DNA of 63,859 nucleotides, the filler included, from Basidiobolus ranarum (taxonomy: Eukaryota), in assembly GCA_040143965.1 (NCBI GenBank). It is 30 parts of 30 records of this genome, joined end to end, with 100 filler letters (N's around TTAATTAATTAA, not from the genome) between each part and the next. Parts side by side here need not be neighbours in the genome. Positions count along the whole stretch, not along the records: positions 32,048 to 34,078 come from JASJQH010003888.1; positions 34,179 to 36,209 come from JASJQH010003889.1; positions 36,310 to 38,339 come from JASJQH010003890.1; positions 38,440 to 40,469 come from JASJQH010003891.1; positions 40,570 to 42,598 come from JASJQH010003892.1; positions 42,699 to 44,726 come from JASJQH010003893.1; positions 44,827 to 46,854 come from JASJQH010003894.1; positions 46,955 to 48,981 come from JASJQH010003895.1; 22 more parts are not named here. One strand, given 5' to 3'. Position numbers and translations under genes: made by a program. How positions within the stretch are numbered: position 1 is the first letter of the stretch; each line of letters starts with the position of its first letter. The notes under the pieces were generated by a model, which saw nothing but the letters and a program-made list of their open reading frames with translations, was not told the DNA's origin and did no database searches. Shown here in pieces: positions 1 through 63,859 of this stretch.

Positions 1-490
1 AAAAGCCACAACAGTCAAACACAAACCTCCACGTAGATTACGTGTCACAACACATTCTGCCATGCAACTGAGGTCACAGCTACCAGTCAAAAGAGATGAA
101 GCTTATACCATATTTGAAGTGGTAAGAACTGCCAAAAGCCAACCTCAAGGTAGATAACTCACTCCAATATGTACTGCAATGCACCCACAACAATGGCCAG
201 TCAAAAGAGATGAAGCTTCCACTGTGGTTAAAGAAGCAATAACCACCAAAAACAAACCACAAGGTAGACAACTCACTCCAACCCATACGGTCATGTGACC
301 ATGGCTACAGCCAGTCAGAAGGGATGAAGCTTCTACCATAGTTGAAGAGGCAAGAACTGCTGAACACAAACCTCAAGGTAGATGACTTGCTCCAACACAT
401 ACTGCCATGCATAGCCAGTTGAAAGATATGATGCTTCTACAATGGTTGAGTAATTAGTAACTGTTGAGCACAAACCTCAAGTGAAGGCTC
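1..490 (+). repeat. Degenerate tandem repeat, 114-bp (38-codon) unit, about 4 copies
   Basis: CCAGTCAAAAGAGATGAAGCTT-like anchor at 83, 197, 311 and 415; a related unit lies at ~5960-6021. Confidence 0.85.
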
Positions 491-1787
491 CACATCTGAA
501 GAAGAGACTGTAGATACAAACAAACTGCCAACTGGACTGGACAAGGCAACACATACCACAGCAAATCAACCTCAAGCCACAACTCATGCTGGCCAAGGTA
601 GAGGGACTTCAGCAGGATCAAAATGGCCAACATAGCACAGAGGTTCAAGCAAAGTACCTTCCATGGAAATATTAAGGAGACAACAAAAGTAACAGAAGCA
701 AATCAGCATGTACTGCTTCAAACCTGGGCAACTGCTAAACACTCTTATTGTTATTTACATTGTCCTATCTTTACTGTTTAGCACATCATGTAAAATCAGC
801 ATGGATTGCAGTTGAATATAGCATAAATTTCTTGAGTTAGATCACAATTGTTTATATCTTTATGAAACACTGATAACATGAAACTGTCATATAACAAAAA
901 AATTAATAATAGCCTACTAATACTAGCAAGTTTACTACAATTAAATGAAAAATATCTGTCAATAAAAAACTTGTGCAGTTGTATTGCTTAATATGGCTCA
1001 ATTCTTTCACATTCTCATCTAATTAGAAGCTTACATGATTGAATGAGTAATATGCCAATTAAAAAATGACCAATCAAGCAAGCCTGAACATTACTATCAT
1101 ATTGCATATCAATCCATTGTCAAGTGCTGTGATTTGTCACCAGTGTATGAGAACTAGTGGTGTTTCACAATGCAGGAGCCATTGAGCCCAATTGAAGAAC
1201 AGGATATTGTGTTAGTGAGAGACAAATGATTAGCCCAAAAACATGTGAATGTCTTGGTTATACATTTGATTGGGTAAGTTACAGTTTAATTTGTTTATTG
1301 TTACATATTCAGTAATTGGTAAGTTCCAAACTAGGGGATGAACTTGCTTTGTCAGTTACCCAAAATGCAATATTAAATTGGGTAACTTGGTATGGGCTGG
1401 CACAATATCACCAAAAAAATCAATGTGACCAATTGTGGTGGGATAGTGCTACATAAGATCCTGCTGGCTGAATTTACAGTTGTTTTTGATTGTATGTACC
1501 CTTTTTATCTGATCATTCTCAAAGGACATTGAAGCCAGTATATTTTTATGTCAGTCACCAGCATATTATTCTACAGAAAGCTGGATATTGCATTGTGGTT
1601 TATCAGTCCTTAGACATTTCTAGAGGCTGGATTCCCTTTCACAAAGACCCAAGGGGCAAGAAACAGACCCATATGACACTACTTCCCAGAGTTATTCAAC
1701 TGTGGTTATCACACCCTTTGAACACATCACAAAACCCTTAGGATATTGCTGTTATAGTTTCTGCTTACACCCTAAAACAACTACATT

Positions 1788-1805
1788 TGGCACTCAATGT
1801 GGGGG
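1788..1805 (+). promoter_or_regulatory. Probable retrotransposon primer-binding site, tRNA-Lys(CUU)-like
   Basis: LTR-like end ...CTACA (1785) + TT + TGGCACTCAATGTGGGGG versus the canonical Lys1,2 PBS TGGCGCCCAACGTGGGGC; two of four mismatches are CpG transitions; a gag-like ORF follows. Confidence 0.6.
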
Positions 1806-1870
1806 GGTTCAACTGAATCTCTCTGAAGACTTACAACAAGAAAGACTACTACTACTACAACTCATTCAAC

Positions 1871-2041
1871 ATGTCAACCCCAATACTACCATTATGCAGA
1901 TCCCCAGGAACTCCCTTCTTTGATGGAACCAAAGTTCAAGCATTCATCAGGAGATGGGAACTTTTCTGCCAAGCTTACAATGTTCCTCAAGACAGAATGG
2001 CTGAGGAACTACCACCTTACTGTGAAGATGATATTATGTTA
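1871..2041 (+). mobile_element. Ty3/gypsy-like gag N-terminus (partial)
   Basis: PFFDGTKVQAFIRRWELFC resembles fungal gag starts and lies just downstream of the PBS. Confidence 0.6.
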
Positions 2042-2141
2042 NNNNNNNNNNNNNNNNNNNNNNNNNNNNNNNNNNNNNNNNNNNNTTAATTAATTAANNN
2101 NNNNNNNNNNNNNNNNNNNNNNNNNNNNNNNNNNNNNNNNN
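2042..2141. other. Artificial contig linker (first of 29 identical 100-bp N44-TTAATTAATTAA-N44 spacers)
   Basis: The identical spacer recurs every ~2.13 kb, carries stops in all six frames, and separates segments whose lengths fall from 2041 to 2024 bp. Confidence 0.99.
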
Positions 2142-3272
2142 TTCTAGTGGTGAGTTGTGTAGATTCTTCTTGTGAAATAGATACCTCGTCAGGAGTCTCT
2201 TTGATTTGGAGTGATCTAGTACGTCTCTGCAACGGTCTAGACTGCTCCAATTTGCCTTTGGGAATATCTTCTGATTCAATAAATTGTCTTGCTTTTCTCT
2301 TTACACCTCTGTTGATTACTCTTGCCATAGTGTCCTGAAATGTTGTTTTGAACTCTGCAACCTCCATCAACAGTTGCTGCAAAGTCTCATTGAGCAGTGG
2401 TAGATATCTATTTAGAACATCTTTTGTCTCTAAAGTTGAGGCCGCAATGGTCGCTTCCGGTCCATACAAGCGAAAACGCAATTGGAATTGTGTCTTTGCG
2501 GACTCAAAATCAAAATTCCTATTTCTCAATTCATGCTTTCTATCCTCATGAGTCTTATTGTATATTTTCTTGCAGACTTCTGAAGGCATGAAGATATAGT
2601 ATTCTCTCCATCAGGTAAATCGCACACTACAATGCATGAATATGCGGGCCATCCTCTTTCTGGTTCTTCATTGACTGCTTGCTCTTCATCAAAAATGGGA
2701 GGAACCTCATGGACTCTTCCAAGCTGGCATTGCTGTTGATGTGTACTACTAGCTGATACCCCAACTTGTGGGGCTCTGGCCCTTGTTGGAGGTGTTACCT
2801 CAATTCTCGGGGTGTGTTCTGTAGAATCATCTTGTGCCCTAGCTACCTCCTCAGCAGTCTCTTGAATTTGGAGTGATCTAGTATATCTGTGCAATGGTAC
2901 AGACTGCTCCAATTTGCCTTTGGGAATATTTTCTGATTCAATAAATTGTCTTGCATTTCTCTTTACACCTTTGCTGATTACTCTTGCCATAGTGTCCTGA
3001 AATGTTGTTTTGAGCTCTGCAACCTTCGTCAACAGTTGCTGCAAAGTCTCATTGGGTAGTAGTAGATATCTATTTTGAACATCTTTTGTCTCTAAAGTTG
3101 TGGCTGCAATGGTTGCTTCTGGTCCATGCAAGCAAAAACACAATTGGAATCATGTCTTTGCGGACCCAAAATCAAAATTCCTATTTCTCAATTCACACTT
3201 TCTATCCTCATGAGTCTTATTGTATATTTTCTTTCAGATTTCTGAAGGCATGAAGACAGAGTATTCTCTCCA
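2142..3272 (-). repeat. 661-bp direct tandem duplication carrying an unidentified decayed ORF
   Basis: 2142-2611 aligns with ~2803-3272; ORFs 2086-2589 and 2526-3143 are paralogous (GPEATIAA..LETKDV..RYL). Confidence 0.9.
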
Positions 3273-4069
3273 AAGCAGAGTTGAAAGTTGCTTCCACTTT
3301 TGTCTAATGCCCCTTCCCCAGCTTCTGTCAAGTTTATCAATAACTCCCATATATCCAAGCAAGAATTCATGGTGGATACCTGAGCATCTATAAAATCATT
3401 AGGCATGCACTGCTTTGTGCAACCCACACCTTCATTTGACTGCATCCATGACATTTTGTAAGTGTGGTTTCCTGTACCAAAGTAGGTGGTGAATCAGTAA
3501 GTATCTGTTTTGACATGATATGTAACTACCATATATATCTATGATGTTAGACTTTATTGGTTTCAATTGGAATTAGGGATCTTTTTATACTATTGGTTAA
3601 GATGTCAAAGTTAATTTCCTATAGTGTGATCAAGCTTATTGCATTCCACTTTGAGCTGTTTCAATATGAATGCAAAATAAATTGATTCAGATCAAACCAT
3701 GATTAACTTTGCTGCTGCAGTTTATTATATAATTTCCATGCAATTACACATAATTGAAATAATTAAGATAATAAATGCAAACAGAAATTTTATCATAAAG
3801 AATGTGGGAAATTTTACAACAATAATTGAAATTCTTAGATAAAAAACTCATGCATGCCAGGTCAATGAGTATAGTGCCAGCTCAGTACAAGATTAATTTC
3901 ATGCTCTCCATCTACTCTAAATAGTCCTTCCTCATTAATCCAATAGTAACCACTGGCTTTCCCATCATCACTCTAGAAGCTATATTAGAGAAATACTCTG
4001 GCTCATACACTCTAATACCTACCAGAAAGCACCTAGTCAATTTGTTTTGTTAATACAAAAACTATTGTC

Positions 4070-4181
4070 TGTTAAAGTATTTGGGAGCCTGTTGGGAGTG
4101 GTTTGGAGAATTAGAGGAATTGGTGGTCTTCACTTATTGATTTATTGAGTAGAAAGTTGACATTAATAGTTTTGTCAAGAT
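4070..4181 (-). mobile_element. Copia LTR family A, 3' part
   Basis: Reverse complement of the end of the LTR at 56828-57175. Confidence 0.85.
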
Positions 4182-4281
4182 NNNNNNNNNNNNNNNNNNN
4201 NNNNNNNNNNNNNNNNNNNNNNNNNTTAATTAATTAANNNNNNNNNNNNNNNNNNNNNNNNNNNNNNNNNNNNNNNNNNNN

Positions 4282-4399
4282 TACTTTTCTACTATATAAG
4301 TCACCATATACTCTTAAGAATAAACTAACTAAAAACACACTATCATAAGTTGCTTCTAATACTCAAAGTCTACCCCCATTATGTCAAGATCCTCCAACA
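4282..4399 (+). mobile_element. Copia LTR family D, 3' part, inserted in CMC ORF2
   Basis: Near-identical to ~35943-36059; ends CCTCCAACA. Confidence 0.85.
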
Positions 4400-4604
4400 T
4401 TTTCTATGGAGGGTTGTCCAATAGTTTGCAAAATAACCATTTTTGAATTTGATGGTCTTGATGGTGTTTCTGTTGTACTTTGCTCAACTATTGATTCACT
4501 ATCTAATTGGGGGATTACAATCTCTTTACTTACACTATTGCTGGAAATGAACACATCCAGTAGATTGATTAATGCTTCATCTTTACTTGAGTTAGTTTCC
4601 AGCA

Positions 4605-5082
4605 TGTTAGGTTTAAGAAATATACTAAATAACTAGTTAAGTGGGTATGTTGAGATTAGGTAGATAGCAACTTGTTACTCAGTAGTTAGTTTTCTCATAA
4701 GAATATATAAAATAATTAGTTGGCTGGGAATGTTGAAAATAGGTCAATAGCAACTCATTATTTAGTAGCTAGTTTATTCATAGTTGGATTATTTATTACT
4801 CAACTCTGCCATTCAAAAGCATGTGTGTATTGCTCTGATTGATAAAGTATGATTTAGATCACTTTTACCCATTGTCACTATTTTCTCACAACTTCTTCAA
4901 ACCTACTTAAAGTTTCACCCATGCTTTACAGGTATGTTTGTTATGATATATACACATCAAATACTGCTACTTTATAGCAACTTATAAATAGCACATATTT
5001 AACTCAACAAATCTCAAGTGTTTAATTCACAAATCCAAATGTTGAATAAACACTTCCAAATGCAATGAACACATTAATCACA
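4605..5082 (+). mobile_element. LTR-like repeat family E (TGTTAGG...ATCACA)
   Basis: TG...CA ends; homologous copies at 34179-34379, 39977-40373 (reverse) and ~49197-49310. Confidence 0.7.
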
Positions 5083-5329
5083 ATATTGGTATTCTAACTT
5101 TTGATCATGTTAAATTGATCTAGACATCTCCACTATGGTCCAATTAGCATGTTGTGCAACTCCATTTTATTATTGAGTGTAAGGTATAGTGGTTCATTGC
5201 TTAATTCCATATTTCAAACAAAACTGTTGGAGGAAAAGAATTCTTCTACATCAGACATTTGATCAAAATGCTTAAGGCTAAGAAAATATTAAAAGAAACA
5301 TATTAGTTATCATTTAAAGCCATCAGGAT

Positions 5330-6150
5330 TGCATATTGTGCAATGTGTAAAGGTAGGTGTGGATTAATCAAAGATTTTGCTTTTGTTATTTAATTTTTTG
5401 GTGGCAGATGCCAAAGGTGCCAATGCTTTGTCTGGGTTTTGAGTTTCAAACTAAAGGTATGAACTCTTTTTGCTTGGAAGGTTTGTATTTGGGAGGCAAC
5501 AGTGCCATCACTTGGAAGAGCAAGAAGCAACCAACTTTAGCACTTAACATTGCATAAGCAGAGTATACGGCTGCCTCTGCTACTACACAAGAAGCTATGT
5601 GGTTGAGGAAGTTATTTACAGATTTGGGATACATGTCAAAATATGCTATTACTGTTTTTGAAGAGAATCAAAGTTGTTTTTCATTAGATTAAAACCTAAC
5701 ATTTGATGCTAGAACAAAACATATAAATATTAGATATCCTTCTGTTAGAGAAGCAATAGAGATGTTGAAATTAACATTGCCTAAACACCCGTAACATCAT
5801 ATATAGCTTGGTACTTGCTTATTTCATAATTGATTGGTACTTACTTATTTCATAATTGATTACAATATTATCAGTTATTTCAATTGGAATTTACTTAGAA
5901 CTTTTTTACTAAGCAAAAAATTTCAATACTGACCCCACAAGACTAAGACAACAAGTTTTTGAGAAAGATAGTGAAGCTCTCACTGAGCTTGAAGATGCCA
6001 CAACAGTAGTACACAAACCTCTGTTGAAATTAGCAGTGCCTAAGCACTTATATAGTCATATATAGCTTAGTACTGAGTTATCTTATATTTCACTAAGATA
6101 TTATCCATTATTTGCAATTGGAATTTACTGACAATTTTTTTACCAACCTT
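5330..6150 (+). mobile_element. Decayed copia RNase H plus two LTR-A fragments (from 5763 and 6022)
   Basis: AITWKSKKQPTLAL..AEY..A..EAMWLRKL motif; TGTTGAAATTA LTR starts. Confidence 0.85.
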
Positions 6151-6420
6151 GGCTATATTTGGAACATAGAGTACATCATCTAATTTTGCAGATGTTGTAG
6201 CTGAATTTTGGTCTAAATTGAGTACAACTGTGCCCTTACCAACTGCATCTAGTGCAAAGTCATCACCTAAGTAGACTTTCCTTGTTTGGATTGGTTTTAA
6301 GCTGGAAAACCAATCTTTCCNNNNNNNNNNNNNNNNNNNNNNNNNNNNNNNNNNNNNNNNNNNNTTAATTAATTAANNNNNNNNNNNNNNNNNNNNNNNN
6401 NNNNNNNNNNNNNNNNNNNN

Positions 6421-6665
6421 ACAAGACTGAACAAGGAAGATACTTTGGCAAGAATCTTTATTGATAACTGGCACTGATCAGACTGAGGTCTGATCAAGGA
6501 ATACATGGGGCTTATATGTATATTGCAAGGTGAAACATAATGTACTAAATAGGGAATATACTGTAGCAAGTTTGAGAGTTAGGGTGTTGGGAACTTCAAG
6601 GACCAATACAAAGAGGATGATGTAATATTAATAAGGTGACCTTCCATGGAAGGTCTTGGCACCTA
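6421..6665 (-). mobile_element. Chromovirus LTR family C fragment
   Basis: Aligns with ~47857-48095. Confidence 0.85.
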
Positions 6666-7320
6666 CAGTCAGTACTTCCTTTGAGCCAGTCAAGCCTTTT
6701 CTAGCCATACAGTAGCCTGTAACTGTCTCTAGTAGTCTCTCTTGGTCTTCCTCTTCAAAGGTCTTGCAAGCAGTGATGAAAATAAAGGGTGATCACAAGT
6801 AGTATTTGTTAGTTGAAAACCAGGATGATTTTTTATTTGACAACATATGGCTCCTGTTTATACTTTTCTGTGGATAGAAGTGATTACTAATGAGAAATTC
6901 CAGAAAGTTCCAGAGAATTTTATTGGTGGGGATCTGGGGTTATGATATCATCATAAATCATAATATTAGTAGTCCATGGAAGGCTCCAGCAGATTGTATA
7001 ATAAACCAGGAAATTGTGGAATATTTGGGCAAAGTCAAGTTTTGATTGATCAAAAAAGAATCAGTAATCCAATATTCCAAGGACCTAGTGGAATGTTCTG
7101 GAAGATTGTAGAGTTTTGCAGAAAAGAATAGAGCTAATGTGGGCTAATACTAATAAATCTCAGATAATTGGGGATAATACTAAAGGTGTGATATAATTGG
7201 CTTGAAAATATGGGTAAGTCAAATATGGTTGATTAAAAAGAAATTGTGCAAAAGTAATGATATGAGCTTGGAGTGGAAATAAGTCAGCCTGCCAGTGAGT
7301 AGCAATGCTGCCCCATTACA

Positions 7321-8458
7321 GTGCTTCATTGGGAACTCCCAGAATGTATAATAAGAGCCTATAATCTCTAGGCCTTATGAAAGATGCAGTAGGAAATTTA
7401 CTAAATAACTGCATAAAATCAGTCTATCTTCTTTAAACCTGAGATAAAGTTTTTCATTTCCAATTACAAAATCTTTGCATGGTTGCTATATCTATCTGAG
7501 AGCTGCCAATTTGAGTTGATGCTGTAAGAATATATTAACAATATCCACAAACAACTCCAAATGTTGCCAATACTTATCAGGCAGAAATCTTTTCAAGATT
7601 CTACTTGAATATATACAAATCCAATACTTCCAGTCTTTGCATCTGAGTAAATGCCTAGATGAGTCAATTTTGATGGGAGTCCTGGTAAAATATGATGGTA
7701 TCTTGACATTTTCAAGCATTTTCCCAATTGATTCAAACTTTGATCCTATCTAAATCACTCATTTATATTGAATTTTCTACTATATTGCTGAGTATGTAGT
7801 ATTTAAATGTTGTTGAATAGTAAGTGCATTGTGCCTAATGGGAAGCTCCAGCTCCAGCTGATCCCCTTTAGCAATTTAATCTTAGGCTTATGGCTAATGC
7901 CAACTTTGATGCTAGACTGACTGTTTGACGAATTGATATCAGTGATCATGTAAAAATCTGACCAGGCTCTTGATGGTAAAATCATGGAGTTTAATTTTGT
8001 ATTTGCATGGTAGTGATGCATTGGCCTCATAGATTAGACTCCATTGATGTGACAAAATCTACAGTAAGATAGTGCATTGTGCCCACAAAAGCATCCAAGC
8101 TTACTGATGGCAGGAGTGTCACCAATACATACAATGGTATTAGCTTTTATAAAATATTTACCCATCTGAACCCCATCAGATAACAGTAAAAATTCCATCA
8201 TCAAAGGCTCCAAAAAGCTGTTTATAAGTACTGGTGATTTAAGTCCAGATATAATGAAAGTTTCCAAATAGCATGACTCTTATGCAATTCAGAAGGAGGG
8301 AGATTTAGGTAAACTGAAATTATTGGCCAGCACCCCTTTGCAAGGGCATATTTTTTTACTGAGGAACCATCCAGAGCCAATGCAAATGCATGATCATATA
8401 AGTTCACAAAGAAACCTTGACTTTTTAAATTCTGGTAGTGATATCTATCCAGTATATT
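7321..8458 (-). mobile_element. CMC/EnSpm (Tnp2/Transposase_21-like) transposase, decayed fragment
   Basis: LALDG..WPI..LNLPP..E, SFLEPL..E, GDTPAISKL..GHNA..YCRFC and KDWK..LPDKY.QH motifs, with frameshifts. Confidence 0.85.
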
Positions 8459-8558
8459 NNNNNNNNNNNNNNNNNNNNNNNNNNNNNNNNNNNNNNNNNN
8501 NNTTAATTAATTAANNNNNNNNNNNNNNNNNNNNNNNNNNNNNNNNNNNNNNNNNNNN

Positions 8559-8635
8559 ATCATGGTTCTCTAATGGTTTTGCAATCTGGAAGGGTCAATC
8601 CAATCTGGATCAAGTCAATTTAATTTTTGTTAGGG
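8559..8635 (+). mobile_element. CMC transposon terminus on the transposase side, ending TTTTTGTTAGGG
   Basis: Homology stops at the same base in copies at 29278, 30768 and 32931. Confidence 0.8.
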
Positions 8636-10023
8636 AAACTATCAATGTCAACTCTCTACTCAGTAAATTGATTAGTGAACATCACCAATATCTCTCATTC
8701 TCCAAACCACTTCCAACAGGCTCCCAAATATTGTAACATTTGCCTGGCACCTGAGTAGCAATTTAGTTCAACAAACAGATATTTTCAGCAAAGTTGAATA
8801 AAACTGGCTATGGAATGCTCAAGCCCTTCTTTGACCATAATCTCTCAAAACTGGCAGTCTCTTGCCTAAGAAAAGAATTGGAAATCTTTATATTTCAGCA
8901 ATCAAGGAAAGAGAGGATGCAGGACATAGGTGAAGAAAGTTACAAAGTAAAACACCAAGCACAAGGAAACTTCAATCAAGCCCAAGACTTAATTATTTTT
9001 TGCATTAATTGACAAGAAATCTACAATATATTTTCATTGCAACAATGCTAGTTGAGTGACAATTGAAGTAAAAAGGGTCATCAAACAATCATATATCTGA
9101 CTACTAAATTCATCTCTACATTGATCAATGCTAGCAGTAACATCTTGCTGAGCAATGCACCACATCTGGCCAAAGCATTATTTTAAGTCAGATATATGTA
9201 GCACTTAAAGAATCCCCATAGGTTTCACAAGCAGTAATCATTCTTTGTAAATCTTTTTGGTGCACAATATTTTCTGCTGCCACTCTTGTCAATGCAGAAA
9301 TTACAGACAGTATTACATTGTAGCCACAACTACAGTGAATAATGTAGCAAGAGTTAGGTTTGACAATGCAAAGTTAATGATCAGAAAGAGGTTCATTATT
9401 CCTGTGGGATATTCACAATCACTCTATCACTATGTAGTCAAAGATTGATTATGCCATCCAATGCCAAAGTTGGAGTGTAAATACTGTTGATAGTCAAAAA
9501 AAACAAGGACTGCCAGGATATCCTACCCTATGATGGCAGAGGGGAATGTCTACTTGCTGGTGGTAATTGAGATGAAAGAATTAATTTTTACTAGTTATTT
9601 TGGGCAAAACAGAGTATGGTAAGGTTGTTGATAATAGGCTTACTGGCATGGGCATAATAACTTGCAACTTGGTGGCAACAAATGGACAGCTTTGGTCAGA
9701 TTATATTTGCTAGTAGAAGTTACTCAACAAACTAATCAACCTTGAATTTGTTCACTTGGGTACTAACCTTTTCAAAGAAACTTGCTAAAACCATTAAACT
9801 TACCATTATGAAAGTGATTTTTGACAAAACAATTATCTTATGATATGTTTGTATATTTATAATAACAGCAAAAAAAAAGAGTATAAATTATTGGCAATTG
9901 ACTAATATATAAGCAGCACTTCATAAGTCACATAAAGTACAAGCTTTTCCATGTATAGACATAACTATATACATCCAATTTCTATATTTAAAACCAACGC
10001 TTTTTTCTCCTATGAGTATCTAT

Positions 10024-10596
10024 TTAGAATGTAGCAGCAACTCCTCTTTTTCTAGAATCAGATGTTTTCCAGAATCAGATGTTTTCTAGAATCAGATGTT
10101 TTTTAGAATCAGATGTTTTCCGGAATCAGATGTTTTTTAGAATCAGATGTAGCATTGAAATATCCACTTGGTAGTCTGGAAACTGCTTGAACAATACATT
10201 GTGTGGTAGCTAATCAGGTAATGTTATGTCCGAGTGCTTCCAAAGATTTAATGTAATGATCAACGTATTGTGGCTCTACAGTCACTTCATCCGGCATTAG
10301 CTGATGATGAGCATGAGGTGCAGCAATTGCTTTATCGACACTTCCAGCCAAATTGTATATATTGAGAATGGCTTGGATGGTTGCCATTGTTATATAACTA
10401 CCACCACTAGCACCCACTGCTAAAGATGGATACCCATTGGTCTCTACTATGGTTAGTGACATGGATGAGAGTGGACGTTTACCGGGTTGGATAAAATTGT
10501 CTGGCGATGGAAGGAACCCAAATGCATTCACCAATCCAGGTGAAGAGAAATCATCCATGTCATTATTGAAAACAATACCAGTTTCATGATCCATAA
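10024..10596 (-). pseudogene. Gamma-glutamyltranspeptidase C-terminal part, disrupted
   Basis: TGIVFNNDMDDFS, NFIQPGKRPLSSMS, GASGGSYI, HHQLMPD; in-frame TGA at 10214-10216; terminal SDSRKRGVAATF frameshifted by a repeat expansion. Confidence 0.9.
10048..10149. repeat. 17-bp minisatellite x6 (TTTTCTAGAATCAGATG variants) inside the GGT 3' end
   Basis: GAATCAGATG at 10055, 10072, 10089, 10106, 10123 and 10140. Confidence 0.97.
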
Positions 10597-10696
10597 NNNN
10601 NNNNNNNNNNNNNNNNNNNNNNNNNNNNNNNNNNNNNNNNTTAATTAATTAANNNNNNNNNNNNNNNNNNNNNNNNNNNNNNNNNNNNNNNNNNNN

Positions 10697-12450
10697 TTTC
10701 TACAGACACAAAAATAGTCTCTGCTTGAAGTACTATACTTGGAAAAGCATAAGATGAGTTATTTGTCAATCCTACCATGAGTTCCACATCAGCTCACAAT
10801 AATATTTGAAAATCAAAGAACTTAGTAAGTGAGTGAATGATATATCTCAATTCCAATAAATTAATAGATGACAAAGCATTGATCAATAGCTAAGTGTTAT
10901 CAGTGTGAAATACTCCATTTTGTTCTACATTAGCAATGCTATCTAAGTAACAAACAGGGTTTCTTCAATCTCTCATGTACAATTGATAACTACAATTTTA
11001 CTGAATGCACACAATTATTGCATAATATTGATCACTTGTCACTGATAAAATACTATGGTTCAATGCTAATATAATGGTAACATCCTGATTACCTGTATCC
11101 ATGTAACCAGTCATTAATATCTGGATTGAATCTTGGCTATAACCAATAATATCAATTGATTTGTAACACATTGCTGGAAATCCAAGGAATTCTTGTTGAG
11201 AATCTTCTTCTCCAACAAGGGAACTTTTTGCTAAAATTGGGCTTGAAATCAAATCCTATTCTTCATCTAACCTGCAAAATCAAGTGTGTATTTGTGTCAT
11301 TACAAATCATAAGCAGCATTACTTGGTGACTTCTTGGTATATTTTTGGGCATTGGGTTTCCTGTATGTGTTATATAAACAGGTCATCATGTAAAGCTTGG
11401 AGAGGTTTGTGTTTTGATTGTAATAGAGAAGGTTACATTATTTTTGGCTCTATACACCTTATTTTTTGCTAGTAGTGTTTGTGGCTTTATATATTCCATT
11501 TTAAGAATTTCCAATACTCATTCTCATTTGTCAGTAATATTTAGCACTTTGTAGAATTTGTTTTGAGTGTTTCCCAAACTAATTACTTCTTAGCACCATT
11601 CCTGTTAACACAGGTTTGTGAACTCAGCACTTTGTAAACAGTAAGTATTGTTACAGCTTATAAGATCCCCCATTTAAGCTTTGGCTCTGAAGCCTTAGTC
11701 TTAGTAACCATGTAGCTTATATATATCATCTCTTGGTTCAACACCCTTTATTACTTATAGTAGGCTTATGTGTTGTTAAGTGTGGATATTGTAAAAGTAC
11801 TTGAGAGCCTGTCAGATGTTAAAGTACTTGGGTTAGGAGAATTAGAGAACTTGATAGTTTTCACATTGATTTATTGAGTGGAAAGTTGACATTTATGGTT
11901 TTGTCAAGATGTAAGCAAATTAATGTGTAGAATGTGTTCAGGAATGTCTCAGGAATTTGTGTGCAAAGTTTGGGGCTTCTAGCACAAGTTTGAAAAATCT
12001 CTATATCTGAGAACTTCTAAGTTCGTGTCAATATTCTAAGTAAATTCCAATTGAGAATAATGCATAATATCTTAGTACAATACAAGATAATCAAGTAATA
12101 AGCTATATATGACTATAAAGTTGTTTAAGCAAAGCTAATATTAATAGGTATGGTGTGCAAGTTCAAAAGGAAATCAAGAGAATGCACTATGCTGGATATG
12201 TGGTCTTCATACAAACAACTTAGTCAAACAGATATTATGGTAGATGAAGAAGAATTTATTAACATCTATATTTTATGAATCTCTACAATGAACTAAAACT
12301 TGGAAAGTTGATGCAAAAGATCAAGGTGACCAATTACACAAGTTAATATAGGTTGACTATATGTGGTTATTGATCAAAAAGTTATACAGGTCATGAGATA
12401 TAGAATACTTGTAGATATGATCCCAGTTCTGTGACATCAGTCTCTGCAGA
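10697..12450. repeat. Segment nearly identical to the reverse complement of 12835-14543; decayed retroelement-like DNA with an LTR-A at ~11790-12146
   Basis: End-to-end alignment; ORF pairs 10998/13988 and 11284/13768 are near-identical. Confidence 0.93.
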
Positions 12451-12834
12451 GAAACTGTTGCTCACTATTGACATCAACAAACTCATTTAACCAGACTAGG
12501 GAAAACAACTCAGTGTTGTGAGGAAAAAATTAATTAATATTTATTCAGGCAACCTTGCTTACATCCTTCTAGCCAAAAGAATCATTATTCAAGAATTTTT
12601 CAAGGGCACCACTGGTTGCATTGATCAATATATAATGACATGCAACTTTAATAACAGTAAGGAATTATGTGGTACCAATCCTTTTGCCAACACCATGCAG
12701 CTCCCTTCTGACAGACCTGTCTTCTGGAATATATNNNNNNNNNNNNNNNNNNNNNNNNNNNNNNNNNNNNNNNNNNNNTTAATTAATTAANNNNNNNNNN
12801 NNNNNNNNNNNNNNNNNNNNNNNNNNNNNNNNNN

Positions 12835-14543
12835 AGGGACTGATGTCTCAGAACTGGGATCATATCTAAAACTAGGATACATTGCTTTAATATTAACTTG
12901 TGTAATTGGTCACCTTGATCTTTTGCATCAACTTTCCAAGTTTTATTTCATTGTAGAGATTCATAAAATATAGATGTTCATAAATTCTTCTTCATCAACC
13001 ATGATATCTGTTTGACAAAGTTGTTTGTATGAAGCCCACATATCTAGCATAGTGCATTCTCTGGATTTCCTCTTGAACTTGCATACCATAACTATTAATA
13101 TTAGCTTTGCTTAAACAACTTTATAGTCATATATAGCTTATTACTTGGTTATCTTATATTTTACTAAGATATTATGCATTGTTCTCAATTGGAATTTACT
13201 TAGAATGTTGACACCAACTTGGAAGTTCTCAGATATAGAGAATTTTCAAACTTCTGCTGGAAGCCCCAAACCTTGCACACACATTCCTGAGACATTCCTG
13301 AACACATTCTACACATTAGTTTGCTTACATCTTGACAAAACTATAAATGTCAACTTTCCACTCAATAGATCAATATGTGAAAACTCTCAAGTTCTCTAAT
13401 TCTCCTAACCCAAGTACTTTAACATCTGACAGGCTCTAAAGTACTTTTAAAATAACCACACTTAACAACAGGTAAGTCTACTATAAATAATAAAGGGTGT
13501 TGAACCAAGAGATGATATGTTTAAGCTACATGGTTACTAAGACTAAGGCTTCAGAGCCAAAGCTTAAATGGGGGATCTTATAAGCTGAACATTACTTACT
13601 GTTTACAAAGTGCTGAGCTCACAAACCAGTGTTAACAGGAATGGTGCTGAGAAGTAATTAGTTTGGGAAACACTCAAAACAAATTCTACATAGTGCTAAA
13701 TAATACTGACAAATGACAATGAGTATTGGAAATTCTTGAAATAGAATATATAAAGCCCCAAACACTACTAGCAAATAATAAGGTGTATAGAGCCAAAAAT
13801 AATGTAACCTTCTCTATTACAATCAAACCTTAAACCTCTCCAAGCTTTACATGATGACCTGTTTATTGAACACATACAGGAAATACAATGCCCAAAAATA
13901 TACCAAGAAGTCACCAAGCAATGATGCTTATGATTTGTAATGACACAAATACACACTTGATTTTGCGGGTTAGATGAAGAATAGGATTTGATTTCAAGCC
14001 CAATTTCAGCAAAAAGTTCCCTTGTTGGAGAAGAAGATTCTCAACAAGAATTCCTTGGATATCCAGCAATGTGTTACAAATCAATTGTTATTATTAGTTA
14101 TAGCCAAGATTCCATCCAGATATTAATGACTGGTTACATGGATACAGGTAATAAGGATGTGACCATTATATTAGCATTGAACCATAGTATTTTATCAGTG
14201 ACAAGTGATCAATATTGTGCAATAAATGTGTGCATTCAGTAAAATTGTAGTTATCAATTGTACATGAGAGATTGAAGAAACCCTGTTTGTTACTTTGATA
14301 GCAATGCTAAAGTCAAACAAAATGGAGTATTTTACACTGATAACACTGAGCTATTGATCAATGCTTTGTTATCTATTAATTTATTGGAACTGAGATATAT
14401 CAATCACTCACTTACTAAGTTCTTTGATTTTTAAATAACATTGTGAGCTGATGTAGAACCCATGGTAGGACTGACAAATAACTCATCTTATGCTTTTCCA
14501 AGTATAGTACTTCAAGCAGAGACTATTTTTGTGTCTGTAGAAA
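12835..14543. repeat. Second copy (allele or paralog) of the 10697-12450 segment; LTR-A at ~13094-13450
   Basis: Reverse-complement match including the shared LTR insertion. Confidence 0.93.
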
Positions 14544-14971
14544 TGCATACCTTAATATAAATGGATGGTCAGTTGCTTAAAATTATCATATACATGAAGA
14601 TTTCTGCTATACCTATGTGAGAAATCTGGCTGTACATTAGGCTGCATTGTTATATACACTATGGATCATAGGTACAAGAAATGCTTGTGTTTTATTATTT
14701 ATTGAAGTATTTATTAAATGCCCTGTTGCTTTGTCTGCTTCATGTAATATATTGCATATGTTTTATATAAAATTTGTATGATAAGTGAGAGAAATGCTAT
14801 GATTTTCTAATTAAAGCATTTACTGAATGCCATTTTACCTTGTCTGACTGTTGTATTATATTGTGGCACTCNNNNNNNNNNNNNNNNNNNNNNNNNNNNN
14901 NNNNNNNNNNNNNNNTTAATTAATTAANNNNNNNNNNNNNNNNNNNNNNNNNNNNNNNNNNNNNNNNNNNN

Positions 14972-16584
14972 TTTTCAAGCATTTTACCAATTAATTCAAA
15001 AATTGATCCTCTCTTGAAAGGCTCATTCAAGTTAAATTTTCCGCTATATAGCTGAGTAAGAAGTATTGGAATGTTGTTGAATAGTAAGTGCATAGTGCCT
15101 AATGAGAAGCTCTGGCTCTAGCTGATCCCCTTTAGCAATATAATCTCAGGCTTGCAGCTAATACCAAGTTTGATGTTGGACTGACTATTAGGTGAATTGA
15201 TATCAGTGATCATGTTGAAATCTGACTGGGCTCTTGATGGTAAAATCATAGAGCTTAGTTTTGTATTAAGATAGTAGTAATGCATATGGCTAATAGAGTA
15301 GACTCCATTCATTTGGCAAAATCTACAGCTAGATAGTCCATTGTGCCCACAAAAACCTCCAAGCTTACTGATGGTGTGAGTGTCACCAATATGTACAATG
15401 ATATTAGCTTTAATAAAATATTCACCCATCTGAACCCCACTAAAAAGCTGCTCAAATTCCACAATCAAAGGCTCCAAGAAGCTATCTATAAGCATGGTGA
15501 TTGAGATCTAGATATGATGAATAGTATCAAAGTATTATGACTATTATACCATTCCAACGGAGGAAGATTTAAGTAAATGAAAATTATTGGCCAGCAAGCC
15601 TTTCCAACAGTATATTTGTCTAGCAAGAAACCATCCAGACCCAATGCAAATGCATGATCATACATGTTCATAGAAGCCTTGACTTCTCAGATTCTGGTAG
15701 TGATATGCATCAAGTGTATTGGTAATACCATCAGCTTTATGGTGAGTACTTTGGTATTGGATCAATGATCTTTGTTTGGGTGATTTTGTCAAAACTTTAA
15801 GATGGGGAATCAATGGTATGTAACTCAACTATGATCAATATTTACCTGATTCAGTGATTGCCAAGTGTGTGCAAACAGTACATGACTTCAGGTTTTGCAG
15901 ATCACTGGTGAAAGCCAAACAGCCATTTGGACATGAAGGTAGTTTAATTAGTGAAAGATTATAAGTCATACAATTGACAAGTGTTTTCCACTTCTACAAG
16001 GTCTGTAGCAAGCAATAGTAGGCAATTAACTGTGGTAAAAGTGTAAGAAAACCAATAAACACCTGATTGCTAAGATTTGATTGAACTCTCCACTCCTCAA
16101 TAGACAAAGCTGCTTCCTTTACTGTAAGTGTTATGAGTGGACTAATGCTTGCCAATAACAAAGAGTTTGTAACAAAACCATTGTCTTCTTCTTCAACTTC
16201 TGATATACTACCATTAGTACTGGAATAACCAAGGTCAACATCTAGCAGCATGTCCTCAAAGTTGTCTGGCCTTACTGGTCTGATCATAGTTGCATTTCAA
16301 TCTACATCATTCTGGTCATGCAACTGTGGTAAATCCACAATATCTTGACTTTTGGCAGTGTTACCAAAACTTTGAGGAAAAGTACAGTCAGTGGCCTCAG
16401 TAGGCAAAACTAAAGTTGATGTTGAGCACTTATTACTGTTGATACTCACCAGGCTTTCTGTAGCTGGTGGCTTTGTACAGTGACTATGCTTGTGATTATT
16501 TTTTATATGAAGCCGCCAGCTTCCATAGCACAAGAATTTGTGAAAATAATAGCAGGGCTTCTTTAAACATTTGTGATGTGTCAT
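14972..16584 (-). mobile_element. CMC/EnSpm transposase, N-terminal ~60%, decayed
   Basis: Cys/His-rich N-terminus (KPCYY.HKFLC...H....H) followed by Tnp2 motifs DG..CWPI..LNLPP and GHNG..CRFC. Confidence 0.85.
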
Positions 16585-16795
16585 GAAAAGAATATTGTGG
16601 AAAAAAGACCTCCACCTGTGTCAGGGTGGTATTCTAGGTATAGCCAATCATTATCATGAGCTGATTCTGAGATAGTGTCACAGATGAGTCATAAGGGGAT
16701 TGATAAGAGTTTTCCTTTAATGGATGGCAATTTTGTCTACTATAAGATGTTTCTAAGCAATTTCATTACACCAAGTTTACCATCTGAAAGTTTCA

Positions 16796-17008
16796 GTGCC
16801 ATTCAAAAAGCATTTGAAATTGAAATCAAAATCAGCTTCCAAACCAAAGCCTGCTGGCACAAAAGGAAAAAAACCTGCAAGTAAAGAGGACTTATATGAT
16901 GAGCAGTCTAGCAACCCACTAGCCACTAAACACTTTGGAAGCATTAATCAACTTACCAGATGCGGTCCTTTCCAGAAATACTGTAAGTGAAGAGATTGTA
17001 ATCCCCCA
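16796..17008 (+). mobile_element. CMC element divergent ORF2, start
   Basis: MPFKK..SKPKPAGTKGKK, as at 51763. Confidence 0.75.
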
Positions 17009-17108
17009 NNNNNNNNNNNNNNNNNNNNNNNNNNNNNNNNNNNNNNNNNNNNTTAATTAATTAANNNNNNNNNNNNNNNNNNNNNNNNNNNNNNNNNNNN
17101 NNNNNNNN

Positions 17109-19105
17109 TCAAGCTTGGTTACAGCTTTGGAAGCAAGATCAGACACGTTATGTTTGGAGTTTGTGGTGGCAAGACTAATGGATCGACACCTCAGAAGTAA
17201 CAATTTGGAAGTAGAATCTAAGGAAGTGGCTCTCTTTGGAGCAGGAAAATGTTGCTTTGGCAAGGACAAAGGTTATAGAAGAGGGAAACCAGATTTATGC
17301 TATGGTTGTAAAAAAACCAGGACACCAGTTAATGTAATGTATATCATGAAATTACAACACAAATGAGAAGTCAGAGCAAGCAAATCAGGTTTCAACCAAA
17401 AAGGAAGGTTAATTTGTTTTGCCCTATCAGTGACCTCTGAACAGGACTGTATGCTGTGGTATATTGAATTAGGAGTCTCTCAACATTTCTCCAATCAAAA
17501 AAACTGGTTTGAGACACTCAAAACTGACATAAATAAGAAGGTTTATATGGGAGATGACCGGCCACTATAAGCTCTGGGAGTGGGAGAAATTGAAGTGGAT
17601 CTTGGGGGCATCTTTGGGGACATATATTTGACACTGAATAATGTGCTATATGGGCCTCAGATAGCAAAAAATTTGTTATCAGTGAGTAAAGCTACATCTG
17701 AGAGATATAGCTATAATTTTGATCAAAGTGGCTATAAGACAGTGATCCAAAAGGGAATTATGTAGCCTCTGGCACTAAGCAAAATAACTTGTATAAACTT
17801 CATTATATTAGGCCAATGTATTAGCAAGTCAATGCTGCCACATCTGAAAAGATAGACTGGAAGCTCTGGCAAGGGAGAATGGGTCATCTGGGAGCTGAAA
17901 ATATGAGATATTTAATCACTAAGAATATGGATTTGGGACTAAATTTTGTAGTTCCACCACATCTGGTGCTATGTGAAGGTTGCCTCTATGATAGGTAGTA
18001 CAGACAGGCATTTGTGCCTCTGGAATGAGAAAAATTAATTACAAATTGGGCCTGATACACACAGATCTGTGTTGCCCAATGCAGACAAAATCCTTAGGTG
18101 GAAAATGGTATTTCATGACCTTTATTGATTATAAGACAAAGTATACTTGGGTGTACTTGCTGGCCAATAAGGATGAATCATTTGATACCTTCAAGAAATT
18201 GAAAGCAATGGGGGAGACTGATTCAGGTCTAAAGTTCAAGATTATCTGTACTCTTAATGAAGAGGAATATATCTCAAAACTCCTCTCAAAGTTCTGCTCA
18301 ACTTGTGGGATAAAGCAGTAGACTACAGTGCAATATTCCACACAGCAGAATGGAGTAGCAGAATATGCAAATAGATCAAAAATGAAAAAGGCAAAATCAA
18401 TACTTCATGATGAAAATTTATCAAAACAATTCTATGCCGTATAAGTTGCAGCTGCAGTATATATTAGGAATAGATTTTCTTCTAGGTCTCTATTGGCTAT
18501 GATATCATATTAAGCTTGGTTTGGAAGTAAATCTGATGTGGCTATTCTCAGAGTTTTTGGAAGTACTGCATATGCAATGATTCCAGAGCAGAAGAGATCA
18601 AAATTAGACCAAAAAAGCCAGAACTGTCTTTTTTTGGGATATTGTGATGGAACAAAAAAGGTACAGACTATATGACATTGAAAAAAAGAGAACAATCAAG
18701 TCAAGTGATGTGGAACTCTCCAAAGAAGAATATTTTCAGTCAAAACAATCCAAGATCAAAAAAAACAACCAAAGTTTGAAAAAAATTACTTCCTTCACTC
18801 ACCAGAACCTTAGCAGTGAGAAAAACATTGAAAATTCCTGACCTATAGTGTTCTCAATCAAGCCTGAGGTACTTTCCTTTCCTAAATTGGTACCAGAAGT
18901 TGCAGTGCCAGTTTCCCATCATAGGAGATCCAATTGGATGAGTTCTCTGCCTGATTACTACTCTCAAACTAGCCAAAAGGAGCATAGTGCTAATATAGCC
19001 TTCTCTAATGAACCTAAATCAGTACCGGAGGCTTTGGAGAGTCTCAACAGAAAGTTTTGGAGTGGAGCAATCGCAGCTGAGTAGCAGTCACTCATAGATA
19101 CCAAA
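17109..19105 (+). mobile_element. Ty1/copia gag-pol (zinc knuckle, protease, GAG-pre-integrase, integrase), decayed; LTR-C inserted at 19106
   Basis: CYGCKK, IHTDLC.PM..SLGG..YF.TFID, QQNGVAE, SKLD.KS motifs, with many stops. Confidence 0.93.
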
Positions 19106-19244
19106 TGTCACAATAAGGATCTGGACAAGGACGGGGAAATACGGNNNNNNNNNNNNNNNNNNNNNNNNNNNNNNNNNNNNNNNNNNNNTTAATTAATTAA
19201 NNNNNNNNNNNNNNNNNNNNNNNNNNNNNNNNNNNNNNNNNNNN

Positions 19245-21279
19245 TCCTAGCGAAATATAAGATAACTAAGCACTAAGCTATATATGCCTATATAGGTGTT
19301 TAGGCAATGCTAATTTCAACACTCTCCCTCAACTAAATAGTTATATGAACTAATCCTAACAAAGGTCCAAATTTCTCAAATTTCCATCTAGCTAATGGTT
19401 TGGCTATTATATCTGCAATCATGTCTTCTGTAGAACAATAAGTTAAGTCAATAAACTTAATCTCTATAGTCTCTCTAATGAAGTGATGCTTAATATCTAT
19501 ATGTTTGCTTCTATTGTGAAACATGGGATTTTTTGCTAATTTGATACAACTTTGATTATCTTGAAATATTGTCATTGGTGAATATTGAGAATAACCTAAA
19601 TATATCAAGAGTTTTCTTTACTATATTGCTTCTTTTATTGCTTCATAGGCAGCCATATATTCTGCTTGTATTGTTGAAAGTGCTATAGTGGGTTGTTTCT
19701 TTGAATTCCAAGTAATAGCTGCATTACAGTAAAGAAATAAGTATCTTGTTGTAGATCTCCTGTCTTTAGCATCTCTTCCTAAATTTGCATCTGAATATCA
19801 CATCAGATCAAAGTTTGGTCTACAATATTTGTATTTTTAGCACAGATGCATAGTACCTTTCAAATATCAGAAAATCCGCTTAACTGCTATAATTTGATCA
19901 GGTCCAAAATTTTGAAGATACTGGTACAATACTCCCACAGAATACTCAACATCTGGCCATGTTGCAACCATGATATAAATAATACTACCAACCATAGATT
20001 GATAAGGAAATTTCTGACTTTCATTTGCATCCAAGAACATCTGATTTGAGCCATTTTTGGTCAAGTTATGATTTTTCTCCATTGGTGCAGATACTAGATG
20101 ATATTCTTCCATTTTAAACTTCTTTAGTATATCTAGAATATACTTAGACTGGTTTAAAGTTACTATTTTGGTAGTTCTATCTATCTTAATTTGGATTCTA
20201 AAATAGTATGTCAGTGCACCAAGATCAGTCAATTTGAATTCAGCAGATAAGCTGGATTTGGTTTTCTCCAAAGTCTTCAAGTCATTGATTGCTATAATGA
20301 GGTCATGTACATATAAGGCTAGTAGAACTAGGTTTGTATTATCTGGCCTGAAGTAGAAACTATAGTCAGCACTACTCTTTTGGAATTTTAGTGTTTCCAA
20401 AAAAGCTTCTATCTTGCCACTCCAAGCTCTTCAAGATTGTTTCAGCCATAGAGTTTGTTCTGGAGTTTGCAAACTTTTTTAGGGTTTTCTGGGTCCACAA
20501 ATCCATCTGGCTGGTCCATATAGATCTCCTCAGCAAGCTCATCATTCAAAAAAGCTGCTTTAACATCCATTTGATGTATAATAACCTGATATTTATCTGA
20601 GATTGCTAAAATCAATCTAATTGAATTAAACTTTGCTACAGGAACAAAAGTTTCTGTGTAATCTATTCCTGGTTTTCAGAATAGCCTTTGGCTACCAGTC
20701 TAGCCTTGTACCTCTCTATTTTGCCATCAGAGTTGTATTTAACTTTAAACACCCATTGGCAGCCAATTGATTTTCAATCATCAGGTAAGTTGGTTAAAAT
20801 CCAAGTTTGATTATCAATCTAATCCTGGTACTCATCAGCCATTGCAGATCTCCAAAACTTTGTGTGAGGGCCATTCAGGGCTTCTTTTACAGTCTGGCGT
20901 TCATGCATTTGAGCTGTGCAGGCATAGGCCCAATTTTGGAACTCATTGATACAGTGATCAGAGCTATTTCTGATCTAATTTGATCTCCTGGTTTGGGATA
21001 GTGGTAATACAACTTCTGGCATTTAATTGGGCACTTCAGTAGGCAAAATTTTGGTTGAAGGGTCCACAGGAATGCTATTTTCTCCATTGTTTTGGTTTGA
21101 ATCAACTTGAATGATTGGATCAGGAGAAAATTGATTGTCATAGTCATCTGAGGTCATTTTGGGTGAACATTTTTCATTTTCATTGAACAAAACATCCCTG
21201 GACTTGATTAACTTGGAAATTTTGGTATCATAGAGTCTGTAGGCCTTAGTTTGAGTACAATAACCCAGAAATATGCATT
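19245..21279 (-). mobile_element. Ty1/copia integrase C-terminus, RT and RNase H, with PPT (19322-19331) and partial 3' LTR-A (19245-19321)
   Basis: YKARLVAK, ALYVHDLII, DNQSCIKL, RSKHIDIKHHFIR, ADI.AKPL; GAGGGAGAG directly precedes TGTTGAAATTAGC. Confidence 0.95.
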
Positions 21280-21379
21280 NNNNNNNNNNNNNNNNNNNNN
21301 NNNNNNNNNNNNNNNNNNNNNNNTTAATTAATTAANNNNNNNNNNNNNNNNNNNNNNNNNNNNNNNNNNNNNNNNNNNN

Positions 21380-21787
21380 CACTCCAGCTTTGAACAATTC
21401 TTCAAAGGTGTCTCTAGCATTGTTGTAGCGGGTACGATCGGCAAGATCACCTTTAGTCAGAAGGATCTGGGCAGTGGGCTGCTTGAACATGGAGAACAGA
21501 TCCTCATAAAGGCTCATTAACTTGCCCTGTCCCACTGCAGCTAAGGCTTGCTTTTTAGCTAACTCGAAAGGTTTGACATCTATGTTCAAAGCTCGCATGC
21601 CCACACCAACAGCTCCACTGGTAGTTAGGACAACACGGTGACCAAGAGCCTTCAATTTGACGATCGTTTCGACGATATGAGAAAGGTTGGCAAGGTGTGG
21701 AACGTGAGTGATTTCATCACAGATTGAAGAAGTTCCTAACTTGAGTACGATAGTTAACGGATTTTGAGTTTGCTTGTTTTCAATCAT
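21380..21787 (-). CDS. PRO1: Glutamate 5-kinase, N-terminal part (copy 1, runs off contig)
   Basis: TIVLKLGTSSI, SGAVGVG, KQALAAVGQ, AQILLT..DLADRTRY.NA. Confidence 0.95.
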
Positions 21788-22997
21788 AGCTCTATAAGAA
21801 TCTAAGTAGGTCTATGTAGTAAATAAAAATGAATGTTTTGATGGACTTTCTTTCCCATTCCAGTTTCTTTAAATAGTAAGTTGAGAGAACCATATCCTAG
21901 GATCCATCCAAACGATCCCTTATCACGTTGAAACGCAAACATGCGATCTTTCAGTAAATTTCATGACGTTGGGAGATCCACAAATCCATAGACACATCAA
22001 TTGTTTTACCTGGACATTCTCCTCTTACCCATGGGAATTCGTACAGATCCGATATGAGGTCATTGCAAATCAATCTGTGCATATTCTTACGTGACTTTCA
22101 CATTTCCGCTGGCATCCAACATATTGCATATCCATGGTAGGCCAGTTAAAAGGTAGAATTTTGCACTTTGAAATTCAGTCACACAAAAGTCGTAATAATA
22201 AACACTTATCATTCCATCATACTCGCGATATCAAGATCTCTCAACTCTAATTTAAGTTATGTAGGATCGCATGAAATTGAGCATAAGACAAACTTTATGT
22301 GACTCTCTGTTTTTATGAGTTGTTATGTAAATAAACCTATTCTGGAATGGATCGATCGGAGGGTCTTTGCTAAACTTACTTCCAATCTTAAGACTAGACA
22401 AGGTCGCTCACAAAAATAGATTTCCGAAGACATGGGGGATATTCGGAAATGAGAAAATCTAGATTAATCTATGGGGACACCAATAGAATGACAATCCGTA
22501 GTTCTAGAGTAGACTATTAGGCAACAGCCCACCTACACTTCATACATCTCCACCCTGTTATTCCAAAAGGAATGTCCATCGATCAAAATGGTACTGGGAA
22601 CTGCTGGACCATTTGCCCAAATTTTAGGAGGCCAGTAGAAATCGTCCAGATGGAAGGATTGTACTTTCCTTTTTCGGAAATATGACCTCTAATCAATGTC
22701 GAAGAAACGTGCTTCTTCAATAAGGTTCCTTACTACGCACAGGACATTGGGGCTGCTGCGATGATTAGAGATAATATTGACGTCAAAGATAGGCAGGCCA
22801 CATGGATAAACAAATATTGATTGGTATTGTTTGAGTAGTGATCCCAATGAGGGTACAGGTCAAGTATAAAAAGAATACAGCCATGTCTTGCATCCATATC
22901 ACACACAATATTTGACAGAATTGTCTCATAATCACCACTACAATTCAAGAACACGTTTATCTCCGTTTCTTCTCCCCCTTTCATCATTTAATACAAA

Positions 22998-23414
22998 ATG
23001 GTTATGAATATCGAAAACCAAAGTAGTAAAAAAGGTTTGACTATCGTACTCAAACTAGGTACCTCATCAATCTGCGATGAGATCACCCACATACCACACC
23101 TGGCCAATCTCTCTCACATCGTCGAAACGATCGTCAAACTGAAGGCTCTTGGTCACCGTGTCGTCTTGACCACCAGTGGAGCTGTTGGTGTGGGCATGCG
23201 AGCCTTGAATGTTGCTGTCAAACCTACCGAGTTAGCCAAGAAACAAGCCTTAGCCGCCGTAGGTCAGAGTAAATTGATGAGTCTCTACGAGGATCTGTTC
23301 TCTATGTTCAAGCAGCCCACTGCCCAGATCCTTCTGACTAAAGGTGATCTTGCCGATCGTACCCGCTACAACAATGCTAGAGACACCTTTGAAGAATTGT
23401 TCAAAGCTGGAGTG
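22998..23414 (+). CDS. PRO1: Glutamate 5-kinase, N-terminal part (copy 2, runs off contig)
   Basis: Same motifs; oriented divergently from copy 1. Confidence 0.95.
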
Positions 23415-23514
23415 NNNNNNNNNNNNNNNNNNNNNNNNNNNNNNNNNNNNNNNNNNNNTTAATTAATTAANNNNNNNNNNNNNNNNNNNNNNNNNNNNNN
23501 NNNNNNNNNNNNNN

Positions 23515-23900
23515 GGACATGATGCGGTAATTAGAGCTGAATATGAAGAACAATTAGTAAAGAATACAAGTTTTAGTATAAGAGAGAATATTCTTACCTA
23601 ACAGTAATTCTTGTTCTTTCAAATTATAGCTGAATCCTCTTAGATTTATACTTTCGTTGTGGTATTTGAAGCCGACATTTACTTTGGGATTCAATATAAT
23701 TATGGCGATCTTACCATATAGACTACAAAGTATGCTGGACTTACGTAGTCCCAAACTTCTTTGTACATAGTACGCCAACGGCGGCGTAGTGGAGTATAAC
23801 AATTTTTAATACTAAACCTATTTACATCAGTCAACTTATTGGTGGCTTAGAATGGAGCTAGTTAGTGTCTATCAGTATTCTATGTAGAACAAGAGATATC
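23515..23900 (-). promoter_or_regulatory. Promoter, 5'-UTR intron and ATG (23520) of an inverted duplicate gene
   Basis: Inverted homolog of ~25085-25462 with conserved CCAAT, TATAAA, GTAAG..CTAAT..CAG intron and ATGTCC. Confidence 0.75.
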
Positions 23901-25456
23901 CCGAAGCAAGCAACCATGTACCATGTACAATGGGAATTCTAAACTAACCAGATCACTACTAGCATTAGCATATATATCGACATGGTACTTGCATTTGGCA
24001 CCCAATAAATGAGACCTCATTACAAAATAATTCATGAGTTCATTCAGTATTTATCTTGTTTCTTATTTAATCGATTTCAGTACTTCTCAGTTACAATGGT
24101 CTCCTGAGCTTATCGTGAACAAAACCATAGTAGTACCGATAGATATTGTAACAAACAAACCAGATAGGATGATGTTAACGCAATCCAAAATTACATAATG
24201 TTTGTAAGATTCGAAGATTGCTAACCCTAGCATGAATTTACCCCTATTACTTCACCAAAAGCGTGTGCATTGTTAAACTCAGAGCCTGTGATTGCCCAAA
24301 TTGCAGTTTTTATCTTTTTATGGATCAAATGTTAATGGGAACTTATGAGATCATGAAGAAATTGGAAATGATACGACTTGTCGTGTTAGGCTTTCTCTAT
24401 CACACTGATCCCGGCGTTATTCCTTTTATAACCAGTGCCGGAATAATCCTTTTAAACTGTCGTATTCCTCAGTGGAACACTTACAACATCAACTACAAAG
24501 TTCCATCTGATTGAAGTGAGAAGAAAACTGGACAAATCTAATACATATATGAGGAATCTTATATCACTACTTCAAGAATTAGTCAACGCAGGTCAATATG
24601 TATTGTCAGCACCTCAGCTGGAATAAAATCGAACCTTACAACTTCCTGGGTAATAAGAAGATACACCTTCATAAGTTTCAATATATACACAAAGAAATCT
24701 TTGGCAACTTATTCTTGAACTCAGTTCTTATTATATATAGTTTCGTAAATGTATACTGAAACAACAGACATCTGTGTGGAATTATCTTACCTAGCTACTC
24801 ACGTGTTTTTATTCGATTTATATTATTACCACTACTACTGTTATCCCTAATTTGCTCATTCCTTGCTGATTTACACAAATACTGACAAGGTATAAATATT
24901 TGCTACCTTAAGTTGCTCAAAATCTACTTACAAAAACTGGGGTTGAGTTCAGGCCTAATTACTCAGCCACCGTCTATACTATATTGGTATGTATTCTAAT
25001 CCTAATAGTAGCAGCATCTATAGAATTACATACTTCTCATGGTAAATCGTTGCCTAATTAGTAGTGTTCTTATTACACAAAAAATCCTAGTTAGTACTGA
25101 TCAGTTGTATTCTAAGCCACCAATAAATTGAGTGTTGCAAATGTGTTCAATAGGTAAATCATCATAATCCATTACACCGTTGTTGGCGCAATATTTGTGA
25201 AGTAGGCTCGAACCAAGATAATAGTATGTTTTAGTACCACGAAGTATAGTATAAATGAATTGGTATTTATGGCAATCCATATTGAATCGCTAAGCAAATG
25301 TGGGTTTCTGAACTCTACAACGAAACTATAAATATAAGAGGATTCAGCTACAATTTGAAAAAACAAGAATCATTTTTAGGTAAGAATATTCTCTCATATA
25401 CTAAATCTTGTATTCTTTACTAATTGTTCTTCATATCCAGCTCTAATTACCGCATC

Positions 25457-25548
25457 ATGTCCGTAGAATCCAACAAAGTCAAGTTCGCTTATGAGTTGAA
25501 TATGCAAGGCAGCAAGACTGAAACCTACGAGAAAGGTCAAACAGTCCG
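25457..25548 (+). CDS. N-terminus of an unidentified protein (MSVESNKVKFAYELNMQGSKTETYEKGQTV...), preceded by a 5'-UTR intron at 25380-25440
   Basis: TATA at 25327, canonical 61-bp intron, ATG in good context, frame open to the contig end. Confidence 0.7.
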
Positions 25549-25648
25549 NNNNNNNNNNNNNNNNNNNNNNNNNNNNNNNNNNNNNNNNNNNNTTAATTAA
25601 TTAANNNNNNNNNNNNNNNNNNNNNNNNNNNNNNNNNNNNNNNNNNNN

Positions 25649-26500
25649 TAGTGATGCAGATTGGGGCCATGATATTGAGGACAGCAGATCTATCACTGGA
25701 TATACCTCTCTCTATGGTGAAGCAGCCATATCTTGCAATAGCAAGAAATAACTCACTGTAGCACTTTCAACAACTGAAGTAGAGTATGTGGCAGCATCAT
25801 ATACAACAAAGGAGGCTATGTGGTTATGGAAATTTTTCAAAGACTTGGGCATTTTTCAAAGTTCACCCACCGTAATTTTCAAGGATAATCAAAGTTGTAT
25901 TTCTTTAGCTAAAAATCCCAAATTTCATGCTAGAAGTAAGCACATTGACATTCAACATCATTTTGTTAGGATAGCTATTGAGAATAAGCATGTCCAATTA
26001 CAGTACTGCCCAACTGAGGATATGCTTGCTGACATCCTTACCAAACCATTACCCAAGCCAAAAGTTGAAGAATTAAGATTTAAGTTAGGATTGAGATATA
26101 TGAGTATTTAGTTGAGTGGCAGTGTTGGAGTTCATTGTCTTTATCATATTTGTTATCTCTATCTTTATACACCTAACTATTTTGTATATCACATATGAGT
26201 TAGTTAACAGTACTGAGTCAAATATCACTTAACTGCAAATTTGAACACATATTATACACATATGTGAATATTGTGAGAATTAGCACTGCCATATTGGAAA
26301 TTTCAAACTTGTCCAAATTGCCCCAAAGTTAGCTCATTTAACTCCCACAGATGTTCTGAACACTATCCCAGTGTTAGTTTTCTGTATTTCCACCAAAATG
26401 TTTAAATGCTTTATTTCTGGACAATGAATAATTGTCTCACAAAGCTATTCACAACTCCACTTTTCTAAAGTTGCTCCAAGCAGTCCATATTTTCCCAATA
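25649..26500 (+). mobile_element. Ty1/copia RNase H, PPT and 3' LTR family B (26123-26500)
   Basis: SDADW..D..DSRS.TGY, ALSTTEVEY, DNQSCISL, KHIDIQHHF, ADILTKPL; then TGTTGGAG...CCCAATA. Confidence 0.9.
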
Positions 26501-27045
26501 ATGCAATGTCCAAATTTCTGTTAAAGCAATGATTTGTGCCCCCACAAAAGAATATGCTGGTATCAATATTCTTTGATTTTGATCAAATACTAAAACTTCT
26601 TTGATCAAAAACAATTGTAAACTTAACCAGTAGTGTCTTGTCAATGATGCACATGGAGAAATTACCCAAAGGCGTAAGGTACCTTTGCATTAGCAGGGAA
26701 TCTTGGGAAAGATGGGTAATAAGAGGGAGTCCAAGCTTGGGGGGTTTCAAGGTTGGAAAACAAGGGTACAGTGAGTTCTACAGGCAAGTGTAAGAAATCT
26801 GATAAAACTGTCACAATAAGGAACTGGACAAGGACTAGAAACAGGAACTAGAGGCTAGAAAGCAGGAGAGTATTTAGGTGTGGACCCCAAGTCAAGACAA
26901 GACAAGACTGGACAGGGAAGATACTTTGGCAAGAATCTTTATTGGTAACTGATGTTGATCTGACTGAGGTCTGATCAAGGAAAACAGGGAGCTTATATAG
27001 ATATCACAGGGTGAAAAATAATATGCTTAAAAGGTAATATACTGT
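26501..27045 (-). mobile_element. Chromovirus 5' UTR and part of 5' LTR-C
   Basis: Aligns with ~28068-28605. Confidence 0.85.
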
Positions 27046-27046
27046 G

Positions 27047-27532
27047 TGTTGTGCACTAGTATACAAAGCTTTTAACTTACATCATATCTCTAGAACTTGC
27101 ATGATATCTGTTTAGTTTATTATCAGCACTAACTAGTAACCTCATGTTATCCAGTGACTCTATCATGTGACTTATCACATGACTAACTATCTATTATCTT
27201 ATCCACTCAATCAGATCATATGACCAATCATATGAGCATTATCCAATCAGTAATAATCTTGGAGTCATCTGCCTAGACATAAGTCAAGATGAGTCACAAG
27301 ATTCATAACCAATGATCTTTCACTGCCAAGACTTCAGCTGATGCATGGCTCACTTGTCTATCTATCTACCTATCCAATCACATTTTCTTTTATCAGAATT
27401 AGTCATCTATTATCTTGGTGCAGACTAATTCACTTTGCTATCAAAAAGTATAAATAGAGCAAACTGGACATTTTGGTTTAGTGTGTGTGTGAACAAATAT
27501 AGGATCTCAACACTTCTTGGTGTTTCTCAACA
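27047..27532 (+). mobile_element. Possible additional LTR (TGTTG...CAACA) nested in LTR-C; LTR-A fragment follows at 27543-27681
   Basis: Inverted TGTTG/CAACA ends and TATAAA at ~27449; only one copy seen. Confidence 0.45.
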
Positions 27533-27781
27533 AATTTGATATTGTTAAAGTATTTGGGAGCCTGTTGGAAGTGGTTTGGAGAATTAGAAAAATTGGTGGT
27601 TGTCACTTGATGACTTATTGAGTAGAAAGTTGACAATTATTGTTTTGTCAGGATGCAAACAAACTAACATGTGGAATGTGTNNNNNNNNNNNNNNNNNNN
27701 NNNNNNNNNNNNNNNNNNNNNNNNNTTAATTAATTAANNNNNNNNNNNNNNNNNNNNNNNNNNNNNNNNNNNNNNNNNNNN

Positions 27782-28912
27782 GGACCAATACAAAGAGGGC
27801 TGATATAAGGTTGATGTAAGGATGATCAGGTGATCTTCCATGGAATGTCTTGGCAGAAATACACTATGTGTGGGATGACATGATTGGTTAGGTTTCATGG
27901 AATGTTCCAAAGAAAATGACTTCCATATAAGGTAATCTGGGTGAACTAACACAAGATTGCCAAGAAGGGATGGCTCAGCAGATATGATGTCATACACTAA
28001 TAATAGAGGAGTTCTATTTGTAGTGGATCAATATGCCAAGATCAGAATCATGACAAATAATCACAACGCAATGTCCAACTTTCTGTTGAAGAAATAATTG
28101 GCACCAGGACAAAAGAATATGCTGGTATCAACATCCTTAGATCTTGGTCAAGTACTAAAGCTTCTTTGATCAATAATAACTGTAAACTCCACCAGTAATA
28201 TCTTGACAAGGATGCACTTAAAGAAATTATCCAAAGGTGGAAGGTACCTTTGCCTTAGCAGGGAAGCTTGGGAAAGATGGGAATAAGAGGGAAGCCAACC
28301 TTGGGGGGGTTACAAGATTGGAAAGCAGGGATGGAGAGAAATCTACAGGCAAGTGTAAGTAGTGAGATCAAACTGTCACAATAAGGAACTAGATAAGGAC
28401 TGGAAACAATGACAAGAGGCTAGAAGGCAGGAGAGTACTTGGGTATAGATCACAAGACAAGACAAGACTGGACAGGGAAGAAACTTTGGCAAGAATCTTT
28501 ACTGATAACTGGTGTTGATCAGACTGAGGTTTGATCAAGGAATACATGGGGCTTATATATATATTCTAGTGTGAAACATAATATTCTGAATAGGGAATGT
28601 ACTGGGGCAAGTTCAAGTGTTGGGGTGTTGGGGACTACAAGGACCAATACAAAGAGGGATGTGGTAAGATGATGTAAGGATAATCAGGTGACCTTACATG
28701 GAAGGTCTTTGTGGGAATACACTATGTGTGGGTTGACACAATTGGTTTGGTTTCATGGAATGTTTCAAAGAATATGACTTCCATATAAGGTAACCTGGAT
28801 GAACTAACATGAGAATGCCAAGAAGGGAGCCACAGCAGATATGATGTCATAAACAAATAATGGAAGAGTTTTATTTGCAGTGTATCAGTATGCCAAGATC
28901 AGAATTATGACA
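27782..28912 (-). mobile_element. Chromovirus: full LTR-C (28374-28912), 318-bp 5' UTR, second partial LTR-C (27782-28055)
   Basis: TGTCAT...GTGACA ends; homology to 47763-48296. Confidence 0.9.
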
Positions 28913-29814
28913 ATGTGCATATGTAGAAACTAAACACAACAAGATTGCTGTATTTTTTGATTCTCAATATGGCCGAAATACAAAGCCTGAATTATTCAAA
29001 CAAAGGCAAGCACAATAATTTGAATTCCTATAGCAGTAAACCCAGTATTTTGCCATTTAAAAATGAGATTATTATGAAAATTGCTGGAAATTAAATAACA
29101 CATGCCAAATATAAAGATCAATACTTTAACATCAATGAATACCATCAAAAAGCCACCATCTCACCATCAAAATCCCAGGCAGAACACAAGCCATAGATAT
29201 TGTGATGGTTCTCTAATGGTTTTGTAATCCAGTAGGGTTAATCCAATCCAGATCAAATCAATTCTATTTTTGTTAGGGTTAAGTCAATGTTGTGAACCAA
29301 TTACTGTTCATATTCATTAGGCTTTTTGCAGCTGGTGACTAGGTACAGTGACTGTGCTTGTCATTATTTTTTCTATGAAGCCTCTGGCTTCCATAGCACA
29401 AGAATATGTGACAATAATAGCAGGGTTTCTTTAAATATTTGTGTTGTGGCATGAGAAAAAGTTGTGGAAAAAAGATCACCTATTATGTAGGGGCGGTATT
29501 TTAGATATATATCATTGATGTCATCAGCTGACTCTGAGATGGTATCATAGATGGGTCATCAGGAGATTTACAAGATATTTCCAGTAATGTATGGTAATTT
29601 TGGTTTATTATCAGCTGTTTCTAAGCAATTTTATTATACCAAGTTTAGCATCTGAATATTTCAATACCATTCAAAAAGCATTTAAAATATAAATAAAAAT
29701 TGACTTCCAAGCAAAGGCCAGCTGGCACAAGAGGAAAAAAACCAGCAAGAACAAAGGACTTAATTGATTAGCAGTCTAGCAATCCACTATCTACTTTGGA
29801 AGGCATTAACATGC
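28913..29814. mobile_element. CMC pieces: transposase-side terminus (to 29278) and divergent promoter/ORF2 start (~29325-29814)
   Basis: Aligns with 32931-33310 (reverse) and ~51425-51913. Confidence 0.85.
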
Positions 29815-29914
29815 NNNNNNNNNNNNNNNNNNNNNNNNNNNNNNNNNNNNNNNNNNNNTTAATTAATTAANNNNNNNNNNNNNNNNNNNNNNNNNNNNNN
29901 NNNNNNNNNNNNNN

Positions 29915-31310
29915 CATATGATCACTTGCACCAGAATCTAGAATCCATACATCAGCAGAGTCATTTCCTGATTTAGAGGTTGCCATAAGTACATAGTGTT
30001 CATTTCCTCTTTTAGTGGTGTTATAGGCTTCCTTTTTCTTTGAAACCCATTTCTTCTATGATCTGCAGTAACATGCTATATGTCCCAGTTTTCCGCGTTT
30101 GTAACATTTAACAGTGCTCCTTTCTGGTTGGCTAGCTTAAGAATAAAATGCTTGTGTAGTTTTTGTTTCATCTGCAAGCTGCTTTTGTCTTTCTTTTTAA
30201 ATTCTTCTTGACATAAACAAGAGATCAGATAGTGCTGAGTGAGCTTATCCCCAATTGCTTCCAAAGTGAGTACAAGGGCTGATTATAATGGACTTGTTCC
30301 ATTGTGCCAGGATTTATTGGACCTTGGATCAATATATTAGAGTAAATGTGATTGAAATTGATCATGCTGGAGGGTGATGTAGAGTGCCAAATTGTGCTGC
30401 ATAAATTTTAGAATACTCTATCCAATATGATATATACAGCACAATCTGGCACTATGACAGAGAACAAGTCCAATATCTAAATAAAGGCATGCATATTAAT
30501 TCAAATTCCTACAGCAGTAAACCCAGTAATTTGCCATTCAAAAATTATATTTTGCAAAAATTGCCAGAAATTAATAATGCATGCCAAATATGTGGATCAA
30601 TATTTTAACATGTATGAATACCATTATAATACCATCTAGAAACCATCATCATACCATCTAAATCCCTGGCAGAATGCAAGCCACCAACATTGTGATGGTT
30701 CTCTGATGGTTGTGCAATTTAGAAGGGTTGATCCAATCCGGATCAAATTGATTTTATTTTGGTCAGGGTACAAGTGGCAAACATGTGGGTATTAGACAGC
30801 ATTTCATTAGAGAGACTATAGAGAATATGTTTATTGACTTAACTTATTGGTCTACAGAAGACAAGATTGCTGATATATTGACCATACTATCAGCTTTAAC
30901 AGAGATTTGAGAGAATTAGAACTGTCTTATTATTGGTTCATAAGACTATTTAGTTGAGGAAGAGTGTTGAAGTTGGCATTTTCTGAACACCTATACAGTC
31001 ATGTATAGTTTAGTATTTAATATCATATACTTCATTAAAATACAACCCATTATCTTCAATTGGAATTTACTTGGAATATTTTTACCATCTTGAAGGTTAT
31101 GAGATATATAGATTTTGCAAACTTGAGCTAGAAGCCCCAAGCTTAGCACACATATTCCTGGGACCTTCCTTGATAGACTTCATGTGCTAGTTTGTATACC
31201 TTTTGGCAAAATTATAAATGGCAAGTTTTTATTCACTAAATTAATAAGTGAAACCACCAATATCTCTAAATCTCCAAACCATTTCCAACAGGCTCTCAAA
31301 TACTTAAACA
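29915..31310. mobile_element. Nested cluster: copia gag-protease (minus), CMC terminus (~30430-30768), copia RNase H end + PPT + LTR-A (30965-31310)
   Basis: WILDSGASDHM on the minus strand; QHFIRETIE; GAGGAAGAG precedes TGTTGAAG. Confidence 0.85.
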
Positions 31311-32047
31311 CTTTTTATCCTCATATGGTTCTCCAAGACTGTTCTGCATTAATATTGTGCATATCCCATTTACTGAAATATGTAATTTGGCTTTTGGACC
31401 CTCTGAAACTCTACATAATCAATATACCTGCTAGAGTATAAGCTCAATGGTTCCCATGGTAAGTATTTGCAAAAAAGCTATTATGTCCATGCTTAAAAAA
31501 GGAAAGTTTCTTGCATCATCTTTGTGTTTATTTGGCAAGAAGCAAGCTAACAGATGATAACCACTCTAATTATAAGTGAAGTTGAACTGTGATGAACTTA
31601 TGCTAGCAAGATGCTAATGATTTGTCAAATATTTGGAGGAATTTGAACATATTTGGTTAATTGTTGTTGATGTTGCATCTTACTGAACTATCAGATATCT
31701 ACAATATACTATCTCAGTTATTATAGGAATTGAAAAGGACTATACTAGATTCCCTGATAGTATATTTCCTACTGTCACTAGAATAATCCAATGGTCAGCA
31801 ATTGGTGAACATGCTAGTACCTCAAATACTTATCATAGCAAAACTTACTTTTTAGAAGTTGAATTTAGTCACAAACAGGAGATTGAGAGAGGCATAAGAC
31901 CAGTCAGTGTGTATCCTATCCCATTATGGCTTACTCTTAAACCTACTNNNNNNNNNNNNNNNNNNNNNNNNNNNNNNNNNNNNNNNNNNNNTTAATTAAT
32001 TAANNNNNNNNNNNNNNNNNNNNNNNNNNNNNNNNNNNNNNNNNNNN

Positions 32048-34078
32048 AAATGCAAAGACTGGAAGTATTGGATTTTTATATATTCAAGTGGAATTTTGAA
32101 AAGATTTCTGCCTGATAAGTATTTGCAACATTGGGAGTTGTTTGTGGATATTGTTAATATATTCTTACGGCATCAACTCACATTGGCAGATCTCAGGCAG
32201 ATACAGTGACTTAGTGAAGATTTTGTAATTGGATATGAAAAACTTTGTTACAGGTTTAAAGAAGATAGACTGAAACTATGCTGGTATTCAATACATTCCC
32301 TGCTGCTTCTTTCACAATGCTTAGAGATTTTAGGCCTGTGCTAAACATTCTAGGAGTTCCCAATGGAGTGCACCTGTGGTGACATGATGCTCTGTGTGAA
32401 ATTGTCAGTATTACCATATGCTAATCTGATTATCAATGTATCAGCAAAATCAGTGATGGATGTGATGCAATGGGTTAAGGAGACTCCCAAGTATATTAAC
32501 CTGAAAACATAGGGCTCTTTTCAATGTGTTCACAGTTTTTGCATTGTTTGAGCACAATAACAACAATAAAGCCCAATCCATGGACACAGAGTAACTACCT
32601 CTATGAGTGGACTAATTTGCTTGTGTTATAATCTGACAGTATTTTTAGGAAAGCTTCAAGACAGACTTCTTGGTGAGATGGATCAAGATATGCAGTATTA
32701 TTGTTTTAGCCATGGGGTAATCTATTCCAGCAATGACATATCTACTTGTGGCAGGACTTTTGTTGACTGCAAGTTGGGGATATATTGACTGAATTCTTTA
32801 CGGAAATTTGCCAAAATCCTGTAGCTTATGATCATTGTGAGCAGTAACAAGGGTCAGCTATTTGCCAAGTGTCAGTAATATTCAAAATTTCAGATGTTTA
32901 GCAACTTTTCCACCATTAGTTTGCTGGTAACCCTAACAAAAATAAAATCAATTTGATCCGGATTGGATCCACCCTCTGAAATAGCAAATCCATCAGAGAA
33001 CCATCACAATATTGTTGGCTTGTATTCTGCCAGGGATTTTGATGGTGTGATGGTGGTTTCCTGATGGTATCTTAATGGTATTCATACATGTTGAAATATT
33101 GATCCTCAAATTTGGCATGTGTTATTCTATATCCAGCAATTTTTGCAAAAATATAATTTTCAAAAGGCAAATTACTGCGTTTACTGCTGTAGGGTTTTGA
33201 ATTAATATGCATGCCTTTATTTAGATATTTTAGGCTTTGTATTCCAGCCATAATGAGAATCAAAAAAATACAATAATCTTGTTGTGTTTAGTCTCTACAT
33301 ATGCATATACCTGATTGATCAGACATAACTCAACAACATTAATATGCTTTACCAGAAAACTAATGACAGAAAAACTGCTGAACATCTCAAATTTTGAAGG
33401 GCACTGACACTTGACATATAGCTGATTCTTGTTACCATTCACCATGTGAATAAGCTCTTATATTTTGGCACATTTCCATTAAGAATTCAGCCAATATATC
33501 CCTGACTTGTAGTCAACAAATGTCCTGCCACAAGTTGATGTGTCACTGCTTGAATAGATTACCCCAGGGCTAAAATGATAATACTGCATATCTCAATCTA
33601 TCTTACCAAGAAGTCTGACTTGCAGCTTTCCTTGAAATGCTGTTAGATTATTACACAAACAAATTAGTCCAAATATAGAGGTACACACTCTTTGTCTGTG
33701 GATTGGGCTTTGTAGCTGCTATTGTGCTCAAACAATGAAAAAACCCATGAGCACATTGAAAAGAGTCCAGTGTGGAAAGGCTAATATACTCTGGAGTCTC
33801 CTTGGCCCATTGCATTACTTCCATCACAGATTTTGCTGCTACTTTATTACTCAGATTAGCATATGGTGATACTGACAATTTCACATGCAGCATCATTTCA
33901 CCGCAGGTGCACTCCATTGGGAATTCCCATAATGTATAACAAGGGCCTATAAACTCTAAGCATTGTGAAAAATGCTACAGGGAGTGTATTGAAGACCAAC
34001 ATAGATTCAGTCTATCTTCTTTCAACCTGTAATAAAGTTTTTCATATCCAATTACAAAATCTTTGCACAGTTGCTGTA
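32048..34078. mobile_element. Two CMC transposase C-terminal halves in opposite orientation; the minus copy ends in TIR CCCTAACAAAAAT at 32931
   Basis: IHSLL, EFPME.TCG and PYANL motifs on both strands. Confidence 0.9.
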
Positions 34079-34449
34079 NNNNNNNNNNNNNNNNNNNNNN
34101 NNNNNNNNNNNNNNNNNNNNNNTTAATTAATTAANNNNNNNNNNNNNNNNNNNNNNNNNNNNNNNNNNNNNNNNNNNNTTCTCAAAACTTCTCCAAATCA
34201 TCTCAACTATTCACCCATGCTTAACAGCCATATTTGTTATGATCTAAGCATGTCCAATAGTCCTATTTTATAGTAAACTATAAATGGGTCCTATTCAATT
34301 TAATAAAACCTAAGTATCTAATTCACAAATCCAAATTTTGCCCAAAACACTTCCAAATCCCCTAGACACTTTTATCACCAACTTCTCTTTTTAGGAGATC
34401 CAATGGAATGAGATATCTGCCTGATTACAACTCTCACACTAGCCAAAAG

Positions 34450-35742
34450 GATCCTAAAAAAATACCTCCTATCTCAGGGTGGTATTTTAATTATAGCCCA
34501 TCAATATCATCAGCCGATTCTGAGATGGTGTCACAGATGAGTCATCAGGGGATGTACAAGATATTTCTGGTAATGGATGGCAATTTTAGTTTATTATAAG
34601 CTGTTTCTAAGCAATTTCATTGCACCAATATTACCATCAGAAAACTACAATGCCTTCTAAAAGCATTCAAAATCCAATACAAAATTGGCTTCTAAGCAAA
34701 AGCCTGCTGGCACAAAAGGAAAAAAATCAGTAAGAGCAGAGGGCTTAATTCATGAGCAGTCTAATGATCCACTTTCCACTTTGGAAGGCATTAACATGCC
34801 AGAAACTAACTCATGTAATGATGAAGCATTAATATATTTGCCAGATGTGTTCCCTTCCAGCAATAGTGCAAGTGGAGAGAATATAATCCCCCACTCACAT
34901 AGTAAATTGATAGTTGAGCAAAGTTCAACCATAACACCATTAAGACCATCAACTTCCAAAATGGCTGCTTTGCCCACTATTGAACAACCCTCCATAGAAA
35001 ATTTGGATAGAATTATTACAACAAGAGAATTGCAGGCAGAACACTGTAATGATTTGTATGCAATTATAAGTAAAAACTATGAAGTTGCTATACAGGCCAT
35101 GATAAGCAATAATGCCATAATATCGCAATTAATGCAGCATTTGGTTGCAACTAGTCAACAGTTAGAGAGTCACTCAACAATGATACAAGACCTCCAGAAT
35201 GCTGTACTTGAGCTACAGCAACATTCTGCTCCCTCCATCCATTCTCATATGGGATTTCAATCAATCCTATACCATACATATGAATGGCACCATGACAATC
35301 TAGCAGAGCAGAATATGTGTCGGACCATTAAGCCTACACAATGACCCAAAATTGCTGGGCACATGAAAGTAGAAAACTCATACAAAAACCAGCACACCAA
35401 AAGACACTGAATGTCAGAGCTGCCATCACTTGCTCTGATGATGAGTAGTTTAACATTTTGGAAACTGTGCAGAATCTTGCCCAAAATCACCTGGATTTGA
35501 GCCAATTGTGGAAAAACCAAAAACCATAATGGAACAAGTTCATTTCATGTGGCTTATCCTGGGATTCTGCAAGCAAATGGCAATTGGGCTAGTATAGGCC
35601 TATTAATGAAACATCTCAAAAATGTACACAATTATCGACTTGAAAAAGAAAGAAAAGCAGCTAAAGAAGTACTGAAAGAGCAGGAAGTTAGTAAACTCAA
35701 GGGAAAAGCAAAGGAGCCAGTGAGTTTAGGCTCTACTGTCCC
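34450..35742 (+). mobile_element. CMC divergent promoter and ORF2 (decayed)
   Basis: Collinear with ~51570-52869. Confidence 0.85.
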
Positions 35743-36209
35743 TGTTGGATAATTAATCTTTATTCAACATCATAGTTAACTTTAGTTATGATACATATAT
35801 CAGAAGCAGAAAGCAATGTATCTATAGCCCCTATATTCTAAATAGGAATATCTCTATATCTATACAACAAGTATGTCTTATTACCCCCACTTATCTATTA
35901 TATCTTATTACACAAACTCCTGAATATCTCAAACAATTGATTTACTTTTCTACTATATAAGTCACCATATACTCTTAAGAATAAAGTAACTAAAACACAC
36001 TATCATAAGTTGCTTCTAATACTCAAAGTCTACCCCCATTATGTCAAGATCCTCCAACATGGTAGCAGCAAGTGAATTAGAGTCTTCTTCCCAAAAGGAG
36101 ATTACTAATATACCAACATTCAATGGGGAAGATTTCCATGAATGGAAATTCAAGAAGCAACTTGTGCTTGAAGGGAAACATCTCTGGGAAGTAGTTCAAC
36201 CAGATGAAG
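35743..36209 (+). mobile_element. Ty1/copia family D 5' end: LTR 35743-36059, PBS TGGTAGCAGC, gag start
   Basis: TGTTGGA...TCCAACA ends; initiator-tRNA-like PBS; IPTFNGEDFHEWKFK..LVLEGKHLWEVV. Confidence 0.92.
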
Positions 36210-36849
36210 NNNNNNNNNNNNNNNNNNNNNNNNNNNNNNNNNNNNNNNNNNNNTTAATTAATTAANNNNNNNNNNNNNNNNNNNNNNNNNNNNNNNNNNN
36301 NNNNNNNNNCAACTATACTGTTGATCTAGTGTTGTTAGCACTACTTTACTCATTCCATACTACGGATGAAATCATAATTTAAAGTATTTAAGCTGTTGTC
36401 AGATACGCCTTGTGTTCAACCCAAATATCACATTAGCATAATGTATTGCAGTAAAGAGTAAATGTTAGGCATCTGTGATAAAATATCTTTCACGCAACCC
36501 TTTTACTATTATAAACAAATTAGTTAGCCTATATCTGGATTACTTTGGGTGTCTCTGACTCCAATTCTCTTGGTCCATAACCCAGGACCAATTTATCGCG
36601 AATGAATAATAATCTTAATGCTACTCCCAGTATGGCAATAAATGTTAACACCGATTCTGGTAGTAATATTGCAACTAAATATATTTCATGCTTCTGGTTT
36701 TCCGTGCATAGTGACTGCACAAATAGTAATGAGAATAATCTGGCTATTTTAGTCTAACTTTTATATGACTGATCATAATGTGATAGAATTACCATCGTGA
36801 GTGGTTTAAAAGATGACACTCTAGTGTAGTCTAGCACCAAGGCCAAGCA

Positions 36850-38339
36850 TTGTATTGACCCCAATAGTACTACAGGCTGGAGACACACTGATTCACAAAC
36901 CCATCAATCGCTATAGGTAGAGTTAAGGCTAGATTCATTTCTCATATTCTTTTCTTGCCGCTTTTATTCTCAGCAGTTCAAGGGAATATTTTTCTTTTGC
37001 TTTTACTGTTGAACCTAATTAAGGCGAGACATGGAATACTATTGTAGCACCTAACGCGTTTTAACAATCCACGTTAGTTATTAAGGAAAATCCAGTAGCT
37101 AATTGTGAAACGAGCTAGCCTTCATTCACTCAAACTCGATATAACTAGTGCACTCCAATGTGTACAACGCCAACTGGATATTCGTATTTGGATTCAATAG
37201 TGTTATTGTGGAAGCAGCAAAAGGCTAATATGTTCTTGGTGTGATTATCAGTCAAAAATAGGTTATAAAAATCGCTTTTCCACTTACAGTTCAGTATACA
37301 AACATCCACTACACTCTGGAACCATCTTACGACATCTCCGCTATCCAGTCTTTGACTAGTTGGTATTCCGAAGAAAGCTCTCCACCGGGGTAACCGGTTT
37401 CAAGTTCGCTGTTCCCCTTGTTGTCTTTGGAAATTGGTCACGAGGTGGACTCATGTAGCTTTATGAGCAGGGAACGCTACCTTTGGATCATTCATCATCG
37501 ACAGATAGAGTTTTCACGGACCATCATTCGATGTAGCAGCAATCAATTCTGAATAAAAGAGTGTTTGATAAAACTCGGATTTTTATTCATATTTTATGTA
37601 TATGCTATGAATAGAAGTAAACCTCTATGCTAATGAATTAGAGTTAAACTAGCATTTAATATACTATGCTACTGATGGAATGGAATACTGATGGAATGGC
37701 TATTAACGTAATGGCTAGTAACGTTAATGTTTGAGTTATTTTAAGATATACTTAGTATTCAACGCGAATAAACCGGTATATTACTAGTGTTGGCCCACGA
37801 TCCTGGCGCAATTTAACTCGTATAAGATAAATCTTGGTGCTATTCCTAATATGGTGATAAATGTAAGTCATGTTGAAATGGATAGTAACCCAATTTGGAC
37901 AATGCTCCAATTCTACTCTATTGACCCCAATAGTATTACAGAGAAGAGAAACTCTGGTTCACTTTATAACTTTAACTAGAGTTAAGATGAGACAAGTTAC
38001 CTCCTGTTTTGGTCTCAAGCGGTTTAAGGAAATATTTTCAATTTGAATTTACTTTTTAGCCCAATTCAGGCAAGCCATGGAGCTCTATTTCAGACATATC
38101 GCGTTTCAACATTATTCTCAGTTTGGCTGTATCAGTAACCATTGGGGGAAATCCAGTTGCTAATTCTCAAACGGGCTTGTCTCTATCTACTTAAACTCGA
38201 CACAACCAACATTTCACTCCAATATGGACAATACCAGTTCAATCTTGATATCAATCCCGATGCTCTGTATTGATTCAATAGTGCCACAGTAAAATTGGTA
38301 CAATGTGAATGTGTTCGTGGTGTAACTAACAGGCAAAAA
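36850..38339 (+). repeat. Diverged ~1.07-kb-period tandem duplication, probably decayed gene copies
   Basis: TATTGACCCCAATAGTA at 36853 and 37919; AAATCCAGT.GCTAATT at ~37087 and ~38149; CpG retained. Confidence 0.75.
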
Positions 38340-38439
38340 NNNNNNNNNNNNNNNNNNNNNNNNNNNNNNNNNNNNNNNNNNNNTTAATTAATTAANNNNN
38401 NNNNNNNNNNNNNNNNNNNNNNNNNNNNNNNNNNNNNNN

Positions 38440-39976
38440 GATGAAATCACCCAAATATAGATCATTGATCCAATACCAAAGTACTCACCATAAAGCTGAT
38501 GGAATTACCAATATGCTTGATGGATATCACTACCAGAATCTGAAAAGTCAGGGTTTCTTTAAGAACTTATATGATCATGTATTTGCATTGGCTGTTGGTG
38601 TTTTCTCACTAAGTGAATATACTATTGGAAAGGCTTGCTGGCCAATTATGTTAATTAACTTAAATCTTCCTTGTTTTGAACAGTATAAGAGTCACATTAT
38701 TTTGAAACTATCCATCATATCTGGACTTAAATCACCAGTGCTTATAGATAGTTTCTTGGAGCCTTTGATTGTGCAATTTGAATGATTATCTAATGTGGTT
38801 CAGATGTATGAGTATTTTATTATAGCTAATATTGGTGAGTGTATTAATTACACTCCTGCCATCAGTAAACTTGGAGCTTTTTGGGGGCACAATACACTAT
38901 CATGCTATAGATTTTGTCAAAGCAATGGAGTATACTCTATCAGGCATATGCATTACTACTATCCAAATATAGTACTAAACCCCATGATTTACCAACAAGA
39001 GCCTGCTCAGATTTCAATGTGCTCACTGATATCAATTTGCCACATAGTCAGTCTAACTTCAAACTTGGTATTAGCCATAAGCCTAAGATTATATTGCTAA
39101 AGGGGATCAGCCGGAGCCCAAGCTTCCCATTGGGCACTATACACTTGCTATTCAACAATATTTCAATACTCCCTGCTCAGCCATAAAGTGGAAAACTGAA
39201 TCAGACTGAGCCATTTGAGATAGGATCAAAGTTTGAACCAATTGTAATAATGCTTGAAAACATTAAGACACAGTCATATATTACCAGGACTCCCATGAAT
39301 ATCTACTCATTTAGGCATTTATTCAAATGCAAAGACTGGAAGTATTGTATTTGTGTATTTTCAAGTGGAATCTTGAAAAGACTTCTGCCTGATAAGTATT
39401 GGAAACATTGGGAGTTATTTGTGGATAGTGTTAATATTTTCTTATGGCATCAACTCACAATGGCAGACCTCAGGCAGATACAGCAACTTTGCAAAGATTT
39501 TGTAGTTAGATATGAAAAACATTATTACAGGTTTCAAGAAGATAGACTGAATGTATGCCAGTATTCAATACATTCCCTGCTGCATGTTACACGATGCTTA
39601 GAGACAACAGGCCCTTACTACAAATTCTGGGAGTTCCCAATGGAGGCACCAGTCATGAAATGGTGCACCACATGAAATCATCAGTTCTTCCATATGCTAG
39701 TCTGGTTAACAATGTATCAGCAAAATCAGTGATAGATACAATGCAATGGGTTAAGGAGACACCAGAGTATATTAACCTTCCAGCAAAGGGTTCTTTTCAA
39801 TGTGCTCACAGGTTTTTGCATTTTTTGAGCACAATAATAGCAACAGAACCCAATCCATGGACAGAGAGTAATTACCTCTTTAATTTGGACTAATTTGTTG
39901 TTGTGATAATCTGCAGGTATTTTCTAAGAAAGCTACAAGACAGACTTCTTGGAGAGATAAATCATGATATGCAGTA
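38440..39976 (+). mobile_element. CMC/EnSpm transposase central and C-terminal region; LTR-E (39977-40373) and LTR-C start (40414) follow
   Basis: CWPIMLINLNLP, DSFLEPL, FKCKDWK, IHSLLH, GPYYKFWEFPME. Confidence 0.9.
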
Positions 39977-40942
39977 TGTGATAAAAGTGTTTAGGGGATT
40001 TGGAAGTGTTTTGAACAAGATTTGGATTTGTGAATTAGACACTTAAGTTTAATTGAATTGAATATGTCCTATTTATAGTTTACTATGAAATAGGACTATT
40101 GGACATGTTTAGATCATAACAAACATGCCCGTTAAGCATGGGTGAAAATTTGAGGTGATTTGGAGAAGTTTTGAGAAAATAGTGAAAATTGGTAAAAGTG
40201 ATATAATTGATATTTCTATCAATTAGAGCAATAAACAGACGTTTTTGAATGACAGAATTGAGTACTAAATAATAAGAATATGGATAAACTAACTACTAAA
40301 TAATGAGTTGCTATTTACTCAATTTCAATATTCACACTCAACTAATTATTTTGTAATTCTCTTAAACCTGACTTATATCTTAATAACTCAAATTGTGCTT
40401 TAGCTAAAGGTTTTGTCATGATTCTGACCTTGGCATACTGATTTACTGCAAATGCAACTCTTCTATTATNNNNNNNNNNNNNNNNNNNNNNNNNNNNNNN
40501 NNNNNNNNNNNNNTTAATTAATTAANNNNNNNNNNNNNNNNNNNNNNNNNNNNNNNNNNNNNNNNNNNNATTTTTAAAATTCCTCAATAGAATCATGAGA
40601 CGCCACTTCCAGAATCCATTTCCATCGAATTTCTTTCGTTGGAAACATTTTTTTTCACTCGAATACAATGCTAACAAACTAATCCTGAATACAGATTATG
40701 GTAGAAGGAGTACCAAACTCAAAATCGTTGAGCTAAAAACGTATGAAAGATTTCCCGGATTCAATACCCGCCTTGGAATTTTCTAATGTTTGGCCACGTT
40801 ATCTCAAAGTAGTAATGTTCAATCTAGAGCGTGAGACTCATTGATTGCGAAATTCAATGGAGTACTGCATTGCCATGGATACATATATATCATGAGTGTG
40901 TCATCTGAATAGCCCCTCTCTCGCCACTCTTGGATTAACAAC

Positions 40943-41518
40943 ATGCGTTACACCGCCTTTATTGTAAGTATTGTCTCTGTGATGACGGCGCTCCACGGTG
41001 CCGTACTGAGTCAATCAGGAAATGGCACTCATGCTGTAACCCATTCAATTTCAACTCCAAGTTGCACGTTCAAGACTGAAGCATATCACGGCGCTAATTC
41101 TAGCTACATTGTTTCATTCTACCAATATATGATGGGTTCTTTTACAGCAGATTACCTTTCTAATAAGGGGAGTCTACCGTCCGCTATACCTACTACATAT
41201 TACGCTTACCATTCTTGTTTGCACAAGAAGTATTCTATGTTTGTACTCTTAAAAGAAAAAGATAACGTCACTGCTATAGGGAATGAAATGTTTGAAGCCC
41301 AGTTAAAAGCTACAAGTACCGATTCTTTATTTATGGCCAATTGTACCACTTTCAATATGGTGCTTAATACAGAATACACCGATGAAAAGACTGTCGAGTA
41401 CTTTTGTCCGGTTATCGATTTTCACCATGATTCTGATTCTAATGGTCATACAATCATCGCTAACTTTTTGCAGAATGGGCTCTATATATCCGCTCTAGTT
41501 TCATTGATGCTTCTATGA
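40943..41518 (+). CDS. 191-aa secreted, possibly GPI-anchored protein of unknown function
   Basis: Intact ATG ORF with hydrophobic N- and C-termini, 4 Cys, sequons NGT/NSS/NVT/NCT, TATA-like element at ~40884, CpG retained. Confidence 0.8.
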   Translation: MRYTAFIVSIVSVMTALHGAVLSQSGNGTHAVTHSISTPSCTFKTEAYHGANSSYIVSFYQYMMGSFTADYLSNKGSLPSAIPTTYYAYHSCLHKKYSMFVLLKEKDNVTAIGNEMFEAQLKATSTDSLFMANCTTFNMVLNTEYTDEKTVEYFCPVIDFHHDSDSNGHTIIANFLQNGLYISALVSLMLL

Positions 41519-42088
41519 CAACCTTCCTTTTGCCTGGAAAAATCTCAATGATATATAGTTGCTATCTAGACTGATGTATTTATAAACTATTTCGATGTCC
41601 ATCCATTATAAATTTACTCTAGTCCAAGCTTGGGCCTGCACCTCTACCCACTCGAACTCTCTCCATTTAACTATCATCAGGAAATCTATTATCAATTTTA
41701 ATGGCAAAATGATCGGAGTTTTGCATACAAAAAAAATGAGGCTAGACAAACTCAGGGTTGAGAATTGATCAAACACATTGATAAAGCTGAAAAATACTTA
41801 GGACTAATGCAGGTAAGTGAACTTTAAAACTATTTGACTAGTCATGGAGTAGGCTATTTGATGACTAGACTCAGCTAAATTTGAGTCCTACTCCATACGG
41901 TGTACTTTTTGAACCACTAGTGAAGGCCTCATGATATATTGATCTGCGTGATGCTTCTCTGGAAGTTCAGGTAATACTTTTAGGTCAGGTTATCATGGTC
42001 AATTGTTGATCGGCAGTAAACTCTGTACTATGGAGGATATAATAATGAGATGCTGAATGGCCTTTTAGTCTGACTCAATATCAGACAT

Positions 42089-42402
42089 TGCTGGATAATA
42101 AATCTTTATTCAACATCTTAGTTAACTTTAGTTATGTTACATATATCAGAAACAGAAAGCAACCTATCTATAGCCCTATATTCTGATTAGGAATATCTCT
42201 ATATCTATATAATCAGTATGTTCTATTACCCCTACTTATCTATTATATCTTATTACACAAACTCCTGAATGTCTCAAACAATTGACTTACTTCTTTGCTA
42301 TATAAGTCACCATATTCTCTTAAGAGTAAAGTAACTAAAACACTATCATAAGTTGCCTCTAATGTACAAAGTCTACCCTCATTATGTCAAGATCCTCCAA
42401 CA
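42089..42402 (+). mobile_element. Solo LTR-D with imperfect TSD (GACAT/GAAAT); LTR-A fragment follows at 42419-42598
   Basis: Full-length match to 35743-36059, with no PBS after it. Confidence 0.85.
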
Positions 42403-42699
42403 GAAATACAATAATATCTGTTGAAATTCACATTGCCTAATCACCAATATAGTCATCTATAGCTTAGTATTTAGCTATCTCATATTTCACTAAGATATTA
42501 CCCATTATTATCAATGGGAATTTACTTGGAATATTTTTACCAACTTGGAAGTTCTCAGATATATTGATTTTTAAAACTTGTGCTAGAAGTCCCAAGCTNN
42601 NNNNNNNNNNNNNNNNNNNNNNNNNNNNNNNNNNNNNNNNNNTTAATTAATTAANNNNNNNNNNNNNNNNNNNNNNNNNNNNNNNNNNNNNNNNNNNNT

Positions 42700-43251
42700 T
42701 TTAGTGAATGGGAATGGATACCTCACCAAGTGTTCCAGGTCATATACAACATCATAATCCTAATTTTGTTCATCGCCTACAGAGATGTTACTGATGGGTT
42801 TTGTGTTCGATCGGAACTCATCGCGATGAGTATTATCAATAGCTTGATGGATGTCTTCTTTTTCTACTACGACGAGTCTTGGGCCAATTGATTAGATCCA
42901 AATGGTTACCTTATCAACGTTGCATTCCTCTATCTCTTCACCTTCCAATACGAAATGATTATCAAACCCACCATGATAGCTCAGATATACCAGCCTACTT
43001 TGATTGTCAATACACGTTCTTCCAAAATGCCTCAATTAACACTCTGTATAGAATCTTTTGATTTCATACTACAGAGTTCCTATCTGATGGAGCAATTCAA
43101 GCTGTTTGCCACTAAAGATTTCTCCGTAGAGAATGTCTTGTTCTATCAGCGTTGCTTGAAATTTCGCCAAATAGCTGAAGAAGGAACTGGATCATGTGTA
43201 TTAGCCGAGACCTTTGATATTTACGACGTATTCATTGCATACGATACATAG
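42700..43251 (+). pseudogene. Transmembrane RGS-domain protein fragment (7TM-RGS-like), disrupted
   Basis: TM segments with DVTDGFCVRSEL, in frame with the RGS motif FKLFATKDFSVENVLFY..IYDVFI; TGA at 42889 and an early stop at 43249. Confidence 0.75.
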
Positions 43252-44593
43252 ATCTAACTAATTGAGCGCCTAACACGTTTGAAACCGGATCCATGGAATG
43301 AGGAATTTCCTTTTCCAATGGCTATGCCAAATATTGTAGAGAATACTTATTCAAGGAATAAAGAAGGATTCTACCAGAGTTGATTAACACTCCGGCTAAA
43401 TTACAAGCGACTTGCCTAGTATATTCTTGTATATATTGTTCTTCATCTGTACTTGGTGAAAACATCAATCGGCCCAAGTATATATTGACAGTATCATCAT
43501 AGAGTCGCTGAGGATGAACGACTAAATCCGAAGTATGACTATCGATATGGCTATTTTCGTTTAGTTATTTAAATAATAAGCACATATTTATCCTTAGTAA
43601 ATGAAATTCGATCTCCGGGATTATAACTATATTATCAAAGGATAGCGCGTCAGGCTGCGACAAATATTTCTGTCTAGGGTCTACATGGTGTATTATAATC
43701 GAGACATTAACATAGAAAAATCGTATAAGTTCTATCTGTGACTCCTTGCTTAGTGATGGTAAACAAAAACTGCAAAGTAATAGTCTTCTTCTAACCATCG
43801 CATATTCATGTCTAAATGTCACTTATCTACTCCGAATCACATTATATTAAACAGCAAGTAAATTCTTCACAGTCGGGATCAATAATGTTTTGTCAACTCC
43901 AAAAATTAAGCAAATTTTCCTCTTCTTCACTTAAACTTCAATCTACTTTATTAAGTCACAATATGAATAAAACTGTTGAAATTCCCATTAAAAGATTGCA
44001 AGAACCTAAAGGTTCAGAACAAGAAGTAAAAAATTGAAATCAAGCTTGGAATCAGTCAGTATGATATTTCAACCATGATTGACAAGAAGCGCACAACTGG
44101 GCAAAGTGCAATTGGTAGAATAGCTGAAACTGGTACCTTTGACATTTTCAATTAGCAATCTGGCGTACTCCTCGCTTTAAGATTTCCATCCACATTACTC
44201 CGACATTAATACTTCCAATTGAACTTATTAATAAGCTTAACCTTTTGTCCAACTGAAGCTTATCATTTTGGGTATTTTAACCGAGTAGCTAAGCATAAAA
44301 GCCAGTCATATAAAGGCCAGTCATGTGATAACCAGTGAGCCAAATTCATCATTTGGCGGATTACAAATAGCTTACTAATAAATTACTAGACTGTTCCGAG
44401 CCACGTTCCTTGATGCCAATCAAGATTTTGCTTCCTCAAGCACCGCCGCTTCCGTCAAGATTTAAATAGCTCAACTTTTTACTGTTGCATTAGTTCCTTA
44501 GCAATATCACGCAGACTCACCTGGATTAATTGATTTCGCTGTGACCTTTTTCATAAAACTTCGTTGACTACTTACGGTTTTTACGCACTTTCA

Positions 44594-44726
44594 ATGGAGG
44601 ACACACACATCACACAGTCGGTGCAGATACAGCACATCCGTAATGCCACGGTGAAAATCAACTACGCACATAAGACCTTCCTTGTTGATCCCATGCTTGC
44701 AAAGAAGGGTGCATACCCGGGCTTTG
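44594..44726 (+). CDS. Bacterial-type MBL-fold metallo-hydrolase, N-terminus (runs off contig)
   Basis: IQHIRNATVKINYAHKTFLVDPMLAKKGAYPGF matches the IRNAT...FL.DPML..KG.YP.F start of YddR-like bacterial MBL hydrolases. Confidence 0.85.
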
Positions 44727-44826
44727 NNNNNNNNNNNNNNNNNNNNNNNNNNNNNNNNNNNNNNNNNNNNTTAATTAATTAANNNNNNNNNNNNNNNNNN
44801 NNNNNNNNNNNNNNNNNNNNNNNNNN

Positions 44827-46854
44827 CTTGCAATATCTATATAAGCCCCATGTATTCCTTGATCAGACCTCAGTCTGATCAACACCAGTTATTAATAAAG
44901 ATTCTTGCCAAAGTATCTTCCTTGTCCAGTCTTGTCTTGTCTTGTCTTGTGGTCTACACCCAAGTACTCTCCTGCCTTCTAGCCTCTTATTGTTGTTTCC
45001 AGTCCTTGTCCAGTTCCTAATTGTCACAGGTGCACAGGAATGCTTTTTTCTCCATTGTTTTGGTTTGCTCAATTTGAATCATTGGATCAGGAGAAAATTG
45101 ATTTAGTCATCATCTGAGGTCAATTTGGGTGAATATTGTTCATTTACATTAAACAAAGCATCACTGGCCTTGAATAACTTGGAAATTTTGGTATTGTAGA
45201 GTCTGTAGGTCTTAGTTTGAGTACAATAGCCCAGAAATATGCATTTCTCACTTATTGGATCAAATTTAGACTAATTTTTGGTCATAATTTTGACATAAGC
45301 AGTACATCCCAAGATCCTCAAATGTTTTACATCAGGTTTAACTCCAAACCAAGCTTGACATGGTGTAGTGTTAGACATAGTTCTAGTAAAACTCCTATAC
45401 TTCAGATGTACAGCTGTAGCAGCAGATTCTGCTCAAAAGTTATGAGATAAATTTGGGCATTGATGATAGATCTTGTCATTTCAATTATAGTCCTGTTAGC
45501 TCTTCCACAACTCCATTCTGTTGAAGTTGTAGTTTCTTGCTTAAATCCAAGAACTTTGTAAAAGAGCTTAAATAGTGTTGAAGCATATTCTCCATAGTTA
45601 TTAATATCAATTTTCTTGATTTTGTTGAAATTAGCTGTGCCTAAACACCTATTTAGTAACATATATAGCTTAGTACTTAGTTATCCTATAATTTGCTAAG
45701 ATATAACCCATTATTTTCATTTGGAATTTACTTAAATATTTTTACTGACCATGAAGTTCACAAATATATAGATTCTTCACTCTTATGTTAGAAGCCCCAA
45801 ACTGTGCACATATGTTCTGGGAACCTTTCTTAACACATTCTTCATGTCAGTTCACTTACATCTTGACAAAACCATACATGTCAACTCTCTACTAAATAAA
45901 TCAATTAGTGAAAACCACCAATTCCTCTAATTCTCCAAACCACTTCCAACAGGCTCCCAAATACTTTAACAGATTTTAGTTCCAGTTTCTTTCTCCACAA
46001 GTGCTTTGAAATCTCTAAAGATACAGAGTGCTTTTCTTGTCATTCTATAAAGTAGACCTAAGTGTATCTTGTATAATAATCAATAAATGTGATTAAATAT
46101 CTTTTTCTAGATAGAGATAAATAATGTATAGGACCGCACAAATCTGCATAAATCAGATCCAATTTTTTGTCAGATTTGATTATCTAGAGCTATTGAATGG
46201 TTGCCTGGCTTGTTTACCATATATACAACCCTCACAAATTTCTATTTTGGTTGGGGGGTTGATTTGAATTCCTGACATTGGGCAATTTTTGATCATATTG
46301 CTAAAATAATCAAATCAATATGGCCAAATTGGTTATGCCATGATTGAATTTATTCTTGATTGAATAACCTATATTTACACATATTACTCTTGGAGAATAT
46401 ATAAGTTTGTATTAGTTCTGATCCTTTTCTCCCAAAGATAAATAATTTCCATTTTGAACAGTGATGTTTCATCCTGACTTATCAAAATTGAACTTTAGCC
46501 CTTGTGAGATTGCCTTGCATACAGATATTAAGTTCATGGCAATATCTGGAACAGGTAGTAAATCCTTGAAAGAATATATTTTCTCTTCAGCAGCTCCAGT
46601 TAAATTGACTTGAGTTATTCCCATTCCAATAGCATCCAATGTGCAGTCATCTCCCATGAAAACCTTTCTAATTGGGATTTCTTCATATTCCACAAACCAA
46701 TGTTTTTCATTTGTGAAATATTGGAAGGTTTCAGAATCAATATACCACATCTGGGAATCCTTGTTGGTAGTCATAGATAGAGCTGATATGAACAAGTGAT
46801 CTTCTGTTGTAACCAAACTCCCAGATTTGGTACATTTTTCTTGTTTTGATATTC
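44827..46854 (-). mobile_element. Copia protease-integrase (minus, decayed) with an LTR-C fragment (44827-45028, plus sense)
   Basis: WYIDSE, DLCGP, RANRTIIEMTRS, SKFDP motifs. Confidence 0.9.
45623..45971 (+). mobile_element. Solo LTR-A with perfect 5-bp TSD GATTT
   Basis: GATTT at 45618-45622 and 45972-45976 flanks TGTTG...TTAACA. Confidence 0.95.
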
Positions 46855-46954
46855 NNNNNNNNNNNNNNNNNNNNNNNNNNNNNNNNNNNNNNNNNNNNTT
46901 AATTAATTAANNNNNNNNNNNNNNNNNNNNNNNNNNNNNNNNNNNNNNNNNNNN

Positions 46955-47762
46955 AAAAAGTTGCACATGATTGGCTACACACTCAGAGAACTATGGATTA
47001 ACACCTGTGCAAAAATTGCGACTCAAATTTTACGCATTTACCACTGGAGTGCTAATTTGTAATCTTTAAAGTCCCTAGTGTCTTTGATATATTCTCCTGA
47101 ATATTTTTATAGAGTTCTTGATACCCAAGGTTTAGCTCATATCCAATACAAATTTGTATCAATATCTCTGTCAATACCAACCATTGTATTAATGTTGCTG
47201 AATCAACATTCTTCCAGCTATCTGGCAGATACCCTGCAATATTGTTCCACTCTGTATTAAGTTCTTCCCAGATATCTTCACAGTCAATACCAGACTGAAT
47301 GTCAAGTTGAATGTTCTCCTTCTGAAGCCACTTTCTGTACACTTGCACTGCATTTTTCCCTTCATACTTTTGCAAATACTCCTCAGGCACATTTACTACT
47401 TTTATACATCCTTATAGTGTGACACTACTGAGGGTGCTTAGCAGTGTTTATGTGGCTATTTGTTTGGCTTTAACTTTGGGGGTAATTTCAACATTTTGAA
47501 AAGTACCAGTTGAGGTTGGAGAGCCATGAGTATCATTTGCTGATGTTTTAGCTTGTTGATAGGTTCCAGGTGCTGGATAAACTTCCAAATTTAGCACTCT
47601 TCCAACTGGTGTACCTGGTTTCATGGTGAAATTAAGCTTTTTTACCAGTATATCTGACTCTGGAAGTACAGATCTTTGTGATGGTGTGAAGAATATGGTA
47701 AGTGGGACAGTAGAGCCTAAACTCTCTGGCTCCTTTGCTTTTCTCTTGGGTTTACTAACTTC
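46955..47762 (-). mobile_element. CMC ORF2 C-terminal part and 3' flank
   Basis: Overlaps ~52810-53235 and 50080-50885; stop at 47052. Confidence 0.85.
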
Positions 47763-48810
47763 TGTCACAATAAGAACCTAGACAAGGACTGGAAACAGAG
47801 AAAAGAGGCTAGAAAGTGGGAGAGTACTTGGGTCTAGACCACAAGGCAAGACAAAACAAGACTGGACTGGGATGATACTTTGGCAAGAATCTTTATTGAT
47901 AACTGGTGTTGACCAGACTGAGGTCTGATCAAGGAAAACAGGCTGCTTATATAAATATTGAAGGGTGAAACATAATATACTCAATAGAGAATACATTGTT
48001 GAAAGTTTGAGTGTCAGGGTGTTGGGGACTACAAGGACCAATACAAAGAGGGATGATGTAAGGATGATCAGGTGAACTTCCATGGAAGGTCTTGGTAAAA
48101 TATACTATATGTGGGATGATGTGATTGGTTAGGTTTCAAGGATTGTTCCAAAGAACATGACTTCCAAATCAGGTAATCTGGATGAACTAGCACAAGATTG
48201 CCAAGAAAGGATGGCACAGCAGATATGCTATCATAATCTAATAATCAAAGAGTTCCATTTGCAGTAGATGAGTATGCTGAGATCAGAATCATGACAGTAT
48301 CCTCTTATTTAGTGATGGCATCCAGACATCATAGGGCCAGGTTTTTCTGGGTAGGCTTCATGAAACTCCTGGCAAAGTTCCTTAGAGATAGAAAGATTTG
48401 TTGCTGACTCCCATTATTGATCATTTGTTGAGTATCCCTTCCAGTCCACTAAATATTGAAATTTATGTTGATAAATTCTAGAATTTAGAATTTTGCTAAC
48501 TTCATATTCAGAGTGTTCTTCTACTTTAACTGCTGGGGGTGGCTCAATGGATTGGCCATGAAGGGTATTTCTTGAATGTGGCTCTAGGAGTGACACATGG
48601 AATACATTGTGATCTTTGAAATGGTCTGAGAGTTCATGGCAGAAGGCTGATGAATTGATTTGCTTAATAATCTTAAAAGGCCCTAGTTTATGATCAAGTT
48701 CATCACAAGGTCTAGTGGTCTTGATATTTTCATGGATTAGGCATACATAATCTTCTGGCTTGAGATCTGGTTTTGGCTTTCTTTTCTTATCAGCAAAGTG
48801 CTTGTGTTAG
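47763..48810 (-). mobile_element. Ty3/gypsy chromovirus 3' end: integrase C-terminus and chromodomain, PPT, 3' LTR-C (47763-48296)
   Basis: LGPFKI, IHNVFHVSLLEP, EYEVSKILNSR..KFQYLVDWKGY; AAATAAGAGGATAC precedes TGTCATG. Confidence 0.93.
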
Positions 48811-48856
48811 GATTGAGCATGCTCCAACCTGGATATTAACTGTTTATGGATGTCTT

Positions 48857-48981
48857 TTAGGAAAGTGGCATATCCGGATTGGGCTCGTTATGCGGTGGTT
48901 GGCTATCATTATTACCATTACCATCACTGCTACCACCGCCATTACCATTATCACTACTACCACCACTATTGGCATTGTTAT
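48857..48981 (-). CDS. Probable Gly/Ser/Asn-rich C-terminus of a host gene (NNANSGGSSDNGNGGGSSDGNGNNDSQPPHNEPNPDMPLS*)
   Basis: Frame open from the contig edge to TAA; triplet periodicity; CpG retained. Confidence 0.45.
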
Positions 48982-49081
48982 NNNNNNNNNNNNNNNNNNN
49001 NNNNNNNNNNNNNNNNNNNNNNNNNTTAATTAATTAANNNNNNNNNNNNNNNNNNNNNNNNNNNNNNNNNNNNNNNNNNNN

Positions 49082-49197
49082 TTAATAGTAAAAATTCTAC
49101 TAGTTATACTCAATCAGCAGGTAATCGTTATTTTACGAGTTCCTCAGAGACTACACGCGAGAAATCTTTCAACTTTAACCTCTTTTACGAACACCCT
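49082..49197 (+). other. Mitochondrial-type group I intron core fragment (probable NUMT)
   Basis: Q element AATCAGCAGG (49112) and R element TCAGAGACTA (49144) in the right order; SSETTRE..FNF peptide typical of intron-encoded ORFs. Confidence 0.75.
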
Positions 49198-49309
49198 ATT
49201 TCATAGTCAACTATAACTAGGACATATTCAATTCAATAAAAATTAAGTGTCTAGTTCACCAATCCAAATATTGTCCAAAACACTTCCAAGTCCCCTAAAC
49301 ACTTTCATC

Positions 49310-51108
49310 AAGGAAAAAAAATGTCAAGAAGAGAGGACTTAAATGATGAGCAGTCTAGCAATTCACTATCCACTTTGAAAGGCATTGGGATGCCAGAAAC
49401 TAATGCAAGTAATGATGAGGCATTGATCAATTTACCTGGTGTGTTCCCTTGAGCCAATAGTGCAAGTGAAGAGATTGTAATCCTCCAATTATATATCAAA
49501 TCAAAAGTTGAGTAATGTTCAACAGACACCAACAAGATTATCAACTTGCAAAATTGCTACTTTGCCAACTATTGAACAACCCTGCATTGAATATTTGGAT
49601 AGAATTATTACAATAAGGTAATTGCAGGCAGAACACTGAGATGATTTGTATGCAATCACAAGCAAGAACTAAAAAGTTGCTGGACAGGCCATGACATGCA
49701 ATAACACCGCAATATTTTAATTAATACAGCATTCTGAAGCAACTAGGCAACAGTTAGAGAGTCACTCAACAATGATACAAGATCTTTGCAAAGCTGTACT
49801 TGAGCCACAGCAACATGCTGCTCTCTCTATACATTGTCATACAGGATTTCTATAAATCCAACACCATACATATGAACTTCACCATGATAATCTAGCAGAG
49901 CAAAATATGTGTTGGACTATTAAGCTCTAAAAGAAATTTGAGGAATGTTATAGTAGGAAAGGCAACACAAATTTATTCCATTTCAGATTAACCACTAGTT
50001 TAGCATCATAAAATTGTCAAGGTAGATTTATCTTAATGAATTTTTTCAGTTTCAGGAGTGAAATTTCATGATCTCACAAAATAGTTGCACATGATTGGCT
50101 ACGATATCAGAGAACTGTGGATCAACACATGTGCAAAAAATGTAACTCAAATTTTACACCAATACCACTTCAACGCTAATTTTTCACCTTCAAAATCCCT
50201 AGTCTCTTTGATATATTGTCCTTAATATTTTTATAGAGTTCTTCATATACAAGGTTTAGCTCATACCCAACATGAATTTGTATCAATATCTCCATCAAAG
50301 CCCACCATTGTATCAACATTGCTAAGTCAACATTCTTCCAGCTATGTGGTGGATACCCTGCAATATTGTGCCACTCTCTATCAAGTTCTTCTCAGAAATT
50401 TGCAAGGTCCAAACCAGACTGAATGTCAAGTTGAATGTTCTTCATCTGAAGCCACTTTCTGCATACTTGCACTGCATTTTTCCCTTCATACTTTCAAAAA
50501 TACTCCTCAAGCACTTTGACTATTTTTGTATGTCCTTGTGGTGTAACACTACTGAGGGTGCTTTGTGCTGTTTGTGTGACTTTTTGCTTGCCTTTACCTT
50601 TGGGCCTTATTTCAACACTTTGAAAGGTACCAGTTGAGGTTGGAGAGCCATCAGTTTTATTTGCTGATGTTTTGACTTGTTGAGAGATGCCAGGTGCTGG
50701 AAAAACTTCCAAATTTAGCACTCTTCCAACTGGTGCACCTGGTTCCATGGTGAAATTAAGCTTTTTTGCCAGTATATCTGACTCTGGAATTTCAGATCTT
50801 CATAATGGTGTGAAGAATTTGGTAAGTGGGACAGCAGAGCCCAAACTCACTGGCTCCTTTGCTTTTCCCTTGGGTTTACTAACTTCCTGCTCCTTTAGTA
50901 CTTCTTAACTGCTTTACTTTCCTTTCCAAGTTGATAATTGCTTACATCTTTGAGATGTTTCAGGAATAGGCCTACACTAGCCCAATTGCCATTTGCTTGC
51001 AAAAACCCATGTAAAGCCACATGATATAAGTCAAGAACCCTCAGAGTAACACCTGGTTTTTGGTTTTTCCACACTTGACTCAAATCCAGGTAATTTCAGG
51101 CAAGATTC
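49310..51108. mobile_element. CMC ORF2 (+, 49310-49924) interrupted by an inverted copy of the ORF2-side terminus and ORF2 (-, 49925-51108)
   Basis: Decayed TIR CTCTAAAAGAAAT at 49925; its flank aligns with 59712-59822. Confidence 0.85.
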
Positions 51109-51208
51109 NNNNNNNNNNNNNNNNNNNNNNNNNNNNNNNNNNNNNNNNNNNNTTAATTAATTAANNNNNNNNNNNNNNNNNNNNNNNNNNNNNNNNNNNN
51201 NNNNNNNN

Positions 51209-53235
51209 TAGCAGCAAGTCCTCAAAGTTGTCTGGACTTACTGGTTTGACCAAAGTTGCATTTTGACCTACATCATTCTGGTCATATAACTGTGGTAACT
51301 CTATGGTATCTTGACTTTTGCCAGTGTTACCAAAACTTTGAGGCAAACTACAGTCAGTGGACTCAATAGGCAAAACTAAACTCAATTTAGTACACTTATT
51401 ACTGTTCTTATACACCATGCTTTGTGCAGCTGGTGGCTTTGTACAGTGACTGTACTTGTGATTATTTTTTCTATAAAGCATCTGGCTTTCAAAGTGCAAG
51501 AATTTGTGACAAAAATAGCAGGGCTACTTTAAACATTTGTGTTGTGGCATGAAAAGGATATTGTAGAAAAAAGAACACCTCACATGTAAGGGTGGTATTT
51601 TAGGTATGGCCCATCAATATCATCAGCTGATTTTGAGACAGTGTCACAGATGAGTCATCAGGGGATTTACAAGATATTTATGGTAATGGATGGCAATTTT
51701 GGTTTATTATAAGCAGTTTCTAAGCAATTTCATTATACCAAGTTTACCATCTGAAAATTTCAATGCCATTCAAAAAGTGCTCAAAATCTGAGTCAAAATC
51801 AGCTTCCAAGTCAAAGCCTGCTGGCACAAAAGGAAAAAAACCAACAAGAACAGAGGACTTAATTGATGAGCAGTCTAGCAATGCACTATCCACTTTGGAA
51901 GGCATTAACATGCTGGAAACTAACTCAAGTAACAAGGAAGCATTAACCAATTTACCAGATGTGTTCCTTTCCAGCAGTAGTCCAAGTGAAGAGATTGTAA
52001 TCCCCCAATTACATATTAAATCAATAGTTGAGCTAAGTTCAACCAAAACACCGTCAAGTCCATCAACTTCCAAAATAGCTACTTTGCCTACTATTGAACA
52101 ACCCTCCATAGAAAATTTGGATAGAATTTTTACAATAAGGGAATTGCAGGCAGAACACTGTAATGATTTGTATGCAATCATAAGTAAAAACTATGAAGTT
52201 GTTATACAGGCCATGACAAGCAATAACTCCGCAATATTGCAATTTATGCAGCATTTGGAAGCTACTAGTCAACAGTTAGAGAGTCACTCATTAATGATAC
52301 AAGACCTTCAGAATGCTGTTCTTAAGCTACAGCAACTTGCTGCTCTCTCCATTCATTCTCTTACAAGATTTCAGTTAATCCCACACCATACATATGAAAG
52401 TCACCATGACAATCTAGCAGAGCAAAATATATGTTGGACTATTAAGCCTACACAATGACCCAAAATTGCTTGGGCACACAAAAGTCTAAATCTCATAGGA
52501 AAACTGGCAGACCAAAAGACTCTGAATGTAAGAACTGCTGTCACTTGCTCTGATGATGAGTGGTTTAACAGTTTGGAAACTGTGCAGAATCTTGCCCAAA
52601 ATCACCTAGATTTGAGTCAATTGTGGAAAAACCAAAAACCAGGCATTACTCTGAAAGTTCTTGACTTATTTCATGTGGCTTATCCTTGGTTTTTGCAAGT
52701 AAATGGCAATTGGGCTAGTTTAGGCCTATTGATCAAACATCTCAAAAATGTACGCAATTATCAACTTCTGCCAGAAAGAAAAGCAGCTAAAGGAATACTG
52801 AAGGAGTAGGAAGTTAGTAAACCCAAGGGAAAAGCAAAGGAGCCAATGTGTTTAGGCTCTACTGTCCCACTTACCGAATTCTTCACACCATTATGAAGAT
52901 CTGCAATTCCAGAGTCAGATATACTGGCGAAAAAGCTTAATTTCACTATGGAACTGGGTACACCAGTTGGCACGGTGCTAAATTTGGAAATTTATCCAAC
53001 ACCTGGCACCTCTCAATGAGCCAAAACACCAGTAAATAGAACTCACAGCTCTCCAACCTCAACTGGTACTTTTCAAAGTGTTGAAATTAGTCCCAAAGGT
53101 AAAGGTAAGCAAAAAGCCGCACAAACACTGCAAAGCACCCTCAATAGTGTCACACTACATGGATGTACAAAAATAGTCAAAGTGCACAAGGAGTATTTTC
53201 TAAAGTATGAAGGGAAAAATGCAGTGCAAGTATGA
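51209..53235. mobile_element. CMC element core: transposase start (-, ATG 51550), 212-bp divergent spacer, ORF2 (+, from 51763)
   Basis: Same arrangement at 16584/16796; best-preserved ORF2 copy (231-aa open stretch). Confidence 0.88.
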
Positions 53236-53902
53236 NNNNNNNNNNNNNNNNNNNNNNNNNNNNNNNNNNNNNNNNNNNNTTAATTAATTAANNNNNNNNN
53301 NNNNNNNNNNNNNNNNNNNNNNNNNNNNNNNNNNNAAACAAAACATTACCTACTAATTCGGCAATAGTATCAGCAAGTGAGATAATCACCACAATAATTA
53401 GCCCATACATAGTTCTGTGATCATGTCTAGCTATTGTATCTGGGTTTATTGTTTGTTGACTTTTTGTACAGAGTACCCAGGAAAACTCAATCAGTAACAT
53501 ATTCATAACGCTAACCCTAAATGCTTATACTTTCCACTAATCGCACTTTTGTCATATATAAACTAATATTTGAACTAACAGACTTAAGAATGCTTCATAA
53601 TTGTGTTTATTCAATCCTGTAACAAACCCATAGATTTGTAAACAAGAAAAATCTCCGGATACTATCAAATTGACGGTTTAAGAATTTATGAGAGAACCGG
53701 AGACCACAAAGTTTAGCTCCGATTCATAAGAATGTCAAACACATATCGAACAAGTTCGGCTTTTTATTCTCTTTGAGGGATTTATTTCTAAACAACTAAT
53801 GTCAACCGAGATTCGGTGGTTTCAGCTTCTAAGAGGCCATATATACAGTGTTCAGATTTTGTTGAGCGTTAGACCAAATTTTTCGATACTATTGTTCTTA
53901 CA

Positions 53903-54668
53903 ATGCTTGACCTTACTTCTATCCTGACTTTATCCAGCTTGGCTATGAGTGTATTCACCACACCATTGGAAAAACGTCAGGAAGCTAGCGGACTTATCAA
54001 GGAATGTTCTCCGGGAAAGATAGCTCTTACTTTTGACGACGGTCCTTCTAGCGATACAACTAGTCAACTTCTTGATGACCTTCTCGAAGCAGACGTAAAG
54101 GTCACTCTATTTGTAATAGGACAAAGTAAGTCGAGTTATTTCCAGTAGTTATTAAGTCAGCTCTATAACATATTCATGTTTTTTAGAGGTTGTGGAAAAT
54201 CCTGAAGTATTGCAGCGAGCATATGATGAAGGTCACCACATAGCCTCCCATACATTTTCCCATTTTAACTTGAATAGCTTGTCTGACCAAGAAGTTCAAG
54301 ATGAGGCAAACAAAGCAGCTGATGCTATTGATGAGGTACTTGGCGTTAGACCAAAGTATATACGTTGCCCCTATGGTTCTTGTGACGAACGAGTACAGAA
54401 TATATTGTTCAACATGGGATACAAGGTTATAGATTGGAACTTTGATACACTCGATTGGGATACATTAAATACCGAACATTTAGAAAATATCTATGAAAAT
54501 ACATTGTCGGTTAATTCACCGGAAAGCTCAGGGTTTATTTCATTACAACATGACATTCACCCCACCACTGTCCAGGCAATTCCAAAAGTACTCGAGATTA
54601 TAGAAAAATACAACTTTGAAGTAACCACTGTGCCCGAATGCTTTGGTGACACCGACCTGTACTTCTAA
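53903..54668 (+). CDS. Secreted CE4 chitin/polysaccharide deacetylase, 234 aa; exons 53903-54125 and 54187-54668
   Basis: Signal peptide + KR; motifs TFDDGP, HTFSH, RCPYG, DTLDW, LQHD; the 61-bp GTAAGT..TAG intron restores the frame (VIGQKVVENP). Confidence 0.95.
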
Positions 54669-54923
54669 TGGGAATTTCTTTCGACAAGCTTCTCAGTCAC
54701 CATAAACCCCATACCTGACCTCTCATGATATACAAGCTCTAGATTATCGCTCTGGCGATGTAGATTGATTTCAAACATCTGTTAGTAATAAACCTATTTG
54801 ATTCAACATACATATAATATTAATGTTTGTAGTGTCATGTACAGAAAAAGTATCAAGTATTTATTCTTGGGAAAACATTCAAACTAACTCATCACAGAAA
54901 TAGTTGTCATGATCAATACTGAT

Positions 54924-55361
54924 TTAGTACTTGATCTTCTTTTCTTGAGCTTTGCTCAAGTAGTCAGAAAATTCTTGGAAAGGTCCCATGGAGAATTGTG
55001 ATTCGGCCCACAAGTCAGGAGTCAAGAAAGTGTAGGTGTTACCAATAGCAGCAAAGGTAGCCTTAACGAAGTTACCCAAAGTACGGGTAGAACCACTGGC
55101 AGTAGTGTAGCAATCAGTGATACCAGCAAGTTGCAAAAGCTTCTTGGGGGTAGGAGCGGCGACGATACCGGTACCACGGGGAGCAGGAACAAGACGAGTG
55201 AGGACGGAACCACACTTACCGGTAACCTTGGAAGGAACGGTATGGGGAAGACCAAGGGAAGAACCCCAGTAACCTCTACGGACAGGGATGATGCTAAGCT
55301 TAGCAAGGATGATGGCACCACGGATGGCGGTAGCAACTTCCTTGGCGCACTTGACACCGAG
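54924..55361 (-). CDS. RPS2: 40S ribosomal protein S2 (uS5), C-terminal part
   Basis: [53 protein letters not shown]. Confidence 0.98.
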
Positions 55362-55502
55362 NNNNNNNNNNNNNNNNNNNNNNNNNNNNNNNNNNNNNNN
55401 NNNNNTTAATTAATTAANNNNNNNNNNNNNNNNNNNNNNNNNNNNNNNNNNNNNNNNNNNNCTAAATTCAAACAATAGTCTTGGGGGGGGGGGAAGTGTT
55501 TC

Positions 55503-55987
55503 TTACTGTTTAGAAGACTTAGTGCTATCGTCAGTTTCCTTTGAGCTGTCTGCATTACCATACAAGACTTCGTAACGTCTACGATTGGCCTCTTGGATTT
55601 GTTGTGCGCGTTCTTTTCTTTCAAAACCAGTTAGAGCGGCTTCGGAGCCGTTGGCAAATCCTGCTAAGGTGATAGCAGTTAACAGCCAACCCTTGAAAAA
55701 GAAGACGATTAATAGGGAGACCTCGAAAGAGTTACACAAAATAAGGGTACTTTTTGAACGGTAGGTAAGCGATTAAAGTAGGGCCAGGTTGAGTTGGCGA
55801 TTACACCAGCAAACGACGCAATGGCAGCATATTTTAAAGCACCAAAGAAGCCACTTCAGAATAGAAAAGGGAAATAAATGAGCCTCACTCTATACAATTA
55901 ATAAACTCAGTATCATGTAAAGAATTCCTACCGAGTCATGGCGGAGTCGGTGACTTCCACACCTTCAGCTGTTGATACGACACGCAT
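55503..55987 (-). CDS. 115-aa Rcf2-N-terminal/Rcf3-like mitochondrial membrane protein; exons 55987-55932, 55853-55751, 55691-55503
   Basis: Spliced frame MRVVSTAEG..GFFGALKY..WPYFNRLPTVQKGWLLTAITLAGF..SEAALTGFE with two TM segments. Confidence 0.7.
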
Positions 55988-56449
55988 ATTAGTTTAGTTA
56001 ATGAAAGAAAAGTGATTATAGGAGCCATTTATATAGGGAAAAAGAATCTTTATGTAATATCCAATCAACAGAATCTAATGATGACTAGCAAAATGGATGA
56101 TTTTATTCTTTCCCATACTTTTATCGCTTTCATATCATATGACGTAGTAAAAAGTTTTCAAAAATATCCTTACTCAACGCCAGTGGTTTTTAATGCATGA
56201 TTACTTGCGATGTTGCTAACCAGATGCTTGAACTAACGGTATGATGTTACGTATATATATATATATGATTTCACCTAGTCTATGTTCAATCCTCTCTAAC
56301 GGATTAAAAAGTGCACCAATCATGGTTGAGATCATAATAACAGTCTTCGTTGTGTGGGACAAATTGGATGTGTGCTTATAGATTGCAATGTATCATCTGT
56401 TTTTTCAAAGTAGATGGATATTAAGGCCCAGTAGTAGGAGCCAAAGGGT

Positions 56450-56531
56450 ATTAAAGCTCAGTATGAGTAGATCCAACTAATGTCCATTCAATTAAAGCTC
56501 AGTAGGAGTAGATCCAACTAATGTCCATTCA
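56450..56531. repeat. 41-bp direct tandem duplication
   Basis: ATTAAAGCTCAGTA(T/G)GAGTAGATCCAACTAATGTCCATTCA x2. Confidence 0.95.
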
Positions 56532-56827
56532 AGTTCAATGGATGTTTGTATTCTACTTTATTGGGGTTATGATGGCCCACATGACCAAGGGTAGGGAAAA
56601 CTTAACCCTAACCCTATTGTCTTCCTCTCATTCATCAATAGTAATTGCCTACTCATTCCACAGACTATTACTCTAAGTGATTTTGTCTCCCCATTGTTGA
56701 AACTTGTAAGCACCTATGATTTATGCTTTGTTGAGGTTTTCCTGTTGATAGTGGCAAATCCATAGTAAGGCTCATCATCCCCGCATTCTATAGTACCCCT
56801 AATGTATTCAACTGAACTTGCAGTCAC

Positions 56828-57486
56828 TGTTGAAATTAGCTTTGCCTAAACACCTATATAGTCATATATAGCTTAGTACTTAATTATCTTACAATTCACT
56901 AAGATATTATCCATTATTCTCAATTGGAGTTTACTTAGAATATTGACACCAACTTAGAAGTTCTCAGATATATAGATTTTTCAAGCTTGTGCTAGAAGCC
57001 TCAGACTTTGCTCACATGTTTCTGCAACCTTCCTTAACACATTGTACATTTTTGTTTGTTTACATCTTGACAAAACTATAAATGTCAACTTTCTACTCAA
57101 TAAATCAAAAAGTGAAAAACACCAATTCCTCCAATTCTCCAAACCACTTCCAACAGGCTCCCAAATACCTTAACAGGCTATGAGCACCAAGCTTGCACTC
57201 TCTGTAATGTCTACTCCTCAGATTTATGGAACCTTTTCCTCTTCTGAAATATTGGATGGAATCAATTATCAAGTTTGGAAAATTAAAATGAAAATGCTGC
57301 TACAAGAAAAAGAACTTTGCAACACTGTTGTAGAAGAAGAAAACAATGCAAAGCTATCTGAAACCAGAATTTCACTCCAACTTAAAAAGAACAAAGTGCC
57401 TTTAACACAATTTGTCTTAATGTCAAAGACAATTTGCTAATTCAATGTTCAAGAGCTAAAACTGCCAAGAAGGTATGGATAGCCTT
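56828..57486 (+). mobile_element. Ty1/copia family A 5' end: 348-bp LTR (56828-57175), PBS GGCTATGAGC, gag start
   Basis: TGTTG...TTAACA ends; LDGINYQVWKIKMKMLLQEKEL gag motif. Confidence 0.93.
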
Positions 57487-58104
57487 NNNNNNNNNNNNNN
57501 NNNNNNNNNNNNNNNNNNNNNNNNNNNNNNTTAATTAATTAANNNNNNNNNNNNNNNNNNNNNNNNNNNNNNNNNNNNNNNNNNNNGGGGATGGCTGCAG
57601 TATGCCAATTGCGCCATGAATGACCTCGTCTCGGAGATGAACCACAAGTAGTTATCACTTTGAATCCAGTGTCCATTAGTTCTGTTTAATAAAATGTATC
57701 TATGTATTTACTCAAGTTGGTATTTATTTATGCCCATTAATTTGCGTGATTATGCGTGTGCATTTTGTAATTGATAGTTACTTAGAATTGAAATTGCCTA
57801 TTATGTTGACTTTCTTTAAATAGTTGGTCACCCATACAATCGCCGGATCTGAGATCATAGAATATATAGATATAAAATCAGTATTTCGTATTGACCCTAC
57901 GTCTGATCAGTATTGCGTCTGAATATTATGAACTAATCTAGATAACGTAATTTTTTTCCGGGATTTAATATTGATAATCATCAGTAATCTAAGCACCCCT
58001 CAAGTAGAAAAATATATGAAGTCTGTATCATATACCTGTAACTTAGTCCACTAAGTGTGTATATCCAAAAATTCATTTTGTGAGATAAAATTGATGAGGG
58101 AGTA

Positions 58105-58434
58105 TGTTGAAGTAGTTTGGGAATTGTTGGAAGTGATTTGGAGCACCCGAAGAATTGGTGGTTTTCATTTGTTGATTCATTGAGTGGAAAGTTGACATTT
58201 ATAGTTTTGTCAAGGAGTAAACAAACAGATCTGTAGAATGTGCTAAGGAAAGTCCCAGGAACATGTGTGCAAAGTTTGGGGCCTCTAGGACAAGTTTGAA
58301 AAGTTTACATATCTAAGAACTTTCAAGTAAGCTTTGAATGAGAATAGCAGGTGACATCTTGGTGAAACCATGGAACAACTAAATACTAAGCTACATATGA
58401 CTATATTGATGTTTAGGCTATGTTAATTTCAACA
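58105..58434 (-). mobile_element. Solo LTR-A variant with imperfect TSD (GAGTA/GAGCA)
   Basis: TGTTGA...TCAACA ends; homology to LTR-A. Confidence 0.85.
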
Positions 58435-58889
58435 GAGCAGTGTATGCAGTGATCTCCTAGAAGTCCATGAATGAAAGTGTGCAATCTTTCAACAAAACTA
58501 AAACGAGAATATTAGAAGGAAACTGAATGACAGGAAGATATTCGGCTACATGGGATACCGGACAGCTCATCCAATCTGGCTATGGAAAGTCATTTTAAGA
58601 TCTGGTTACCCTGGATTGACCAGGATCAGGAATGGTATCTGATTGCAAAATATCTTTGACACCTGTTGAATTCAGTGTCCTGATGCAAGTAATATTGAAA
58701 ATGACATAGCTCAAGCATGTATGCAGTCATATAGTTAGCTACCTAAGCTTCACAATATTATTATTCAATAACTTCACTTGGAATTTACTTAAGAGGTTGA
58801 GACCAACTTGGACGTTTTCAGAATATATAATCTTCTCAAACTTGTCTAAGAGACCCCAAACTTCGTACACATGCTTCAGGGACCTCTAG

Positions 58890-59611
58890 GTCTAGTTTGG
58901 AGGCATGAACAAGATGAGGAAACTTTATGGCATCTAAGATGTCTACAATATATAAACATTAATAAGCATTATCAACATTGTCAAATATGTTCGAGGTATC
59001 CATACCTTGAATAAAGAATACAGGTATATCGTTACCAACTAGTTTGTAAAAAGTATTAGTAAGGCAGAAACTTATCAATTAAATAGCAATAGTTACCAAT
59101 ATCAAATAACCCTTTTTCAGTATAAAAGCGTGAAGCAAATCCACGAACATCTCCCACAGTATCGGCAGATCCACGAGAGCCTAGCACTGTAGAGATCCTT
59201 ACAAATACTGGACTCTTCACCTCAGGATTATGTAAAAGCTTAGCGGCTGTGACATTGTAGTAGTCTCCATATGGCTGGAAATATCCATGAGCATGAACAA
59301 CACGTTCAGGGATACGTTCGTGATCTATGGGTTTCCAGGATATGAGACTATATATGACCAAATTTAAAAGATTGTGAACCCATCAAAATGCATGAGGTTT
59401 TCACGAAATTGGAAATTCTCCAAGAGAGTAGGACCTCTTAATCCAGTCTTCAAGCTGTCCGTGTTATTGATCTATGTAGAGAGAGTTGATATAAATCTTC
59501 ACATTTGATGGGTACGCAGTAGTGGCCATCTGTGGTGGAGAAGTTTGGAACTAAGCTTGAGACCAAAGGTGGGTGTGTCATGAGTATTGACATTATCAAT
59601 GGTAAACTCTT
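58890..59611 (-). pseudogene. Large-subunit-type heme catalase, N-terminal region, intron-containing and disrupted
   Basis: [56 protein letters not shown]; RGxGA is missing; truncated by an LTR fragment at ~58695-58888. Confidence 0.88.
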
Positions 59612-59711
59612 NNNNNNNNNNNNNNNNNNNNNNNNNNNNNNNNNNNNNNNNNNNNTTAATTAATTAANNNNNNNNNNNNNNNNNNNNNNNNNNNNNNNNN
59701 NNNNNNNNNNN

Positions 59712-59822
59712 AAAATCAAATCTAACTTGACAATTTTATGGTGGCAAGTAGACAGTCAATCCCAAATGGATTAAAATTGTGACGGTTTTCTTACAATAAC
59801 AATCCTCAAATTTCTGTTAGGG
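59712..59822 (+). mobile_element. CMC terminus on the ORF2 side, ending ATTTCTGTTAGGG, inserted in copia pol
   Basis: Aligns with 49925-50035 (reverse); the copia frame breaks at 59823. Confidence 0.8.
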
Positions 59823-61735
59823 TTAACCAAAGTCCAAGTTTGGTTATCTTTGAGTGACTGATACTCCTCTGCCATTACAGCACTCAAAAACTTTGTGTTA
59901 GAACTCTCCATTGCCTCCTGTACTGATTTGGGTGCATCAGAAAATGCTAAGTTATCACTAGACTCTTTGTGGCTAGTGTGAGAGTGGTAATCAGGTGGAG
60001 ATCTCATCCAATTGGATCTCCTAAGATGGGAAACTGGCACTACAACTTCTGGTACCAATTTAGGCAATGAAACCACCCCAGGCTTGGTTGAGAAGATTGC
60101 AGGTGAGGAATTTCAATGTTTTTCTCACTGACCAGGGTCTGGTGAGAGAAAGAAGAATTTTCAACAATTTTTGGGTGTTTTTCTTGATCCTAGATTGTTT
60201 GATTAAAAAATTTTCTTCTTCAGCAAATTCTATGTCCCTTGACTTGATTAGCCTCTTATTTTCAGTGTCATATAGTCTGTACCCTTTTGTTCCGTCACAA
60301 TATCCCAGAAAAAAACATTTCTGGCTTTTTTGGTCTAATTTTGATCTCTTCTGGTCTAGAATCACTGCATATGCAGTACTTCCAAAAACTATGAGATAAG
60401 CCACATCTGGTTTGCTTCCAAACCAAGCTTGATATGGTGTCATAGCCAATAGAGACCTAGAAGGACATCTGTTCCTAATATGTACTGCAGTTGCAACCAA
60501 TTCAGCCCAGAATGGTTTTGGTAAATCTTGATCATGAAGCATTGATCTTGCCTTTTCCAAAATTGATCTGTTTGCACATTCTGCTACTCCTTTCTGCTGT
60601 GTGGAATATGGCACTGCAGTCTGCTGCTCTGTCCCATGTGTTGAGCAGAAGTTAGAGAAGAGGTTTGAGGTAAATTCCCCTCCATTATTGATGTGGATGA
60701 TCTTAATCTTTAGACCAATTTCAGTCTCCACCTTTGATTTGAATTTCTTGATGGTATCAAAGGCTTTATCCTTAGTGGCCAGAAAGTACACACAAGTATA
60801 CTTTGTCTTATCATCAATAAAGATCATAAAATACCTTTTTCCACTTAAGGATTTTGTCTGCATTGGGCCACACAAATCTGAGTGCATCAGGCCCAATTTA
60901 TGATCAATTTTACTCATTCCAGAGCCCACAAATGGCTGTCTGTGTTGCCTACCATATAGGCAATCTTCACATAGCTTCAGATCTGGTTGAATTACAAAAT
61001 TTAGTCCCAAAATCACCTTGTTTTTGATTAAATTTCTCATATTTTCAGCTCCTGGATGTCCCAATCTCCTATGCCAGATTTTCCAGTGTATCTCTTCATC
61101 TGTGGCTGTGTTAACTTGTTCATATATTGGCCTAAGATAATGAAGCTTATACAAGTTATTTTGCTTAGCTCCAGAAGCTACATAATTCCCTTGTTGATCC
61201 CTGATTGTACAGCCATTTTGATCAAAATTAAAGCTATATCCCTCAGATGTAGCATTACTCACTGCTAACAAATTTTTTGCTATTGCAGGCACATATAGCA
61301 CATTTTTCAGTGTCAAATATATGTCCCCAGAGATGCCCCCAAGATCCACCAAAATATCTCTCACTCCCAGAGCATCTAATGGCCAGTTATCTCCCATATA
61401 CACCTTCTTGTTTATGTCATTTTGAGTGACTAAAACCAGTTTTTTGATTAAAGAAAAGTTGAGAGGCTCCAAAATCAATATGCCATGTCCTACAGTCTTG
61501 TTCAGAGGTCACTGATAGAGTAGAAATGAATAAAACTTCCTCTTTGGTAGAAACCTGATTTGCTTGTTCTGACTTCTCAGTTTTGTTGTAATTTCTTGAT
61601 TTGCAATCTTTTAACTGGTGTCCTGGTTTGTTACAACTATAGCATTAACCTGGTTTCCTTCTTCTGTTACCTTTGTACTTGCCAAAGCTATGTTTTCCAG
61701 CTCCAAAAAGAGCCACTCCCTCAGATTCTTTTCCA
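59823..61735 (-). mobile_element. Ty1/copia pol (protease, GAG-pre-integrase, integrase; 472-aa open stretch 60060-61478)
   Basis: WHRRLGH, CEDC, HSDLCGP, FIDDKT, NGGEF, FWAE, SKLDQKS. Confidence 0.96.
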
Positions 61736-61835
61736 NNNNNNNNNNNNNNNNNNNNNNNNNNNNNNNNNNNNNNNNNNNNTTAATTAATTAANNNNNNNNN
61801 NNNNNNNNNNNNNNNNNNNNNNNNNNNNNNNNNNN

Positions 61836-63535
61836 TTTCAGCTATACAAGCAACTGATTGGCCTTAGACTTTGTGTTCAGATGCAGTCACCATACTCCAT
61901 ATTTTCCTCTTTGGGAATTACTGCTTGTACCACAAGTCACCAGACTATCAACCATATTTACACATAAAACTCTTGGATTATATGTAAGTTTGCATAAGTT
62001 CTGATCCTTTTCTCCCAAAGCTACATAATTCCTATTTTGATCAGTGATGGTGCATCCTGACTTATCAAAATTGAATTTTAGCCCTTCTGAGGTGGCCTTG
62101 CATACAGATATTAAATTCTTGGCAATATCTGGAACATGTATCACATCCTTAAAAGTATACACTTTCTCTTCAGAAGTTCCAGTTAAATTGACTTGAATTG
62201 TTCACATTCCAATAGCATGCAATGTGCACTCATCTCTCATGAAAACCTTGCTAATTGGGATTTGTTCACAATCCACAAACCAATGCTTTTTATTTGTGAA
62301 ATATTGGGAGGCTCCAGAATTAGTATACCATATCTAAGAATCCTTATTGGTAGTCATAGATTGAGCAGATATGAATAAGTGATCTTCTGTTGAAACAATA
62401 TTTCCTGATTCAGTACATTTTTCTTCTTTTGCAATACTTTCAAAGCAACCTTACTTAAATGGCCAGTTCTTTCACAGTAATCACAGAATTTGTTACTTTT
62501 CTTCTTAAAATGCTTTTGATACACACAGGAAGGTTTCCCACACCCTATTAAGGCATTTTCTTCATTCTTTTGGTTGGATCCTAATTTGTTTAAATCTTCA
62601 TCCAGAAGTCTGCCAAATACATGTTTACGGTCAAATTTCAGTTCTTGACTCTAGAGCCATTACTAGGCTCTGAAGCTTGTGTGGCAGGCCATTCAGGACA
62701 GTAACTACGATATCTTGATCAGTAGAAGATACTCCAATGCCTTCCATTTCAACAACTAAAATAGTCACTCTATTAATTAGTGATTTAATGTCTTCTCCTG
62801 GCATTGTCTTTAAGTTGAAGAATTGTCTTGTTAGAAACATCTTGTTGGCAGCAGAACATGTTTGGTAGGTGTCTTCCAAGGCTTTCCATACCTTCTTGGC
62901 ACTCTTGGCTCTTGAACATTTAATTAGCAATTTGTCCTTAACAATGTGATACATTGTGTTAAAGGCACTTTGTTTTTTTTTAACCTGCAGTAAAACTACA
63001 GATTCAGATAGTTTTGCATTGTTTCTTCTCCTACAACAGTGTCCCAAAGTCCTTTTCCTTGCAGGAGCATATTCATTTTAATTTCCAAACTTGATAGTTG
63101 GTTTCATCCAATTTTTCAGAGGAGGGAAAAGTTCCAGAAATTTGAGAAGTAGACATTACAGAGATTGCAAGCTCAGGGTTCATAACTGGTTTAAGTATTT
63201 GGGAGCCTGATGGAAGTGGTTTGGAGAATATGAGAAATTGGTGATTTTCACTTTTGATTTATTGCAAAGAAAGTGGACATTTATAGTTTTGTCAAGATGT
63301 AGACAGACCAACATGTAGAATGTGTTAAGGAAGATCCCAGGAACATGTTTGCAAAGTTTGGGGCTTCTAGCACAAGTTTAAAAAAATTTATATATCTGAC
63401 AACTTCTAAGTTGGTAAAAATATTTTAACTAAATTCCAATTGAGAATAAAGGATAATATCATAGTGAAATATAAGATAACTAAGCACTAAGCTATATATG
63501 ACTATATAGGTGTTTAGGCAATGCTAACTTCAACA
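61836..63535 (-). mobile_element. Ty1/copia family A 5' end: LTR 63188-63535, PBS AGTTATGAACCC, gag-protease
   Basis: 348-bp LTR; SAKKVWKALEDTY and VLNGLP gag motifs. More RNase H and LTR scraps follow to 63859. Confidence 0.93.
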
Positions 63536-63859
63536 CTCTATAGGTGCTTAGGCAAAGCTAATTTCATCAAGAATCACCTAAATCTGTTAAGACTTTTCTT
63601 AACAGTATTACTTCATTTGTTGCTTTACAAGCAGCCATATATTCAGCTTGTGTTATTGAAAGTGCTCTGGTAGGTTGTTTCTTTGGATTCCAAAAAATTA
63701 GTAGTTTTGACTTATTGATTTATTGAGAAGAAAGTTGACATTTATAGTTCTGTCAAGATGTAGACAAACTAACATGTAGGATGTAGTAAGAAAGGTCCCA
63801 GGAACATGTGTGCAAAGTTTTGGGCTTCTAGCATAGATTTGAAAAATTCCTAATATCTG

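Follow-up and report, generated by a model that had tools for sequence, protein, structure and literature searches.

The 63,859-nucleotide stretch of Basidiobolus ranarum DNA analysed here (the window) harbours pieces of an abundant, decayed, cut-and-paste DNA transposon of 5.2 kb bounded by terminal inverted repeats (TIRs). Judged by its sequence, the element is of the CACTA/EnSpm (CMC) type, and it probably represents an undescribed family or variant within CACTA/EnSpm. The sequence-only reading had gone further and proposed a novel system; the type and the probably undescribed family stand, but the novel system does not, since CCC ends, Basidiobolus expansions, unalignable second proteins and extra genes have already been published. 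Taken as a whole, the data are very probably best explained by a high-copy, decayed CACTA/EnSpm (CMC) family with a putatively TnpA-like second gene product, ORF2.

Consensus, copies and termini

The window consists of unlinked contigs of ~2 kb with N-spacers between them, and none of these contigs holds a whole copy. Pieces of the element were found in 13 of the 30 contigs, as 16 fragments which total 14,257 bp (23% of the window) and jointly span every position of a 5,203-bp consensus computed from aligned copies, in agreement with the ~5.2 kb estimated before. The left and right TIRs, the start codons and the spacer were all re-located at the coordinates reported for them; the span of 32931-53235 assigned to the element crosses ten unlinked contigs and includes unrelated DNA.

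As many copies are nested inside other copies or rearranged, and a whole copy is missing from every window contig, the 5.2-kb unit might be taken for an artefact of tiling unrelated fragments. The probability of this is negligible and the idea was discarded, because a single contig outside the window carries a collinear, 5,214-bp copy (L366, G000:C7907; 86% identical) in which both TIRs are linked to the two-ORF core. Moreover, a second copy (L121, G000:C7645) begins with its left TIR and reaches consensus position 5134, four internally deleted copies retain both ends, and an independent, 91% identical transposase (P0003) lies on a 5,233-bp contig. The self-nesting of the element helps to account for the fragmented assembly.

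The copies are ~7% diverged, with changed sites amounting to 45% at CpG and 7.2% elsewhere. A fragment of a sister family (L052) is 71% identical to the element, and closer copies of that kind were absent among the 40 scored. Host CpG methylation may have silenced the copies and subsequently driven their decay.

The TIRs are 13 bp long and imperfect (CCCTAACA(A/G)AAAT), the left and right repeats matching at 12 of 13 positions. All six ends described earlier were found. The left TIR at 32931..32943 (+) belongs to a copy inserted in another copy (consensus 418-1301 at 32930-32048), while reverse left ends with one mismatch are located at 8635 (fragment 8564..8635, -), 30768 (fragment 30472..30768, -) and 29278, the latter end (29278-28913) being nested within a spacer/ORF2 fragment (29281-29814; together 28913..29814). 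An intact right end occupies 59712..59822 (+), with its TIR at 59810-59822, and the decayed right TIR at 49925 belongs to a copy which is itself nested in another copy (49310-49925). Exact end patterns occur at least 589 times for the left end and at least 741 times for the right, compared with none for the backwards controls. The flanks of separate copies are unrelated up to the CCC itself. Each position of CCCTA is conserved in 31-33 of 34 left ends, and CCCTA is present in the right-end consensus too, so that the termini are not CACTA or CACTG.

The consensus contains seven CCGTCA motifs in the 400 terminal bp versus three in the 4,803 interior bp, and none of 2,000 shuffles reached seven terminal motifs. 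Five CCGTCA-type motifs, two forward and three reverse, form the left array (32990..33078, +, where they are CpG-decayed) and two are found on the right (50008 and 49967 in the decayed copy). The motif includes a CpG. The element thus combines short TIRs starting with C(A/C)C and subterminal repeats, as is characteristic of CMC transposons.

Transposase and target site duplication

The transposase consensus comprises 878 amino acids and belongs to the DDE-type Tnp2 proteins (PF02992). This is close to the ~880 codons with a Cys/His-rich N-terminus proposed before, although such a reading frame requires a 58-nt GT-AG intron which had not been mentioned and which is inferred here from the sequence (33631..33688, -). 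In the same region, 33218..33630 (-; approximate ends) represents exon 2 of a broken copy with a stop at consensus 287. The Cys/His-rich start of the protein is encoded at 51209..51550 (-; start codon 51550-51548), and the catalytic core is found in another broken copy at 38440..39977 (+), with D318 (38597), D402 (38849), CRFC (38906), HSLLH (39571) and E667 (39643). A further fragment (7323..8457, +) covers consensus 980-2116, and one at 14972..17008 (+; consensus 1366-3438) joins the transposase core, the spacer and the start of ORF2.

Two stop-free genomic copies matched PF02992 with E-values of 1.8e-16 and 4.8e-15, and P0003 with 1.9e-16, the scores (55.8-60.4 bits) being well above the curated cut-off of 28.6. 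When aligned with fungal Tnp2 proteins, the DDE triad has a C(2)C and an H(3)H motif in the stretch separating its second D from the E, which is the CMC arrangement. Among annotated proteins, fungal Tnp2 transposases come closest (25-31% identity), and a sequence search of the PDB gave no match. P0003 has an open frame of 698 amino acids and departs from the consensus directly after the intron donor site. Among variants present at a frequency of at least 20%, 14 are non-synonymous and 12 synonymous (ratio 0.33, p=0.006).

The target site duplication (TSD) most likely measures 4 bp, on the evidence of one clean copy (L180, the sole clean one on a single contig), with 3 bp as the less likely length. 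Among pairs of ends on different contigs, where the background was noisy, 4 bp and 3 bp were each obtained twice, so that the 3 bp of plant CACTA elements have two cross-contig pairs compared with three cases at 4 bp. Four other same-contig spans, including full-length L366, revealed no TSD, and a targeted search for partner ends in six cases yielded four hits and two blanks. Only one pair with a 2-bp offset occurred among the 21 pairs listed, and its bases do not match. Flank base symmetry by itself is compatible with 2 or 3 bp, and a profile-symmetry test of 55 nested sites was uninformative about the length. Offsets of 7 and 17 bp were rejected as TSDs, since all of them trace back to three left ends that form a single cluster at consensus 911. 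TA adjoins only 21 of 101 ends, which does not correspond to a fixed TA duplication. The few cases available thus fall within the 2-5 bp range of CMCT elements. The TSD of Chapaev elements is 4 bp. The transposase would cut at the CCC ends and insert the element through a short staggered cut, likely of 4 bp, at AT-rich targets.

The divergent gene ORF2

ORF2 lies on the strand opposite to that of the transposase, head-to-head with it, and has its own start at 51763. The 212 bp separating the two start codons (51551..51762), confirmed as previously read, are presumed to be a bidirectional promoter from which both genes would be transcribed outward. The predicted length of ~585 codons was reproduced exactly: the single-exon consensus encodes 585 amino acids and became stop-free once more copies were added. 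A split into two genes at codon 233 was considered and rejected, as CpG decay produced the stop and the frame continues across this point in natural copies. In the window, codons 1-490 are found at 51763..53234 (+; four stops in this copy, cut by the contig end) and the 3' part at 49925..51108 (-; stop near 50176). Other fragments cover the spacer and ORF2 (34456..35742, +; consensus 3000-4299), the C-terminal helical domain (46955..47762, -; consensus 4241-5048) and a short piece of ORF2 (4393..4609, -; consensus 3337-3552). The protein has a basic start, a Ser/Thr tract, a heptad helix (~130-190) and a conserved core (~196-340; 52348-52783).

Among 500 shuffles the longest open frame was 194 codons. 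Variants at a frequency of at least 20% comprise 10 non-synonymous and 11 synonymous changes (ratio 0.27, p=0.003), compared with 19/1 and 16/1 in the control frames, so that ORF2, judging from sequence variation, experienced purifying selection, as did the transposase, in the period of the element's activity.

As had been noted, ORF2 shows no recognisable family. Pfam scans of ORF2 pieces gave weak coiled-coil families only, with no Transposase_23/24 match, and the best PDB sequence hit was an engineered LRR (2.7e-4), which is not credible. Among longer proteins, none of 5,699 candidates gave a useful hit. One ESM Atlas search was blank and the other returned unnamed fungal clusters (0.86-0.89) below the line of 0.9, which serve as a lead only. 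Fold modelling produced two models, both of low confidence (pLDDT 54 and 52) and leading to no family; they are predicted to be all-helical with long low-complexity linkers. The best fold-search scores for these low-confidence models were Z 4.9 (rmsd 4.0, 78 aligned) and Z 6.0 (rmsd 5.3, 111 aligned), and Foldseek detected nothing at E<=0.001 in the PDB or viral libraries. The Zeste DNA-binding domain (Z 4.0) was level with noise, and neither BEN nor Myb-SANT-MADF helical DNA-binding folds rose above background. Hence Pfam, PDB, ESM Atlas and fold searches did not tie ORF2 to a DNA-binding family by sequence or structure; such blanks do not imply a new fold.

We are slightly inclined to regard ORF2 as the functional counterpart of plant TnpA and a putative binder of the seven subterminal CCGTCA repeats, a role inferred from anatomy and selection only. 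The helical core would bind the repeats, and the heptad helix may pair the ends or recruit the transposase.

If ORF2 were a passenger gene that the element had captured and that plays no part in transposition, this would explain why it matches no known transposon protein and has few relatives (five matches among 1.8 billion representatives, none in metagenome scans). Three ORF2 relatives (81-90%) are B. ranarum hypothetical proteins by name, and two (41-44%) keep the core. However, ORF2 is a single exon found in all long copies, and purifying selection on its lineage-level variants equals that on the transposase. In addition, the divergent relative P0024 has 131 genomic matches of at most 53% identity and all 30 fetched loci map to the element, so that no separate host gene was seen. 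A passenger is therefore very improbable.

Alternatively, ORF2 could be a chromatin or anti-silencing factor for escape from methylation, with no part in end synapsis. The strong CpG decay does point to methylation pressure, the repeat motif carries a CpG, and TET/JBP genes occur in fungal EnSpm as well as in other DNA transposons, as does a silencing regulator in plant Vandal elements (PMC12730594). Yet Pfam scans of ORF2 pieces and of their relatives detected no TET/JBP cargo of the TET+ fungal EnSpm kind, those of the pieces no methyltransferase or other enzyme domain, and the protein is predicted to be all-helical with low-complexity linkers; this reading seems rather unlikely. It overlaps with the TnpA-like role, since TnpA itself also regulates, according to the accessible part of PMC2613891.

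Relation to known CACTA elements

The CCCTA ends had been read as a sign of an undescribed system, which cannot be upheld: the available part of PMC1636069 (2006) describes CACTA-related TRC elements with CCC ends, including a Tribolium element of ~5.2 kb whose TIR starts with CCCTA. As far as that text goes, TRC elements (SmTRC1, Tribolium/Aedes) share PF02992, TIRs beginning with CCC and fungal relatives, the ends of the latter being uncharacterised there. They differ in a 2-bp TSD (best 4 bp here) and in accessory proteins that arise on the transposase strand through alternative splicing, whereas the gene described here is separate and divergent.

Plant En/Spm-CACTA elements, in the part of PMC2613891 available, are alike in Tnp2, in imperfect TIRs of 13 bp, in subterminal repeats that are asymmetric and occur in both orientations (bound by TnpA) and in a second protein of ~600 amino acids that is unalignable across families. 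They are unlike in their CACTA ends, 3-bp TSD and TnpA that shares its transcription unit with TnpD; ORF2, with its own start on the opposite strand, does not arise by splicing from the transposase unit.

In fungi, PF02992 defines CMC-EnSpm, and expansions in Basidiobolus genomes were counted by domain search (PMC5751038, 2017); the closest annotated transposases are the Tnp2 proteins of Rhizoctonia/Ceratobasidium. Extra genes are known from fungal EnSpm families, and the CMC motifs are defined, in PMC12730594. Cryptococcus CNIRT6 differs in its CACTG ends and one annotated gene, and rust EnSpm in its CAC ends, 3-bp TSD and possible TET/JBP genes. Chapaev, Mirage, Plavaka, ESTA and CNEST share a DDE triad, the C(2)C and H(3-4)H motifs and TSDs of 2-5 bp, but Plavaka ends in TGT or CATCA and ESTA and CNEST make TA duplications, whereas the present element has CCC ends and scores as Tnp2.

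It is improbable that the element represents a separate CMCT lineage, with CCC ends, a 4-bp TSD and a divergent accessory gene, outside the EnSpm families. Its ends, probable TSD and gene layout are each unlike plant CACTA, its nearest annotated transposases are distant (25-31%), and further CMCT lineages received names as late as 2025-26. Nevertheless, it clearly matches PF02992 above the curated cut-off, the domain which defines fungal CMC-EnSpm (PMC5751038), CMCT TSDs range from 2 to 5 bp (PMC12730594), and CCC ends are known (PMC1636069, in its available part).

What appears new within CACTA/EnSpm is the divergent separate gene together with a probable 4-bp TSD; neither this combination nor a structurally described Basidiobolus family was found in the literature. 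The ends, genes and probable TSD are now given for one CMC-EnSpm family of Basidiobolus, for which the literature found offers domain counts only. As accessory proteins of fungal CACTA elements have hardly been described, the single-exon, separately encoded ORF2 with its candidate binding motif can be easily tested. Tentatively, the family may even belong to a Basidiobolus-centred, CCC-ended EnSpm lineage with 4-bp duplications, where a separate, divergently transcribed gene has taken over the part of TnpA and encodes a new family of methylation-sensitive, CCGTCA-reading DNA-binding proteins. If so, the intact relative represented by P0003 would offer a compact two-gene system for the study of CACTA accessory proteins.

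Reconstruction, ends and decay of the element

The source assembly comprises 65 Mb in 13,754 contigs, 30 of which (2,024–2,041 bp each, with N-spacers between them) make up the window, and since the region 32931–53235 extends over ten of these contigs, the element described there is composite by nature. A consensus was extended stepwise from the left end with sequences of both window contigs and genomic copies (7–40 per step). It is 5,203 bp long, and 16 window fragments (14,257 bp; 13/30 contigs; 81–93% identity) cover all of its positions. The sequence-only reading had arrived at such an element by tiling; all of its coordinates were correct on re-check in the sequence, its reconstruction is sound and the element is real. 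The linkage of both terminal inverted repeats (TIRs) to the two-gene core, for which long reads had been thought necessary, is provided by a single-contig collinear copy of 5,214 bp with both TIRs (locus L366), which is disrupted by stops and frameshifts. Another locus, L121, contains the element from the left TIR up to consensus position 5134. No intact copy was found among the genomic copies fetched.

The ends are sharp, with 34 left and 39 right ends beginning at CCC next to unrelated flanks, and the TIR is 13 bp long with one mismatch. Exact matches to the end patterns number 741 (right) and 589 (left) in the genome and 0 for the controls. Based on the 1,241–1,838 candidates counted at first look, the genome is estimated to hold one to two thousand fragments of the element. 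The hexamer CCGTCA, counted in both orientations, has five occurrences in the left 200 bp and two in the right, compared with three in the 4,803 interior bp; any GC-containing 6-mer reached seven in 0 of 2,000 shuffles. Non-CpG divergence of the copies averages 7.2% (median 6.8%, range 0.7–20%, 340 fragments), while CpG positions have diverged by 45% without CpA bias. We infer a long amplification followed by decay driven by methylation.

Transposase and the divergent second gene

The transposase gene starts at consensus position 2981 on the minus strand and would encode 878 aa once a putative 58-nt GT-AG intron is removed, the intron being suggested by P0003, a related protein of 698 aa. P0003 is encoded on a contig of 5,233 bp and shows 91% identity across 685 aa, and its match ends directly after the donor site. 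Both P0003 and stop-free genomic pieces match PF02992 at twice the cut-off, and residues D318, D402 and E667 together with CRFC and HSLLH align with fungal Tnp2 proteins and agree with the CMC motif definition. The element thus belongs to the CACTA/EnSpm superfamily, as first proposed. Among 8,000 scored candidates 19 relatives were detected, the best named being Tnp2 proteins of Rhizoctonia and Ceratobasidium (25–31%). At L052:431-1328 lies a sister-family fragment whose DNA matches the transposase gene at 71% identity; no closer copy of it was found among 40 scored. DDE transposases of this family act by cut-and-paste, and the present enzyme would move the element in the same manner.

The consensus frame of ORF2, derived from 478 de-duplicated fragments, runs for 585 codons with no stop (longest frame in 500 shuffles, 194 codons), and the codon reading as a stop in the window is open in a natural copy. 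Rare variants have a ratio of about 1, i.e. they are neutral, as expected after insertion. Variants at 20% or more were taken as marks of active sub-lineages; with CpG sites and sites with fewer than 15 copies left out, these comprise 10 non-synonymous and 11 synonymous changes in ORF2 (ratio 0.27, p=0.003) and 14 and 12, respectively, in the transposase (ratio 0.33, p=0.006), compared with 19/1 and 16/1 in the antisense and shifted control frames. ORF2 is a separate divergent gene and, like the transposase gene, was under selection. A search of 1.8 billion representatives returned five relatives, two of which (41–44%) have a heptad helix and the core 196–340 in common with ORF2; three proteins 81–90% identical to it are Basidiobolus ranarum hypothetical proteins at NCBI, which makes a Basidiobolus the most likely host. 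Sequence and structure searches yielded no assignable family or fold, which is no proof of a new fold because both structural models are of low confidence.

According to one report (PMC2613891), TnpA of En/Spm binds the subterminal repeats, and both it and TnpD are required; across families, TnpA-like proteins have little sequence in common. By analogy, ORF2 would bind the subterminal repeats and work with the transposase, a scheme that fits an element with such repeats whose second protein is basic, helical and selected; on balance, we lean towards this role. That ORF2 acts instead as an anti-silencing factor seems rather unlikely, and a cargo function is improbable.

Target sites and other repeats

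The first three flanking positions of the element are rich in A and T, and 107 of 329 sampled ends are nested in other element copies, in a sample skewed to repeat-rich contigs and including 160 loci chosen for A/T flanks. Five same-contig spans have both ends. Only in locus L180 do both flanks lie in the same host copy, and here four bases are duplicated, the two copies sharing two deviations from the host consensus; in the other four, L366 included, the flanks are unmatched and no duplication was found. Among 21 opposite-end pairs examined at offsets of -15 to +20 bp, three are offset by 4 bp (L180 plus a targeted and an untargeted pair), two by 3 bp and one by 2 bp with mismatched bases, and the 7-bp and 17-bp offsets (three pairs each) all come from one cluster. 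Pairs formed by two like ends can never be genuine, and they too accumulate at 4, 5 and 7 bp. Taking this background together with L180 and the pair offsets, the best reading is therefore a target site duplication (TSD) of probably 4 bp, though it may be 3 bp or a mixture of lengths. Repeated nested insertions occur at consensus 911–917, 3359–3371, 4486 and 4587 (L017, L028, L201-L204, L015, L048, L053, L079, L055, L059, L002, L037), representing either hot spots of insertion or compound copies that have been duplicated.

Other repeats were noted as well. A ~280-bp insertion in the L121 copy (L121:6981-7261, G000:C7645) has inverted ends of the TG...CA type with 5 bp duplicated, resembles a solo LTR, includes a complete tRNA-Ser(AGA)-like gene in minus-strand orientation and in part matches window 61836–61946 (91%). 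A ~1,070-bp insertion in the element (L133:1250-2320, G000:C1820), whose ends are TG...CA-like with an overlap of 5-6 bp, is probably another solo LTR. Decayed Ty1/copia-type pieces with integrase and RT-like frames lie at window 59839–61729 (adjoining the element's right end), 17213–19105, 19245–21279 and 25680–26140. A further family (82–87%; 26500–27044, 27782–28913, 47762–48296) adjoins element copies in several contigs and is probably gypsy-derived, because the frame at 48414–48806 has what we take to be a Ty3/gypsy integrase end with chromodomain. An unclassified ~350-bp repeat is dispersed over at least seven window contigs (72–86% alike; 56828–57175, 45623–45971, 63189–63535, 30965–31310, 58105–58434, 11831–12147, 13074–13410). 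Inverted fragments at 21380–21757 and 23037–23414, 89% identical and at opposite ends of one contig, presumably derive from a glutamate 5-kinase-like gene, as named from translation. A coding-like segment is directly duplicated at 2142–2610 and 2804–3272 (90%), and 1,655 bp common to two contigs (10697–12349 and 12890–14543, 95% identity) either were duplicated recently or represent two alleles.

Relation to described elements

The CCCTA ends, initially regarded as a sign of novelty, are already known: in PMC1636069, CACTA-related elements (TRC) share the CCC start, one in Tribolium begins with CCCTA and is likewise about 5.2 kb long, and fungal relatives are mentioned whose ends were not found. 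TRC elements have 2-bp TSDs (PMC1636069), whereas that of the present element is probably 4 bp; TSDs of 2–5 bp are given for CMCT in PMC12730594, which also records extra genes carried by fungal EnSpm. Other reports describe huge CMC-EnSpm expansions in Basidiobolus (PMC5751038), two CMC elements in Cryptococcus (PMC12810828) and the merging of Chapaev and Mirage into EnSpm by Repbase (PMC4455052). No published Basidiobolus family or head-to-head EnSpm with such a layout was found in a search outside which lay Repbase, Dfam and subscription journals. The novelty of the element is thus modest and lies in its second gene, an orphan that is separate, divergent and under selection, and in a probable 4-bp TSD.
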